From positions 806,001 through 870,000 of the forward strand of contig OZ037846.1 of assembly GCA_964035575.1 (NCBI GenBank): DNA of 64,000 bases. The letters run 5' to 3'. This stretch comes from Rhynchopus sp. YZ270_cl-10. Lineage: Eukaryota. Of this stretch, positions 1-64,000 are shown piece by piece (the stretch's first letter is position 1; every line of letters begins with the position of its first letter). The notes beneath the pieces were generated by a model. That model worked only from the letters and a program-made list of their open reading frames with translations, had not been told where the DNA came from and did not search any database. A program made the position numbers and the translations under genes.

Positions 1-2374
1 GTACTCCAGCTCTCATCACGTACTGCGCACTCTTTGCTCCATCCACTGAAACACAGGCGGAGCGGTCACTGGTGAAGGCTTCAATCCAGTTGAGGTAGCG
101 TGGTGGCAGGTGCTGCTTGTGCTTCAGCGCCTGGAGTATGCGCTTGCGAGACACAGTGTCGAACGCCTTTTCTACGTCGAAGAAGAGTGCGATGGTGGGG
201 CGGTTCTTCCCCGCATTCACCCGCTGCATGAGCGCCGCGAGCTGGTCTATCGTGGAGAGACGACGGCGGAAACCTGCTTGTGTGCGGTGTGGGCCCCTGT
301 ACTGCGGCAGGTCCGGACTGTCTTGCATCTGGGTGATGCGGCACTTGACCATCTTCTCCAAGAGTTTGCAGACGTTGCTCGTAAGAGAGATGGGGCGGTA
401 CGACGCGGGGATGCTGGCGTCCTTCCCGTTCTTAGCGATGGGCACGATGTTGCTCTGCAGCCACGATGTAGGGAGTTCACCTTTGCACCAGGATAAGTTG
501 AGGACGTGGAGTAAGGCGTCTCGTCCTTTGGGCCCAAGATGCAGCAAGAGCTCGTTGTGCATCTCGTCCAGCCCAGGTGCTTTGCCCAGCTTCAGCGAGC
601 TCATCGCGTAATCGAGCTCCGGCAAGGTGAAGGGAGCTTCGCTTGCCGCTCCGGTGTAGCCCTCGCTCTGTGTGTTGTTGCGCCTAGCAGTACGCTGCGG
701 GTTGGCGAGAGAAGGGGGCGTGCCGTCTCCACTCACTGCGGCGAAGTAGCGGGCCAGGGTGTTCGCTTTTTCCTGCGGTGTGTTCGTCAGAGGGCCCTCC
801 GGGGTAGCGACTGCTTTGGTGATGGGTTTCACCCGGTCACCACTGAGCTCCTTCAACCTCCGGAAAGTGCTGCTGAGAGGTGGTGGTGTGGCGGCGTTGC
901 AGCTACGCACCCATGCCTGCTGCTTCGCATCCATGATGGCACAGGAGGTGGCGACCTTCAGCTCTTTCAGCTTTTCGGCTTGGACGTCGCGTTCCGTCTC
1001 GTCCGCGGAGAGAAGTAGTTCCGTCACTGCGTTGCGTTCTTGCAGCAATTCATGGACCTGAGGAGTGAACCACGACTTCCTGACCCTTGGTGTGGAGGTG
1101 TGGTGGGAGAGTGGGATGTGTTTTTCTGCGATGTTCTTGCACAATCCCGTGAACCTGTTCACCGCATCTACACCACCCCAGTTGTGGGCCTTGGGGGCGT
1201 AACGCTCCAGCTCTGCCGTGTACGCCTCCCAATCCGCACGTGACCAGCACCATCTCAGCAGGTGTTCGGGCACTGTCGCGTCTTCGTCGCCTCCGTTCAC
1301 TTCCTCCCCTTCCGTCGGAGGTTGCACTGTGACTAGGATGGGGAGGTGGTCGGAGCCTCGTGCGCAAAGTGTGGTCCATGTGGCTTCTACGTTCCTGTGT
1401 ACCAAGGTGATGTCCGGTGAGGAGAAGACTGTTCCGGAGAAGCGCGTGACTGTGTTGGGGCAGTTGAGCACCTGCATGGCGTTGCGCAGCGACCACTGGT
1501 GTAGCTGTGACCCTTTGGCATCTGGCTTCGCTTGGAGGTCCCACGCAGGGTGGTGGACGTTGAAGTCACCGAGGATGATGGAGTCTTCGTCGGAGGGGAG
1601 GTCATCTGCAGAGAAGTCGTCCACACGCAGGTCATCAGCGCTGCTGCCTACACCTCCAGGTCGGTACAGGTTCGTCACCGTGTACTCCCGATGCTCCGTC
1701 GTCACCCTCACGTCAAGACGCTCCGTCACACTTGGCTCCCCGCTGGCCCAGGTGAGGGAGGCTTGGTGGCTTGTGTGCACCAGCGTGGCTATGCCGCCTC
1801 CGGAGTACAGGCTGCCATTGGGGGTGCGGCGTTGCGTGCGCTTCCGGAGGAAGGGGGTGTAGCCCGGGAACGCGGGCAGTGCTGTCTGCGCCTCCTTCAG
1901 CTCCTGCAGAGCCACCACATCGAAGTGCTCCGAGTTCAGTAACTCCTGCAGCTCCTCTTCCCGTTGCTCGGTCAGCCCGTTGCAGTTGAAGCTGATCAGC
2001 TTCAGGGCTTCCTCTGGTCCGGGGTTCTGCTCTACGTCGCCGCACCTCAGGAGAAGTAGACGTCTCAGGTGTAGGAGGTGGCGTCGTCCCTCAGATGGTT
2101 GCAGCTGTTGGTGCAGTTGTTGGTGCTGTTGCTGTTGCTGCTGCTGGTGATGTTGTCGTTGTTGTTGTTGCTGTTGCCGTTGTTGTTGTAGCTGTCGTTG
2201 CTGCTGTTGATGCTGCTGGTGATGTTGCTGTTGTTGTTGTCGTGTAAGCGGCCACTGCTGTTGATGCTGCTGTTGTTGCTGCTGGTGATGTTGTTGTTGT
2301 TGCTGTCGTATTAGGTGCCTCTGCTGTTGTTGCTGCTGATGTTGTTGTTGTTGGTGCTGCTGTACCGGTACATG
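1..2374 (-). CDS. LINE ORF2 (partial, runs off window): Gln-rich leader, 2A peptide, AP endonuclease, reverse transcriptase
   Basis: Hand translation (absent from the ORF track because no stop falls in the window): LISFNCNGL, VALQE, ILGDFNVHH, SPDITL, SDHLPI (APE); KAPGLD, YRPISLTS, QAGFR, FFDVEKAFDTV (RT). The frame stays open upstream to 3547; the true start is uncertain. Confidence 0.93.
2015..2086 (-). other. 2A-like ribosomal stop-go peptide RRHLLHLRRLLLLRCGDVEQNPG/P
   Basis: Exact D-[VI]-E-x-N-P-G-P consensus at 2038-2015, preceded by a Leu/Arg-rich stretch, in frame and a few residues before the APE domain. Confidence 0.92.
2099..2362 (-). repeat. Coding CAA/CAG-rich trinucleotide tract (poly-Gln/His, about 60 Gln in ~88 codons)
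   Basis: Mixed CAA/CAG/CAT/CAC codons, stop-free and in frame with 2A-APE-RT. Confidence 0.9.
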
Positions 2375-2478
2375 TTTTGTTTTGTGGGGTGTAAGGGGGA
2401 TGAGTTTGTGTGTAGTTGGAGGAGGTTGGATTAGGGAGGGTGGGGTTGGAGAGATAGGGAGGGGGGTGGTGGTATGGT

Positions 2479-4008
2479 CTACACGACGAGTTTGATCCCC
2501 TTGTTGCTGGACCGCGGCGACCGCACCGTTATCCCCCCCGGTATCGTCCGGGCTGTGGGGGAGCTGTCCCCAGTCTTGGCGGACGTGTTCCGCGCGTGCT
2601 CCTCTCCCACCCTCGCCCTTTTCCCTTTGGGCGTTTTCCTGGGGGATCCAGACGGTAGCGGTGTCTTTGACGAAGGCGTTTTGCCTTCTGTCATTTCTTC
2701 GTCGTCTTCTGTGCCGATGTTGGTGTCGACACTTAGTTTTGCACCGCCTTTCTTTCCGGGTCTTGTGCTCTTGGGGAGGAGCTTTTCTAGGCTTAGCGAT
2801 AACCCTTGGCTGATTTGTTCGAAGCCTTCGGCTAAGCCCACCCTCAATTGTGACGCGAGGTTTTCCTGATTTGTAGAGAGAGCTTCCACTCTCTTTTCCA
2901 AATCGGAAAACCTCGCGTCCCAAACTGAGGGTCCGGTCGCTGGTACGCTCCCCTTTCCCTTGCCTCCCTTGTTCCCCTTCCCGCTTCCCTTTCCACCCAT
3001 GTTCTCGTTCCCATCGCCTCCCACCGTTTTGGGGGACGTTGCATTCTGGCCGAGCCCTACTCCCATTGGGAGGGATGCACTGTGTGCCTGCTTCCCCCCT
3101 TCCCCGCTCTTTGCTCCTCCCCTGCCCCCGCCCTGACCCTTTGCTCCTGGGCTTTGGTAGCCCTTTCCTCTCCCCCTCCCCTTTCCTCCTTTTTGTGTCT
3201 GTGAGGTCGTGTTTTTTTTGTGTGGGGGGAATTTTGCATGGATCGCTGGTGTGCAGACGATCACATGCTCCCCAAATGTGAAGGAGGGTGGGGGTGGTGG
3301 TTGTGCATGCATTGCGACCAGGAGTGTGTGTGTGTGTGTGCCCCCGGGTGCTGTTTCCCTGCGAGTGCTTCTCCCTCTGATGTGGCGTCCCGTTTGGGAA
3401 ATTGCCGACACTAGGTCCTCGGGTGTGCACGTGGTGGGTAAGCCGGTGAGCCTGTAGCTTGCCTCCCCTGCCCTTTCCGCCTTTCCCACTGTTTCCCATG
3501 CCTTCACTTCGTCCTTTTTTGGGACAACGATCCCGAAATCCCCTAATCTACCCATTACCACCCTCCCCTGTACTCTTTCCGAGTGCTCCAGCGTTTCGTC
3601 GTAGGACGCTTCTGGCCAAATGACAGACGTAAGTCCGTCATTTGAGTTGGTGCGGGCGGGGCGTATGAACACCCCGTTCACACCGGAGAAAGATAGTATG
3701 GGGGCTTCGGGGGATGGGATTCCCTCAAAATAAAATTTAAAAATATGTTGAGAGGAGGGTTCTCTTCTTTTGAGGGTGAGGGGGGAGACTGACATACGGT
3801 GTTGCGAGAGGACTTGCCTCGCCTTCTCGTCTGCGTTCTTCTCCCACTCGTGCGCGTCATGCGCCGACCGCGACACTTCCAGCAGGAAGCCTTCTGCTTC
3901 CGCTAGCCGTGCCGCGGCTGCTGGCGTTGCCGCCGGGTTCCGGAGCGTGAGGGAGGGTGCCGGCTGCGTCTCTGCATCTACGTCCATGGCGTGATCCGGT
4001 GAGGTCAT
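2479..4008 (-). CDS. LINE ORF1-like protein, 509 aa (possible RRM-like core, Gly/Lys-rich segment, coiled coil)
   Basis: Long intact ORF between the ribozyme and ORF2. Contains an RNP2-like strand (YRLTGLPTTCTPEDLVSAI), GKG/RGG repeats and heptads (FSDLEKRVEALSTNQENLASQL). Confidence 0.8.
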   Translation of the reverse strand: MTSPDHAMDVDAETQPAPSLTLRNPAATPAAAARLAEAEGFLLEVSRSAHDAHEWEKNADEKARQVLSQHRMSVSPLTLKRREPSSQHIFKFYFEGIPSPEAPILSFSGVNGVFIRPARTNSNDGLTSVIWPEASYDETLEHSERVQGRVVMGRLGDFGIVVPKKDEVKAWETVGKAERAGEASYRLTGLPTTCTPEDLVSAISQTGRHIRGRSTRRETAPGGTHTHTLLVAMHAQPPPPPSFTFGEHVIVCTPAIHAKFPPHKKNTTSQTQKGGKGRGRGKGYQSPGAKGQGGGRGGAKSGEGGKQAHSASLPMGVGLGQNATSPKTVGGDGNENMGGKGSGKGNKGGKGKGSVPATGPSVWDARFSDLEKRVEALSTNQENLASQLRVGLAEGFEQISQGLSLSLEKLLPKSTRPGKKGGAKLSVDTNIGTEDDEEMTEGKTPSSKTPLPSGSPRKTPKGKRARVGEEHARNTSAKTGDSSPTARTIPGGITVRSPRSSNKGIKLVV

Positions 4009-4187
4009 GTTGTGGGGGGTGGGATTAGCAAAGGGTAGGTGGGCGTGCGGAGGTTGTTGAAGGGGGGAAAGGAAACAAAAGCAGACTTACCAGGTCAAAA
4101 GCGAATAGCAGGCAAAAGTATAATAGGTATTACACTTAAAATAAAAATAAAAATAAAGTAATGTTAGAAGACCCTGTTTCTCCTGAT

Positions 4188-4332
4188 CGCAGTTCTTAGT
4201 CGGTCACTCTTCTTGACCGTCCAGGGTTGCCACGGGGAGGCGACTGCGGTAGGTATAAAAGGGGTGAGGTGGTAAAAAGTAAATAAGTAAAAACAGGGTG
4301 GCACGTGGTGTTGTGTAATGTGTATAAACCCC
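4188..4332 (-). ncRNA. HDV-like self-cleaving ribozyme
   Basis: P1 GGGGUU (4332-4327)/AACCCU (4228-4223) with G1-U wobble; long J1/2; P2 CGCAGU/ACUGCG; P3 GCC/GGC; L3 UCCCCGU; P1.1 CC/GG; P4 CGGUCA/UGACCG; J4/2 A-C-UAA with predicted catalytic C at 4199. Confidence 0.85.
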
Positions 4333-4690
4333 TTTCCGGTGATCAATTGTTTTGGCTTTGTGTTTCATGTCGTGGTCAGAGAAGGGCGTACCTTATGACC
4401 CAAAGAGAAAGTAAACGTGTGTTGTGTGTCATCATGTCCGGGTGGCCGCATCAACGGTTTCTGGAAAGATCTACCGTAGTAGTCGCCGTCAACCTGCCCG
4501 TCTCCAGAAGTTTGTCCACATGCACCAGGTAGACACATGCAGTTTCCAAAGGTGAGCCTAGGGTCTTTTTGCACTGACTTTGGGGCCACAATACATTGCC
4601 TCACCCTAAGTCAGCGGGACGTTGCGCTACGGAGGGGTGTCCATGTCCAATCCTTGAGAATGCATCCACGGGCGGTCAAGAAAGGTTCTG

Positions 4691-4807
4691 AAGTCCCCCC
4701 ATACCTTCCCAGCCAAAGCCTTCGGGCGGTCAAAGAACTCCTTCCCCTTTCCCCATACCTACTAGGATACATTCGCTCACGACTTAGCAGTTTAAGGTCA
4801 TACTCAG
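4691..4807 (-). repeat. 117-bp segment, inverted copy of 6451-6567
   Basis: Reverse complement matches 6451-6567 by eye; the partner is cut off by the N gap. Confidence 0.9.
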
Positions 4808-6450
4808 AACCGCAATGCACCGAACGTAACCAACCGAACACAACAAACCCGATGTGTACGTAACGATCTGTATGCAACGAACGCAACGCAACGAACGCAA
4901 CGCATGCAACGCAACGCAACCGATGCGTACGTAACGATCGGAACGCAACGAACGTAACCAACCGAACACAACCAACGCAACGCAACCGCTCTGTTCGCTG
5001 CACTCTGTAGATAACGATCTCTACACAACTAACGCAACGCATGCAACACAACGTAACCGGTGTGCACGTAGCTATGTGTACGCAACGTAGCGAACGCAAC
5101 GCAACCAACGCAACGAGTGGTTACAACCCCCCACGCATGGTTCTCACAGCGCGCTGGCACGTTACCCAAGCCGCAAACCCGGTTACCTGACTTAAAAACC
5201 GGGTTTTCGGCCAAAACGCCTGTTTTGCCTGTAGAACCCTGTAGAAGCCTTAAGAAACACGTGTAAAAAAGGGGTACTCGCGACACCCTGGTTTCAGGGT
5301 CTGTCAGGGTTTGGAGGTCTTTGCTTCAGAGAAAGTCTCCTAAAAACCTCCTATCTTCCCAAGAATCCACTTTTTTGACCTCTTTGGACGTTTAGGGACC
5401 TGAAAAAAAATGGCCGAAACCCACCCCGCGCGGGGAGGGTGGGTGGGTGGGGAGGGTGGGTGGGTGGGGTGATCAGCAACCTTAAAGACCTTAACACTGA
5501 GTGTTAAGGAATTTAGTTTTTTTTGGCAATCCTTAACACTCACTGGCTGGTGTGGTTGCTGTATGAAAGGTTTGCAACGCACACAAGCCAACCAACACAA
5601 CCGATGCGATACGTTTCTTGCGTTCACATCGTTCCGTTCAGATCGGAACGATGTGAACGGAACGAATGCAACCGACGCAACGCAACCGTTCGGTACGTAA
5701 CGTCTCGAACCAAAGACACGGAAGCAACGCTACGCACCGAACTCAACGCATGCAACGCAACGCAACCGATGTGTACGTAACGATCGGAACGCAACGAACG
5801 TAACCAACCGAACACAACCAATGCAACGCAACCGCTCTGTTCGTTGCACTCTGTATATAACGATCTCTACACAACGAACGCAACGCATGCAACACAACGT
5901 AACCGATGTGTACGTAGATATGTGTACGCAACGTAGCGAACGCAACGCAACCAACGCAACGAGTGGTTACAACCCCCCACGCATGGTTCTCGCAGGGCGC
6001 TGGCACGTTTCCCAAGCCGCAAACCCGGTTACCTGCCTGAAAAACCGGGTTTTTGGCCAAAACGCCTGTTTTGCCTGTAGAACCCTTAAGAAACACGTGT
6101 AAAAAAGGGGTACTCGCGACACCCTCGTTTCAGGGTCTGTCAGGGTTTGGAGGTCTTTCTCATTTGCAAACCCTAAAAAAAACCTCCTATCTTCCCAATA
6201 ATCCACTTTTTTGACCTCTTTGGACGTTTAGAGACCTGAAAAAAAATGGCCGAAACCCACCCCGCGCGGGGAGGGTGGGGTGATCAGCAACCTTAAAGAC
6301 CTTAACACTGAGTGTTAAGGAATTAAAAACAAATCTCTCAGCGATCTGATTTGAGTTGACGGTCTTGAAAACACTTCGCTGGCTGGTGTGTCAAACGGTA
6401 TGTGTATGGTTTGCACGTAACGCTCGACGTATACGATACACACAATGGTC
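4808..6450. repeat. Degenerate tandem repeat (~810-850-bp period) built on CGCAA/CGAA motifs
   Basis: About 4900-5513 realigns to about 5750-6324. Each unit ends in the palindrome CCTTAACACT-G-AGTGTTAAGG (5489-5509, 6300-6320). Confidence 0.85.
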
Positions 6451-6567
6451 CTGAGTATGACCTTAAACTGCTAAGTCGTGAGCGAATGTATCCTAGTAGG
6501 TATGGGGAAAGGGGAAGGAGTTCTTTGACCGCCCGAAGGCTTTGGCTGGGAAGGTATGGGGGGACTT
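6451..6567 (+). repeat. 117-bp segment, inverted copy of 4691-4807, truncated by gap
   Basis: Direct sequence comparison. Confidence 0.9.
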
Positions 6568-6767
6568 NNNNNNNNNNNNNNNNNNNNNNNNNNNNNNNNN
6601 NNNNNNNNNNNNNNNNNNNNNNNNNNNNNNNNNNNNNNNNNNNNNNNNNNNNNNNNNNNNNNNNNNNNNNNNNNNNNNNNNNNNNNNNNNNNNNNNNNNN
6701 NNNNNNNNNNNNNNNNNNNNNNNNNNNNNNNNNNNNNNNNNNNNNNNNNNNNNNNNNNNNNNNNNNN
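6568..6767. other. Assembly gap (200 N)
   Basis: Run of N. Confidence 1.
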
Positions 6768-7203
6768 CAAACTGGCTCTTCGCCCTCTCAGGGATAGGTC
6801 CCTCCTCTTGGGTGCCGTCGTCGCTTGCCTCCTCTGTGCGCTCTCTGCCGGCTTTGTCTTCACCTCCTCCAGGTAGTGCCACAGAGCCTTCGAACTGCTG
6901 TTCCTTTCCGGAGTCGGCAAAGACGCAAGCATGCGGTGTCACGAAACCCCCGATACGAAGCTTCCTTCTTGACTAACTCAAACGGCGCCTTGGGGTATAC
7001 AGGTACTGGAGTCTGGGACGGGATTGTCAAGGAAGTCCTTTCCATGATCACTCTGCAACCTGTCCAGACTGAGCGGGAGGTTTTTTAACTTTTATAGGTT
7101 GGGCGGGGTTGGGGACTCAATGGGAGGCTGGGTCGGGTTGTAGCATGGAGAAGGGGAAACATACACTATCTTCCGGACCGAGTACCCCAAATTGGACCAA
7201 AAC

Positions 7204-7273
7204 CCACACCATGTATCCTTTTATTGGTTGGTTTCCTCGCGGAAACCAACCAACAAAAGGATACATGGTGTGG
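7204..7273. repeat. Near-perfect palindrome (33-bp arms, TCGC loop) overlapping a MITE end
   Basis: CCACACCATGTATCCTTTTATTGGTTGGTTTCC / GGAAACCAACCAACAAAAGGATACATGGTGTGG, one mismatch. Confidence 0.85.
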
Positions 7274-7428
7274 CTGAAAAGGGGGTGCTATTTTTTGTGC
7301 TATTTTCTGCTATTCTGGGGCATCTGGATTTTTTTGGTGCGACTGATGAAGGGAGGTGCTATTTTTTTTGTGCTACTTTCTGCTATTTTCTTCTATTTTC
7401 TGCTATTTTGGGGTCGTCGGCCACACCA
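7266..7428. mobile_element. Short TG...CA element (TGGTGTGGCTGA TIR) with internal TTTTCTGCTA repeats
   Basis: TIR TGGTGTGGCTGA / TCGGCCACACCA; flanks ATACA/ACACA; relatives at 33848 and 48626. Confidence 0.7.
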
Positions 7429-7585
7429 ACACATGAGGAAAATATGTCACATATTTTTCCTCTTCCTCTCTTCCAACACCTCCCCCCAACTTCAGGAAGC
7501 CACCACCGCGTAGGTGACCCCCTACACCCCCCTCCTCACCCCCCTACCCCATTCCCCCACCGCGATTACCCTTTAACCCCATAAA

Positions 7586-10500
7586 ATGGCAACCCGCACG
7601 GGGCCTTCTAATATTCCAGAAGGGAAGTCACTGGGGTCTGCGCCGGTTATCTTTTCGGCGTCTGTTGTTGTGCCGCCCGCTTCCGCTCCTGTTCCTGCCC
7701 CTGCCCCTGCTCCCGCTTCCGCTTCTGCATCTGCTTCTGTCTCTCCCTCCCCTTCTCCGTCTGCAGGGCAAGAAGTATTGACAAATGCGGCCACCACATC
7801 CGCACCACGTGGCAGACGACGTGATTCTCGGAGGAGAGGAGGATATTCGAGTGACCGTTCTGCTGGCTCCTCGGCATCGGAGGGTGGCAGACGTCGTCGT
7901 GGCGCAGGAGGTGGCGCGCTCTCCCGCACGCTCCCAGAGCTGCCCTGCCATGGCCAGGAGGCCTTCATGGAGGACGCTGCCGCTGCCCTTAATACACGCC
8001 TCACTGCGCTAGGCGCTACCTTCCAGCTTCCTCTCCTTGCAGATCGTACCCCGTATGGCTGCGCCATGCTTGTCTCCGATATTCTTATTATACTCCCAAC
8101 CCTTGCTTCCCCGGGTGACACTTCGGTTCTCCTGCAAAGCCTTGCTCTCACCCTAAGCTGGTGTTCCGAACCTTTAAACGAAGAAACCGCATTAGCAGTT
8201 CTCGAGGCAACAGAGGGGTTGGCGGTGCATGGTGACCCTGAGACATCGCATGCGGCTTGTGTAGCGTTGAATGCGTTGTTGAAACATTGTTTGCCGAAGA
8301 AAAAGCAGGGGGTACAGGCAAAGGTGATCACGATGCTTCCGGGGAATGATGGTACCGTTGATGGGACGTTGGCGGAGGTGTATCTCAATGCGGTGTCGGT
8401 GCAGACGAAGACGCAGGCAGCGTTGGCAGTAACGCATCTAGTAGAGCTAGGGTCGCACCTCATGCAGCAGGCCGCACCAACCAGCAGTCGCGCCTTTATG
8501 TCCTATTCGGAACGTCTAGGAAGCATTCTGCACCACCTCCACCACTCCTGCATCACCGCACTCCGACACAAAGACCTCCAACCCTCCAACGCACAACACG
8601 TTGCATCCCTCCTCCACCTCCTCCAATCTGCAGTGGCCCTCACACCGTACTATAAGCTTCCTGCAACGGCAGCGTTACTGTCAGAATTTATCCCAGACTT
8701 ATTGGTCATGGCAGCAGGCAATGAGAAAGGGTCAGTTATAGCGGCAATGCAGGTTCTCTGTTCTGCAGTAGGAAGTAAGCGTCCGTTTCAGCAAATGGCG
8801 TCGGCGCTGGAGGCTGCGCCCGAAGCGTTGGATCAAGTGTGTGAATTGGCGCGTACCCGGCATTTTGTTGCGTTTAAGCATGAGGCAGTGCGGTTGTGGT
8901 CAGCAGTAGCGAGAAACTACTCCTGGATCGTTCTGCCTCGTCTTGAGGTGCTGTTGCAACTCATCCGTGATCTGCAAGAAGCGCCCGACCAAATGTCGAA
9001 GCTCACCGCACTTCTATTCATCTCTGCTGCTTCCGACCAAAGCCTCCCCAGCGTCATGCAGCCAAGCGAAGAGATCCCCGTCATCGACTTCGCCTGCTTT
9101 GGTACAAGCAACCTCCCCCCTGGTGCTGACGCCACCGAAGTCACCACTACAGGCGATATGCTGCGAAAGCCCAGCACCGTCCAGGAAGGTGCCTCCACGC
9201 ATGCCTGCGTCTTCGCGGACAAACAGCCACTCTTTTTGGAAGTCGTCCACAGCCTGGTGCTCCCTCTTGTCAGCGACCCGGTTGCCGCAGTTCGAGGGCA
9301 CGCCGTGCTAGCGTTGGGGAACATCCCACCAGCGACGTTGGACTCTCTGCCATCTGAACAGAGCAGGCTTTTGTTTGACACTGTTCTGGAGACGTGTCGG
9401 GATGACAACAATACGGTGCGTGGCGCTGTGGCCAAGGTGGTTGGGGTGTGGGTGGGTGCTGCGTGCATCTTAGAACGCCGTGGGTGTGTTGTGAACGCAC
9501 TGCTGGAAATGTTCCGAGCGGAGCAGCAGGCACTGCACCAGAAGGCGGCCTGGGCTTTGTCATGTCTCTGCGAAAGACTGCGTGGTGCTGGCGACGTAGA
9601 CGACCAAGAAGCACTGAGCAGCATTGTGCGAGGTTGCATGGAGGTGTTGGACCGGCTGCCGAACAAAGTTCCTTGGAACGTTGTGCGTGCGCTTGGGAAT
9701 AGCGGGCTTCTGTATGCCGGCCCGTTGGATAGTGTGCTGCGTGCTTTGTCACGGCTTTTTGATGATTCAAATGTTAAAGTGCGTTGGAACACTGCGTACG
9801 CGATAGCCCAGATCTTCCGCAATCCGCATCTGAGGGTGGTTTACCAAGAGGCCAGTCAGAGTCGGTCTCCCTCACCACAAGGTGCGCTTGCGTTGGTCAC
9901 CAAGCTCGCAACAGTGCTGCAAAACGAACAGAACTTCAAGGTGCGGATCCAGGCGTGCTGGGCGTTGGCTGCACTGCAGGCCTTCCCGATCCAGGGGAAG
10001 ACTCTTCCTCTCGTGCTCGGGGCGGTGCTTAAGGCATTACATTCATGTGACAGCCACATCGATCATGAGCAATATAAATACCGTGATGTGCTGACAGTGT
10101 CGCTAAAGGGGTTGATCCTGCATGTACTCCGGTTTTGTATGAAGGTGGCAAAAGGAGCAACTGGCAGCACACTCTCTTCAGAAGATAAACACGAAGGTAT
10201 TTCAATCTGGCTGAATTTTTTTTCTACAGTGGAGATTGCACAAACTGTGGCAACACAGCCGAGGCAACTACACTACTCCAACTTTCGACTTTTATTCAAA
10301 AAAAAGTCGAAAGAGAAGAGCCCAAAAAAACGCGCTTTTTGTAGTCTAGGGGCAGGGGCCGAACGCATTTTTTTTACCTTTCTTTCTTTATTTTTTCCCA
10401 GCGTTTTTGACACATTGTGCCTGAAATTCTGAGAATTTAACTTCTATTCTTATCAAAACAAACCCCCTTTTCTCTCTTTCACTTGTAGTGAGGCCTTAAC

Positions 10501-13500
10501 AGGAGTTAGTCGCTAACAAAGAAGCGCACCTATCTCTTAACTGATAAAGTTAACTACAGTGAAATATAATACAAAACAAGCAGAGTAGCAAAAACAAAAA
10601 AACAAATATAGTGGAGTTCATCCTCGGGTGTCTACACTAATACAACCAAGTTTTCACAAAAAACAAAAACAAAAAACAAACATACTTTCCAACCCCTCTT
10701 CTCTCACAGTGGTGTCGTGCTTAGTTGATCTGCGGCCTCATATTGTGGAGGTGTTGGAAGGCATGTTACCGCCCTTGGACGAGGACATGCGTGACGAAAT
10801 GACTAGCATCTCCTCCCCTACCCCATGCACCGCGAGCTTCATAGACATCGATGAGGTGCCCATCATCACCTCGCAGAACGCAGCGAGCACGTCGCTCTTT
10901 ATTCACGACCCGTATGCAAGAAAAAAACCTAATTTTTGGTACCCCAGGAATAAAAAAAATACCAAGTACGCAATATGGGGTCGTCAGGAGCACCAATTTT
11001 TGTTTTTTTTAAACCCTTTAAGGACCAGAGGGGACATATATGTCCACGCAACCACCTAAATTGGCTTCCACTAGGACTTTTTGAAGATTTTTTTTTTTTA
11101 ATGAGAAGATTTTGTGCGAAATCTTTCAAAAGACGCAAGATTCGATTTTTTTTGACGCTCTCATCCCCTCTCATGCACACCCGGCATTATCACATAATAG
11201 GGTATTTTGGGTCATTTTTTGGGAATAATGTACCATTCTGACGCGCTTGAGTCATAAGAGGATTCAAACTTTGGTGTGCAGGGAACCATTTTGTACGGTC
11301 TTCAGAACGAAACTAAAATAATGGAAAATACCCGCGACTGGGCACAGTAACACGCGTAGTTGCAGTTCCTGACCCTGAACTGGATGTGCCTCTTCTCCGT
11401 GTATTTATTGCATTTTGTCTTTTGAGGGACATTGTACAGAAAATCTATATCAACACGGTCAAGGTACAGAGACACTGGTAGGAGGGTGTTGGTCGACAAC
11501 TTCTTCTTGCTTGGGAAACAGGCGTCTGAAAACAGATTACATGTGCGGGGATGCGGCGTTCACCTTTGTTCAGCACCAGGCCAAGTTGGCCAAAAGTCCC
11601 AAAAGCCCCAACTTTTGTACTGTCCAACCTCTGTACAATTACGGTATATCATACATTCCATGACTTTGCGTATACTTTTTCATATTTTGCACTCAGAAAT
11701 GTGAGATGCATATTTTTGATCGTCCGACCCCGCAATTGAACGTTTCGAATCGGCCGGATCCAAAGAAAAAAAAATCCAGAAAAAAAAATTTTTTTTCCAA
11801 AAAAAATATCAGGGTGAGCGTATTTTTGTTTTGGCTCTCGGTGAGGTGGGTATGTGGCATGTAATTTTTCCCACCCGAAAACCAGCGGAAGTGAATTTCC
11901 GAGCTCCCCGCTTTTCACCATAAAAAAAATCGACCACTTTCGTGGAGTAGAAGTCAATTTAAAGTGGCTCCATGGGTATTTATACAGTAACGTATAGGGA
12001 TTTCAGTGCAGAAAAGGGGGTCGGCTCCACCAAAAGTTGCGTACCGTGGAGTGTGTTTCCGGGCTAAAAAAATGGTCGGAATTGAAAGATTTGTAAAAAA
12101 TAAATCCAAAGAAAAAAAAATCGAAAACTTTCTTCAAAAAAAATCCAATTTAGAGACGCCACTGTGTTGCTACCCAAAGAGGAGGTTTTCTTAAGGAAGC
12201 CCTTAAGAAACCTGCATAGAAACGTGAAAAAAAGGGTCGGCTCCACCAAAAGTTGCATCCCGTGGAGTGTGTTTCCGGGGTAAAAAATTTGTCCGAATTG
12301 AAGGATTTGTAAAAAATAAATCCAAAGAAACAAAAATCGAAAACTTTCTCCAAAAATAAATCAATTTATACCCCGCAGGGTATACTTTATTCCCTCCCTC
12401 CGGCAAAAATTATTACCCTCAAGGGAGCACTTTATCTCCCTGAAGGTCACTTTATCTCCCTGAAGGTCCACTTTATCTCCCTAGGGAGATAAAGTGAGCT
12501 TCAGGGAGATAAAGTGACCTTCAGGGAGATAAAGTGACCTTCAGGGAGATAAAGTGACCTTCAGGGAGATAAAGTAAAAGCTTCAGGGAGATAAAGTGAC
12601 CTTCAGGGAGATAAAGTGGAATTTTTTTTTTTTTTTTAGTTTTGGGCCTAAGGTGAAAAAAACCCACTTCTAGGTACCTATATGGGCCCAAAAATGCCAA
12701 AAAACGAAAAATTTTGCATTTTTGACCATCGGGAGGGCAAAAGTATACCCTACGGGGTATAAAATTACATATTTACCCCCGGGGACTCACATATCTCCCC
12801 TCGGGAGCCAATATTTCCCCTCGGGCCCTACGGGCCCTCGGGGAAATATTGGCTCCCTCGGGGGAGATAAAGTGAGTCCCCGGGGGTAGAATAAATAACT
12901 GTTACAAACGCCACTGTGTTACGACTAAAAGAGGGGGTTTTCTTAAGGAAGTCCTTAAGAAACCTGCATAGAAACGTTCCCAAAGGGGGTACCACAGCCA
13001 AAAATCACCTAACCATCCACAGAGGCATAAAAAAAATCGTGCGACCCCGGAATTGAACGTTTTCGTAACCGATCTTTCCAAAGAAATAAAAATCGAAAAA
13101 AAAATCGGGGGAAAAAATTCATAAAATCCAGCTGTCCACGGACAGTTGCATTTGCGACCCAGGCCGTGCATTGTTGATCCCCGAAAATGGGCGGAAGTGA
13201 ATTTCCGGATCGATCTGAAAAAATTCCGGGGTCGCAACATTTTTTTGGCGGATTTTTTATCACTTTAAACTGGCTCCAGAAACAGGCTTTTCTATACGCA
13301 AAGTCATGGAATGTATGATATATAGTTGGTTGGTACCTTCTCTCCATGCAGTGAGACATTATCTACTAGGACTTTTTGATCGATTTTTTTTTTCTTTTGA
13401 AAGATTTTGAACCGATCTTTCAAATAAAGCCATTTTCGAAAACCGAAAAAACAGGTGCGCAACCGGAATAATTTTTTTCTTCAAAATTTTCAGAAAAAAA

Positions 13501-14571
13501 ATCAGCTCTCCTCAATTTTCAATTTTCCATTTTTCTAATTTTATTTCGATTTCTGCTCCATTTGAAAGATCTGCTCAAAATCTTTCAATTGCGGCCAGGT
13601 ACGATCAAAAATATGCATCGGATCTCATTTTACCTATGGGAGAGAAGATCCTAGCAAATCGAAAAAATCGGTCGTGGTCCATAAAGGGTTAAACTCGGTA
13701 TTCACCCCTCGCTGCCGAGGCAGTGTGGCTGCTCTTTTTTGTTCTCGCTATACTCCAACGGAGAATTTTTTTTTTTACTCGCCCCCCCCAAAAAAAAGCA
13801 TAGCAACTCTCATTAAAAAAACTGGTGACTTTATGTTGGTCTATAACAATTTTTTTTGCAACTGACACGCTGGAGAGGCCCTGGCCAAAGGAGTGTGGTG
13901 GAAGTGTGCAATGCAACAAACGGTCGAGATCTGATCAAGCGAAACGGATATATTTCCCCCCCTTTTTTCTCTCTCTCACGTTTCCTCATTCCCTATCTCT
14001 TTTGCATTACTTTTGGTTTCATCCGGGGCTGGCATCGTACGTGGGTCAGTTGGAGGTGCCTGCATCAATAACTACAGTTTGTTGCATCAACTACCCCCTC
14101 TTCTACAGGCGTTGGGTGCAGCTGAAGGGCAGCATCGAGGTCATCCTAGCAGACGTACGTGCCACTGTCGCACCACCACGCGTAGTACCGGCAGAGCTGA
14201 CCAGCCCCGTAACGGCTGTAGATGCAAGCCACCTGGAGGTATGTTACTATGATGTTTGCGACTCACCTAAAAGAGGGGGGGGTGTCTCGGTTGTTTGGCT
14301 CTTGATTTAGGGAAATAAATGCGTAAATAATGGTTTTTTTGATTAAATATTCTGCAAAACCCGTAAACGAAGCAAAATAATAACCGATTTAGCAAATAAT
14401 ATACGGATGCGAATAATAAGGGGGGTTTTAAAGACCACAACAAAAAGTGCACAAAGCAAAAATTACAAAAAAAACTTTCATCCTATTCCTCCTCTACAGC
14501 AAACCCTGCACAACTTCGCAGCTATGTTCCAATCTGTGCCTGCAATCGATGAGGAATCCAGCGCTGGGTAG
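7586..14571 (+). CDS. HEATR6: HEAT-repeat protein, HEATR6-like; predicted exons 7586-10196, 10710-10911, 14109-14238, 14500-14571 (1004 aa)
   Basis: HEAT/ARM-type helical repeats with NVKVRWNTAYAIAQIF and NFKVRIQACWAL motifs resembling HEATR6. Three GT-AG introns (GTATT, GTATG, GTATG donors; pyrimidine tract plus ACAG acceptors) join in phases 1, 2, 0 to give 3015 nt ending in TAG. The tail of the ORF-track call (10197-10432) is intronic. Confidence 0.78.
11649..13318. mobile_element. TA-target MITE (Tc1/mariner-like) nested in P1
   Basis: 26-bp perfect TIR TCATACATTCCATGACTTTGCGTATA; TA duplication supported by the empty site at ~22296-22312. Confidence 0.85.
12365..12895. repeat. Foldback element: inverted arrays of a 20-bp unit plus a long imperfect hairpin
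   Basis: CTTTATCTCCCTGAAGGTCA units flip orientation around CTAG at 12481-12484; second palindrome 12774-12888 centred on GGGCCC-TAC-GGGCCC. Confidence 0.8.
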
Positions 14572-15203
14572 TTCCTTGTTTGTTCTGTGTGCGCATTTTT
14601 GTTTCCCCGTTCTTTTATATTATGCACACTACTTTGCGAACGGAAAGTGTTAATGTCGTTCACTCATCCCAAACCGTGCTCCGCAACACCACCCTACAAG
14701 GTGTAGAGGTAGTGTGAGGAAGCGACAACGCATCAAACAACTACAAGAAAGGGGAGTGCTACTTTTGAGGTTTGCATGGACACGACCAAGCTGTGTTTTA
14801 GTACGTTTCAACTGATCTCTCTCTCTCTTTTTTTTTTTTTATTTTTTTTTTTTTTATGGACAACTCTGTCTTTCTTAAGTAACACTATTCTTAATCATTT
14901 CGTTTAAGATGTAAGGTAACTAAGCGCGAAGAGGCTCAGGTGTCTCTAACATTTTTCTTTGTTTTCTCGTTTCTGGCTGCCATATTGTGATGGTGGTCTG
15001 AAATCAAACAAATAAACATTCTTTTCATGATAACGATTATGATGAAAGGTGACTAAGCACAGAGAGGCTTAGGGTCATATAAACTTTCTTCTTTCTTTGG
15101 TTCTCGCATTTCCTGCTCTTTTCACCTGATTTTTACCCGCGTATAGGCGCGTATAGGGCCATATAGGGCCGTACAGGCATATACGGACCGTCCGTACACG
15201 CTA

Positions 15204-17516
15204 AAGGGGGGGTAGACCTATTATTACAGTAGACCTATTATTCCGTAATAATAGGTCCACCGTTTTTGGCCTTTTATTTAAAGTTTAACCCTTTAGACCC
15301 GAAGCCAGATTTTCGACCCACTTTTGAGTTTTGGTTTTGGGGGCTCTCCAACCGGTAAAGGGACCCCAGATGCAAATTTTTAATCGTACCTGGCCGCAAT
15401 TGAAAGATTTTGAACACGGCTTTCAATTCCATTATCTTAAGTTTTTTTTCGCAAAAAAATGTTTTACCCAAAATGAGGTACGCATAAAATCCATCTTTTG
15501 GTTTTTTACTGATCCTTCCGGCAAAAAAAATCACCGTAAATTATTGCTGTCCGAAAATGGCGTTATTTGAAAGATGACCACAAAATCTTTTCAAACAAAA
15601 AAAAATCGAGCAAAAAGTCCTAGTAGAATCCAACTTAGATGAGTGTAGCTCTGTTAGCAGCATGTCTAAAAATCGATTTCCCTAACGATTTACACTGAAA
15701 CACCACTACACACGTAAAAAGGTGATTTTTTTCACGTTTTTGGGCATCTACAGGTCCGAAACACCCCCAGAATGGGTCAGAATGACCCCGTGTGCCGAAC
15801 ATTCACAAAAAAAGCACCCTAAAATACGAAAAAATAGTGAAAACCCGGCTTATAACGTGTTTTGGGTGGTAATAAGGCAAAGAATAGTCAGAAAAACAGT
15901 GATTTTGGTGGTGGTTCTCACGGACTTCCAAATTGCACTCAGATGCACAAAAGTTTTCGATTCTTGCTTCTTTTGACAGATTTGACATCAAATCTTTCCA
16001 AAAATGCAAAAATATTTTCACGAAAATGAGTAGAACCCCACTTATCAACTCTACTAGCTTTACGACCTTGGCAACGTACAACCCGTGATTTTGGTGGTAA
16101 AATCACACCAAAATCCGAGGATATCACAGATGCATAAAAGTTTTCGATTTTTGCGTATTTTGAAAGATGAGAACGAAATCTTTCCACACAAAAAAAGTGT
16201 TTTCACGAAAACGACTAGAAAAATTCTTATCACATGGCGGCCCTGAAAAGTGGCTTTTTCCCGTATTTTTTCATGCTCCCCGGCATCCAAGGAAACCCCA
16301 GATGCATAAAAGTGTTCTTAGATGGCGTATTTTGAAAGATCGGCTAAAAATCTTTCAAAATATAAAAAAATGTTTTTCTGAAAATGAGTAGAACCCCAGT
16401 AATAGCCTAGTGGCATTAGGAGGGTTATTTCAGGGGGTGTTGGTCAAAAAACATGATTTTCCGTGGCAGCTCCGCCTTCCCCCCAGCATCCAAAAAAATA
16501 TCAGATGAACAAAACTTTTCGATTCTTGCTTCTTTTGAAAGATCGGCGCAAAATCTTTCAAAATATAAAAAATGTTTTCCCCATTTTGAGTAGAACACTC
16601 CTAATTGTATGGCGCCATTCGGGTGGCCATATATGGGTATCTCGGGTCTAAAGGGTTAACTTTTGAAAGTTTAAAAAATTTTAAGTTTAACTGTAATAAT
16701 AGGTGTGACCCTAAGGTGGTAGGGTGGGTTGGCGGTGTGAGAACCATGCATGGGCCACACACGGCATGCGTTTGGCAACCACACGTTGTGGTTAACGCCT
16801 GCATAGCATGTGCAGAGCGTTGTGTGTAACGCAAAGACACAAAGGGGTTTGCCCATGGGGACGAGTTTGAGCAGCCCACCGAAGGTGGGCTGCGTTTGGT
16901 AACCACTCGTTCCCTTGCTTGGGTTCCTTTTTTGCGTTTGGTAACCTCGTAGCCTTGCTTGGGTTCCTTTCGTTGCGTACAGATCGGTTGCGTTGTGCTG
17001 GTTGTGTTTGTTGCCACATGTTCGTGGGTACCTGTTGGTTTCTTTTCAGATCTTTGCATACCACGATCAAGAGGGAGTGGTAAGGATTAGCAAAACTAAA
17101 TTGCATCAAGGATACAACTGAGCTCGTTGTCGCTGTCGATCTCCAAAGGCTCTATCACATCGTGATCGAGGTCAACGACAGGGATCGGCTCATCTTCCAT
17201 CTCCACATCCACATCCAGAGACTCATCCAGATCCACGTATTGAGGTTCTGGTTTAGGCGGTGCAGACACAATCACAGGAGAGTCAGAGCCAGACATGTTT
17301 TAAAAGTTGGAATGATTTTGTCTTGTAATCCTGACAGGACTATTGACTATGTGGGGGCGGTAAGGGTGGAATAGGTGTAATAGGTGTAATAGTGGTTAAA
17401 TAGCGCTTAAATAGCACTGTAATAATAGGTCATTAAACTTTTCAAAAGTTAAACTTTTTTGGGATTTTTCAGGAAAAAAAATTTTTTAAGGTGTAATAAT
17501 AGGTCTGCTCCCCCTT
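15204..17516. mobile_element. TA-target non-autonomous DNA transposon (family T1, copy 1)
   Basis: TIR AAGGGGGRGTAGACCTATTATTACA / TGTAATAATAGGTCTGCTCCCCCTT; TA on both sides; second copy at 21831-23750; internal acidic ORF remnant 17096-17296 (-). Confidence 0.85.
15289..16655. mobile_element. Non-autonomous piggyBac-like element (family P2) nested in T1 copy 1
   Basis: 14-bp perfect TIR CCCTTTAGACCCGA with TTAA duplication (15285-15288, 16656-16659). Confidence 0.88.
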
Positions 17517-18129
17517 TATACGCGGGGTAAAAATCAGGTGGTCTTTATAGAAGATCCGTACTATGTGGCATTCCTCTGTTCGGTTGCTCACATTCCGAAA
17601 TGTCAATACCTCTCATAGACTATGTTTTCTTTTCTTCCCGTTCAGTTCTTTTTTTGTGAAACAGCCAGTTCTCTTTCAGTTTGCAACCCACTCTGGCAGC
17701 TTCCTGTTCTAAAGAAAAAGGAAAAAAGAAAATCTATGTGTGCACTGTTTGATATCAGTTCTGGGCAATTCCTTTGCGGAGTATTGCCTTTATTGCGTGC
17801 GTGTTTGATAGCTAATAGGGGTAATTCTGTCGTAGAATATGGTTTTATGTGGGTATTTTGGAGTACATGGGTAATTTCCTGGAATAAACCTCGTTTTTTT
17901 TTGTGTTCATATTCATGCATCGTACGGTGGGTCAGTCAGAGGTGTGGGCCTGGCAGTTACCAATTTATGTATTGTCTTCAAAGGGGTTTCTTGGGCAACA
18001 ACTTCATTCTAGATTATTGCCCATTAAGGGGCATTGCACTGTAAACGGAGTCCTGAAATGGGTGTGTCCAAGGGAGGGGTTTATTTTTTTCTTTTTTTCT
18101 TGCCTGCCCCTTTATTCCTTCATCACTAT

Positions 18130-19177
18130 GGCAGCGTCCGCGAAAGACCCCCCCCTAAAGCTAACATCCATGCTTATTGGTATTTCACTAATTAAAATTT
18201 TGGTATTTTATAAGATTTTTTTTTAAAATGAACTCAGAGTTAAGTTTCTGAGTTCATTAAAAAAAAAATCGGTGAAAAATTCCGAGTAGGTATTAATTTA
18301 GATAGGAAAAGCTATGTCAACAGCTATGTGTCCCCTTATTTTACCTGTAAATACTAAGGATATACAAGGAAATCCTCACAAACACCCATATAACCACCCA
18401 TAGAACAACACAACAGGGGGAAATGTAATCAGCAGCCAAAGCATTCGCTCAGGAGCTGAAAACCCGGCCTTTCCGAGGCCTAAAAAACTTCGCCGAGCTG
18501 CAGGTGTATGCAGGGGTTCACTGGCAGGGGGGCAAAGGGTGGGGCGCGAGGAGCTGGATGCGCGAGGTGTGTAGCTCGAAGCATATGTCCCTCCATATGC
18601 AGAAGACAACCACCAGGAGAAAAGGGGCGTCCGCCGTTTACTACTCCTGTAGTTGCATCAGCGACACCCTCAGGAGGACAGTGACAGCGAGACGGAGGAG
18701 GAAGAGGAGGAACAGGCGGACAATTGTCTGTAACTCTTGGAGAGACTCATCACGGAGGTCAATAGGGTCACTCAAAAAAGGGGGTTTTCTGCGAGAAAGT
18801 CGACGTCGCCGCAGACGACCCGGAGCGTGAAGCTCTTTCGCGCTCTATTTAGAGTGTTCGGAGGGGACGACAAGCCTCCACCCCCCTTTCCTACCCCCTT
18901 TTTGATAATGGGTTTAGAGACAGATATTAGTGAATTCCTTCCTATATCCTTAGTATTTACAGGTAAAATAAGGGGACACATAGCTGTTGACATAGCTTTT
19001 CCTATCTAAATTAATACCTACTCGGAATTTTTCACCGATTTTTTTTTTAATGAACTCAGAAACTTAACTCTGAGTTCATTTTAAAAAAAAATCTTATAAA
19101 ATACCAAAATTTTAATTAGTGAAATACCAATAAGCATGGATGTTAGCTTTAGGGGGGGGTCTTTCGCGGACGCTCCC
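18130..19177. mobile_element. Long-TIR (~235 bp) non-autonomous transposon with 4-bp TSD (possibly Sola-like), copy 1
   Basis: Near-perfect long inverted arms; TSD CTAT; nearly identical inverted copy at 46188-47234. Confidence 0.88.
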
Positions 19178-20819
19178 CTATGGGGAATTTCAGTGATCTC
19201 AGTGATACAAGAAACACAGGGTTGGAATGTGTGGGAATGGGACTAACTGAAAGAGGGGGAGGGGAGGGGAGGGAGGGGAGGGGAGGAGGGGGGTATTGTT
19301 TGGAGAGGGGTGGCTAAAAATCCTTTATACTTCTATTTGAGCCTGTTCTATCCTGGTTTAAAAACGTTTCATTGAGCGGGTATTTGGTGCCTTTTAGGTC
19401 CAAAAATTGGGAGGGAATTTGGGAGGGTATATTTTTTTTATAAAAAAAGTGGAGATTTGCACCAACTGTGGCAACACAATCCGAGGCAACTACACTACTC
19501 CAACAATTTATCAAAAAACAACAATCAAAATATAAATTTTAATTATGTGTCACTATCTCAAAAAAGAATGCATTTTTTTTTTTAAATGCAAACTGTACCA
19601 AAAATCGAAAAATGATTAACCCTTTATTTTTTTTCTGCTCTCCCCCTTTTTTTTTGTGATTCCCCGAGCGGTTATGAACCGCCTCCGTTCTCTTACGGTA
19701 CGCAACACCCACATGGGCTTCACCCTTTGCATGAGTTCTACTGAGATGCGTTTTAGCACGTTTCAATTATTCCCCCTTCTTTCTTTCTTTTTTTTCTTTT
19801 TTTTCTTTTTTTTTTGAGCTGCCTCAAGCCCGTTCATCGTTTTTCTCTTCACTGTTTTAAGGTGACTAAGTTCAGAGAGAGTTTCCCCTCCGCCTGACTC
19901 TGCTGTGTCAAACAAACAAATTATTCGTGACTGATGAACTTTTCCCCTCTTTTTATTGCACTTCTGCAATTCCACACACAGTCAGCTGATGCTGTGCGAT
20001 AACGATTGTCATTAAGGTAACTAAGCACAGAGAGGCTTAGGTTCATCACATAAACTTTTCCCCAACGAAGGGGCTGGCGTCCATCTTACTTTAAGCCTTC
20101 AGTTTCATGTGCTGCTCTTGCCCCATGGTCACATATATCTTCTTTCCTGCTTCTTCTTCTCCCACCATTGCTCGAGTTAAATTGTGAGACCACTCGCTTA
20201 AAGAAGGTTGCTAAACACGCGAGATTTGGATGCTGATCTTCTTTGCGAACTTTGCTTTCACGTCTCTTCTCCTTGCCAGCGCACTTTGCATGTTTTTCCT
20301 AAGGTGAGGAGATGTAAAAAATAGTATAGTCTGATGTGGCTGTATAGGGCTAGGGTGTGTACCCTAGAAGGACCCAAGAAGTACCCAATTTACACCTAAT
20401 TTTTAGGAAAATCACACCATTAGTGGAGTACATCCTCGGGTGGTACGGTACAGTGATGGGAAGATGGGTCATTGAGTAACTCTGTGGAGTAAAAAAAAAG
20501 TTGCGTTTTTTTCTTCTTCTTTTTTTTCCGTCTGTCGGGCAGGGCTATTTCTAAAAACCTGTCCCTGTCCCCGATTTTTGGAAAATGAAAGTTGCCAAAA
20601 AATTTGCACGGGGCTTATATACAGGGTACAGTACTTACCAAGAGAGGGGTGATGGGCTTTCTGCTTGAAGAAAGTTGCCGATTTTTTTTGTGTTGGAAAG
20701 TTTTCTTCCAGATTGTGCAAGACACGGGGTTTTTGGTATTTTCTGAAAAAACAGAGAGGGCGCACCAGGCCGCATGCCGGAGGTGCTATGATGGGGTTTC
20801 TTAGAAAACTTGTTCTCTA

Positions 20820-21300
20820 CACTAACATCACACTGGCACCGTACTCATTTTAACAAAAACCAAGAACTTGCCCAATTCTGCAAATTGACCCCACCACAGA
20901 ACGGACGGATTCCGGAAATGCAAATGCCGGTGTTTTCGCGCACTTTCATGTTTCAGCATCAGGGAGAGAAAATCTGGGTTGTGGGATTTACCTTGGCCCC
21001 TTTACCTTACACTCATTTTGACCAAAACCAAGAACTTGGCCATTTCGGCAAATTGACCCCACCACAGTGCGGACAGATTCCGGAAATGCCAATCGCAGTA
21101 TGTTTTGGGGCTGAAAAATTTTCAGGGGAATTTTTTTTTTTTTTTTGAGCAGCATTTTTTGGCCGAAAATGGGCCCCACGTATAAGCAACCGGGCTCATA
21201 TTTTCAAAAAATTTAAGTATTCAAAAAATTGTCCAATTTTCGAGATTGACCCCACCACTGCACGGGTGAATCCCAAAAATGCAAATAAGGATGTTTTTGG
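20820..21300. repeat. Dispersed repeat with ~175-bp subunits (TTGACCCCACCACAGAACGGACGGATTCCGGAAATGC)
   Basis: Related blocks at ~37130-37320, ~55140-55545 and ~57400-57970 (inverted). Confidence 0.75.
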
Positions 21301-21830
21301 CACAAAATAAATCTGCCAAAAAAATTGTGCAGGGATTACGCTCCACGTGTGGAACGTATGGAAATCCATACGTGAATTGTTTTTGAAAAGGTGGAATCCA
21401 TACGTATCCATACGTAGGTAATTTGGGTTTTGGATTGGGCTGGGGTGGGGTAGGTGAGGGTGAGAGGTGGGGCTCCGCCCCCGCCTCTCACCTACCCCCT
21501 ACAGAATTCTATTTGTAGGAGACAATTTTCTATTTTACCGGAAAAGGAGCATGCAGCATGGCGAAAGAAAAGAAGTAGCGTACCGTGCGCCTGCGGCGCT
21601 AGATTGCAGTACACCCTTCCCGTGACTTAATAGGCAATTTTAAGCGCTATATTTGCTATATTTTCCTGCGGCACCACTTCCTATTTTTTTTTTTTTTTTG
21701 CTCTGCAAAAAGAAATAGAGTTTCCAATGTCTTAGGGAATTCTCTTCCCTTTTACAGCCACAAATGAAGCTTGAGCAAATCTGCAAAAAGTTGACCATTT
21801 TTTCAAAATGCAACACAACCGAGGCAACTA

Positions 21831-23750
21831 AAGGGGGAGTAGACCTATTATTACAGTGGACCTATTATTACCGTAATAATAGGTCCACCGTTTTTGGCCT
21901 TATATTTAAAGTTTAACTTTTGAAAGTTTAAAATCTTAACCCTTTATGGACCACGACCGATTTTTTCGATTTGCTAGGATCTTCTCTCCCATAGGGAAAA
22001 TGAGATCCGATGCATATTTTTGATCGTACCTGGCCGCAATTGAAAGATTTTGAGCAGATCTTTCAAATGGAGCAGAAAACGAAATAAAATGAGGAAAATG
22101 GAAAATGGAAAATTGAGGAGAGCTGATATTTTTTTCTGAAAATTTTGAAGAAGAAAATTATTCCGGCTGCGCACCTGTTTTTTCGGTTTTCGAAAATGGC
22201 TTTATTTGAAAGATCGGTTCAAAATCTTTCAAAAAAAAAAATCGATCAAAAAGTCCTAGTAGATAATGTCTCACTGCATGGAGAGAAGGTACCAACCAAC
22301 TACATATACCGTAATTGTACAGAGGTTGGACAGTACAAAAGTTGGGGCTTTTGGGACTTTTGGCCAACTTGGCATGGTGCTGAACAAAGGTGAACGCCAC
22401 ATCCCCCGCACATGTAATCTGTTTTCAGACGCCTGTTTCCCAAGCAAGAAGAAGTTGTCGACCAACACCCTCCTGCCAGTGTCTCTGTACCTTGACCGTG
22501 TTGATATAGATTTTCTGTACAATGTCCCTCAAAAGACAAAATGCAATAAATACACGGAGAAGAGGCACATCCAGTTCAGGGTCAGGAACTGCAACGACGC
22601 GTGTTACTTTGCCCAGTCGCGGGTATTTTCCATTATTTTAGTTTCGTTCTGAAGACCGTACAAAATGGTTCCCTGCACACCAAAGTTTGAATCCCTCTGA
22701 TGACTCAAGCGCGTCAGAATGGTACATTATTCCCAAAAAATGACCCAAAATACCCTATTATGTGATAATGCCGGGTGTGGATGAGAGGGGATGAGAGCGT
22801 CAAAAAAAATCGAATCTTGCGTCTTTTGAAAGATTTCGCACAAAATCTTCTCATTTAAAAAAAAAATCTTCAAAAAGTCCTAGTGGAAGCCAATTTAGGC
22901 GGTTGCGTGGACATATATGTCCCCTCTGGTCCTTAAAGGGTTAAGTTTAACTGTAATAATAGGTGTGACCCTAAGGTGGTAGGGTGGGTTGGCGGTGTGA
23001 GAACCATGCGTGGGCCACACACGGCACGCGTTTGGCAACCACACGTTGTGGTTAACGCCTGCATAGCATGTGCAGAGCGTTGTGTGTAACGCAAAGACAC
23101 AAAGGGGTTTTCCCATGGGGACGAGTTTGAGCAGCCCACCGAAGGTGGGCTGCGTTTGGTAACCACTCGTTCCCTTGCTTGGGTTCCTTTCGTTGCGTAC
23201 AGATCGGTTGCGTTGTGCTGGTTGTGTTTGTTGCCACATGTTCGTGGGTACCTGTTTGTTTCTTTTCAGATCTTTGCATACATCAACCACGATCAAGAGG
23301 GAGTGTTAAGGATTAGCAAAACTAAATTGCATCAAGGATACAACTGAGCTCGTCGTCGCTGTCGATCTCAAAAGGCTCTATCACATCGTGATCGAGGTCA
23401 ACGACAGAGATCGGCTCATCTTCCATCTCCACATCCACATCCAGAGACTCATCCAGATCCACTTATTGAGGTTCTGGTTTAGGCGGTGCAGACACAATCA
23501 CACGAGTCAGAGCCAGACATGTTTTAAAAGTTGGAATGATTTTGTCTTGTAATCCTGGCAGGACTGTTGACTATGTGGGGGCGGTAAGGGTGGAATAGGG
23601 GGTAACAGGGTAATAGGTGTAATAGTGGTTAATATAGCGCTTAAATAGAACTGTAATAATAGCACATTAAACTTTTCAGAAGTTAAACTTTTTTGGGATT
23701 TTTCAGAAAAATTTTTTTTTAAAGGTGTAATAATAGGTCTGCTCCCCCTT
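21831..23750. mobile_element. TA-target non-autonomous DNA transposon (family T1, copy 2)
   Basis: Same TIRs as 15204-17516. It splits the repeat GAGGCAACTA|CACTACTCC, which is intact at ~10261 and ~19482, showing a TA duplication. Confidence 0.9.
21940..22940. mobile_element. Non-autonomous piggyBac-like element (family P1, uninterrupted 1001-bp copy) nested in T1 copy 2
   Basis: TTAA|CCCTTTATGGACCA ... TGGTCCTTAAAGGG|TTAA. Confidence 0.9.
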
Positions 23751-24695
23751 TACACTACTCCAACAATTTTTCAAAAAAAAAAAGCAACACACAACACCAG
23801 GGAAGTTCCTAAGTGGGACCGAGAACATGAAATTCTGGATTTTAGTTTTTTTTTCCTTTTTTCCTTGGGGGGCTTTCTTGTGGTTTCTGGTGGGTTTCAC
23901 TGTAGGTGACACACCACCAGTGTGGTGAAATGGAAAAGCAAGAGTTTTCAGGGGGCAAGAAAAAAAATTGACAGCAAAATCCTGCACCATCCAGGGCTGT
24001 ATCCCCAATTTTTTTTGCCTGCGGCGCCATTTTTCATTTTTTGCTCTGCAAAAAAGGGTTCGTTGGAAGCTAGATTTTTACACCGTACCCAAAAATTTTT
24101 GCCTGCGGCGCCATTTATATTATTTTTTTGCTCCGCAAAAAAGTGCAAACGCCTCACCGTTCATCGGCGGAAGCACTCGTTCCACGGGTTATCGAACCCC
24201 AGAGAGCACTTCATTGGCATGCACACGGTTACCACGAAGGAGCGTATATGCAGGTACAAAATCACTGCCCCATCCAAATAATATTCCCAACGTCTTTGGG
24301 GATCCCCTTGCATTTTGCAGCCAAAATGCAACTAGACCAAAGCTGCAAAAAGTTCCGCGCGCGTGTAGCGCGCCCGGGTTTGGGACCCCTTTTTGAATTT
24401 CGAGGGGCGGTTAAAGTGGGCCCAGAATCACAGTTCTGACACTCATTTAGCATTGTGAGCAACTCACTAGTGGTCGTAACCAAAATTTGTATCAATCAAG
24501 AACTTGTCCATTTTCTCGAAATGACCCCACTACAGTGAGGGTAGAGCTCAGAAAGCCCGAAAAAGGGCAAAAAACCCCACCCAAAAAAAGGAAAAAAACG
24601 GGAACATAAATCCAGAATTTTGCTGTTTTTTCCGAGAACAAGGGGCAACCCTGCACAACACCCTAACTGGAGCACCACCCAGGTACATACAAAAG

Positions 24696-27600
24696 ATGCA
24701 TGGTTCGAGCTTCTTCTGTTTTGTGACCCTTCTGAAAGCTCTCTTTCTCAGTAGTTTCATTCAGAGCGCAGTTGGCATTGCATGTACGGCCGACGCCGGC
24801 GCTGATTGTACTACAACTTGTGGATCGCTTGGAGCTTGTTATAACACCATAATAGATTGCCCTCCGGGATATAAATGTACGATAGAATGTACAGGCGCAA
24901 ACTCTTGCGCTTCCATGGTGGTCAGAGCAGGGGCTGGGGTTGACCTTCAGATCTCATGCACCGCAAGTGCGGCTTGCTACGGCATGGACATCCAATCTGC
25001 TGACGCAGCATCTCTCACGCTCGCTTGTTCAACTGACCCTAGTTCTTGTCTGCAGCTGACATTAAAGTGTCCAACAGCTGGAACATGTGCTGCCGCGTGT
25101 CCTCAAAGATTTTACTGTAGTGACCAAGTCCTAGCAGTTGTAGATAGAACACCTGCTCCATCACCACCAACTCCGTCACCACCTACACCGAGTCCACCGA
25201 CCCCGAGTCCACCGCCTGAATGTACGGCCGACGCCGGCGCCGATTGTACTACTACTTGTGGAGCTTGTGTTCAAATCATCATAAATTGCCCTCTGGGAAA
25301 GAAATGTACGATACTATGTGAAGACACATATTCTTGCTACAACACGGTGGTCGCAGCAGGGGCTGGGGTTGACCTGGAAATAGTATGCACCAATCCTTCC
25401 TCTTGCAGGCGAATGGACATCCAAGCTGCTGACGCAGCATCTCTCACGATCGCCTGCTCATCTGAGACACTTGTTTGTCATGGTCTTGAATTAACGTGTC
25501 CAACAGCTGGAACATGTGCCGCTACGTGTGCTCAGAGAGGGGATTGTAGTGCCGAACTCCTAGCAGTTGTAGATAATCCACCTACATCAACACCTAGTCC
25601 TCCTACTACTTCACCACCTACGCCTAGTCCACCGACACCATCACCACCGACTCCGTCACCACCTACACCTAGTCCACCTACACCAAGTCCTCCGACTCCG
25701 TCACCACCTACACCAAGTCCACCTACGCCTAGTCCACCGACACCATCACCACCGACTCCGTCACCACCTACACCTAGTCCACCAACACCAAGTCCTCCGA
25801 CACCATCACCACCGACTCCTTCACCACCGACTCCGTCACCTACACCGAGTCCACCGACCCCGAGTCCACCGCCTGAATGTACGGCCGACGCCGGCGCCGA
25901 TTGTACTACTACTTGTGGAAATTGTGAGCACATCACGATAGCTTGCCCTCTGGGAAAGAAATGTACGATACTATGTGAAGACACACAATCTTGCTACAAC
26001 ACGGTGGTCGCAGCAGGGGCTGGGGTTGACCTGGAAATAGTATGCACCAATCCTATCTCTTGCAGGAGAATGGAGATCTACGCTGCTGACGCAGCATCTC
26101 TCACGGTCACCTGCTTATCTGGGTCACAAGTTTGTACTTTTCTTGAATTAACGTGTCCAACAGCTGGAACATGTGCCGCTACGTGTGCTCGGAGAGAGTA
26201 TTGTAGTGCCCAACTCCTAGCAGTTGTAGATAATCCACCTACATCAACACCAAGTCCTCCGACTCCGTCACCACCTACACCAAGTCCACCGACACCATCA
26301 CCACCTACTCCGTCACCACCTACACCTAGTCCACCGACACCAAGTCCACCTACACCAAGTCCTCCGACACCATCACCACCGACTCCGTCACCACCTACAC
26401 CAAGTCCACCGACACCATCACCACCGACACCAAGTCCTCCGACACCATCACCACCTACTCCGTCACCACCTACACCTAGTCCACCTACACCAAGTCCTCC
26501 GACACCATCACCACCGACTCCGTCACCACCTACACCAAGTCCACCGACACCAAGTCCACCGACACCAAGTCCACCTACACCAAGTCCTCCGACATCATCA
26601 CCACCGACACCAAGTCCTCCGACACCATCACCACCGACTCAGTCACCACCTACACCAAGTCCACCGACACCATCACCACCTACTCCGTCACCACCTACAC
26701 CTAGTCCACCGACACCAAGTCCACCTACACCAAGTCCTCCGACACCATCACCACCGACTCCGTCACCACCTACACCAAGTCCACCGACACCAAGTCCACC
26801 GACTCCGTCACCACCTACACCTAGTCCACCGACACCAAGTCCACCTACACCAAGTCCTCCGACACCATCACCACCGACTCCGTCACCACCTACACCTAGT
26901 CCTCCGACACCATCACCACCGACACCATCACCACCGACACCATCACCACCGACTCCGTCACCACCTACACCAAGTCCACCGACACCATCACCACCGACAC
27001 CAAGTCCACCGACACCAAGTCCACCGACTCCGTCACCACCTACACCTAGTCCACCGACACCAAGTCCACCGACTCCGTCACCACCTACACCTAGTCCACC
27101 GACACCAAGTCCACCTACACCAAGTCCTCCGACACCATCACCACCGACTCCGTCACCACCTACACCTAGTCCTCCGACACCATCACCACCGACACCATCA
27201 CCACCGACACCATCACCACCGACTCCGTCACCACCTACACCAAGTCCACAGACACCAAGTCCACCTACACCTAGTCCTCCGACACCAAGTCCTCCGACAC
27301 CATCACCACCGACTCCGTCACCACCTACACCTAGTCCACCGACACCAAGTCCTCCGACGCCATCACCACCGATTCCGTCACCACCTACACCAAGTCCACC
27401 GACACCAAGTCCTCCGACTCCGTCACCACCTACACCTAGTCCTCCGACACCATCACCACCGACACCAAGTCCTCCGACTCCGTCACCACCGACACCACGT
27501 CCACCGACACCAAGTCCACCTACACCAAGTCCTCCGACACCATCACCACCGACTCCGTCACCACCTACACCAAGTCCACCGACACCATCACCACCGACAG

Positions 27601-30600
27601 CAAGTCCACCGACACCATCACCACCGACTCCGTCACCACCTACACCACGTCCACCGACACCAAGTCCACCGACACCATCACCACCGACTCCGTCACCACC
27701 TACACCAAGTCGTCCGACACCAAGTCCTCCGACACCAAGTCCACCGACACCAAGTCCTCCGACTCCGTCACCACCGACACCACGTCCACCGACACCAAGT
27801 CCACCGACACCATCACCACCGACACCAAGTCCTCCGACACCAAGTCCACCGACACCAAGTCCTCCGACTCCGTCACCACCTACACCTAGTCCTCCGACAC
27901 CATCACCACCGACACCAAGTCCTCCGACTCCGTCACCACCGACACCACGTCCACCGACACCAAGTCCACCTACACCAAGTCCACCGACACCATCACCACC
28001 GACAGCAAGTCCACCGACACCAAGTCCTCCGACTCCGTCACCACCGACACCACGTCCACCGACACCAAGTCCACCGACACCATCACCACCGACACCAAGT
28101 CCTCCGACACCATCACCACCGACACCAAGTCCACCGACACCATCACCACCGACACCAAGTCCTCCGACACCAAGTCCACCGACACCAAGTCCTCCGACTC
28201 CGTCACCACCTACACCTAGTCCTCCGACACCATCACCACCGACACCAAGTCCTCCGACACCAAGTCCACCGACACCAAGTCCTCCGACTCCGTCACCACC
28301 TACACCAAGTCCACCGACACCATCACCACCGACAGCAAGTCCACCGACACCATCACCACCGACTCCGTCACCACCTACACCACGTCCACCGACACCAAGT
28401 CCACCGACACCATCACCACCGACTCCGTCACCACCTACACCAAGTCGTCCGACACCAAGTCCTCCGACACCAAGTCCACCGACACCAAGTCCTCCGACTC
28501 CGTCACCACCGACACCACGTCCACCGACACCAAGTCCACCGACACCATCACCACCGACACCAAGTCCTCCGACACCAAGTCCACCGACACCAAGTCCTCC
28601 GACTCCGTCACCACCTACACCTAGTCCTCCGACACCATCACCACCGACACCAAGTCCTCCGACTCCGTCACCACCGACACCACGTCCACCGACACCAAGT
28701 CCACCTACACCAAGTCCACCGACACCATCACCACCGACAGCAAGTCCACCGACACCAAGTCCTCCGACTCCGTCACCACCGACACCACGTCCACCGACAC
28801 CAAGTCCACCGACACCATCACCACCGACACCAAGTCCTCCGACACCATCACCACCGACACCAAGTCCACCGACACCATCACCACCGACACCAAGTCCTCC
28901 GACACCAAGTCCACCGACACCAAGTCCTCCGACTCCGTCACCACCTACACCTAGTCCTCCGACACCATCACCACCGACACCAAGTCCTCCGACACCAAGT
29001 CCACCGACACCAAGTCCTCCGACTCCGTCACCACCGACACCAAGTCCACCTACACCAAGTCCTCCGACACCATCACCACCTACTCCGTCACCACCTACAC
29101 CAAGTCCACCGACACCAAGTCCACCTACACCAAGTCCTCCGACATCATCACCACCGACACCAAGTCCTCCGACACCATCACCACCGACTCAGTCACCACC
29201 GACACCAAGTCCTCCGACTCCGTCACCACCTACACCTAGTCCTCCGACACCATCACCACCGACACCATCACCACCGACACCAAGTCCACCGACACCAAGT
29301 CCACCGACTCCGTCACCACCTACACCTAGTCCACCGACACCAAGTCCTCCGACGCCATCACCACCGACTCCGTCACCACCTACACCTAGTCCTCCGACAC
29401 CAAGTCCTCCGACACCATCACCACCGACTCCGTCACCACCTACACCTAGTCCACCGACACCAAGTCCTCCGACGCCATCACCACCGATTCCGTCACCACC
29501 TACACCAAGTCCACCGACACCAAGTCCTCCGACTCCGTCACCACCTACACCTAGTCCTCCGACACCATCACCACCGACACCAAGTCCTCCGACTCCGTCA
29601 CCACCGACACCACGTCCACCGACACCAAGTCCACCGACACCATCACCACCGACACCAAGTCCACCGACACCCAGTCCTCCGACTCCGTCACCACCTACAC
29701 CTCGTCCACCTACACCAAGTCCTCCGACACCATCACCACCTACTCCGTCACCACCTACACCTCGTCCACCTACACCAAGTCCTCCGACACCATCACCACC
29801 TACTCCGTCACCACCTACACCAAGTCCACCTACACCAAGTCCTCCGACATCATCACCACCGACACCAAGTCCTCCGACACCATCACCACCGACTCAGTCA
29901 CCACCGACACCAAGTCCTCCGACTCCGTCACCACCTACACCTAGTCCTCCGACACCATCACCACCGACACCAAGTCCTCCGACTCCGTCACCACCGACAC
30001 CACGTCCACCGACACCAAGTCCACCGACACCATCACCACCGACACCAAGTCCTCCGACACCAAGTCCACCGACACCAAGTCCTCCGACTCCGTCACCACC
30101 TACACCTAGTCCTCCGACACCATCACCACCGACTCCGTCACCACCTACACCAAGTCGTCCGACACCAAGTCCTCCGACACCATCACCACCGACTCAGTCA
30201 CCACCGACACCAAGTCCTCCGACTCCGTCACCACCTACACCTAGTCCACCGACACCATCACCACCGACACCATCACCACCGACACCATCACCACCGACAC
30301 CAAGTCCACCGACACCAAGTCCACCGACACCAAGTCCTCCGACTCCGTCACCACCGACACCACGTCCACCGACACCAAGTCCACCTACCCCAAGTCCTCC
30401 GACACCATCACCACCGACACCATCACCACCGACTCCGTCACCACCTACACCAAGTCCACCGACACCATCACCACCGACACCAAGTCCTCCGACACCAAGT
30501 CCACCGACACCAAGTCCTCCGACTCCGTCACCACCGACTCCGTCACCACCTACACCAAGTCGTCCGACACCAAGTCCTCCGACTCCGTCACCACCTACAC

Positions 30601-31847
30601 CTAGTCCACCGACACCATCACCACCGACACCAAGTCCACCGACACGATCACCACCGACACCAAGTCCTCCGACACCAAGTCCACCGACACCAAGTCCTCC
30701 GACTCCGTCACCACCGACACCAAGTCCACCGACACCATCACCACCGACTCCGTCACCACCTACACCTAGTCCACCTACACCTAGTCCTCCGACACCATCA
30801 GCACCGACACCAAGTCCTCCGACTCCGTCACCACCGACACCAAGTCCTCCGACTCCGTCACCACCTACACCACGTCCACCGACACCAAGTCCACCGACAC
30901 CATCACCACCGACACCAAGTCCTCCGACTCCGTCACCACCGACACCACGTCCACCGACACCAAGTCCACCGACACCATCACCACCGACGCCGTCACCACC
31001 TACACCTCGTCCACCTACACCTAGTCCTCCGACACCATCAGCACCGACACCAAGTCCTCCGACACCAAGTCCACCGACACCAAGTCCTCCGACTCCGTCA
31101 CCACCGACACCACGTCCACCGACACCAAGTCCACCGACACCATCACCACCGACTCCGGCACCACCTACAACGAGTCCTCCAACACCTAGTCCACCGACTC
31201 CGTCACCACCGACACCATCAGCACCGATGACATCAACAGCGACACCAAGTCCGTCGACGCCGTCACCACCTACACCGAGTCCTCCTTCTCCTTCACCACC
31301 GACTCCATCACCACCTGCAGCAAGTCCACCGACTACATCACCAGCGACACCGTTGCCGTCTGTGCTTGGTGGAGGTGTGACATTGATTCCTTCCACCATG
31401 CCACCACCAACTCCAGCACCTTCGACTCCAATACCACCATCACCTTCACCAGTAACTCCAAGACCAGAGACTCCGCCTATTGCAGTGGCAACAGTTATAC
31501 CTACTGCAATTCCAACAGCGGTACCGACAGCAGTTCCAGTAGTAGTACCCACAGCAGTGCCAGCCGCTGTTACGACTGCGATTCCAACAGTGCCTACAAC
31601 GGTTGAAACTGTTGCACCACTTGCATCAACAGTACCCACTGTAATTCGAACAGATGTCCCAACTGCGGTTGCAGCTGCAGTACAGAACGAAGCGGACTCT
31701 GAAATGTATTTTGTGGCCATTGGTGGTGGAGTAGGCGCGCTGTTGGTTGCTGTTGGTATTGGTGCCTTCGTGTGGCATGCACAGGGCAACAAGGGTTACA
31801 GCCCTCAGCAGAGCATAAATGCTAACCACCACACTGAACCGTTTTAG
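24696..31847 (+). CDS. Large Pro/Thr/Ser-rich type I membrane surface protein (mucin/extensin-like), 2383 aa
   Basis: Hydrophobic signal peptide, three ~120-aa Cys-rich repeats starting [14 protein letters not shown], more than 300 TPSPP units, a TM helix ([23 protein letters not shown]) and a short tail; uninterrupted frame. Confidence 0.9.
26240..31170 (+). repeat. Coding 15-bp tandem array (TPSPP)n with higher-order duplications
   Basis: ACACCAAGTCCACCG / ACTCCGTCACCACCT variants; identical antisense ORFs at 27970 and 28705 indicate a 735-bp duplication. Confidence 0.97.
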
Positions 31848-33290
31848 TTGACCTGTGTCTCGTTTTGTTTTGTTCGATCCCCTTTCCCTGGTATGGAGAG
31901 GGATCGTGTGCACTCCCTCCGTTCCGTCGGCGCCTCGGCGCTCATCGGATTCAGCAGACGCCCAGGGTTGTGTGCCAAACACGTGCTTTTCTTGAATCTT
32001 TAAATCATGTTGTCCCCCCCTTCCCGATCAGGGTGGGGTAATGACTGTGTACCTGCTTACAGTTTCCCTGTAAACCACTCCCAAGCGCAACACTCCGGCG
32101 TTCGATAACCTGCGGAGTGTCAGTGCCTGCGTCCCTGAGGCGTTTGCACTATCAACTTCTTCTTCAGGCACAGTTCCTGACTCAAGGGTTTTATCTTTGA
32201 AAAGGTGACTACGTAGCTTCACCTTACTCACTATTGAATAAAATACTGTATACACACGAAGCTAATTTCATACCACCCCAACATTTTTGTTTATATAAAG
32301 ACAGTGCAAAGACTGCTGTGGCAGCTACACTGATGATCGGGTTATCAGAAAGAAAAGAAAGCGTGCAGGCCACTTGCCATGGCTGTGTAACTTAAGTGAC
32401 CTAAGTTTTCTTAGGGGGGAAAAAAAAAATAAACTCAAATCGCCTAAGTAACACAGCCATGACTTGCGCGCTGGCCGTTTTAAAATTGTCAAACAAATGT
32501 CACACAAAAAGAATGCGGGATGCATGCTTGCTTGGCAAGTACATGCATCTGTTTCTTTTTAAACTGTAGGATTCTGCACTCTTTCGTTTGTAACGGAAGA
32601 AGAGTAAAGTAACCGACGCACTCTCTGAACGAAACAGAGAACAAAGTATCATTTTATCAGTATCCCTTTTTTTCAGTATATTTTCTACCATCTTTTATTC
32701 CCTAAAAACGGATTCTTTTTTCGACGGATGTGTTGTGAGGACCAGTATCAATTCATCGAAGGAGATCCCTCTTGGTTTGCTCGTCTTTTTGTTTTTGAGA
32801 ATATTTCTGAATTTTTTTTTTTTTGTCAATTTTTTTTTGTCCATTTTTGACTTTTTACCCGTTTACAAAACTCCCAGTGTTGCGTGAAGCAAAAAGAACA
32901 CCCTTCTTAAGATGTGTGTGCACGTGAGGTATCTGGTACAGTACATAAACCCACCCCCCCCCTAGTAGTCCCCCCCTTAAAAGGTAACCTTTTGAATTTT
33001 TTTCACATTAGATAACTTCCATAACGTTTCTGAGGCCACAGGAGCAAAAATCGAGCAAAAAGTCCGAGTGGAAGATAGATGAATCAACGTCGAGAGGTAA
33101 AAAAAAACTAATTGGGCATTGGGTTTTCACCCGCTTTCACAAAACTATCTCTGCCGCAACAGGAAGAAACCCGAGACGGTCCACGTACTCAAGAGCTTCT
33201 GTTGTGTGCATGTGTCCTTCGTGAAGCACACCCATTTCAAAACATTCTTTTTTTTTTTTTTTTTGTAACTTCTATTCAGTAGCACACAAT

Positions 33291-33460
33291 GCATACGGCC
33301 CGAGTCGGGCAGAAAAATACTCCCGAATAAATATATATTCCAGACTGAGTCCAGGCGGAGTCTGGACTGACTCACTCAGCCTGGACTCACCCCGGTAAAT
33401 ATATCTCAGCCTGGGCTCAGCCAAAACTCAGGCTGAGTCGGCCCTACTCGGGCCATATGC
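33291..33460. mobile_element. Short MITE with internal GACTCA/TGAGTC motifs
   Basis: Termini GCATACGGCCCGAGT / ACTCGGGCCATATGC, flanked by AT on both sides. Confidence 0.55.
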
Positions 33461-33847
33461 ATAGTATGGTAGAATAGCAAGTATATGAAATGTATCTTCC
33501 TACGTTGTGCACTTGAACGAATGTAACTCAGAAGTTTTCGGTACTCAGAGTTCAGATTCCGCTCTCTGTTTATGTCCTTTTTTTGTCACTCTCTCATCAT
33601 AGCGAAACGTTTACCCACTGCATTGCACGGGGACAACGATAGCAGCTGCGCGCTGATGCGTGGTTTTTTCTTCTACTGCACCTTCTATTTCCTCTCTTCT
33701 CTTTGTTGTGTTTGGTTGCGATTTCGCCACATCATATTTGTTTCCCTGAATGGTGTTGCCGAGTCGTTTATAGGTTCTCATTAGAAATGTAGCTTGTCCC
33801 TCCCCTCATAGCTTTTTCCCTGTTACCCCCTACCTCTCTACTTGTTT

Positions 33848-33907
33848 TGTGTGGCTGAAGGGAGGTGCTATTTCCTGCTATGTTCTGCTATGGGGTCGGC
33901 CGCACCA
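33848..33907. mobile_element. Minimal 60-bp member of the TG...CA / 5-bp TSD family
   Basis: TGTGTGGCTGA ... GGCCGCACCA flanked by TGTTT on both sides. Confidence 0.6.
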
Positions 33908-34936
33908 TGTTTTGTGTTACCTCTCTAGGTTGAGCACGTCTCCCGAACGTATCTGGATACCCCGCTTTACAGTGGTATAAGCATGGTCTCTCAGTAGGGT
34001 GTTGCTGATGTGTATTGAGAGGTGCTTTTTCACCTTTAAAAATTCTAAAAAAAAAGAAGAAAAAAGTGCTCAGACAATCACAGAAGTGTCCAAAACCCGT
34101 TATTTGCGATCACTTTTTGGGCTATTTTTTCCAAAATAACCCCGGGCCTCACTTGTCCCAAAAATGGGGTATTTTGGACAATTGTATGTCCCCAATAGAA
34201 AACACCAAAACGCACACACCGTGTTTTTTCTGTTTCTTCAAAGCACAGGAGTGATGGCAAACAAGTACTTTGGACATCCATGTTTATATCCCATCAGTTT
34301 TTTTTTGTCTATTTTTACGGCTTTTGACTGTGCACAGTCGTCAGTGCTTCTTATTTTATGATTTTGTGCTGTTTTCTCCGTATTTATACAAATAAATCAG
34401 TTTTGGGATGTGTGTTTGACATCAGGTGTGGGTTATCCCTGGAATTCGAGGTATAGCCCATGGTGGGGGTGCTCATGTCACAGCTGTGTGTGTTTTTTTG
34501 TTTGATACCTGGGTAATTCTTGTGAAGAATATTGCCCCGTGTGTGTGTATGTGTTACAAACAAATGCGGCTAGTTCCTTAGCGGAGCATTGCCCATATGT
34601 TGCGTGTGGTGTGCGTTTCACCACAACCTCTCCCATGGGTTTTATCGTGCGATGAGTGTTAAGTTTCTATTTTTATACCTTCAAGCGTAGCTTAAAGGAG
34701 GAAATAGTTCCTCACATACGGTCGCCAATCACCCCCTCCAACAGGGTACACGACGTTGAAGTAACTTACTTTACTTGTGGTTTTACTTGTGGTTTTACAT
34801 GTAATAATTTTTACTTGTGGTCACAAGTAATTACTTGTGACCACAAGTAACTTTTACTTGTGCACAAGTAATTTTTTACTTGTGCACAAGTAACTTTTTA
34901 CTTGTGCACACGGTGCGCTGGTCAGAGATCTGACCA

Positions 34937-35293
34937 GGTACCCAGGTACCCAGGTACCCAGGTACCCAGGTACCCAGGTACCCAGGTACCCAGGTACCCA
35001 GGTACCCAGGTACCCAGGTACCCAGGTACCCAGGTACCCAGGTACCCAGGTACCCAGGTACCCAGGTACCCAGGTACCCAGGTACCCAGGTACCCAGGTA
35101 CCCAGGTACCCAGGTACCCAGGTACCCAGGTACCCAGGTACCCAGGTACCCAGGTACCCAGGTACCCAGGTACCCAGGTACCCAGGTACCCAGGTACCCA
35201 GGTACCCAGGTACCCAGGTACCCAGGTACCCAGGTACCCAGGTACCCAGGTACCCAGGTACCCAGGTACCCAGGTACCCAGGTACCCAGGTAC
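34937..35293. repeat. (GGTACCCA)44 satellite
   Basis: Perfect 8-bp tandem array. Confidence 0.98.
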
Positions 35294-37692
35294 ACGGTAC
35301 ACTGTGTACAAGGAAAAAAGTCGTGAAAGAGCAACCACAGCTCCACATGACAAACACAAAAGTGTCCAGTCACGTGGGGCATTCATGCACTGAGGAGATA
35401 ATGATCCAACAATTTACAAGAAAGATTACTTAACCTACTGCTGGAAGTTGCCAGGTCGTAGTAACACACAAGGTGTGCCTCCGTTCGGGAAGACCGGATA
35501 TTCTAGAGACCAAAAAGGCCTCAAGAATATCTTCCGGTAGTCAAGGTATAACCGAATGAACGGCCCAAGACCCCCGTGGAGAAGTTAAATGTTGTAATGC
35601 TATCAAGTAGAAACTGCGACCACTGTCTTACCCTCCTCAATACATGGTGGAAGATGTCTTTGACAACAAATATCCTGTACCCAGGTACCCATATTCCCAG
35701 ACCCACGCAGTACCATGTCGCAGTACTACGCAAAATTTACCACCAGACCCTGTCTTCGTGCACCTTAAGTACAACGCCGCAGACAGGCCAAACATGCGTT
35801 GGACTCAGAGGAATGCCCGCTGTGCAGGTATCATGAGAACCAACTCCCAGCAACAAGGGGCGCCTTTTGGCGGGCGTTGTTGAGGGTGTTTGGGGTGCAA
35901 AGTTTTCCACAATTTTGATGCGCGGGTACAGAAGTGTTGTCTTGTTCTTTCATCTCTAAGGAATGTAAATGTCAATCGCGTTTAACTACCACTAGGGCTT
36001 GTTCAGTGAACCCACGAGGGGTCGAAGGGGGTTGGTTATCCCGTATCTATCAAAGGTTGTGTCGACCAGGCGAATCCACTATGTTACGCTGTACGGGTTA
36101 AATCCGAAGAAATAACGCTTTAGCAGCCGCAGGAAGTTTGTTAAAAAGAGTGCCTCACGCTACACAAACCACCACCCGCGATTGACTTAGATGTTATAAC
36201 AAAGAGAATTCAGAACAAAACAACACCCTGCCCCATACACACTAAATTGTCATGCTTCGAGAGCATGCCTGGGCCAAAATTACTGTGACAAAAAGGCAAC
36301 AAGACCACCCACAAGGAGTGTGAAATGTGCACTGGATTTCTGGGGGAACGCAATATTTTCTTGTGCCTCGTCCTCCGCAAGCAGAGGACAGACTTTCCGG
36401 AAGGTTTCCAAAGTCGAATTTCTTGCACTAGCCATGCTCCCTGGGTTAAATGGCAATAGCAGTGACTGACAAAATGTTCCCACCCCCCTTCATCCGCAAA
36501 CTCAGTATTGATGCAGGTGAACGTGTGTGAGTTGAATGTCGGAGACGGCGAAGGTTCTCCTCGCACTCGCAGATGCTGTTCAGATTTCACGATCCTGTGA
36601 TGAGTGGAAATATGGGGTGTAGTTAGGTTATGGTAGCTTGGAAAATAGAAGTTAATTATGACTTCAAGAAAAATGGTTATCGAATTTGAGGATGTAGAAA
36701 GACAGGGATGCAAAAAGTAGTGTAAAACCCCCCATATGTGAAAATTGTATTTTCTGGGGGAGATAAAACCATACCTTGTCTGCACATTCACCATTTGTGC
36801 CAGCGCCTCTGAGGGATAGAAGCTGGTTCTGGATCAACGTGGACTGCTCTTAGGGGAACCGGGGAACCGTTCCCTGGTTCCCGTTCCGAAATGACCGGTT
36901 CATTATACTCCAGTTCCGGGGGTATCGGACTGTTGGGGCCCCCTCGCCCGACCCCCAGATGACTGGCATGACAGCACCTTAATTTTTTTCTGCTCGCTGC
37001 GCTCGCGGAAGTACACCCCAAAAAAATTTCCGCTCGCTTCGCGCTAACTTTTGGAAAAAAATCTGAAAAATCGTGCTTCGGGCCCAAAAAAACGCACCTC
37101 AAATAGGGTTACGTCTGGGGGTGAAAAAGCAGTGTTTTGTGGCATTTCCGAGCTGTGGTGGGGCATATTCGGAAAAGTGGACAAATTTTAGTGACTTAAA
37201 TTTTCACATAATATGAACCCATACTCCTAAACAAGGGCATTTTCAGTCTGAAAACCCAAATTCAGATGAAATTGTGGTGTTTTTGACTGGGAACAGGTAG
37301 CGCCGCAGGCGCACGGTACCCAACCTTTTTCCTTTCCCTTTTCTCTGCTTTCTTTTGATTGCGCGAGCTGATTGCTCTCCACGGTGGGGTCACATGTGTG
37401 TGTGAAAACACTCTAAAGTACCCGTACTCTGAACTATGAGATTCCTCTGGTTCTAGTAAAGAAACCCCGGTCTCAAAAAGTGCGTAAATATCCTTTTCCG
37501 CCCAAGAGGTCGTTTTGTTGCATTTCCGAAGACCCACCCACGAGACCTGTCAAATCTATGTGACATGTTATAAAATAACATCTAATCTCGCATGTCGTAT
37601 CACCAAAAACCCTAGTAACATTATCATCATGTGTGGGATGGTAGGTGTTCACATGACTCGTCACAACTCTTCACAACACAGTCTATGACATA

Positions 37693-38197
37693 CCGTCTTT
37701 TGAAAAATTATGGACCAGAAAAATAGGTCCATAAAAAAAAAAAATCCCAAAAAGTCCATAATTGTTCTGGTCCATCATTGTTCTAGTCCATGTTATTTCT
37801 GGTCCATCTGTGTTAGGCTTTTTTTTTTTGAACTTGTCCATTTTCAGACCCATTCCGAGCTTTCGGTACCGCACGTTGGCGGGGCATCTCGGCTCATATG
37901 TGGCCCGGTAGACCCATTCCGAGCTTTCGGTACCGCACGTTGGCGGGGCATCTCGGCATATATGTGGGCCCGGTAGACCCATTCCGAGCTTTCTCCCCAC
38001 ACAAGCGGTCGTCGCACGCGCTTCGCGCGCGCGACTCCCTGTCAAAATTCTGGACAAGTACAAAAAAACCCCACACATATGTCGGACCAGAAAAATAGGT
38101 CCATAAAAAAAAAACCCCCCAAAAAGGTCCATAATTGTTCTGGTCCATCATTATTCCGGTCCATGTTATTTCTGGTCCATATTTTTTCAAAAGACGG
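37693..38197. mobile_element. TA-target MITE with GGACC/GGTCC subterminal motifs and internal ~63-bp tandem units
   Basis: TA|CCGTCTTTTGAAAAA ... TTTTTCAAAAGACGG|TA. Confidence 0.7.
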
Positions 38198-40866
38198 TAT
38201 ATTGTTGTGAAAGAGTTGTGAATTGAAATGAAAATTTGTGTTCTCTACCCCGAACACCACCAGGAAAATTGAGCCTTTTGAGCCTTCTTTCGAGCCTTCT
38301 CAAGGAGAAAAAGTTTAATTTTCCCAGTTTGTAATTTTGTTTTGCCGTACAATTGGAAATGAAGCGTTCCTTGTGCTAGTGATCGAAGAAGACGGTGTAA
38401 TCTTCTTCACAGGATTTGATCTTCGAAAATTTCAGAAATCCTTTCCGAGCAATGTCGTAGGTTTCTTATGAGGCGTTCTTCTGAGCACCCTCATAGATAT
38501 TTGCTGCCTGCTTCTTCGTAGCCCTTCGCGATTTTGTGTTTTTGACGTTAAAATGCCTATGGGTGTTTTTTGGGGGTGAAAAAACCTCAAAAACGCGTTT
38601 TAGACCCCTAGAAAGGCTCAAAACTGCTCAATTCTGGCTGGAATTGCAAAATTGGGCACTTTTAGGGTATGACCAAAAAAATTTTCGAGAGTTCAGTTAG
38701 TACAGAGGCGCACCTTAGAAGGTTTTGACAGGTGATTTTTACTTGTGCACAAGTAAAAAGTTACTTGTGCACAAGTAAAAGTTACTTGTGATCACAAGTA
38801 ATTACTTGTGCCACAAGTAAACTATTTTCACAAGTAAAATTACATGTAAAACCACAAGTAAAGTCATTTACTTCAACGTCGTGTAATTGTGCAATCAACG
38901 AAAAAAACCCTTTTTCCCCTTTTACTTACCTATCAGAGCTACTATTTTTTTGGCGTTTGCGCTTTTCAACGTCTCTTTTGCTCGTTCTGTTATCTTTTTT
39001 TTTTTAGTCTTTTTCACACTTTGCTTATGAATCCAAATCTCATCCATCGCAACCATCAGGAACAACGCAGCCCACAACAGTCTTTGCATGCGAGAATCAC
39101 GTAGGGGTATTTGTTTGCTTTGTTTTGTTGCGAAGAGACAATATTCCCTTTCTCTGTAATTGGCAATTACTGGGTCGAATAAAGCACACACGTTTCTCAT
39201 TAGGTCCCTACACTGCAGTGTGGAGATACCTCACCATCCACGTACCTCTGCTGTATTCGATCCCCTCAGTAAGACGAGCACAAAAAAGTGCAATGATCCA
39301 ATTCTTTTCACCATTTTCTCATGCGAATACTTCCGATGTGTTGCTGCAAAACAAACAAACACAAAAACGTGCAGACAACGTCGCTGGCTGTCTTTTGAAT
39401 TGTCAAATACTCCAAATATGTGTGGCGGCCAAAAAAAGTTTGCCCCCAAAAAATGCTCATAAATCAACTTATTGGACGTCAAACATGTTTGGAGTACTGT
39501 GAAAAGTAGAGTACATACTATGATATGCTGTCTCTTTGCTAGCTGAGAAAGTATACATATTTGGGCGGCGAAGAGGGCCGCAGACTACAAAGCATTCACA
39601 AAACAATGGACAGCAAATGGAGCCCCCCCGGCCATGTTCGTTCGTAAGGACCCGCAAGGTACCCGTATCGATACGTCTGCTCAACAGTGTCACTGCACGT
39701 GCCCCACAAAGTTGCTGGACACAGAGTATAGGTTGCATCCCCAGCCACAAGTCCGTCAGTGTGCGGCGGGTCAACCTATCTATGTTCACCGAGTCCGCTC
39801 CCCGCTTCGCCGCCCCAAGCAGGCATGTCCAAAACAGGTTGGAATGGACTCACAGACCACTTTTGGGGTATATTTGTGCCAAAAGAGGTTTTGTGATGTC
39901 AAAAAAACATGCCGTTTTTTGTTTTTGTTTTTTTTCTTTCGCTCCCTACCCCCATTTATGGAAAAGCGCGAGATCGTGGAGTTTCATTCTTCTTTCTGGT
40001 TTAGCTTTCAACCTCGCTGCGTGTACCACATGAAAACGAAAGTGATAAGACGCTTGAATTGTTTTGTTTTGTCTTGTTTGTTTTGTTTTCAAGATGTGCA
40101 TACACGAGGGGGTACGTTCATCTAACAATCTTTTCTTTCCATAGTTTTTTGACTTTTTTAGTTTTTCATTTTGCTCCCTCCCCTTCTCAGGCAATGGACA
40201 GTTCCACAATAGTTCAGCATCCTCAGAACAGCTGCACTCGGGACACTTCTCACTTTGCCTGTTTGCGTGCAAAAGAAAAGAAAATGGTGATTTGTCGCCT
40301 TTATTGCATACAACCTCAAAATCGTTATCAAAATATTTCACTTTTTTTTTTTTTTTTTTGGTATCCTTTTCTTCCTCTGGAGACGTGTTGTTCACTTCAC
40401 TACGCACATGCTCGAGAGGCAAGTATCCCATGCCTCATGCCTCATGCTCAACCCGAAATACTAGAAAATGGGGTAACGATCATCCCGAACAACCGCCTCT
40501 GCAACGATGGGACAACCCCAACGTGTTCCGGCACGATAACGTTAACGGTAAAGACGTTGTGTGCAGAGAGAGGTGCACATTCACCTTTTTAGTTTCATTT
40601 GTTTCTTATTCTACTTTTTTGTGATGTTCTACGAGACCTGTTATTTTGCCAAATACTGTGCACATCACAGTTGTTCAAAAAAAGGTTTTATTGTGAGTTT
40701 TTTTTCTAGGTCGAGATCATTACGCGTGTTTTCTCTGACCGTCTTCCCCTCACGTAGGTGGACTCATATTTCACTCTACGTAGTTGGCGTTTGCGAATTT
40801 TTTTTTTTTTTTTTTTGATACCAACCATGCTTTTTTCTAAATCACGATCGCGATCGGGATTTTGGG

Positions 40867-40899
<33 letters not shown>

Positions 40900-42112
40900 C
40901 AGTTGTGCAAATTAGTACATGTGGGTTTGGTATTTTTTCAGAAGTGGTGCCACCACGTTCCGCAAGGAGCCCGATCTGTCAAAATAAGCACTTTTCAAAA
41001 AAAAAAAAAAAGTAGCGTACCGTGCGCCTGCGGCGCAGCTAAAATACGAGAGGTAGCCTACAGCTCTGTTGCGTACCGTGGCTTCGCCAGAATCTTTCGT
41101 TGTCAAAATATGGAAGTAAAATTGATGGCAATACTTTATTGAGGCGCCGATTTCCCGCGGTGCGCATTTTCCTGATGAGTAATTACCAACGACAGTGCCA
41201 TTTTTTCTGGCAACATTTTTATAAATGTTGCGTACCGTGGCTTCGCCAGGAACCTTTCGGTGCCATGACCGCCGTTTCTTACTTACTATTAATGTACTGA
41301 GGTTACTGATCAGAAGGCTGACACCCACTACGACTCGTGGTTCACCCTCCCCACCCGCCCCTCGATTTTGTGCATCAGAGGGGAGAAAGCACCTCACTTC
41401 GCCGCACTGGCAGGGAGTCGCGCGCGCGAAGCGCGCGCAGCGACCGCTTTTACGGGGCGAAAGCTCGGGACCCCAAATCACCCCCGTTTGGCCAAAAGGG
41501 GGATTGACGAGTGCCCTGCCCCTGCTGAAAAAATTGGAAAAATTGGGGGGAAAAAAAAAAAAAAAAAAAAAAAAAAAGGCGCGAAAATGCTCAAAAAGCA
41601 GGTTTTTTTAGTTTTTTTTTTTTACGATCGGTCACCCCAAATTTTGGGGAAAAACCACCGATCGGGCGACAAGCATGATACCAACAATACGAAGGAACCT
41701 AAGAACTGCAGAATTTTTTTTTTTGACTTTTTCTCCCCCCTCGCATTGTTATTCAGTGGTGGATAACCGTATTCCGGAGTGTGGTTTCTTGACCACCAAA
41801 ATAATAAATGATGGCGTTACCGCTGGGTCAGGGGGGAAAGTGCGGAGGGAGTATTCAGTTGTGCCACCCTCCCCTGTAAAATTGTGCATTTTTCTTTAGC
41901 ATTTTCTGTTCTATTGGTGTTCCAGAAAGTGCGTCAGTAACCTCGTCAGCGACCTTTTGTCCGTTTTGAGGGTGTGTGTGTGTGTTTGATAACGGGTTTA
42001 GAGTGGGTAACGCCTGAACGGAGTATGGCCCACTTGTCACTTCTACCAGCCATATTGAGGGAGAGGCTACGGCTTATTGATACGGTTTTGGTGACTCCTT
42101 ACGTATAAAATA

Positions 42113-42114
<2 letters not shown>

Positions 42115-42152
<38 letters not shown>
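42115..42152. repeat. (GT)19 microsatellite
   Basis: Direct observation. Confidence 0.95.
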
Positions 42153-42153
<1 letters not shown>

Positions 42154-43006
42154 AACACTAATCCACCTTTTTATGTCAGCGACTTTGTCAGTTCAGCCTT
42201 TTCGTGAACGCCAATAGAGTGGCTTTCTTTTAGATTTATGTGTTGTATTTTCTATTTTCCCCCTTTCTTCTTCTTCTTCTTCCTCTGCCTTTGTGAGGTT
42301 GTGTGCACAGTGTGTGCTGTGCACACCATCTCTCCTTGTGAAACCCACCCCTTCTCTTCATCTTTATATCATCCACCTAGGACTAAACTGAGTTCATTTC
42401 CCTTCCCTCTTTTATTTACTTTGTTGTGTTTTTATCCGAATGGCTGGCATCCTACAATGATTCGGTCGGGAGGTGTCTGCTCTATAACTATTCTATTTTT
42501 ATTTTTATTTCTATTTTTTGTTTATTTTTTTGAACCGAACGTAAAAGCGAAATCTATCTCTTGTGGAAAATGTGTGGATCGTGTCAGTGAAGTGCTCTCT
42601 GGGGGTTCGGTAACCCGTTCAGAGAAGGACACCCTTGTGGTCTCGATGTGGCCCAATTTCTATCCGAGAGCGAAGCCCTCTTTTGTTACCTTCTGAGCTT
42701 CTTATTCGGAGTAGGGGCGTTGTTTTGCACGCTTTTCACCTTATCGCTGCCACTTTGTTATCTTTGGTCTCTTTGTGTGCTGCCCCTGTATGTTCCCTGA
42801 AGAAGAACAGCACACATGCCACAACCACTCCTGTACGTCCGATTATGCCAAATGGTGCTCCACTTCTGATATGAACACCCAAATCTACGACAGAAAACTG
42901 GGAAAAAAAAGCACAACAATTCTGTTCGGGTTTACGTTTTTGTCGGACCCCATCCCACCCCCCACCACCACCACCCCATACACCTTCAGATTGGTTTACG
43001 CACTAA

Positions 43007-45763
43007 ATGGGTGTCAAGCAATGTGCGCTGCTGCTGCTGCTGTGCGTGGGTGTGTGCGGTACGCAGCAGTATGATGGCGTGGAGGTGTCGCTGCTGACGC
43101 TGAGCTACATGGTCGACACGTTCGAGGTGCATGCACCGAAGTGGGAGGCACTGACGGGGGCGAAGGTGAAGTTCCGATTAGCAGACAACCTGCACGGACT
43201 CATGGAGGAGATCAACGCTCAGGTGGAAAGTGGCTTTGGGGACGACGCATACCTCTTCACATCGACGGTGATGCCCGAGCTTGCAGACAAAGGCTACCTC
43301 GCAGACCTGACAGACCTCGTGGACGAAGACGTGCAGCTCGACTGGACAGACATCGTTCCCTTCATCCGCAGGAACAACGTTGGCTTCAACCGCCGTGTGT
43401 ACGGTCTGCCCTTCGACGGCGACGCGCTTGTGCTTGTGTACAGAGACGACCTCGTGGCAGGACCTCCCAAGACCCTGGAGGAGCTTGTCGACGAAGCGGT
43501 GCGTCTCAACGGCAAGGACCTGAACAACGACGGCATCCCTGACTCAGGCTGGTGTGAGTGCTGGGCGCCTTCCGACGACGGGACTGTGTACTACATCATG
43601 GGGGACATGCTGATGAATGCGGTGACGCCGTATCTGCAGTCGAAGGGGTCCGACCAGGGTGCCTTCTTCAACCCAGAGACACTTGATGCTCTTAGTTACA
43701 CGAGCGCGTGGAAGAAGGCCTTTGCGTTGTTGATACGTCTTTACAAAGAAGGTTCCGACCCTGTCAGGAACAGATGCGACGGACGTGATGATGGAAATCG
43801 TTACTCACATTCTGGACGTATGTTCCAGAACGGGACATGTGCATTCCATTCGTTTTGGTCTAGTAATGCAATGGTGAACGCGATGACGGGAAAACATGGC
43901 AACTATTCCCGTCCGTACCTGAAGCACTCTGTGTTCCCAGGATCGACAGAAGTGGACGTAGATGGGGTGCTGACGGAGTGCACAAAAGAGATCTGTCCGC
44001 ATGCAAAACGCAGGGACGCGTACGGACGCCTGGTCAACTCTGCTCCCTTTGCTGCTTACGGAGGCTTCATCGGTGCTATCGCAAACCACAGCAAGAACGT
44101 GCAGGCGGCGTACGACTTCCTCTCCTACTGTAACCGTCCAGAGAACTCTGCTTACGACGTTGTGCTTGACGATGGGATGGAGCCGTGGCGTATCTCACAG
44201 CTTCTTCCACAGCTGTGGGAGTCGAAGATACCTTCGTACCTTGTTTCTTCGTTTCTGTCCACAACACGCGAGATCCTCAACAACGAGAACGTTGTGATCG
44301 ACCTCCGCATCCCAGGTGCTGCCGATTTTATCACAGATGCAGGCAAGGTCGTGGACATGGTGATGCGTGATAAGATACCTATTGAGGCCGCACCACAGGC
44401 CCTGAAGGATGCGTGGGACGCTGTCATCGAGAAGCACGGTGGACGTACACGGTTGTTGCCACTTTACAGAAAGTCGCTGAATTTGCCGCCCTTGCAGACG
44501 GGGGGGCTGCTTCGCATTGGCAGTGACTTCAGCCTGGAACTGTACCAGGTTGCGCTTATTATTGTTGGTAGCATGGTGATTGTTGCGATTATTGTGTTTG
44601 CTGTGTGGCGCGCGCGGCGGAGCCACAATATGTATGAAAAACAGTTCAACAATAACATTGTTGCTGAACGTTGTGCCGCTTCGATAGCGAGCATGGACTT
44701 TGAGAAGGTGGAGTATCTGCACCTATTAGAAAAGCCGAACGGCATCCAGCAGGCCTTCATCCAGATCATCAGACGCATTCAAGAGTACAAAGCATACATG
44801 CCGCAGTCTCTGTTTGCGGAGGACTACCCTGAACAGGATATTTCCGAGGTAGCTTCGCTCGCACAGACCGACTCCTTGTCGTCCTCCGTCATGTCCGCCA
44901 ACGGGTTAACTGCCGTTACCAGCTTCGTCAGCGCACAGAAGGTGACACAACAGCTGCAGATGGCTGGGTCGAAGAAGAAGGTGTCGGTCTTCTCTGTGCA
45001 CTGTGCGACGCCCAAGCGGGGTGAGGTGGGGGACATCTGCAAGACCTACAACACGATCCTTGACGCGCTCTCCTCAGTAAACACCGCTAGCTACGGTGGT
45101 GTGCTTCTGTACACCACTGGAGACTACACAACCGTGGCGCTCAATGCCGCAGCACTGTGCGCAACCCACCAGGTCAAGGCATGCCACATAGGCATCATGT
45201 TCCTGGAGCTCATTGGGGGACTTCTGCACGACGTTGCGTTGGGCCTGGGTGTGGCGTCTGGGCTGTCTGTTGTCTCAAACTGTGGGACGCGCAATGTGAA
45301 GGCCTTCCTGTGCATCGGTTTTGTTCTCGAAAAAGCGCAGTTCTTGTCGAAGAGTTGTCTGAACTTTGCATCGGGTTCGCGGCTGTTTTTTGCAGATTCG
45401 TGTGTTGCGGAGTCGATTCATGGGCAAATTAGGTCGGAGCCTTTTGGCGTGCTTCCACATGCGTTTAAGGCGCACGATAAGGAGCAGATTATATACAGGA
45501 TAATCGAGGTGCAGCAAGCATCGCACGGCAACGAATGGATGTACGAGCTGATGGACGAAGAGTCTGCAGCAGCGAAGGCATTTGCCTCGCTGAAGGAGGG
45601 TGCTGACAATACAGAGGCGCTAGCGAGGGCGACAGAGTTCTACAGCAAGCAGACCGCACCTCTGCACAAAGAGCTTCTGCAGGTCCTCTCACTGCGCTTC
45701 GGAGTGAACAATTATAACAATAGTACCAATAATATCAATATGAATGCTTCGATAAAAAAATAA
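43007..45763 (+). CDS. Receptor-like membrane protein: signal peptide, extracellular sugar-type solute-binding domain, TM helix, degenerate class III nucleotide cyclase-like domain (918 aa)
   Basis: SBP family 1-like motifs (LADLTDLV, VYGLPFDGDALVLVYRDDL, PKTLEEL, AAYDFLSY); TM VALIIVGSMVIVAIIVFAVW; cytosolic YKAYMPQSLF, TGDY, GLGVASG, EWMYEL. Confidence 0.85.
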   Translation: MGVKQCALLLLLCVGVCGTQQYDGVEVSLLTLSYMVDTFEVHAPKWEALTGAKVKFRLADNLHGLMEEINAQVESGFGDDAYLFTSTVMPELADKGYLADLTDLVDEDVQLDWTDIVPFIRRNNVGFNRRVYGLPFDGDALVLVYRDDLVAGPPKTLEELVDEAVRLNGKDLNNDGIPDSGWCECWAPSDDGTVYYIMGDMLMNAVTPYLQSKGSDQGAFFNPETLDALSYTSAWKKAFALLIRLYKEGSDPVRNRCDGRDDGNRYSHSGRMFQNGTCAFHSFWSSNAMVNAMTGKHGNYSRPYLKHSVFPGSTEVDVDGVLTECTKEICPHAKRRDAYGRLVNSAPFAAYGGFIGAIANHSKNVQAAYDFLSYCNRPENSAYDVVLDDGMEPWRISQLLPQLWESKIPSYLVSSFLSTTREILNNENVVIDLRIPGAADFITDAGKVVDMVMRDKIPIEAAPQALKDAWDAVIEKHGGRTRLLPLYRKSLNLPPLQTGGLLRIGSDFSLELYQVALIIVGSMVIVAIIVFAVWRARRSHNMYEKQFNNNIVAERCAASIASMDFEKVEYLHLLEKPNGIQQAFIQIIRRIQEYKAYMPQSLFAEDYPEQDISEVASLAQTDSLSSSVMSANGLTAVTSFVSAQKVTQQLQMAGSKKKVSVFSVHCATPKRGEVGDICKTYNTILDALSSVNTASYGGVLLYTTGDYTTVALNAAALCATHQVKACHIGIMFLELIGGLLHDVALGLGVASGLSVVSNCGTRNVKAFLCIGFVLEKAQFLSKSCLNFASGSRLFFADSCVAESIHGQIRSEPFGVLPHAFKAHDKEQIIYRIIEVQQASHGNEWMYELMDEESAAAKAFASLKEGADNTEALARATEFYSKQTAPLHKELLQVLSLRFGVNNYNNSTNNINMNASIKK

Positions 45764-46087
45764 ACCACCCTGATTTTTTAGGGGCGGTAATCTGCGCAAA
45801 GATTATGGATGGAGGAGAGTGTTTTTTTTGAGACAATTGCAAAGGTTGTAGGGGAGGAAATGAAAAACATATCTGAGTGTGCCCGAATTTTTTTTTTTTT
45901 TTGGTGTGAGCGATGTAAACATGACAACAACTAATATTCACAGAAAAGTTTTTTTTTTTGATTTTGTCCCTGCACACTCCACAAAAATCCGGTGTGATCA
46001 GCGAAACATTATTTTTCTGATTTCGTTTCTTTCTTTATCAGACTAGCTTAAACTCAGGTAACAGTTTTTTATTTTTGTATATGGACT

Positions 46088-47966
46088 CGTCCGGAAACCC
46101 CTCTGGTAAGATTCATCCTTTTGGGTATTTTTGGGTTTTTTTGATGATGTCCCCCACAAAAAGTGCATCTAGGTGATATTCTGATATGGGAGCGTCCGCG
46201 AAAGACCCCCCCCTAAAGCTAACATCCATGCTTATTGGTATTTCACTAATTAAAATTTTGGTATTTTATAAGATTTTTTTTTACAATGAACTCAGAGTTA
46301 AGTTTCTGAGTTCATTAAAAAAAAAATCGGTGAAAAATTCCGAGTAGGTATTAATTTAGATAGGAAAAGCTATGTCAGCAGCTATGTGTCCCCTTATTTT
46401 ACCTGTAAATACTAAGGATATAGGAAGGAATTCACTAATATCTGTCTCTAAACCCATTATCAAAAAGGGGGGGAGGAAAGGGGGGGTGGAGGCTTGTCGC
46501 CCCCTCCGAACACTCTAAATAGAGCGCGAAAGAGCTTCACGCTCCGGGTCGTCTGCGGCGATGTCGACTTTCTCGCAGAAAACCCCCTTTTTTGAGTGAC
46601 CCTATTGACCTCCGTGATGAGTCTCTCCAAGAGTTGCAGACAATTGTCCGCCTGTTCCTCCTCTTCCTCCTCCGTCTCGCTGTCACTGTCCTGAGGGTGT
46701 CGCTGATGCAACTACAGGAGTAGTAAACGGCGGACACCCCTTTTCTCCTGGTGGTTGTCTTCTGCATATGGAGGGACATATGCTTCGAGCTACACACCTC
46801 GCGCATCCAGCTCCTCGCGCCCCACCCTTTGCCCCCCTGCCAGTGGACCCCTGCATACACCTGCAGCTCGGCGAAGTTTTTTAGGCCTCGGAAAGGCCGG
46901 GTTTTCAGCTCCTGAGCGAATGCTTTGGCTGGTGATTACATTTCCCCCTGTTGTGTTGTTCTATGGGTGGTTATATGGGTGTTTGTGAGGATTTCCTTGT
47001 ATATCCTTAGTATTTACAGGTAAAATAAGGGGACACATAGCTGTTGACATAGCTTTTCCTATCTAAATTAATACCTACTCGGAATTTTTCACCGATTTTT
47101 TTTTTAATGAACTCAGAAACTTAACTCTGAGTTCATTTTAAAAAAAAATCTTATAAAATACCAAAATTTTAATTAGTGAAATACCAATAAGCATGGATGT
47201 TAGCTTTAGGGGGGGGTCTTTCGCGGACGCTGCCATATGAAAATAGGTTTTTGGGGGGGTCTGAGGCTATATTTTCGCTTTTTTAATCAGATTTTCAGCC
47301 TTTTATTGTCGTTCTTCTGGATCTCTTCTCTCTTTCTCTTAATCCTGCCATGCCGCCTTGACAAGGTTTCATTGACCTCTGTCAAATCTACTGGGTCAAT
47401 GCCAGGGACTTTTGCTTTGCGGGTCACCTTGGATGTGGAGACTCCATAGTAAATAAAGGTTCCCTCCGTGTCAGAGTACACGCTGAAATGACACGACCGT
47501 TGCTCGGGTAGCAGTACACAGAAGAAAAGAGATTGATGGAAAGAAGGGTGCACTGATACGTATGAGTACGAGGGAATGAGATAACAAAGGCCTCTGTGTG
47601 GGGAAGCTCGCGCAGGGCACCGACAATGACCCCTACGGTAAGGATCTCCTGACAACAAGAATCATCAGAGAGATGGTTCGAAACGACACCAAGTGTGCGT
47701 CGCACCCATTCTTACCGTGTTTCTCGACAAAAAAGTGAACTTCACTGCTGTCATTGCCACGTTTATGAAATGTCCAAAAATACGTAAAAAAATATAAGTA
47801 AAAAGGGGGGGAGGGGAAATAAACAAAAAATAAATGCCCAAAATATGCCCTCTGGGGTGGTAGGTGTATGGTGGGTATCAAAAAATTGGGTTGTTTGGGT
47901 GTTTTGAGCAGAAAAACCTCAAAAAACCCCCAAAAGGATGAATCTTACCAGGAGGGTTTCCGGACG
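46088..47966. mobile_element. TIR element (~38-bp TIR) with decayed coding remnant, interrupted by the long-TIR element
   Basis: CGTCCGGAAACCCCTCTGGTAAGATTCATCCTTTTGGG and its near-exact inverse at ~47929-47966; basic ORF remnant 47287-47460 (-); TSD unclear. Confidence 0.7.
46188..47234. mobile_element. Long-TIR transposon with 4-bp TSD, copy 2 (inverted relative to 18130-19177)
   Basis: TSD ATAT; near identity to copy 1. Confidence 0.9.
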
Positions 47967-48903
47967 GACCCAATATCAAGGGATTTGACAATAGGAAATA
48001 GAAACGACGGAAGGGTGCGTGCCCGCCAGCTTGTGTTTTTCTCACTCACTGTTTTCTCTCTCTCTCTCTCTCATGCAATACACACTTCAAAAACACATCA
48101 AGCTTGCGGAGCGGTAAACGAAAAAGTTGTTTTTTTATTGGTTTCTTTTTACAGTTGGACAAGTAATATTGGAGACCAAAAAAGTCGCCAATTACAAGAA
48201 CCCCCCCAAAATCCGCCAATATTATTCGCCAAGTTTCTTGTCCAACTGTATTCGTAACCTGAAGTTAGTTTCTATTTTTTATTCCTACGAGCTTGCTTTA
48301 AAGGAGAAATAGTATTACCGGGTACGGTCGCCAAATCATTCCTCAAACAGGAGGATTGTGCAATCAACGAAAGCAACTTTACTTACCGATTCTACTATTT
48401 TCCCCCCACAAAAAAAGCGAGAAGTGACCTTGAGATTACCATTCTCAATTTTTTTTTTTTGAGAACAGCGTTCGGGCCCCTTGGGGACAGTATGTTATCA
48501 TCCTTGCCCCTACCCCGTGCCCTACCCTCATCTTATTTGTTGTTGTTTGCAAGGGATGAACTGCTTTCTGTTCTCCTGAATTTGGAAGTATATGAATCTA
48601 ATCTTTGAACGTTGTGAGGTGGAATTGGTGTGGCTGAAGGGGGGTGCTATTTTCTGCTATTTTCTGCTACTTTCTGCTATTTTCTGCTATTTTCTGCTAT
48701 TTTGGGGGTCTGGATTTTTTATATTTTTTGGCCGTGGTTTGGGCCTTTGCTAAAGGGAAGGGAAATGAGGGACTCCTGACCCCAGCCAGTCCCCAAAACA
48801 CCTACCAAAGATGCAGGACAACGTTTTTTTCGAGCAAAAAAGCGTAAAAATTAAGAGCAATTTTAGCAAAAAAATGTATTTTGTCCCGATATAGACCAGG
48901 TGC

Positions 48904-49699
48904 TGTACTGTGTACTGTGTACTGTGTACTGTGTACTGTGTACTGTGTACTGTGTACTGTGTACTGTGTACTGTGTACTGTGTACTGTGTACTGTGTACT
49001 GTGTACTGTGTACTGTGTACTGTGTACTGTGTACTGTGTACTGTGTACTGTGTACTGTGTACTGTGTACTGTGTACTGTGTACTGTGTACTGTGTACTGT
49101 GTACTGTGTACTGTGTACTGTGTACTGTGTACTGTGTACTGTGTACTGTGTACTGTGTACTGTGTACTGTGTACTGTGTACTGTGTACTGTGTACTGTGT
49201 ACTGTGTACTGTGTACTGTGTACTGTGTACTGTGTACTGTGTACTGTGTACTGTGTACTGTGTACTGTGTACTGTGTACTGTGTACTGTGTACTGTGTAC
49301 TGTGTACTGTGTACTGTGTACTGTGTACTGTGTACTGTGTACTGTGTACTGTGTACTGTGTACTGTGTACTGTGTACTGTGTACTGTGTACTGTGTACTG
49401 TGTACTGTGTACTGTGTACTGTGTACTGTGTACTGTGTACTGTGTACTGTGTACTGTGTACTGTGTACTGTGTACTGTGTACTGTGTACTGTGTACTGTG
49501 TACTGTGTACTGTGTACTGTGTACTGTGTACTGTGTACTGTGTACTGTGTACTGTGTACTGTGTACTGTGTACTGTGTACTGTGTACTGTGTACTGTGTA
49601 CTGTGTACTGTGTACTGTGTACTGTGTACTGTGTACTGTGTACTGTGTACTGTGTACTGTGTACTGTGTACTGTGTACTGTGTACTGTGTACTGTGTAC
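48904..49699. repeat. (TGTACTG)113 satellite
   Basis: Perfect 7-bp tandem array. Confidence 0.98.
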
Positions 49700-49822
49700 C
49701 TTATGATCCGTTTGTGGAGTGGGAGGGGGTTTCCGGTTTGCGGGCTGGCCAAGTTTCCTTCCCTCGTCCATCATGAGCCACACCACCACCCAGCAACCAA
49801 ACCCAAAAAAAACCCCCCAAAG

Positions 49823-49970
49823 TGCTATTTTCTGCTATTTTCTGCTATTTTCTGCTATTTTCTGCTATTTTCTGCTATTTTCTGCTATTTTCTGCTATTT
49901 TCTGCTATTTTCTGCTATTTTCTGCTATTTTCTGCTATTTTCTGCGATTTTCTGCTATTTTCTGCTATTT
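49823..49970. repeat. (TGCTATTTTC)n decamer array
   Basis: About 15 units; shorter arrays at 48646-48702 and 7286-7409. Confidence 0.95.
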
Positions 49971-50121
49971 TGGGGTCGTCAGCCACACCAGGAATTCTTT
50001 TTTTTTCCCCCCTTCTTTTTTCAATACATCTTTTCCGTTTTCTTTCCCCCTCTTTTGATTTGATTGAAAAGAATATCTTAATCACTTTCCCCCTCTTTTT
50101 CCCCCCCTTTTGTTGGACCTA

Positions 50122-50292
50122 CACGGTGGAGTCCGTCCGACTTGGAGTGAGTCAAAAAACAGACTCGCCCCCTGAGTCCTACAGTCGCTCTTCCATAAAA
50201 ATAAAACTCAAGGGGTCCGCTGTCGGACTCAGGGGGTCTGGCTAAAGGTCCGACCCAAAGGCTTCTGCCTTTTTCGGGCGGACTCCACCGTG
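50122..50292. mobile_element. Short CACG-terminated MITE with GACTC/GAGTC subterminal motifs
   Basis: TA|CACGGTGGAGTCCG ... CGGACTCCACCGTG|TA. Confidence 0.7.
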
Positions 50293-51414
50293 TACAGTAG
50301 GACGCTATATCACGGACGCGTTTTATTACGGGTAACTTAATGGGTGAGTATTGGTGTTGTCCATAATTATGCGTCCTCGTAATATAGCGCCCCACTGTAG
50401 AAGAAAGAAGCCTTTTGTCAGTCATCCCACCTCTTTTTTTTTTTAGATGTATGGACACGAAAGGCACATCTTTCAAAAAATTTGCTCTCATTTCTTATGA
50501 TTCAGGGGGTACGGACAACCCGTGGGAGAACCACGGAGAACTGCTAGGGGCTAACAGCCCCCCTTAACTGCCTGGGAAGGAGTAATTCGGACTGTCGGAC
50601 TCTTCTTAATTCTTCGGAATTATGCAAGACCACTGTCCAGCGGGATCAATAGGGACTGCCGCGCTTTGGGGAGAATCACGGAGAATCGGTTTGGTGAGCA
50701 CACCAATTTCCTTTAAATGGAAGTAGTGTCAGGAGGGTTTCAACATCCCGTGGATTGCCTGAGTCGACTGTTGTACAATATGCTTGTTTGCTGGGTATGT
50801 TGGACGTTGGGTCTATCTATAGGGGAGTGATTATTTTTTTGACTGACTCTCAATCGCGTCTCACAGACTGCTGTGTGTCTATGGAGACGATCATAGATCA
50901 CCCAACGTATGCCTTACCAAAATCTTTAAAAAAAAAATGTTGTTTTCGCAGCTTGTTCCCAAGTCTAGCGAGCTTTTTTCATCTGCGTATTTTTCTCGGC
51001 ACACTGTCACGAGAGGGCTTTGTATTTCAAGTCACAACTTTCTGATGTGTGTGTGTGTGCACGGCATATTTATCTTTTCAAGTGTTCTTCTTCTGTTTTT
51101 TGCTGTATTTTATTGACAACCTTTCTGTAGTGGTTATATTCACATATTACCTCATTCTGGAAAAAAAAACCCACCCCACCTCTTTTCCTTCTCCTTCTCC
51201 TTCTCCCCTTCCCTTCTCCCCTCTTTTCGTTTACAGCTTGATTTACAACAGAATACCAGACCCCCGCCCCCCCAAACTTTACCTACAGTCTACATACCTC
51301 CACTCTAGGCGTTTATTGCCAAATTTGGTGTGACAGAAAAAAACAACGGTCTCACCGCCCTCCCCCCATCCATCGATAGCAAACAGGAATTATAAATATA
51401 TCACAAAATACGCA

Positions 51415-52479
51415 ATGGCAAAATGGGCGAAAGTCGGTGCCGCAGCGGTTGGTGTTACAGGAGCGATGATTGCACTTTGCAACTACAACAAGCTTTTTGC
51501 TGCGAAGAAGAGTGGGGAGCGCCGTACCATCTACGTGGGTACACGCAAATCACCTCTCGCCATGGTGCAGACAGAGTTTGTCATTAGCGAGCTTCGCAAG
51601 CGCCACCCGCATTTGGAGTTCGAAATCCTGTCTCAGGAGACCAAAGGCGACCGCATCTTGGACGTCCCTCTCGCGAAGATTGGCGACAAAGGGCTCTTCA
51701 CCTCTGAGCTTGAGGCTCGCATGCATAACCACGAAATCGACATTGCAGTACACAGCTGCAAGGATCTCATGACAACCCTCACCCCTGGCCTCTGCATTGG
51801 AGCCTACCTGGAACGCCACCCCCGCGAGGACGTCTTCATCGTGAAGCGGTCTCATCAGGGCCGTTATAAGAGCATCTCTGATTTGCCTGCAGGGAGTGTG
51901 ATTGGGACATCGTCGCTCCGCCGCCGTGCGATGCTTGCGCACAAACACCCGGGGCTTATCTTCAAGGACATCCGAGGCAACATCGGGACCCGCCTGGCCC
52001 GTCTTGACGATGAGGCAAATGGATATGACGCAACCATCCTCGCGCACGCCGGGCTGCTCAGGATGGAGAGCACAGAGTACTCCTCAAGGATCACGCAGGT
52101 GCTGAAGGAGGAGGAGTACATGTATGCTGTGGCGCAGGGGATCCTCGCAGTGGAGTGCAGGGAGGATGACAAATGGCTTCTCGAAACCGTGTTGGGGCCG
52201 TTGAACCACAAAGACACACAGCACGAAGCCGAGGCAGAGCGTGGTTTGCTCCGTGGATTGGAGGGGGGGTGCCATGTGCCGCTTTCCTGCAGGTGTACCC
52301 GTGAAAATGGGCGTATCCTTCTTGAAGGTGCAGTGCTCGCCCTGGATGGGACGGAATGTGTGCGCGACTCCTTCTCTGGTTCGGAAAACGCAGCGACTGC
52401 GATTGGACACGAGCTCTCTCACCGTCTCAGCACGCAGGGAGGGAAAGAACTGTTGGAGCGTCTGCACACTGATAAATAG
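51415..52479 (+). CDS. hemC: Porphobilinogen deaminase / hydroxymethylbilane synthase, 354 aa, intronless
   Basis: GTRKSPLA, TKGD, GDKGLFTSELE, DIAVHSCKD, GTSSLRR, IRGN, AVAQG and LEGGC (cofactor-binding Cys) motifs. Confidence 0.98.
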   Translation: MAKWAKVGAAAVGVTGAMIALCNYNKLFAAKKSGERRTIYVGTRKSPLAMVQTEFVISELRKRHPHLEFEILSQETKGDRILDVPLAKIGDKGLFTSELEARMHNHEIDIAVHSCKDLMTTLTPGLCIGAYLERHPREDVFIVKRSHQGRYKSISDLPAGSVIGTSSLRRRAMLAHKHPGLIFKDIRGNIGTRLARLDDEANGYDATILAHAGLLRMESTEYSSRITQVLKEEEYMYAVAQGILAVECREDDKWLLETVLGPLNHKDTQHEAEAERGLLRGLEGGCHVPLSCRCTRENGRILLEGAVLALDGTECVRDSFSGSENAATAIGHELSHRLSTQGGKELLERLHTDK

Positions 52480-52657
52480 AGAAATTTTGATTTTTTCTTT
52501 TCTTTTTTTTCTTTTTTTTTGGGGGAAAAAAACTACCGTAGTGACAGTTGATGCATCTTTAATAGCCGTAAAATTATTTCCTCAAGCCAAAATCCTTCTA
52601 GGAGCGGAGTTTTAAGAATGCCATAATTGACGTCTGGAAATAATTGCAGTGGAGGTA

Positions 52658-52752
52658 TTTTAGCCGGGTTTCCCACACAAAAAATAATTACCGTGTAATT
52701 ATAGGAAATAATTACACGGTAATTATTTTTTGTGTGGGAAACCCGGCTAAAA
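52658..52752. repeat. Perfect palindrome (45-bp arms, AGGAA loop)
   Basis: TTTTAGCCGGGTTTCCCACACAAAAAATAATTACCGTGTAATTAT and its exact inverse. Confidence 0.95.
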
Positions 52753-52857
52753 AAAAAATCGCGATTTTTTTTCTTTTTTTCTTTTGTGAACACCCCGGGT
52801 TTGATACCTGTACCGCAGGCATTCCTCTGAGTCTAACGATTGATAATCAGAGCTCGG

Positions 52858-53590
52858 TTTGTTGTCAAAGACATCTTCCACCATGCATTGAGGAGGGTAA
52901 GACAGTGGTCGCAGTTTGTACTTGATAGCATTACAACATTTAACTTCTCCACGGGGGTCTTGGGCCGTTCACTCGGTTATACCTTGACCAGCGGAAGAGG
53001 CCTTTTTGGTCTCTAGAATATCCGGTATTCCCGAACGGAGGCACACTTTGTGTGTTACTACGACCTGGCAACTTCCAGCAGTAGGTTAAGTAATGCTTTC
53101 TTGTAAATTGTTGGATCATTTATCTCCTCAGTGCATGAATGCCCCACGTGACTGGACACTTTTGTGTTTGTCAAGTGGACTGTCTGGTCACTTCTCAGTG
53201 ACTGGCGGGTTGGCTGTGGTTGCCCTGTCACGACTTACCTGTGTACCTGTGTACCTGTGTACCTGTGTACCTGTGTACCTGTGTACCTGTGTACCTGTGT
53301 ACCTGTGTACCTGTGTACCTGTGTACCTGTGTACCTGTGTACCTGTGTACCTGTGTACCTGTGTACCTGTGTACCTGTGTACCTGTGTACCTGTGTACCT
53401 GTGTACCTGTGTACCTGTGTACCTGTGTACCTGTGTACCTGTGTACCTGTGTACCTGTGTACCTGTGTACCTGTGTACCTGTGTACCTGTGTACCTGTGT
53501 ACCTGTGTACCTGTGTACCTGGGTGACTGGGTACGTACCTGGGTAAATGTGACCAGGTGACCTGGTCAGACCTCTGACCAGCGCACCGTG
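52858..53590 (-). mobile_element. Partial element homologous to 34909-35670 (CACGGTG terminus, satellite, unique block)
   Basis: Inverted homology of the terminal CACGGTGCGCTGGTCAGAG motif and of ~320 bp beyond the satellite. Confidence 0.8.
53236..53520. repeat. (TACCTGTG)35 satellite (GGTACACA on the minus strand)
   Basis: Perfect 8-bp tandem array. Confidence 0.98.
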
Positions 53591-53640
53591 ACAGCACAGG
53601 CTGCCGAAAACGGATTTTGGCTTTCGGAAATAATTTTACG

Positions 53641-53813
53641 GCAATTAAATATCAAATTCCATGCAATTATTTCACAGAAAATTGCACTCGGAGGTGTATT
53701 TTTCACTCGTTTTGTTAATTGCACTCGCTGCGCTCGTGCAATTAACCACTCGTGAAAAAAACACCTCCTCGTAGCAATTATGGTGAAATAATTGCATAGT
53801 AATTAAATACTAT
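53641..53813. repeat. Imperfect AT-rich palindrome punctuated by direct CTCG motifs
   Basis: Arms fold around GCACTCGCTGCGCTCGTGC. Confidence 0.7.
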
Positions 53814-55546
53814 TTTTAATAGGTACACCGTAGCGTGAGGGCTTTGTCTTCCGAGTCAACTTTTGAAAGTTAGCCCCCCCTGTTGGGTGGTGTTGGGTAG
53901 TAGAATTTGATGAGGGTTGTTGATGCAACTAAAAAAATAGGGGGGTTCGGGTCTCATTTTTTGTGCCCTTTTTTTAAAGGGATTTCTGGTGGATATTGTG
54001 CTTTTTATATTTTGTGTGTGTGTTTTTTTTTTACAGAACATCTTTTAGTTGTCAGAACTAAAAAAGATTTGAGGCAGCGCTTTTGGGCAAAGAAAAACGG
54101 AAAACAAAAAAAAAGCATGCTTTTGTAATTTGTCTGTTTTGATTCACTTTGATTCACAAACACCAATTGCAGTTTCACACTTTTTTTCACTTTTTTTTTG
54201 TTACGCCCAGCTTTGAGCGCACAAACAAAGACCCGATCTTTTTTTTAAGGTGACTAAGCACGAGAGGCTTAGGGTCATCTTATAAACTTTTCTTTTCTTT
54301 TTTTTTAATGTGTATTTTTTGTAACGCATAACTAGCCTTTTGGGTGGGTTCACATGGGGTATATCATTCACTTTGGTGGACGAATTATTGATGCAACTGA
54401 TTTTTTTTTTCTTACCCACCAAGGGTCGACATGAAGGAGATGGTCTTGTTTAAAAAGTATAGTGGAGTTCATCCTCGGGTGTCTACACTAATACAACCAA
54501 GTTTTCAAAAAGTAAGAGAAAACCGAATGGAGCAGGAACATTGTGAATGCAACAATCTTTTTTTTCTTCTTCCTGCACGAAAAAAAAGAATGCGAAGGCA
54601 ATTTGTAGTGCGGTGGGTCTGTTTTTTGATGAGAGGATCTTTATTCCCCCCCCTATTTTGTAGGTACACTGTCACGAGAGGGCTTTGTCTTTCAAATCAC
54701 ATTTGTCTCCCCCCCCTCCCCACTGCTTACGGTTTTTTTTTACGTTATTTTTCTTTTACTTTGACTTCCTCAAAAAGACCCATCCACCCTCTCTCTCTCT
54801 CTTCTGCCATATTAACTGATAGAGTACGCAAGGGAATGTCCTTCTTGCCACCCCGCCTACCTCTCTGTATCACCTTACCCGCGTGTCGTTGTTTCTGTGT
54901 GTGTACAAAAAGAAAACGCGCTGCGGTACCCCCACGCGGCCGGAAGCTATGGAAGCGAAGAAAAAAGCACACCCTTTACGCCCATTTTTATCAGATGTAA
55001 ACTATGAAATGGATCTAGGGTCCACCACGGTCCAAGGTACACTGTTCACGAGAGGTCTTTGTATTTCAACTCTACCTTTTATATTTTTTTAAACCCCACT
55101 AACATCCACAACCCTCCATTCCCTCTCGCCCCTCCCCCCCCAGGGTGCGTAATAAGGAAGGTGGCCTGGGGTCTGGGGTCTGGGCTTTTGGGTTTTGGGG
55201 GGGTTTTTATGGTAATTTTTGTCATTTACCCTTGTATTGGGTATGGGTTCATATTTTGTGAAAATTTTAGTCATTAAAATTTTGTCCATTTTTCTGTATA
55301 TACCCCACCACAGAACGGGCGGATTCCGGAAATGCAAATGCCGATGTTTTCGGGCATTTTCATGTTTTCAGCATCAGGGAGAGAAAATCTGGGTTGTGGT
55401 ATTTACCTTGGCCCTCTTTACCCTACATGGATTTTGACCAAAACCAAGAACTTGTCCATTTCAGCAAATTGACCCCACCACAGAACGGACGGATTCCGAA
55501 AATGCAAATGCCGGTGTTTTCGGGCATTTTCATGTTTTCAGCATCC

Positions 55547-55996
55547 GGGGCCGGGGCCAGGGCCGGGGCCAGGGCCGGGGCCAGGGCCGGGGCCAGGGCC
55601 GGGGCCAGGGCCGGGGCCAGGGCCGGGGCCAGGGCCGGGGCCAGGGCCGGGGCCAGGGCCGGGGCCAGGGCCGGGGCCAGGGCCGGGGCCAGGGCCGGGG
55701 CCAGGGCCGGGGCCAGGGCCGGGGCCAGGGCCGGGGCCGGGGCCGGGGCCGGGGCCGGGGCCGGGGCCGGGGCCGGGGCCGGGGCCGGGGCCGGGGCCGG
55801 GGCCGGGGCCGGGGCCGGGGCCGGGGCCGGGGCCGGGGCCGGGGCCGGGGCCGGGGCCGGGGCCGGGGCCGGGGCCGGGGCCGGGGCCGGGGCCGGGGCC
55901 GGGGCCGGGGCCGGGGCCGGGGCCGGGGCCGGGGCCGGGGCCGGGGCCGGGGCCGGGGCCGGGGCCGGGGCCGGGGCCGGGGCCGGGGCCGGGGCC
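55547..55996. repeat. GGGGCC + (GGGGCCAGGGCC)15 + (GGGGCC)44; G-quadruplex-prone
   Basis: Direct count: dodecamers 55553-55732, pure hexamers 55733-55996. Confidence 0.97.
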
Positions 55997-56339
55997 GGGA
56001 CTACTGAGTTATACCCCGTGTGACCCTTTTCGAGATGGGGCCCCGGAAAAGCACACGTAAAACTGTACCCAAGAAAAGTCGTGAAAATTTAAACACCGAA
56101 AAACTTGTCCATTTTTTCAGAATGGCCCCACCACTTTCTGGGTGGACTCCGGAAACGCCGAAAAACGGGGTTTTGGGTGCAGTACTACCCCATCCCCTTA
56201 TTACGCACTAGGTTGTGGCCGGGGGTCTGGGGTCTGGGCTTTTTGGGCCGAAAACCCCCCTTTTTTATTACTCAGGCTGTCCCCCCCTCCCCCCACAAAC
56301 CAATCTCTAGCAAAAAAAAAATACCAAATATACCATACC

Positions 56340-57188
56340 ATGGCATGGCGTAGATATGCGGCAACGAGTGTAGGTGTTGTTGGAGGAGGGAGTTTGGTGT
56401 TTCTTCAACGGGACAGCCGCACATGCACCCCTGTTGTCAAGACTGCCGACGCCTTCTGCCCCTGCTCAACCACCGCACTTCTCTGCGCTGCCGCCAGCAC
56501 CGGCGTCGCTGCCAAACTTTTCTACTCCTACTGCGAACGCGTTTTAATCGAACAAGGCATCACCCTTCTACAACATATGGCAGAAGAAGGGGACCACGAC
56601 GCACGCTTTGCCATTGCGTGCATGATCCTTCAGTCAGGAGGCGTGGAAATGGCCAAACCCCATATGGTACGTTGCCTGAACTCCCCTGACTGCGCAGCGT
56701 TTTGCGCACTGCAGTACACCGACATCCCTGAGGCACAACGCAACGAGATGCTCATATCCGCCAAGGAGCAGATTGCGAATGACTTAAAGATGTATGCGCA
56801 GGCTTTGGGTGATGAGACTTCGTATTTGCCACCGACGCCTCCGGGGGCAAGGTCAGAGGATATGGACGAAGACGATAGAACGATCATGCAGCATGTGAGT
56901 CAGGAGTACATCAGGCAGACAGTGTCCGACACAGCGGCGCGGTTGTTGGATTCTGACTTCGCAGCCCTCTCGGATGAGGCTAGAGATGCAGCGTTGTTCG
57001 TCTGTGCGTCGCGGGGTATAACGTCGTTTTATGGCCTGTTAGCGCAGGAGGCCTTCGCAAAAGGCGACATGAAGCACGCAGACGAGTACAGCCTCGCCAT
57101 GCTCCGCCCCACAGCAAACCCAGCGCTCACAGCGCACCTCAAGGAGCTCTTTATCAGTGCGATTCAAAACCCGTCGTTTCCAGTATGA
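56340..57188 (+). CDS. Hypothetical 282-aa protein with Sel1/TPR-like helices, possibly mitochondrial
   Basis: First ATG at 56340 with coding-like composition; MAWRRYAATSVGVVGGGSLVFL N-terminus; Sel1-like LLQHMAEEGDHDARFAIA. Confidence 0.7.
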   Translation: MAWRRYAATSVGVVGGGSLVFLQRDSRTCTPVVKTADAFCPCSTTALLCAAASTGVAAKLFYSYCERVLIEQGITLLQHMAEEGDHDARFAIACMILQSGGVEMAKPHMVRCLNSPDCAAFCALQYTDIPEAQRNEMLISAKEQIANDLKMYAQALGDETSYLPPTPPGARSEDMDEDDRTIMQHVSQEYIRQTVSDTAARLLDSDFAALSDEARDAALFVCASRGITSFYGLLAQEAFAKGDMKHADEYSLAMLRPTANPALTAHLKELFISAIQNPSFPV

Positions 57189-59025
57189 GAGGGGGCACCC
57201 CCCCCACATCCCGCTCCCCGGTTTTTGGAATTCTGAAAAAAAATACTGATCAGGGTACTCACACTTTTTCTTTTGTTTCTTGTCCTTGGGTTTCCCAAAA
57301 ATCCGAGCGGGCGGGCGGGAAAAAAAAAGTGAAGCAAAAAAAAAAAAAGTGGAGGAAAAAAAAAAGTGAAGGGGGGAAAAAACCCTGTGCGGTATTTTTC
57401 CGCCCAAGAGGGCGTTTTGTTGCAGTTCCGAGCCAATCCCGGCTTGTGGTGGGGGATATTCGGAAAAATGGACAAAATTTCAGTGACTTAAATTTTCGTA
57501 CAATATGAACCCATACTCGTAAACAAGAGTCATTTTCAGTCTAATTCTGGAAATTTACCGGAAAATTCGGAAAATTCCGACATTTGGAAGCAACTTAGCA
57601 AGTTTTTCCCCTGAAAAAAGTGAGTTTTCAGCCCAAAACGTACCACGGTTGGCATTTCCGGAACCCGTCCGCGCTGTGGTGGCCAGGGTGGGGTCGCTTT
57701 ACCGAAATGGCCAAATTCTTGGTTTTGGTCAAAATCCATGTAGGGAAATCCCAAATCCAGATTTTCTCTCCCCGATCCTGACGTCTGAAAACACGAAGTG
57801 ACCGAAAACACCGGCATTTGCATTTCCGGAATCCGTCCGTTGTGTGGTGGGGTCAATTTGCCAAAATGGACAAGTTTTTGGTTTTGGTCAAAACCCGTCA
57901 GTGTAAGGTAAAGGGGGGCCAAGTGTTCGCCTGTAGAACTGGTAGAAAACAGGCAGCGCCGCAGGCGCACGTTACCAACTTTTTTACTCGTACCATTTTC
58001 TTTTGATTGCTCTCCACCGTGGGGCTCAGATTGGAGCGTGCAGTTCTCTACCTTGTGGGGATGTTGCAGTAGTCAGCAACACAGCGCCGCAGGCGCACGG
58101 TACGCTACTTTTTTTCTTTTTTGAAAACTTGGTTGTATTAGTGTAGACACCCGAGGATGAACTCCACTACTTGCCCGGCTACAACGTGCCAAATGCTCTG
58201 GTCACATGACCACGGGGGGTCATGCGGAGTCATCTACAACCTCCAAACCCCATTTTTCTCGGGGGTCACCATGTACCCCCGAACTCTGTGAAAATCCGGA
58301 TTTTTCTGGAAAAAATAATGGGGTGGACATGGTCCCACCCCGGTCCACCTTGGTGGAAACCCTGTACACTTTTTTTTTTTTTGCCCACTTTTTTTTTTTT
58401 TTCCTCCCTGAAAAATCCGAGCGGGCGGGGACAAGAAACAAAAGAAAAAGTGAGAGTACCCTCACCCCATAAAAAGTTTGTCCTTATAAGAATACTTATA
58501 TCTTTTGCGGGTACTAAAATTGCATTTTTCAGGGGGGGAAACAAAAGCCAACTATTTTTTTTTCTCGTGTTTTTTTTTAAATGTCACCTCATGAAGGAGG
58601 AAATAGAAGGCATTTTGAACATACCCTTGCGGTTCTAGGGACGAACTAAACCGCGCTGCAGAGCCACGCCTCACCAAACAGGTCGAGGTGTTGTGCGTTT
58701 CACCACAACCTCTCCCATGGGTTTTATCGTGTGATGAGTGTTAAGTTTCGATTTCCACTTTCTTCATTAACCACCGCTAAAAAAACACTGTGAATGTATG
58801 GGCCTATTTTCAAACACCCCCACCACCACAAACAGGAAGAGGTGCGTGCCCCCTTTGCGAACGAGATGATCGCCTGGTGGGTGTTGCAGCACAGCGCTGC
58901 CACAGTCAATCTGTGTATGTGCCCCTCTCCCCCTCCCTCATGTACCTCACGGCATTAGCGACCTTGTACCGACAACCCCCTTTGCGCAGCAGCTGTGCAG
59001 CCCCCCCCCCCTTTTTTTTATACAA

Positions 59026-59254
59026 CACGACGGTGAAGTATAGTACATTACAAGTGAAGTTACATGTAACGTTACAAGTGAAAAACCGTTACAAGTGAGT
59101 TACAAGTGAGTTACAAGTGGGATACATGAATTACAGGCAAAATCAGGTTGTAACTGGTGGGTTACAAGTGAGTTACAAGTGAGTTACATGTAACAAAAGT
59201 TACATGTAACTCACTTGTAACTCCACTTGTAACACCCGTTACTTCACCGTCGTG
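59026..59254. mobile_element. Short CACG-terminated MITE related to the ends of 34749-38883
   Basis: AA|CACGACGGTGAAGTA ... TACTTCACCGTCGTG|AA; interior is TTACAAGTGAG/GTTACATGTAAC repeats. Confidence 0.75.
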
Positions 59255-59809
59255 AAGAAAGATCGGGTCTTTTGTTTGTGCGCTCAAAGCCGGGTATACA
59301 AGACATGTGTGCAGGGATGCGTTCAAGAATTAAACTCTTCCCCCCAAACCCCCTTTCATCTCTAGTTTTCTTTATCCAAACGTTGAGTGGACGCGTAATA
59401 ATTTTTACATTGACCATACCAACCAAAGCCCTAAGCAGAGAGGCTTAGTATTTTATCTCAGGACGGCTCTCTTCTGTCACGCAATATTTTGCTTTTGTTT
59501 TTGTTTTTTTTTTCCCAATGATCCTCGATGAGAGAAAGCGGCTACAGAGCACATCTAGATGTTAACCTACAGAACCTACAGAAAATGTACCTAGAACTGC
59601 ATGGTTGGGGTCCACCCACGGTATACCCCCGGTCATGCCAAGGTACACTGTTCACGAGGAGGGTTTTTTTTCCCCATCAACCCCCTTTTTTCTTTCTTTT
59701 CAAAAAACATTCCAGGGAGTACAAAATGTTTTATTTACAGCATTCACAACACCAAAATGCTCCCTTTACACTCTCCACCACCCCACCACCCCACCACTCC
59801 ACAGGCACC

Positions 59810-60103
59810 ATGCGTGCTCAGGGCCATCCTATGGAAGAGACAATGACAGACGAGGAGGCTACCAGCGCTATGGAAAGCTTCAGCACAACGTTCCAAGCAC
59901 TCGAGCCGCGTCTGCACCAGATGTGCCCACCCGAGGTCGTGGCACTGTCGCAGCGCGTCTTCCACCAATGCACGCAGGCGCCAGCTAACGTCAATGACAC
60001 ACACGAGCTGGAGCTCTGCTCCGAAGGGCTGAGCATCATGACAGATGCCCTCTTCAAGCACGCCACCTCTCTCGTACGTAGAGAGGACGTTGTTTCTGTC
60101 TAA
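59810..60103 (+). CDS. Small hypothetical protein (97 aa) or terminal exon
   Basis: Coding-like GC island directly after a C-rich tract and CACAG acceptor (59800-59804). Confidence 0.5.
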   Translation: MRAQGHPMEETMTDEEATSAMESFSTTFQALEPRLHQMCPPEVVALSQRVFHQCTQAPANVNDTHELELCSEGLSIMTDALFKHATSLVRREDVVSV

Positions 60104-60643
60104 GTGTTGAAATTTTTTTCAAAAAAAAGCTCTGTCACCAATCGGACTCTAGGAAGAAAACCCAAAAGGAAGTTTTTTTTTTTTTTTTTGATAATATATT
60201 GCCGAGAGGGGCGTTCAAATAACGAAAAAAAGAGGGGAAAAATAAAAGGAATCTGTTTTTTTTGCCGGTTCCAAACATAAGTAGCTTTGATGGGCTATGG
60301 AAGGCGTGGTGTGGGGTAGGGGACTGTCTGAGGGTGATATGTGACATTCAAAAAAAAAAAGTGCCTTTTATTCAAAATGAAAATCACTCTCACAACAAAT
60401 GAAATTAGTACTACCTTTTTGGAGTGGACGCTAAGGAAATCCTGGCGAAGAAAGAAAAAAGAAAAAATGCACCCACTCCTGTTTCCCCTTTGATAACCCT
60501 CCCTTCTTCCTTTCCCCTTCCCCAAAAGCCTGGAATTTTTAAAAGTAAATCATTGTTTTACCATTTTTTGGAATACTCAAAGAATCCTTTAGGGAGGTAA
60601 ACTCACCCGCCATTCACCATGCATAGGACAGAGCGATACAACA

Positions 60644-60855
60644 ATGGATTTGACGATCGACGGGTGGAAGGGAGTAAAGCATACAGTCGAGCTGGGTGAG
60701 GATGACACTCCTGCGGTGATGCGTCGGAAGGTCGCGTCTGCAGCGGGGTTGCCTGAAGACGGCTTTGTGATGAGTTTCGGAGAGGAGGCGATGGACGAAG
60801 GATACGACATGGCGCAGCTGAGTGCTGGAGACACAGTAGTACTGGCGCCGACGAA
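60644..60855 (+). pseudogene. 5' part of a gene with an N-terminal ubiquitin-like domain, interrupted by LINE B
   Basis: MDLTIDGWKGVKHTVELGEDDTPAVMRRKVASAAGLPEDGFVMSFGEEAMDEG...LSAGDTVVL follows the beta-grasp pattern; the sequence then switches to LINE endonuclease in another frame. Confidence 0.65.
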
Positions 60856-63800
60856 GCGGCCATCTCCTCCGGCAAATGGGTTGATGCGGCAGATACCTAC
60901 GCACAGCAGTTGGGTAAGGCAGCAGAGAACACATGCTATACCTCCACATCGTCTGGCAGACGTATCGACTTGGTGCTGGCGAACCACGTGGCTGCCCCTG
61001 CGATCTCCAAAGTGGTGGTCTGGAAAGAGAGCTGCCTCCCGGTACACAGACCGGTGGTGTTGACGTTAGACCTGACGCGATACGAGCAGAAGGCACCGCA
61101 GGCACGCCCTCCCCTTTCTTTGATCGGCGACGACTGGACGAAATGGCCGGCGAAGAAGGAGAAGGAGCTTGCAGCGAAGGTGATGCAGGAGAACGCTGCC
61201 CCTGAAGCCGACCTGACGAAGATGTCGGTTGAAGATCGCTGGGCACGCTTCTGCAAGATTGCGGAGGACTACCTGCTGAAGAGAGGTGCTGCAGACTCAG
61301 ACCCGAAGCAACAACGCCACAGGGGGAGAGGGTGCAACCCGACGTTCTCCGACATCGGACGGCCCGCATGGACTGCGACACGCCGGATGCTGTGAACCTG
61401 GAGACGGCTCAACTGCAGAAGACATGTCGTCAGATGGAGCAGCTCATTGGTGATCGGAGGAAGCGCTTCGGTCAGCCATCTGCAGAATCGTTGAACGAAC
61501 GGCAGCTGTGGGCGAAAATCCGCAAGAAGAAGCATCTACTGAAGAGTGACACCTGGGACCTCGACCTTCCTGGGATAGAGGCGTTGTGTGGGCTCCTTGG
61601 CTGCTTGAAGAAGAGGGGTTTTGTCCTGCTGGAGCAACGGCGTCGGGCCCGCATCAAGGAATGGCGCCGCACAATGAAGGAACACATGAAGGAGAACCCA
61701 GCGAAGGTGTTCTCGTTCCTGCGGAAGGCTACGTCGTCACACACCACGTTCCTGAAACGGGAGGACGGCACGGTTACAGCTAACCTCCAGGAGATGGATG
61801 AACTGCTCATGGATGACCGTGCTTGGGGTGGGGTGTTCCGGATGTACGACGATTCCGAAGAACCTGCGTGGACGACGTTCTTTGATAGGTTCAAGGAACA
61901 CATTCCTGAAGGGACCCCTTGTGTATGCGAACCCCTGACCGCCGACGACCTCCGTACGACCATCGGCAAGATGAAGCGGAAAAAGGCGGCAGGCCTCGAT
62001 GGGTGGAGGGTGGAGGAGCTGAAGGAACTGCCTTTGGCACTGCTGGAGGAACTCGCGCGCTGCCTGAACCTGATCGAGGATACTGGGAACTGGCCCAGGG
62101 TGATTGCGAGGGCGTTGGTGGTGCTCATCCCCAAAGGAGAAGGCGAGGAGCCCCTGAAGCAGCGACCCATAACCATCACCAGTGTGATGTACAGGTTATG
62201 GGCGGCGACTCGACTCCGCAAAGTGGCGACGTGGCAGGAATCCTGGATTCACGAGCGGCAACACGGCTTCCGGAACAAACACGGAACCGAAGACCTGCTG
62301 TGGTTTCTCTGTGCGAAGATGGAGGAGGCTCTGATAGACGACACACCTATCTATCTAGCCTCCTTCGACTATCAGAAGTGCTTTGACCGTGTTCCCCAAG
62401 AGATCATGTTCCAGCTCGTCGAACGGTTGGGTCTTCCCGACAACATGATGCGCCCCATCCGGGGTATATACAAGAAGCTGGGGAGGCGTTTCAAACTTCC
62501 GGCAGGTCTTGGCAAAGAATGGTTTGCGACGAATGGTATCCTCCAAGGATGCCCACTGAGCGTAATCTTCCTGAATGCGCTGGTGGCGGTGTGGATGAAC
62601 GGGGTGGAGAAGGAAACGGGCACGCAGGGGCTGGCGTATGCTGACGACACCAACCTCCTGACGAAGACCCTCGACCAGCTGCGAGCGGGTGTCGCCTTCA
62701 CCGGACACTTTGCAGACTTGACGGGACAACGCGTCCACGCGGGGAAGAGCACGTGGCAGAGCAACCGTCCTGATGAAGAGGAAACTGTGCAGATGAACGG
62801 CGCGGATCTTACTCGCGTCGAGAAGTCGGAGTGCCTGGGGGCGACGGTGCAGGCCCGACAGGCTGGGACGCCCACGCTCCCGACGAAGCTGGAAGACACC
62901 ATCGACGCATGCGGACCGCTAGCAGGTAAGGTGGGATGCCTCCCGCTGACTCAAGGTGAGAAAGCAGGCATCATGCAGGCTGCAGTGATATCGAAATCTG
63001 TGTACGGTATCACGGTGCAGAACCCACCTGAGAAATACATGAACAGTCTTGCAACTGCAGTGGAGAAAGGGGTCCACGGCGTGAACAAGATGAACCGAAG
63101 AAGCGTACCGGTCATGCTGAATGTCTTCGAGAAAGGCCATCTGCTCGACCCCTCGGTGGCATTCGACTACAGAAGGATCATGACGTGGGCGGCGATGATA
63201 CGCAAATCGGATGAGATCTGTTTGCTGGTCGAAAAGTGCAGGTCACGTGCGAAAGCGAAGCAGGCGAAGACTGGAGGACCCATCGGGTTGATTGCGCGAG
63301 CCCTCAGCCGCCTTGCGTGGTCATGGATAGACACGACAAAAGTGAAAACGCACGATGGGAGCATTGTTGATGTGAAGACAGTAAGCTTGGGTAGACTGGG
63401 CCACGTTGTGCGAGAACGGATGTTCTTCATTCGACTCTCCCGTACGAAGACGACTGCGAAGGTCAATGGCAAAGGCAGAGCTAACCTGAAGGGTATTGAA
63501 GCGGGGGTGGATAAGGAGAAAACCCTTGCTCTCACCCGAAGCAAAACTTTGACGGATTACGAGGCGGGGACGCTGCGACACATTGTAGCTGACGGTGCGA
63601 TAACGGGGGTGCGACTTGCGAGAGCGCGCATACGGGACTCGGCCATCTGCGTGCACTGCGAAGCGGGGGTGGACGAAAATCACAAACACTTGTGGTGGGA
63701 ATGTGAAGCATGGAGTAGCATTCGTGCGGAGTACCCCTTGCTGTTGGACATTGACAGAACGACCTGGCCAAACTGTCTCGCTATCTGCGGCATGTGCACA

Positions 63801-64000
63801 CCGGACACACCTTTGGAATGCGCCCGTGTTGCAGACCTGCAGAAGATGATGGTGCGCATCCTCATCGCACGCTCCAAGTGGAGCAGACCGGAAGCGACGA
63901 ACCCGCGACTGCAAGAAGACCGATACCCGTGGACGTGGGCGCCGGAGTTGGACACGACGACGCAACACGCGAACAGTTTGGTGGACTACACCCCCCTGAA
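60856..64000 (+). mobile_element. 5'-truncated non-LTR retrotransposon (LINE B): APE C-terminus, RT, CCHC-type zinc motif; one frameshift near 61360-61395; runs off window
   Basis: RRIDLVLAN..HRPV (APE end); from 61368 in another frame AAGLDGW, QRPITITSVMYRLW, QHGFR, FDYQKCFDRV, GILQGCPLS, YADD (62637), CVHC..H..WEC (63648). Confidence 0.93.

What the first reader, a model, noticed from the sequence alone, without database searches (positions are those of the whole stretch)
1..4332. LINE with a stacked RNA-processing and recoding cassette: HDV ribozyme + ORF1 + overlapping AUG-poor ORF2 + polyQ + 2A
Seen: the order on the minus strand is HDV-fold RNA, ORF1, a -1-frame ORF2 with a Gln-rich leader, DVEQNPG/P, APE, RT. 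Established: trypanosome L1Tc/Ingi elements carry a 5' HDV ribozyme and a 2A ahead of APE but are essentially single-ORF, and several animal APE LINEs have 2A. Inference: a two-ORF element with all of these plus a polyQ linker is not an arrangement I recognise. The 2A would release an identical Pro-APE-RT protein however ribosomes enter the frame, making the leader a disposable entry ramp.
Basis: partly seen in the sequence, partly recalled or inferred. Interest (0 to 1): 0.88.

Follow-up and report, generated by a model that had tools for sequence, protein, structure and literature searches.

The report
Two-gene retrotransposon with ribozyme and 2A
This is an intact, multi-copy jumping gene, likely from a diplonemid flagellate, with a predicted self-cutting RNA at its front and two genes overlapping by 356 codons; it likely makes its copying enzyme by slipping reading frame inside the first gene, and a predicted 2A 'skip' peptide would then release the enzyme, whereas its described trypanosome relatives have only one gene.

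Summary
The minus strand carries a full HDV-type ribozyme fold (G1 at 4332), ORF1 (4008-2479; predicted RRM and coiled coil) and a -1-frame ORF2 that is open from 3547. ORF2 has one upstream AUG (3499), an 88-codon Gln-rich tract, a canonical Leu-rich 2A, APE and RT; other copies add RNase H and a zinc finger. Contigs from three studies show the same frames, so this is not a misassembly, and copies are about 99.5% identical. RT groups with diplonemid elements inside an Ingi-like clade, which the papers read describe as lacking ORF1. The 356-codon overlap is kept stop-free beyond chance (0 of 73 risky sites, p=2e-4). A second family, 34% identical, has a 2A-like motif behind a leader that reads as the -1 frame of its ORF1, but no polyQ. 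So overlap plus 2A looks conserved and polyQ is incidental. Entry into ORF2 is untested: -1 frameshift about 0.45, AUG 3499 about 0.25. A 479-bp upstream module joins both full and truncated copies at the predicted cut site. HDV+2A and ORF1+2A each have precedent; the combination is a new variant.

The parts
4333..4811 (-). 479-bp upstream module: a promoter module of the element or a preferred insertion site. Its 3' end abuts the predicted ribozyme cut site.
   Evidence: One contig covers 4333-4811 in X2 at depth 1667 against 670-1046 for the body; a module-to-module joint and a one-base variant at 4332/4333 are listed. A second copy starts at the same base at 6451(+) with a different flank. 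P0156 joins module-encoded residues (4368-4333) to the RNase H region.
4188..4332 (-). HDV-like ribozyme fold: 6-bp P1, J1/2 of about 78 nt, P2, P3/L3, P1.1, P4, and J4/2 with the putative catalytic C. Predicted cut 5' of G4332.
   Evidence: Descriptor search and shuffles; coordinates; no Rfam hit.
4134..4166 (-). U-rich tract followed by AG at 4136: candidate spliced-leader acceptor for an ORF1 mRNA (inferred).
   Evidence: One of two AGs with a pyrimidine-rich upstream 30-mer between 4340 and 2000; no RNA data.
2479..4008 (-). ORF1, 509 aa: predicted RRM at about aa 177-262, Gly/Lys-rich linker, predicted coiled coil at aa 361-410; no CCHC knuckle seen.
   Evidence: Models pLDDT 44.7 and 59.7; RRM matches Z 8.9, rmsd 2.4, 82 aligned; remote relative P0029, E 1.3e-4; no Pfam hit.
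2479..3547 (-). 356-codon dual-coding overlap: ORF2 in the -1 frame of ORF1.
   Evidence: 0 of 73 stop-creating synonymous choices against 24 of 188 at other sites, Fisher p=2.4e-4; 5 of 20000 overlap-only shuffles are stop-free; no indel in runs X1, X2, X5.
3481..3523 (-). Candidate entry zone: slippery heptamers at 3523, 3520 and 3487 and the in-frame AUG at 3499. Further heptamers at 3217 (A_AAA_AAC) and 2959.
   Evidence: 5 heptamers, all in the overlap, against 2.8 expected (5-95% range 1-6); none has a significant 3' structure at canonical spacing.
2841..2932 (-). Very stable RNA hairpin inside the dual-coding region; further strong stems near 3948-3830 and 3685-3612.
   Evidence: -66.6 kcal/mol, z -8.55, 0 of 200 shuffles; 3 of 24 ORF1 windows have z<-3 against 0 of 82 in ORF2 and two host genes.
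2099..2362 (-). Gln-rich leader segment (60 Gln of 88 codons, mixed CAA/CAG).
   Evidence: bridged at equal length by an X2 contig.
2015..2075 (-). 2A (StopGo) sequence: Leu-rich stretch plus GDVEQNPG|P directly before APE.
   Evidence: 6 Leu between positions -19 and -10, within the 3-6 range reported for active eukaryotic 2A-like peptides.
1..2014 (-). APE endonuclease and the first part of RT (cut by the window edge); other copies continue into RNase H and a Cys/His finger.
   Evidence: Pfam PF14529, PF03372, PF00078; P0147 99.7% identical over 639 aa with PF00075.

Best explanation
This is an intact, recently spread two-ORF LINE of a likely diplonemid host, related to Ingi, whose predicted HDV-like ribozyme would cut its RNA free at position 4332 and whose APE-RT-RNase H protein is likely reached by a -1 ribosomal frameshift inside ORF1 and then predicted to be released by 2A. 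Steps: (1) Transcription starts upstream, likely in the 479-bp module, and the ribozyme trims the 5' end (fold shown, activity inferred). (2) Most ribosomes make ORF1p, a predicted RRM plus coiled-coil RNA-coating protein (fold predicted). (3) A minority slip into the -1 frame within the overlap; the open frame under selection is shown, the slip and its site are inferred. (4) They translate a low-complexity leader whose sequence does not matter, including the polyQ. (5) 2A drops the leader and yields Pro-APE-RT-RNase H at a low level (inferred from motif and Leu content). (6) The RNA is copied by target-primed reverse transcription (established for the class). The identity of the element and its architecture are about 0.9 certain; the number below is for the frameshift route.
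For: Frames are identical in contigs of X1, X2 and X5, with only 2 substitutions below 4332 shared by all runs laid, neither creating a stop. Copies are 98.8-100% identical at protein level. The -1 frame avoids stops only inside the overlap: 0 of 73 there, against 5 of 27 before it and 13 of 135 in APE-RT. ORF1 is the older frame there, since its RRM and homology to P0029 run into the overlap. A second family repeats the layout: the P0345 leader (aa 10-158) fits the -1 frame of P0029-type ORF1 aa 363-508 at z 7.0, above all 60 shuffles, while the +1 frame does not, and it ends in a 2A-like motif before APE. All 5 slippery heptamers of ORF1 lie in the overlap, three within 70 nt of its start. 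There is no in-frame AUG between the ORF1 stop and APE.
Against: No slippery site has a significant stem at 5-9 nt (z from -1.8 to +1.3), and 5 heptamers against 2.8 expected is within chance. The strongest hairpin begins 20 nt after the nearest heptamer. An in-frame AUG at 3499 offers a simpler entry. One host control gene also shows stop avoidance in the -1 frame (31 of 177, p=0.002), so such tests can fire without dual coding, though that gene still has 31 stops. Taken by thirds, only the last third of the overlap is significant by itself (p=0.009). The second family's overlap is inferred from proteins, not DNA; P0345 is 1 of 15 listed members and lies on a contig not shared with the listed ORF1 proteins. 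The review passages read give no case of -1 frameshifting into a LINE ORF2.
Confidence: 0.45

Rival explanations
1. ORF2 starts at the in-frame AUG 3499 inside ORF1, reached by leaky scanning, shunting over the ORF1 hairpins, or alternative spliced-leader addition; 2A then removes a 494-aa leader.
For: AUG 3499 lies 16 codons after the frame opens, where an entry point would be expected. Strong hairpins lie upstream of it. All diplonemid mRNAs are SL trans-spliced.
Against: Seven AUGs precede it, and AUG 3555 is in good context. No pyrimidine tract with AG lies just upstream. The AUG may be a by-product of an Ala-Trp dipeptide conserved in ORF1.
Confidence: 0.25
2. Ribosomes finish ORF1 and re-initiate, AUG-independently or at near-cognate codons, in the spacer or polyQ, as proposed for mammalian L1; the long overlap is a by-product.
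For: Unconventional initiation is the accepted picture for L1 ORF2. Near-cognate codons exist in frame between 2455 and 2050. 2A makes the start point irrelevant.
Against: It does not explain stop avoidance over 356 codons or the second family's overlap. The first AUG after the ORF1 stop (2373) opens a 20-codon out-of-frame mini-ORF.
Confidence: 0.15
3. A cis- or trans-spliced RNA joins ORF1 or a leader to ORF2 at an AG near 2363, behind the G-free C-rich spacer.
For: The spacer 2478-2380 has no G and 55% C; diplonemid intron tracts prefer C; a GTAAGT donor-like motif lies at 4090.
Against: No AUG would follow such an acceptor. No joint skipping ORF1 is among the listed contig joints (28 joints not shown). 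It does not explain the open overlap.
Confidence: 0.1
4. The arrangement is a chimeric or misassembled copy, or a frameshifted single ORF.
For: The window begins inside the element, next to satellite DNA and an N gap; several database copies are interrupted by other repeats.
Against: Contigs from three studies bridge the module-ribozyme-ORF1, ORF1-polyQ and polyQ-APE junctions without frame change (one run may be the assembly's source). Identical ORF1 and ORF2 proteins occur on several contigs.
Confidence: 0.02

Closest known systems
L1Tc / ingi elements of trypanosomes (Ingi clade)
   Same: 5' HDV-like ribozyme, 2A directly before APE, APE-RT-RNase H, euglenozoan host. RT resembles the RTclass1 Ingi references by eye.
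   Different: Described as lacking ORF1. Their ribozyme fits in the first 77 nt and doubles as promoter; here it spans 145 nt with a long J1/2 and sits behind a 479-bp module. No long dual-coding overlap is described for them in the passages read.
CR1-26_BF, CR1-53_BF, CR1-1_LG and the Cordylochernes ORF1p-2A-ORF2p proteins
   Same: ORF1 and a 2A ahead of APE/RT in one element.
   Different: The three named elements are CR1 clade, and all are from animals. No ribozyme or long -1 overlap is reported in the passages read. The Cordylochernes cases are in-frame fusions.
R2, RTE and Baggins elements with HDV-like ribozymes
   Same: The ribozyme frees the element from a co-transcript; junctions vary by untemplated bases at the cut site.
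   Different: R2 has one ORF and targets 28S rDNA; no 2A or RNase H is described for it in the passages read.
Dictyostelium TRE5-A
   Same: Two-ORF LINE with a discrete 5' promoter module (200-bp A-module).
   Different: No ribozyme or 2A in the passages read; targets tRNA genes. An ORF1/ORF2 overlap with a proposed -1 frameshift is recalled, not confirmed by a call.
Paramecium non-LTR groups 1-3
   Same: Protist two-ORF LINEs whose ORF2 is proposed to need recoding (+1 frameshift, re-initiation or readthrough).
   Different: Separate clade, +1 rather than -1, no 2A or ribozyme mentioned in the passages read.

Membership tests
Ingi clade (RT-defined) | RT groups with Ingi references | tested here: inconclusive
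   No named reference sequence is in the trees. P0147 lies in a 24-row clade with named Diplonema proteins (SH-aLRT 96), nested in a 50-row clade (93) holding P0006 and P0238, which carry short motifs of I1_AC and I2_AC, both labelled Ingi in RTclass1. Quick tree only; leans to yes.
Ingi clade (RT-defined) | APE-RT-RNase H in one ORF | tested here: met
   Pfam on P0147, all above cut-off; RNase H lies outside the window.
L1Tc/ingi family proper | Single ORF, no ORF1 | tested here: not met
   509-aa ORF1 with predicted RRM.
L1Tc/ingi family proper | 77-nt Pr77 promoter/ribozyme at the very 5' end | tested here: not met
   The fold spans 4332-4188 and follows a 479-bp module. Sequence similarity to Pr77 was not tested.
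L1Tc/ingi family proper | 2A directly before APE | tested here: met
L1Tc/ingi family proper | Poly(A) tail and target-site duplication | not testable with these tools
   The 3' end lies outside the window and no genome is held.
HDV-like ribozyme | Nested double pseudoknot, G1 wobble, 7-nt L3, C in J4/2 | tested here: met
   P1 has 6 bp, not the usual 7 (recalled).
HDV-like ribozyme | Covariation across homologues | tested here: inconclusive
   0 of 91 related loci gave a descriptor hit; all are distant and many lack 5' ends.
HDV-like ribozyme | Self-cleavage 5' of G1 | not testable with these tools
   Indirect only: P0156 and the contig joints fall at 4332/4333.
2A / StopGo peptide | GD(V/I)ExNPGP with a Leu-rich upstream helix | tested here: met
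2A / StopGo peptide | Skipping activity | not testable with these tools
   The motif alone is not sufficient according to PMC3708506.
Programmed -1 frameshift cassette | Overlapping -1 frame kept open; X_XXY_YYZ heptamer | tested here: met
Programmed -1 frameshift cassette | 3' stimulatory structure 5-9 nt after the heptamer | tested here: not met
   Simple-stem folding gave z above -1.8 for all 5 sites; pseudoknots and protein stimulators were not tested.
I-clade ORF1 | CCHC zinc knuckles | tested here: not met
   No such motif in the translation and no Pfam hit; the feature is from PMC3391268 for Nimb and recalled for I.

The most novel reading that the evidence does not exclude
Diplonemids hold an Ingi-related LINE lineage that carries an RRM-type ORF1 and expresses its enzyme as retroviruses do, by -1 frameshifting from ORF1, with 2A standing in for a protease. 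It also keeps a promoter module upstream of its own ribozyme and re-attaches that module at each insertion by template jumping onto the cleaved 5' fragment, which would explain module-module tandems and module-plus-truncated-copy junctions at the cut site.
Probability: 0.2. Interest if true: 0.85.

Novelty: new variant of a known kind. Interest (0 to 1): 0.62.

Why it matters
How LINE ORF2 is translated is a long-standing open question, and the published model holds that 2A replaces ORF1 as the brake on ORF2 in Ingi-type elements. An intact, young family with both, and with a long overlap under selection, allows direct tests: single silent mutations separate frameshifting, internal initiation and re-initiation. 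It also bears on whether Ingi lost ORF1 or this lineage gained it. A fixed module upstream of a self-cleaving ribozyme poses a second testable problem: how an element keeps a promoter that it cuts off.

Tried and rejected
No genome is held, so no genome-wide copy list, 3' end, tail or target duplications. No RNA holder was listed among 12 runs; this says nothing about expression. Rfam: no HDV family match at gathering or E<=10. No tRNA gene in the window. Plain MFE folding of the ribozyme region is unremarkable (z -1.07), as expected for a pseudoknot. The upstream module is unstructured (z +1.56). Its partial complementarity to the ribozyme core as an attenuator is weak: 62 of 200 shuffles as good by energy, 4 of 200 by longest perfect match. 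Related-locus scans found only distant LINEs: 80 metagenome loci, 11 from genome contigs, none viral; 3 of 91 carry a 2A motif and 0 of 91 the HDV descriptor. ESM Atlas for the ORF1 N-half gave no hit above 0.88, one RRM-bearing cluster at 0.83; the Atlas query for the ORF2 leader did not complete. Pfam finds nothing in ORF1 or the leader. The idea that ATG 2373 is the true ORF2 start with an assembly indel was rejected: no frame-changing indel in the contigs. Repeat-associated translation on CAG hairpins is unlikely: longest pure CAG run 3 and no structure in the 2A-proximal part. The frame test on 7 other leaders (first 90 aa) gave nothing above the shuffle range. Truncated database copies other than P0156 abut other repeats and do not decide whether the module is target or promoter. 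The careful IQ-TREE run did not finish. Earlier-findings look-ups were empty.
Full report
Observation. All modules are present on the minus strand in the stated order. ORF1 runs from ATG 4008 to the stop at 2481-2479. ORF2 is open from 3547 to the window edge in the -1 frame, with in-frame ATGs only at 3499 and, inside APE, 1477 among positions above 1400. The Gln-rich tract (2362-2099) has 60 Gln in 88 codons. GDVEQNPG|P sits directly before APE. Pfam confirms APE and RT. The HDV fold has all helices and a C in J4/2. My descriptor, written after seeing the sequence, hit once on both strands of the window and in 0 of 2000 shuffles; Rfam did not match.

Not an artefact. No genome is held. Contigs of 4 of the 12 listed runs were laid on 1-6400. 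X1 bridges 2324-3770 (1 other letter, no gap) and 3741-4811 (1 other letter, 1 extra base at 4332/4333). One X2 contig covers 836-2109 and 2249-2440 with exactly 139 letters for the 139 skipped repeat bases; another covers 2557-3683. X5 covers 2340-2655. The only indels listed within the ORFs are 1 and 2 bases at 2310 and 2314 in one X2 contig, together one codon. The tool cut its tables (16 substitution rows, 28 joints and most contig pieces not shown), and one run may be the assembly's source. In X2, body contigs have depth 670-1046 against 73.5 for the neighbouring host gene, roughly 9-14 copies; the tool warns that depth is not a copy number. The ORF2 cluster has 19 members and the ORF1 cluster 4. 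The 15 listed ORF2 members are 98.8-100% identical to the longest, P0147, which adds RNase H and a C-terminal Cys/His motif. The family is young and intact.

Host and clade. The best named homologues come from Rhynchopus humris (39%), Diplonema japonicum, D. ambulator and D. papillatum, so the host is inferred to be a diplonemid. A FastTree of RT from 226 of 248 proteins and a quick IQ-TREE of 75 rows that I chose from them (careful run unfinished, group labels mine) put P0147 in a clade with the named Diplonema proteins (SH-aLRT 96). That clade nests in a larger one (93) that is separate from I-like and CR1/L2-like rows. No named Ingi sequence is in these trees. The label rests on reading RTclass1 references in the supplement of PMC3708506 and on short motifs of I1_AC and I2_AC found in P0006 and P0238; a third motif, from Ingi-1_Rpro, matched nothing. 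2A-like motifs before APE recur in D. japonicum P0037, D. ambulator P0372 and, in degenerate form, P0002 and P0003.

ORF1. The search of 1.84 billion representatives returned 3 proteins: itself, P0029 (E 1.3e-4) and a fragment P0030. Models are of low to moderate confidence. Residues of about 177-262 match RRMs throughout the top of the list (best Z 8.9, rmsd 2.4, 82 aligned), only just above the tool's stated background of 7-8, and 361-410 form a long helix. This fits an RNA-binding LINE ORF1p (established for the class).

The overlap. Synonymous shuffles of ORF1 gave a stop-free run of 356 codons in 2 of 10000 and, restricted to the overlap, 5 of 20000. At sites where a T-ending codon would create a -1-frame stop, 0 of 73 use T against 24 of 188 elsewhere (p=2.4e-4). 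Before the overlap it is 5 of 27, in APE-RT 13 of 135. One host gene shows no bias and another shows some (31 of 177, p=0.002). By thirds, only aa 360-509 is significant alone, so the entry point is not fixed. ORF1 also holds strong RNA stems: 3 of 24 windows at z<-3 under codon-preserving shuffles against 0 of 82 control windows, the strongest at 2932-2841. Their role is unknown.

A second family. The ORF2 cluster of P0230 (34% identical to P0147) shares three contig lengths with the P0029 ORF1 cluster and two with this family, so it is inferred to be a second two-ORF family in the same assembly. One of its 15 listed members, P0345, was called with a 200-residue leader ending in a Leu-rich, non-canonical 2A-like motif before APE; three others start just before the motif. 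Scored as the -1 frame, the leader aligns to P0029 aa 363-508, up to its C-terminus (z 7.0, above all 60 shuffles and all 60 unrelated segments; P0164 z 5.4, P0167 z 5.7). The +1 frame does not align (a cruder test agreed). The leader has no polyQ. This is protein-level inference; the DNA was not seen, and the first two leader residues force a stop in the ORF1 frame, so that copy may be truncated there. Whether this family has a ribozyme is unknown.

Mechanism. A long open -1 frame in two families means ribosomes likely enter ORF2 within ORF1. I favour -1 frameshifting (0.45): all 5 slippery heptamers lie in the overlap, including A_AAA_AAC, listed among the most shift-prone in mammalian ribosomes. 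Against it, none has a canonical stimulator and the count is within chance. Initiation at AUG 3499 is the main rival (0.25); re-initiation (0.15) and splicing (0.10) do not explain the open frame. The 2A has the canonical core and 6 Leu at -19 to -10, the pattern linked to skipping and reduced output in PMC13405545. Any entry would then give the same Pro-APE-RT-RNase H, and the leader, polyQ included, is free to drift. A U-rich tract with AG at 4136 could let SL trans-splicing make a capped ORF1 mRNA apart from the ribozyme-cut template (inference).

The upstream module. 4333-4811 is one contig in X2 at depth 1667, about twice the body; in X1 no doubling is visible. A second copy starts at the same base at 6451(+) with a different flank and runs into an N gap. 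X2 has a head-to-tail module joint with one extra base. P0156 joins the 12 residues encoded by 4368-4333 to residue 1047 onward of P0147. So 4332/4333 is a real boundary, independent of the fold prediction. Either the module is a mobile repeat whose 3' end is a preferred target and supplies transcription, as 28S does for R2, or it is the element's own promoter re-attached by template jumping. The data do not decide; one X5 joint links 3852 directly to satellite.

Comparison with print. PMC3708506 (parts 1-3 of 6 read, plus passages of supplement file 2; file 1 was not searchable) and PMC3894237 (parts 1-2 of 3) state that Ingi-clade elements lack ORF1 and that a few CR1 elements have both ORF1 and 2A. 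PMC13405545 (passages and section 14) reports 2A between ORF1p and ORF2p domains in Cordylochernes. Passages only were read from PMC4035085, PMC12278014, PMC6765202 and PMC3774820 (ribozymes, Ingi anatomy), PMC10161547 and PMC12621601 (diplonemid genomes; the former says its transposons await rigorous identification), and PMC5405496, PMC5009743, PMC3159450 and PMC3391268. Ten literature searches listed no paper describing a diplonemid Ingi-like element with ORF1, or a LINE with this overlap. The library lacks most subscription papers, and Repbase and Dfam could not be searched.

Verdict. Real, intact and unusual, built from known parts. It works like an Ingi element but fails the single-ORF and Pr77 tests of the L1Tc/ingi family proper. 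The new elements are ORF1 in this lineage, the selected -1 overlap ahead of 2A in two families, and the module at the cut site. Novelty: new variant of a known kind. Interest 0.62.

Noticed in passing
window 6447-6567 (+), then N gap 6568-6767: Inverted second copy of the module's first 121 nt (99%), starting at the same base; what follows is hidden by the gap. The sequence after the gap is single-copy by depth.
   Followed up: partly
window 4811-6400: Very high-copy satellite (about 850-bp period, rich in short CGTTG-type units) flanks both module copies.
   Followed up: partly
window 60757-63998 (+): A second, unrelated RT-encoding element (PF00078; 24% to this RT), running off the window, with an upstream endonuclease-like ORF by eye.
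   Followed up: partly
window 2373-2311 (-): 20-codon mini-ORF in the ORF1 frame behind an A-rich context; it begins Met-Tyr, as do the called ORF2 starts of relatives P0001 and P0034, so it may be a relic start.
   Followed up: partly
window 4171-4187 and 4283-4299: J1/2 of the ribozyme can pair with sequence just 3' of P2 (17 nt, 82%), possibly a peripheral stabilising or anti-misfolding helix.
   Followed up: no
P0152, P0154, P0157, P0160: Family copies abut another repeat seen in both orientations, which suggests a small DNA transposon inserting into LINE copies.
   Followed up: no
window 24525-31847 (-): 2440-aa mucin-like protein with about 325 PTPSP repeats, Cys-rich domains and a C-terminal membrane segment.
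   Followed up: no
window 43007-45763 (+), 51334-52479 (+), 7577-10432 (+): Host genes that read as single ORFs: a receptor with a bacterial-type solute-binding domain, porphobilinogen deaminase, and a HEAT-repeat DUF4042 protein.
   Followed up: no
window 34934-35293, 48904-49699, 53236-53521, 55545-55999: Perfect or near-perfect 7-12 bp tandem arrays.
   Followed up: no

What the first reader, a model, noticed from the sequence alone, without database searches (positions are those of the whole stretch)
4188..4332. HDV-like self-cleaving ribozyme upstream of ORF1
All nested double-pseudoknot elements can be assigned by eye: 6-bp P1 with G1-U, a ~78-nt A/C/U-rich J1/2, P2, P3 GCC/GGC, L3 UCCCCGU, P1.1, 6-bp P4 and J4/2 ACUAA. 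Predicted cleavage is 5' of G4332. Established: R2, L1Tc and some RTE elements use such ribozymes to cut themselves out of host transcripts, which suits an organism with polycistronic transcription.
Basis: partly seen in the sequence, partly recalled or inferred. Interest (0 to 1): 0.8.

Follow-up and report, generated by a model that had tools for sequence, protein, structure and literature searches.

The report
Ribozyme-tipped LINE behind a constant leader
A young retrotransposon family, likely of a diplonemid protist, carries a complete HDV-type ribozyme fold whose predicted cut site falls on the join between the element and a constant, tandemly repeated 479-base leader, so it likely cuts the element free of that leader rather than out of host gene transcripts.

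Summary
All HDV-like elements are at the stated minus-strand positions; a strict descriptor finds this one site in 64 kb and none in 150 resampled windows. Rfam does not detect it. Cleavage is untested, and two competing helices may slow it. It heads a young APE-RT LINE, likely of a diplonemid, with an ORF1, an overlapping ORF2 frame and a 2A-like peptide. Similar folds sit ahead of the 2A in 3 of 7 distant 2A-bearing relatives and in 0 of 73 others.

New here: in public contigs the ribozyme is preceded by a constant 479-bp module (4333-4811) at 2.2-2.7 times its depth. The module ends in three or four A and is followed either by G4332 or by another module. The predicted cut site is therefore a natural genomic boundary, which supports cleavage there indirectly. 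This copy is antisense to the host genes in the window, so release from a host polycistron is not what the data show. The ribozyme is a known kind (L1Tc, R2). The leader architecture and the ORF1-plus-2A layout are a new variant; how the leader is regained is unresolved.

The parts
4188..4332 (-). HDV-like ribozyme fold; predicted cleavage 5' of G4332; predicted catalytic C4199
   Evidence: one invariant contig in runs X3 (4167-4335) and X4 (4185-4335)
4249..4326 (-). 78-nt J1/2. It holds 4265-4257 (can pair with 4336-4328, a rival to P1) and 4298-4289 (can pair with 4181-4172)
4172..4181 (-). 3' flank that pairs with J1/2; predicted attenuator or switch helix
   Evidence: duplex -16.5 kcal/mol, reached by 13 of 3000 resampled J1/2
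4333..4811 (-). Constant 479-bp upstream module ending in 3 or 4 A; found joined to G4332 or head-to-tail to another module; no stable fold, tRNA or Rfam match
   Evidence: fold z +1.56
6447..6567 (+). Second copy of the module's first 121 bp in opposite orientation, on a different flank, cut off by the N gap
   Evidence: 99% identity over 121 bp; flanks
4812..6446 (.). Very high-copy internally repeated sequence between the two module starts
   Evidence: summed contig depth 1e5 to 5e6 over most of 4850-5300 in X3 and X4; self-matches
2479..4008 (-). ORF1, 509 aa, no Pfam family; weak relatives for residues 99-207 and 453-502
2..3547 (-). ORF2 frame, open from 3547 and overlapping ORF1 by 355 codons in the -1 frame; only upstream Met at 3499; slippery-type heptamers at 3523 and 3217; Gln/His-rich stretch before the 2A
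2015..2041 (-). 2A-like motif GDVEQNPGP just ahead of the endonuclease
   Evidence: motif definition in PMC3708506 (passages)
2..2011 (-). AP endonuclease and first half of the reverse transcriptase; runs off the window
   Evidence: PF03372, PF14529, PF00078 above cut-off

Best explanation
The sequence forms a complete HDV-like double-pseudoknot pattern that is predicted to cut the RNA just 5' of G4332, which would separate the LINE RNA from a constant 479-nt leader transcribed in front of it. SHOWN: the fold elements; the APE-RT element behind them; a constant module directly upstream in contigs of three runs; and module ends joined through 3-4 A either to G4332 or to the start of another module. 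INFERRED: (1) Transcription likely starts at or upstream of the module's first G, the module acting as the element's mobile leader or promoter. (2) C4199 would act as general acid with Mg2+, leaving a 5'-OH on G4332 and a leader fragment ending in A. (3) Cleavage is likely co-transcriptional and partial, since J1/2 can pair with the upstream A/G run and with the 3' flank, as in the attenuated L1Tc ribozyme. (4) New copies likely regain the leader when the reverse transcriptase jumps from the cut 5' end onto the free leader fragment, once or more, which would give the same join at module-ribozyme and module-module junctions. I put the fold being a working ribozyme at about 0.85, and step 4 at about 0.35 against its rivals.
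For: Fold and chance controls. Unique full P1 partner at G4332. In X3 the contig graph branches at 4331-4335, and depth steps from 1074 (ribozyme; the listed ORF1 contigs of 878-1087 match it) to 2328-2609 (module). X4 shows 3915 against 9424-10659 (ratios 2.2-2.7). Module-module joins occur with three A (loose end at 4331) and four A (4811 to 4333, depth 183); ribozyme joins likewise (extra base behind 4332 in X1, and at depth 416 in X3). Rough junction arithmetic, assuming 31-mer contigs, puts about half of the module ends before a ribozyme and half before another module; the scaled total is about 2200 against 2328. Both module starts in the window join different non-module flanks at or within 4 nt of the same base, and the X1 contig ends at 4811 by its length. 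HDV-like folds with different sequences, all with a 6-bp P1, precede the 2A in L001, L003 and L005: 3 of 7 2A-bearing loci against 0 of 73 others, Fisher p 4e-4. L1Tc has an active 5' HDV-like ribozyme attenuated by downstream sequence (PMC3185411, PMC4035085; passages). R2 RT template jumping is cited in PMC3774820 (reference title).
Against: No cleavage assay and no RNA data. P1 is 6 bp where R2 ribozymes have about 7 (PMC3774820). A 9-bp rival helix (-13.9 against -6.7 kcal/mol for P1 as duplexes) dominates nested folding, although P1 cannot coexist with P2 in that model; 182-269 of 3000 shuffles do as well, so it may be chance. With the 3' flank, P2 and P4 fall to about 0.1 and a rod at -38.5 beats -28.6. 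Copies show no listed variation, so there is no within-family covariation. The descriptor for relatives was loosened after I saw L001 by eye; it also gave one antisense hit (L028). Depth sums of contigs are not copy numbers, and rare flanks may be dropped or among the 143 unshown loose ends. In X3 the main module contig carries 3 extra upstream letters, so most module starts may share a predecessor. The element's 3' end lies outside the window.
Confidence: 0.55

Rival explanations
1. R2-like targeting: the module is a separate repeat (a host tandem unit or a mobile short retroposon). The LINE inserts at its A-rich end, is transcribed by read-through, and the ribozyme frees it at G4332.
For: Constant upstream sequence and a sharp boundary at the predicted cut; tandem modules exist; precedent in R2 (PMC3774820, passages).
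Against: By rough arithmetic few module ends are free of either a ribozyme or another module. Both module starts in the window sit on unrelated flanks. The module has no tRNA or Rfam identity and no stable fold.
Confidence: 0.22
2. The module is a 5' monomer copied as part of uncut RNA (like mouse L1 monomers, recalled). The ribozyme is attenuated or inactive in most transcripts and serves at most to make a translated mRNA.
For: Strong rival helices; 6-bp P1; module joined to the ribozyme in X1, X3 and X4.
Against: It does not explain why the tandem unit ends exactly at the predicted scissile bond. All catalytic positions are intact, and the fold recurs in distant relatives.
Confidence: 0.12
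3. The module is the element's own 3' end. Elements lie head to tail, and the ribozyme cuts monomers out of array transcripts.
For: A short, variable A run at the module end looks like a tail; L1Tc tandems are described (PMC3185411).
Against: A profile of relatives' C-termini finds no match in the module. 5' truncation would not give one fixed module start on different flanks.
Confidence: 0.08
4. Chance resemblance; no ribozyme.
For: No Rfam match; descriptors written after seeing the sequence.
Against: 0 hits in 150 resampled windows; position at an element boundary; parallel folds in relatives.
Confidence: 0.03

Closest known systems
L1Tc / ingi (Pr77) HDV-like ribozyme of trypanosomatids
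   Same: Euglenozoan APE-RT LINE with a 5' HDV-like ribozyme, a 2A-like peptide before the APE domain and a downstream attenuating region (PMC5814959, PMC3185411, PMC4035085; passages).
   Different: 145 nt with a 78-nt J1/2 instead of 77 nt; two G-C pairs possible in P1.1; has an ORF1, which Ingi-clade elements are reported to lack (PMC3708506); preceded by a constant tandem module rather than by host DNA.
R2 ribozymes in 28S rDNA
   Same: Long J1/2, a constant upstream sequence, and junction patterns that mirror the cleavage site (PMC3774820, passages).
   Different: APE endonuclease here; the upstream module is not rDNA; whole 479-bp tandem units rather than 13-28-nt duplications.
2A-bearing APE LINEs (Ingi, CR1, L2, Crack, Rex1 clades)
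   Same: GD(V/I)ExNPGP motif at the front of ORF2 (PMC3708506, passages).
   Different: Most lack ORF1; the few exceptions named are CR1 elements. Here the ORF2 frame overlaps ORF1 for 355 codons, and about 490 residues precede the 2A.
Schistosoma Perere-3 with twister variants
   Same: LINE 5' end set by a ribozyme, with a variable number of A at the cut (PMC8501958, passages).
   Different: Different ribozyme class; varied host target sites with duplications next to the cut.

Membership tests
HDV-like ribozymes | Helices P1, P2, P3, P4 and P1.1 in nested double-pseudoknot order | tested here: met
   definition from PMC13635239 (passages)
HDV-like ribozymes | Catalytic C and downstream A in J4/2; U and G in L3 for the U20-G25 pair | tested here: met
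   C4199, A4196; U4238, G4233
HDV-like ribozymes | P1 of about 7 bp beginning at the cleavage site | tested here: inconclusive
   6 bp with G1-U; 6 bp also in L001, L003 and L005; two literature searches for short P1 found nothing
HDV-like ribozymes | Covariation of helices among homologues | tested here: inconclusive
   No variants listed among copies. Three distant elements keep the pairings with other letters but do not align reliably.
HDV-like ribozymes | Match to an Rfam HDV-type model | tested here: not met
   the three relatives were also missed at gathering level
HDV-like ribozymes | Mg2+-dependent self-cleavage leaving a 5'-OH | not testable with these tools
   needs an in vitro assay
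Ingi clade LINEs | APE and RT in ORF2 | tested here: met
Ingi clade LINEs | RNase H after RT | not testable with these tools
   off the window; PF00075 in the four nearest relatives P0001-P0004
Ingi clade LINEs | 2A-like peptide before APE | tested here: met
   activity not tested
Ingi clade LINEs | Single ORF, no ORF1 | tested here: not met
   509-aa ORF1; criterion from PMC3708506
Ingi clade LINEs | RT groups with named ingi/L1Tc | not tested
   No named reference was returned. The tree groups it with P0001-P0004 and D. papillatum P0008 (SH-aLRT 99; P0008 is a long branch).
Ingi clade LINEs | Pr77 hallmark sequence, poly(A) tail, target-site duplication | not tested
   No Pr77 alignment made; the 3' end is outside the window.
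R2 elements | Restriction-like endonuclease and 28S rDNA target | tested here: not met
   APE domain; no rRNA match upstream

The most novel reading that the evidence does not exclude
A LINE whose HDV-like ribozyme cuts inside its own transcript, releasing a 479-nt promoter-bearing leader that the reverse transcriptase stitches back on, once or several times, by end-to-end jumping (or RNA re-ligation) at each transposition. It also makes its enzyme from a frame overprinted on ORF1 and freed by a 2A peptide.
Probability: 0.3. Interest if true: 0.78.

Novelty: new variant of a known kind. Interest (0 to 1): 0.52.

Why it matters
The ribozyme is a known class in a known setting, but my searches found no report of one in diplonemids ('ribozyme' occurs 0 times in the D. 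papillatum genome paper and in its 7 held supplements). A 5' ribozyme would discard any promoter upstream of it. L1Tc solves this by placing the promoter inside the ribozyme, and R2 by relying on its target. A constant leader whose tandem boundary is the cut site points to a third solution or to a new self-made target. Either is testable with long reads from this young, homogeneous family. The ORF1 / overlapping ORF2 / 2A layout also bears on how LINEs express ORF2.

Tried and rejected
No own genome is held. No RNA holder was listed among 13 runs. An exact module pattern found 0 matches in metagenome contigs; a ribozyme pattern and the protein found 0 in viral contigs. X5 has no cover over about 4127-4340, and one of its loose-end joins looks like a proximity-ligation junction, so its depths were not used. 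X7 covers only 3751-3901; X8 covers neither ribozyme nor module; X10 covers the module only, at depth 2. The idea that 4691-6567 is a DNA transposon with 121-bp inverted ends was dropped: the repeat is the start of the module, cut by the gap. The idea that the module encodes the ORF2 C-terminus was not supported. No second HDV-like fold was found in the module. The single-sequence ORF1 model had pLDDT 31 and was not searched; ESM Atlas hits for ORF1 were all below 0.9. The profile homologue search covered only very long proteins and returned 1. The J1/2-flank helix has no counterpart in L005 (538 of 1000 resamplings as good). The ORF1 frame being open is not significant given the ORF2-frame protein (P 0.095). 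Earlier findings: three look-ups returned nothing. Ruminski et al. 2011 is not held and is known to me only through citation in PMC5786205. The tree left out L003 (stops in frame) and all rows matching 450 residues or fewer.

Full report
OBSERVATION. A strict descriptor gave this single hit on both strands of 64 kb and none in 150 resampled windows. A looser one gave the same single hit and 9 hits in 100 resampled windows. Both were written after seeing the sequence, and an intermediate version missed the site and gave a chance hit. G4332 is the only position in 4249-4811 that makes all six P1 pairs. The core folds into P2, P3 and P4 on its own (z -2.19). Rfam has no match.

THE ELEMENT. Behind the fold lie ORF1 (4008-2479, 509 aa, no Pfam family) and a frame with APE and RT domains that runs off the window. 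A 2A-like motif stands at 2041-2015. The nearest proteins are P0001-P0004 (38-40% identity, all with RNase H), and D. papillatum P0008 is also among the 27 hits. In a quick tree of 52 rows the window groups with P0001-P0004 and P0008 (SH-aLRT 99); no named ingi or L1Tc was available. The host is probably a diplonemid: porphobilinogen deaminase at 51415 is 60% identical to that of D. papillatum, within a small top group of 56-70% hits ahead of about 50% cyanobacterial ones. The four long non-RT host ORFs lie on the + strand, and the element is antisense to them.

ORF2 EXPRESSION. The ORF2 frame is open from 3547, overlapping ORF1 by 355 codons in the -1 frame. Permuting synonymous ORF1 codons gives 6.2 stops on average, and none in 1 of 5000 permutations. 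T is absent at 73 of 73 stop-forming third positions but present at 24 of 189 others (p 5e-4); the signal lies mainly in the second half. The reverse test is not significant (P 0.095), but P0210 matches the end of ORF1 at 60% (E 1.6e-4). The frame's only upstream Met is at 3499, behind seven other AUGs, and slippery-type heptamers occur at 3523 and 3217. Frameshifting, internal entry or trans-splicing would all fit; none is tested. Ingi-clade elements are reported to lack ORF1 (PMC3708506, passages).

WHAT LIES UPSTREAM. Seven of 13 listed runs were laid; all are contigs and none is on record as RNA. In X3 the ribozyme is one contig at depth 1074, like the listed ORF1 contigs (878-1087), with no variant listed, while 4333-4811 lies at 2328-2609. 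In X4 the figures are 3915 and 9424-10659. The graph branches at 4331-4335. The module's end, with three or four A, is joined either to G4332 or to the start of another module; both starts begin GG. X1 spans 3741-4811 unbroken with four A. Rough arithmetic on X3's junction contigs, assuming 31-mers, gives about half of module ends before a ribozyme and half before a module, and the scaled sum is near the module depth. Contig depth is not copy number, rare joins can be dropped, and 143 loose ends were not shown. In the window the module start occurs twice, at 4811 (-) and 6447 (+), on different flanks. The module has no stable fold (z +1.56) and no tRNA or Rfam identity, and it does not match relatives' C-termini. 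The structure-based cut site and a structure-independent genomic boundary thus coincide within 2 nt. Junction patterns were used the same way for R2 (PMC3774820, passages).

RELATIVES. Of 113 related stretches in metagenomes, the best 80 were fetched. Seven carry a 2A-like motif. Three of these (L001, L003, L005) have an HDV-like fold on the sense strand before it, each with a 6-bp P1 and different letters; J1/2 is 2, 2 or 27, and 169 nt. None of the other 73 has a sense hit, and one has an antisense hit (Fisher p 4e-4, partly post hoc). They are distant (27-30% identity), so they support the class in this setting, not covariation in this family.

WILL IT CUT? Nested folding shows two competitors. 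Positions 4336-4328 pair with 4265-4257 (9 bp, stronger than P1 as a duplex, but matched by 6-9% of shuffles). J1/2 also pairs with the 3' flank (-16.5 kcal/mol, 13 of 3000), and once the flank is present P2 and P4 drop to about 0.1. The program cannot score pseudoknots, so this does not predict inactivity. It resembles the downstream attenuator and switch of L1Tc (PMC4035085, passages) and suggests a short co-transcriptional window.

MECHANISM. Most likely the RNA starts at or before the module, the ribozyme cuts 5' of G4332 with C4199 as general acid (chemistry from PMC13635239, passages), and the LINE RNA begins with the ribozyme. Copies nevertheless carry the module, so it must be regained or targeted. 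I favour re-addition by RT jumping from the cut end onto the released leader: it explains the identical joins, the tandem units ending at the scissile bond and the fixed module start on unrelated flanks. The rivals are R2-like insertion at the end of a separate repeat, copying of uncut RNA, and a module at the 3' end. The unseen 3' end of the element decides among them.

COMPARISON AND NOVELTY. It works like L1Tc and R2 ribozymes; six LINE clades are reported to have 5' ribozymes (PMC5786205, passages). It meets the structural tests for HDV-like ribozymes except the usual P1 length and an Rfam score. It is Ingi-like but fails the no-ORF1 criterion, so I do not file it as Ingi. Searches of the held library found no diplonemid ribozyme, and the titles and abstract starts listed showed no such leader. 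The library lacks most subscription journals and bioRxiv supplements; for the D. papillatum paper I saw passages and a term search of 7 supplements. Other papers seen as passages: PMC5814959, PMC12278014, PMC3185411, PMC6765202, PMC8501958. Mouse L1 monomers are recalled, not looked up.

VERDICT. A real and probably functional HDV-like ribozyme of a known kind, in an element with an unusual leader and coding layout: new variant, interest 0.52.

Noticed in passing
window 3547-2479 (-): The ORF2 frame overlaps ORF1 for 355 codons without a stop, far fewer than synonymous permutation gives; possible dual coding or frameshift entry.
   Followed up: partly
window 4090-3978 (-): A GTAAGT donor-like site, pyrimidine tract and branch-like motif lie between the ribozyme and ORF1; an AG after a U-rich tract near 4136 could be a trans-splice acceptor. 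Seen by eye only.
   Followed up: no
window 61233-63998 (+): A second, unrelated reverse-transcriptase ORF running off the window (PF00078); no HDV-like fold was found near it.
   Followed up: partly
window 4812-6446: Extremely high-copy repeat family with internal short repeats and palindromes; related motifs at 16986 and 23206.
   Followed up: partly
window 7204-7273: Near-perfect 70-bp inverted repeat upstream of the HEAT-repeat gene; weak microRNA-model hits far below gathering scores.
   Followed up: no
window 24696-31844 (+): 2383-aa protein with Cys-rich domains, a very long TPSPP repeat and a C-terminal membrane-like segment.
   Followed up: no
window 43007-45760 (+): 918-aa protein with a bacterial-type solute-binding domain, a hydrophobic segment and a C-terminal region resembling receptor cyclases by eye.
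   Followed up: no
L001 270-339, L003 251-377, L005 72-310: Unannotated HDV-like ribozyme candidates ahead of 2A-bearing LINEs; L003 has a short direct duplication at its G1.
   Followed up: partly
L010 7001-7122: A U5 snRNA match (87 bits) lies downstream of the LINE-like ORF; possible snRNA-associated insertion.
   Followed up: no
L007 186 and 456: Two 2A-like motifs in tandem ahead of the endonuclease.
   Followed up: no
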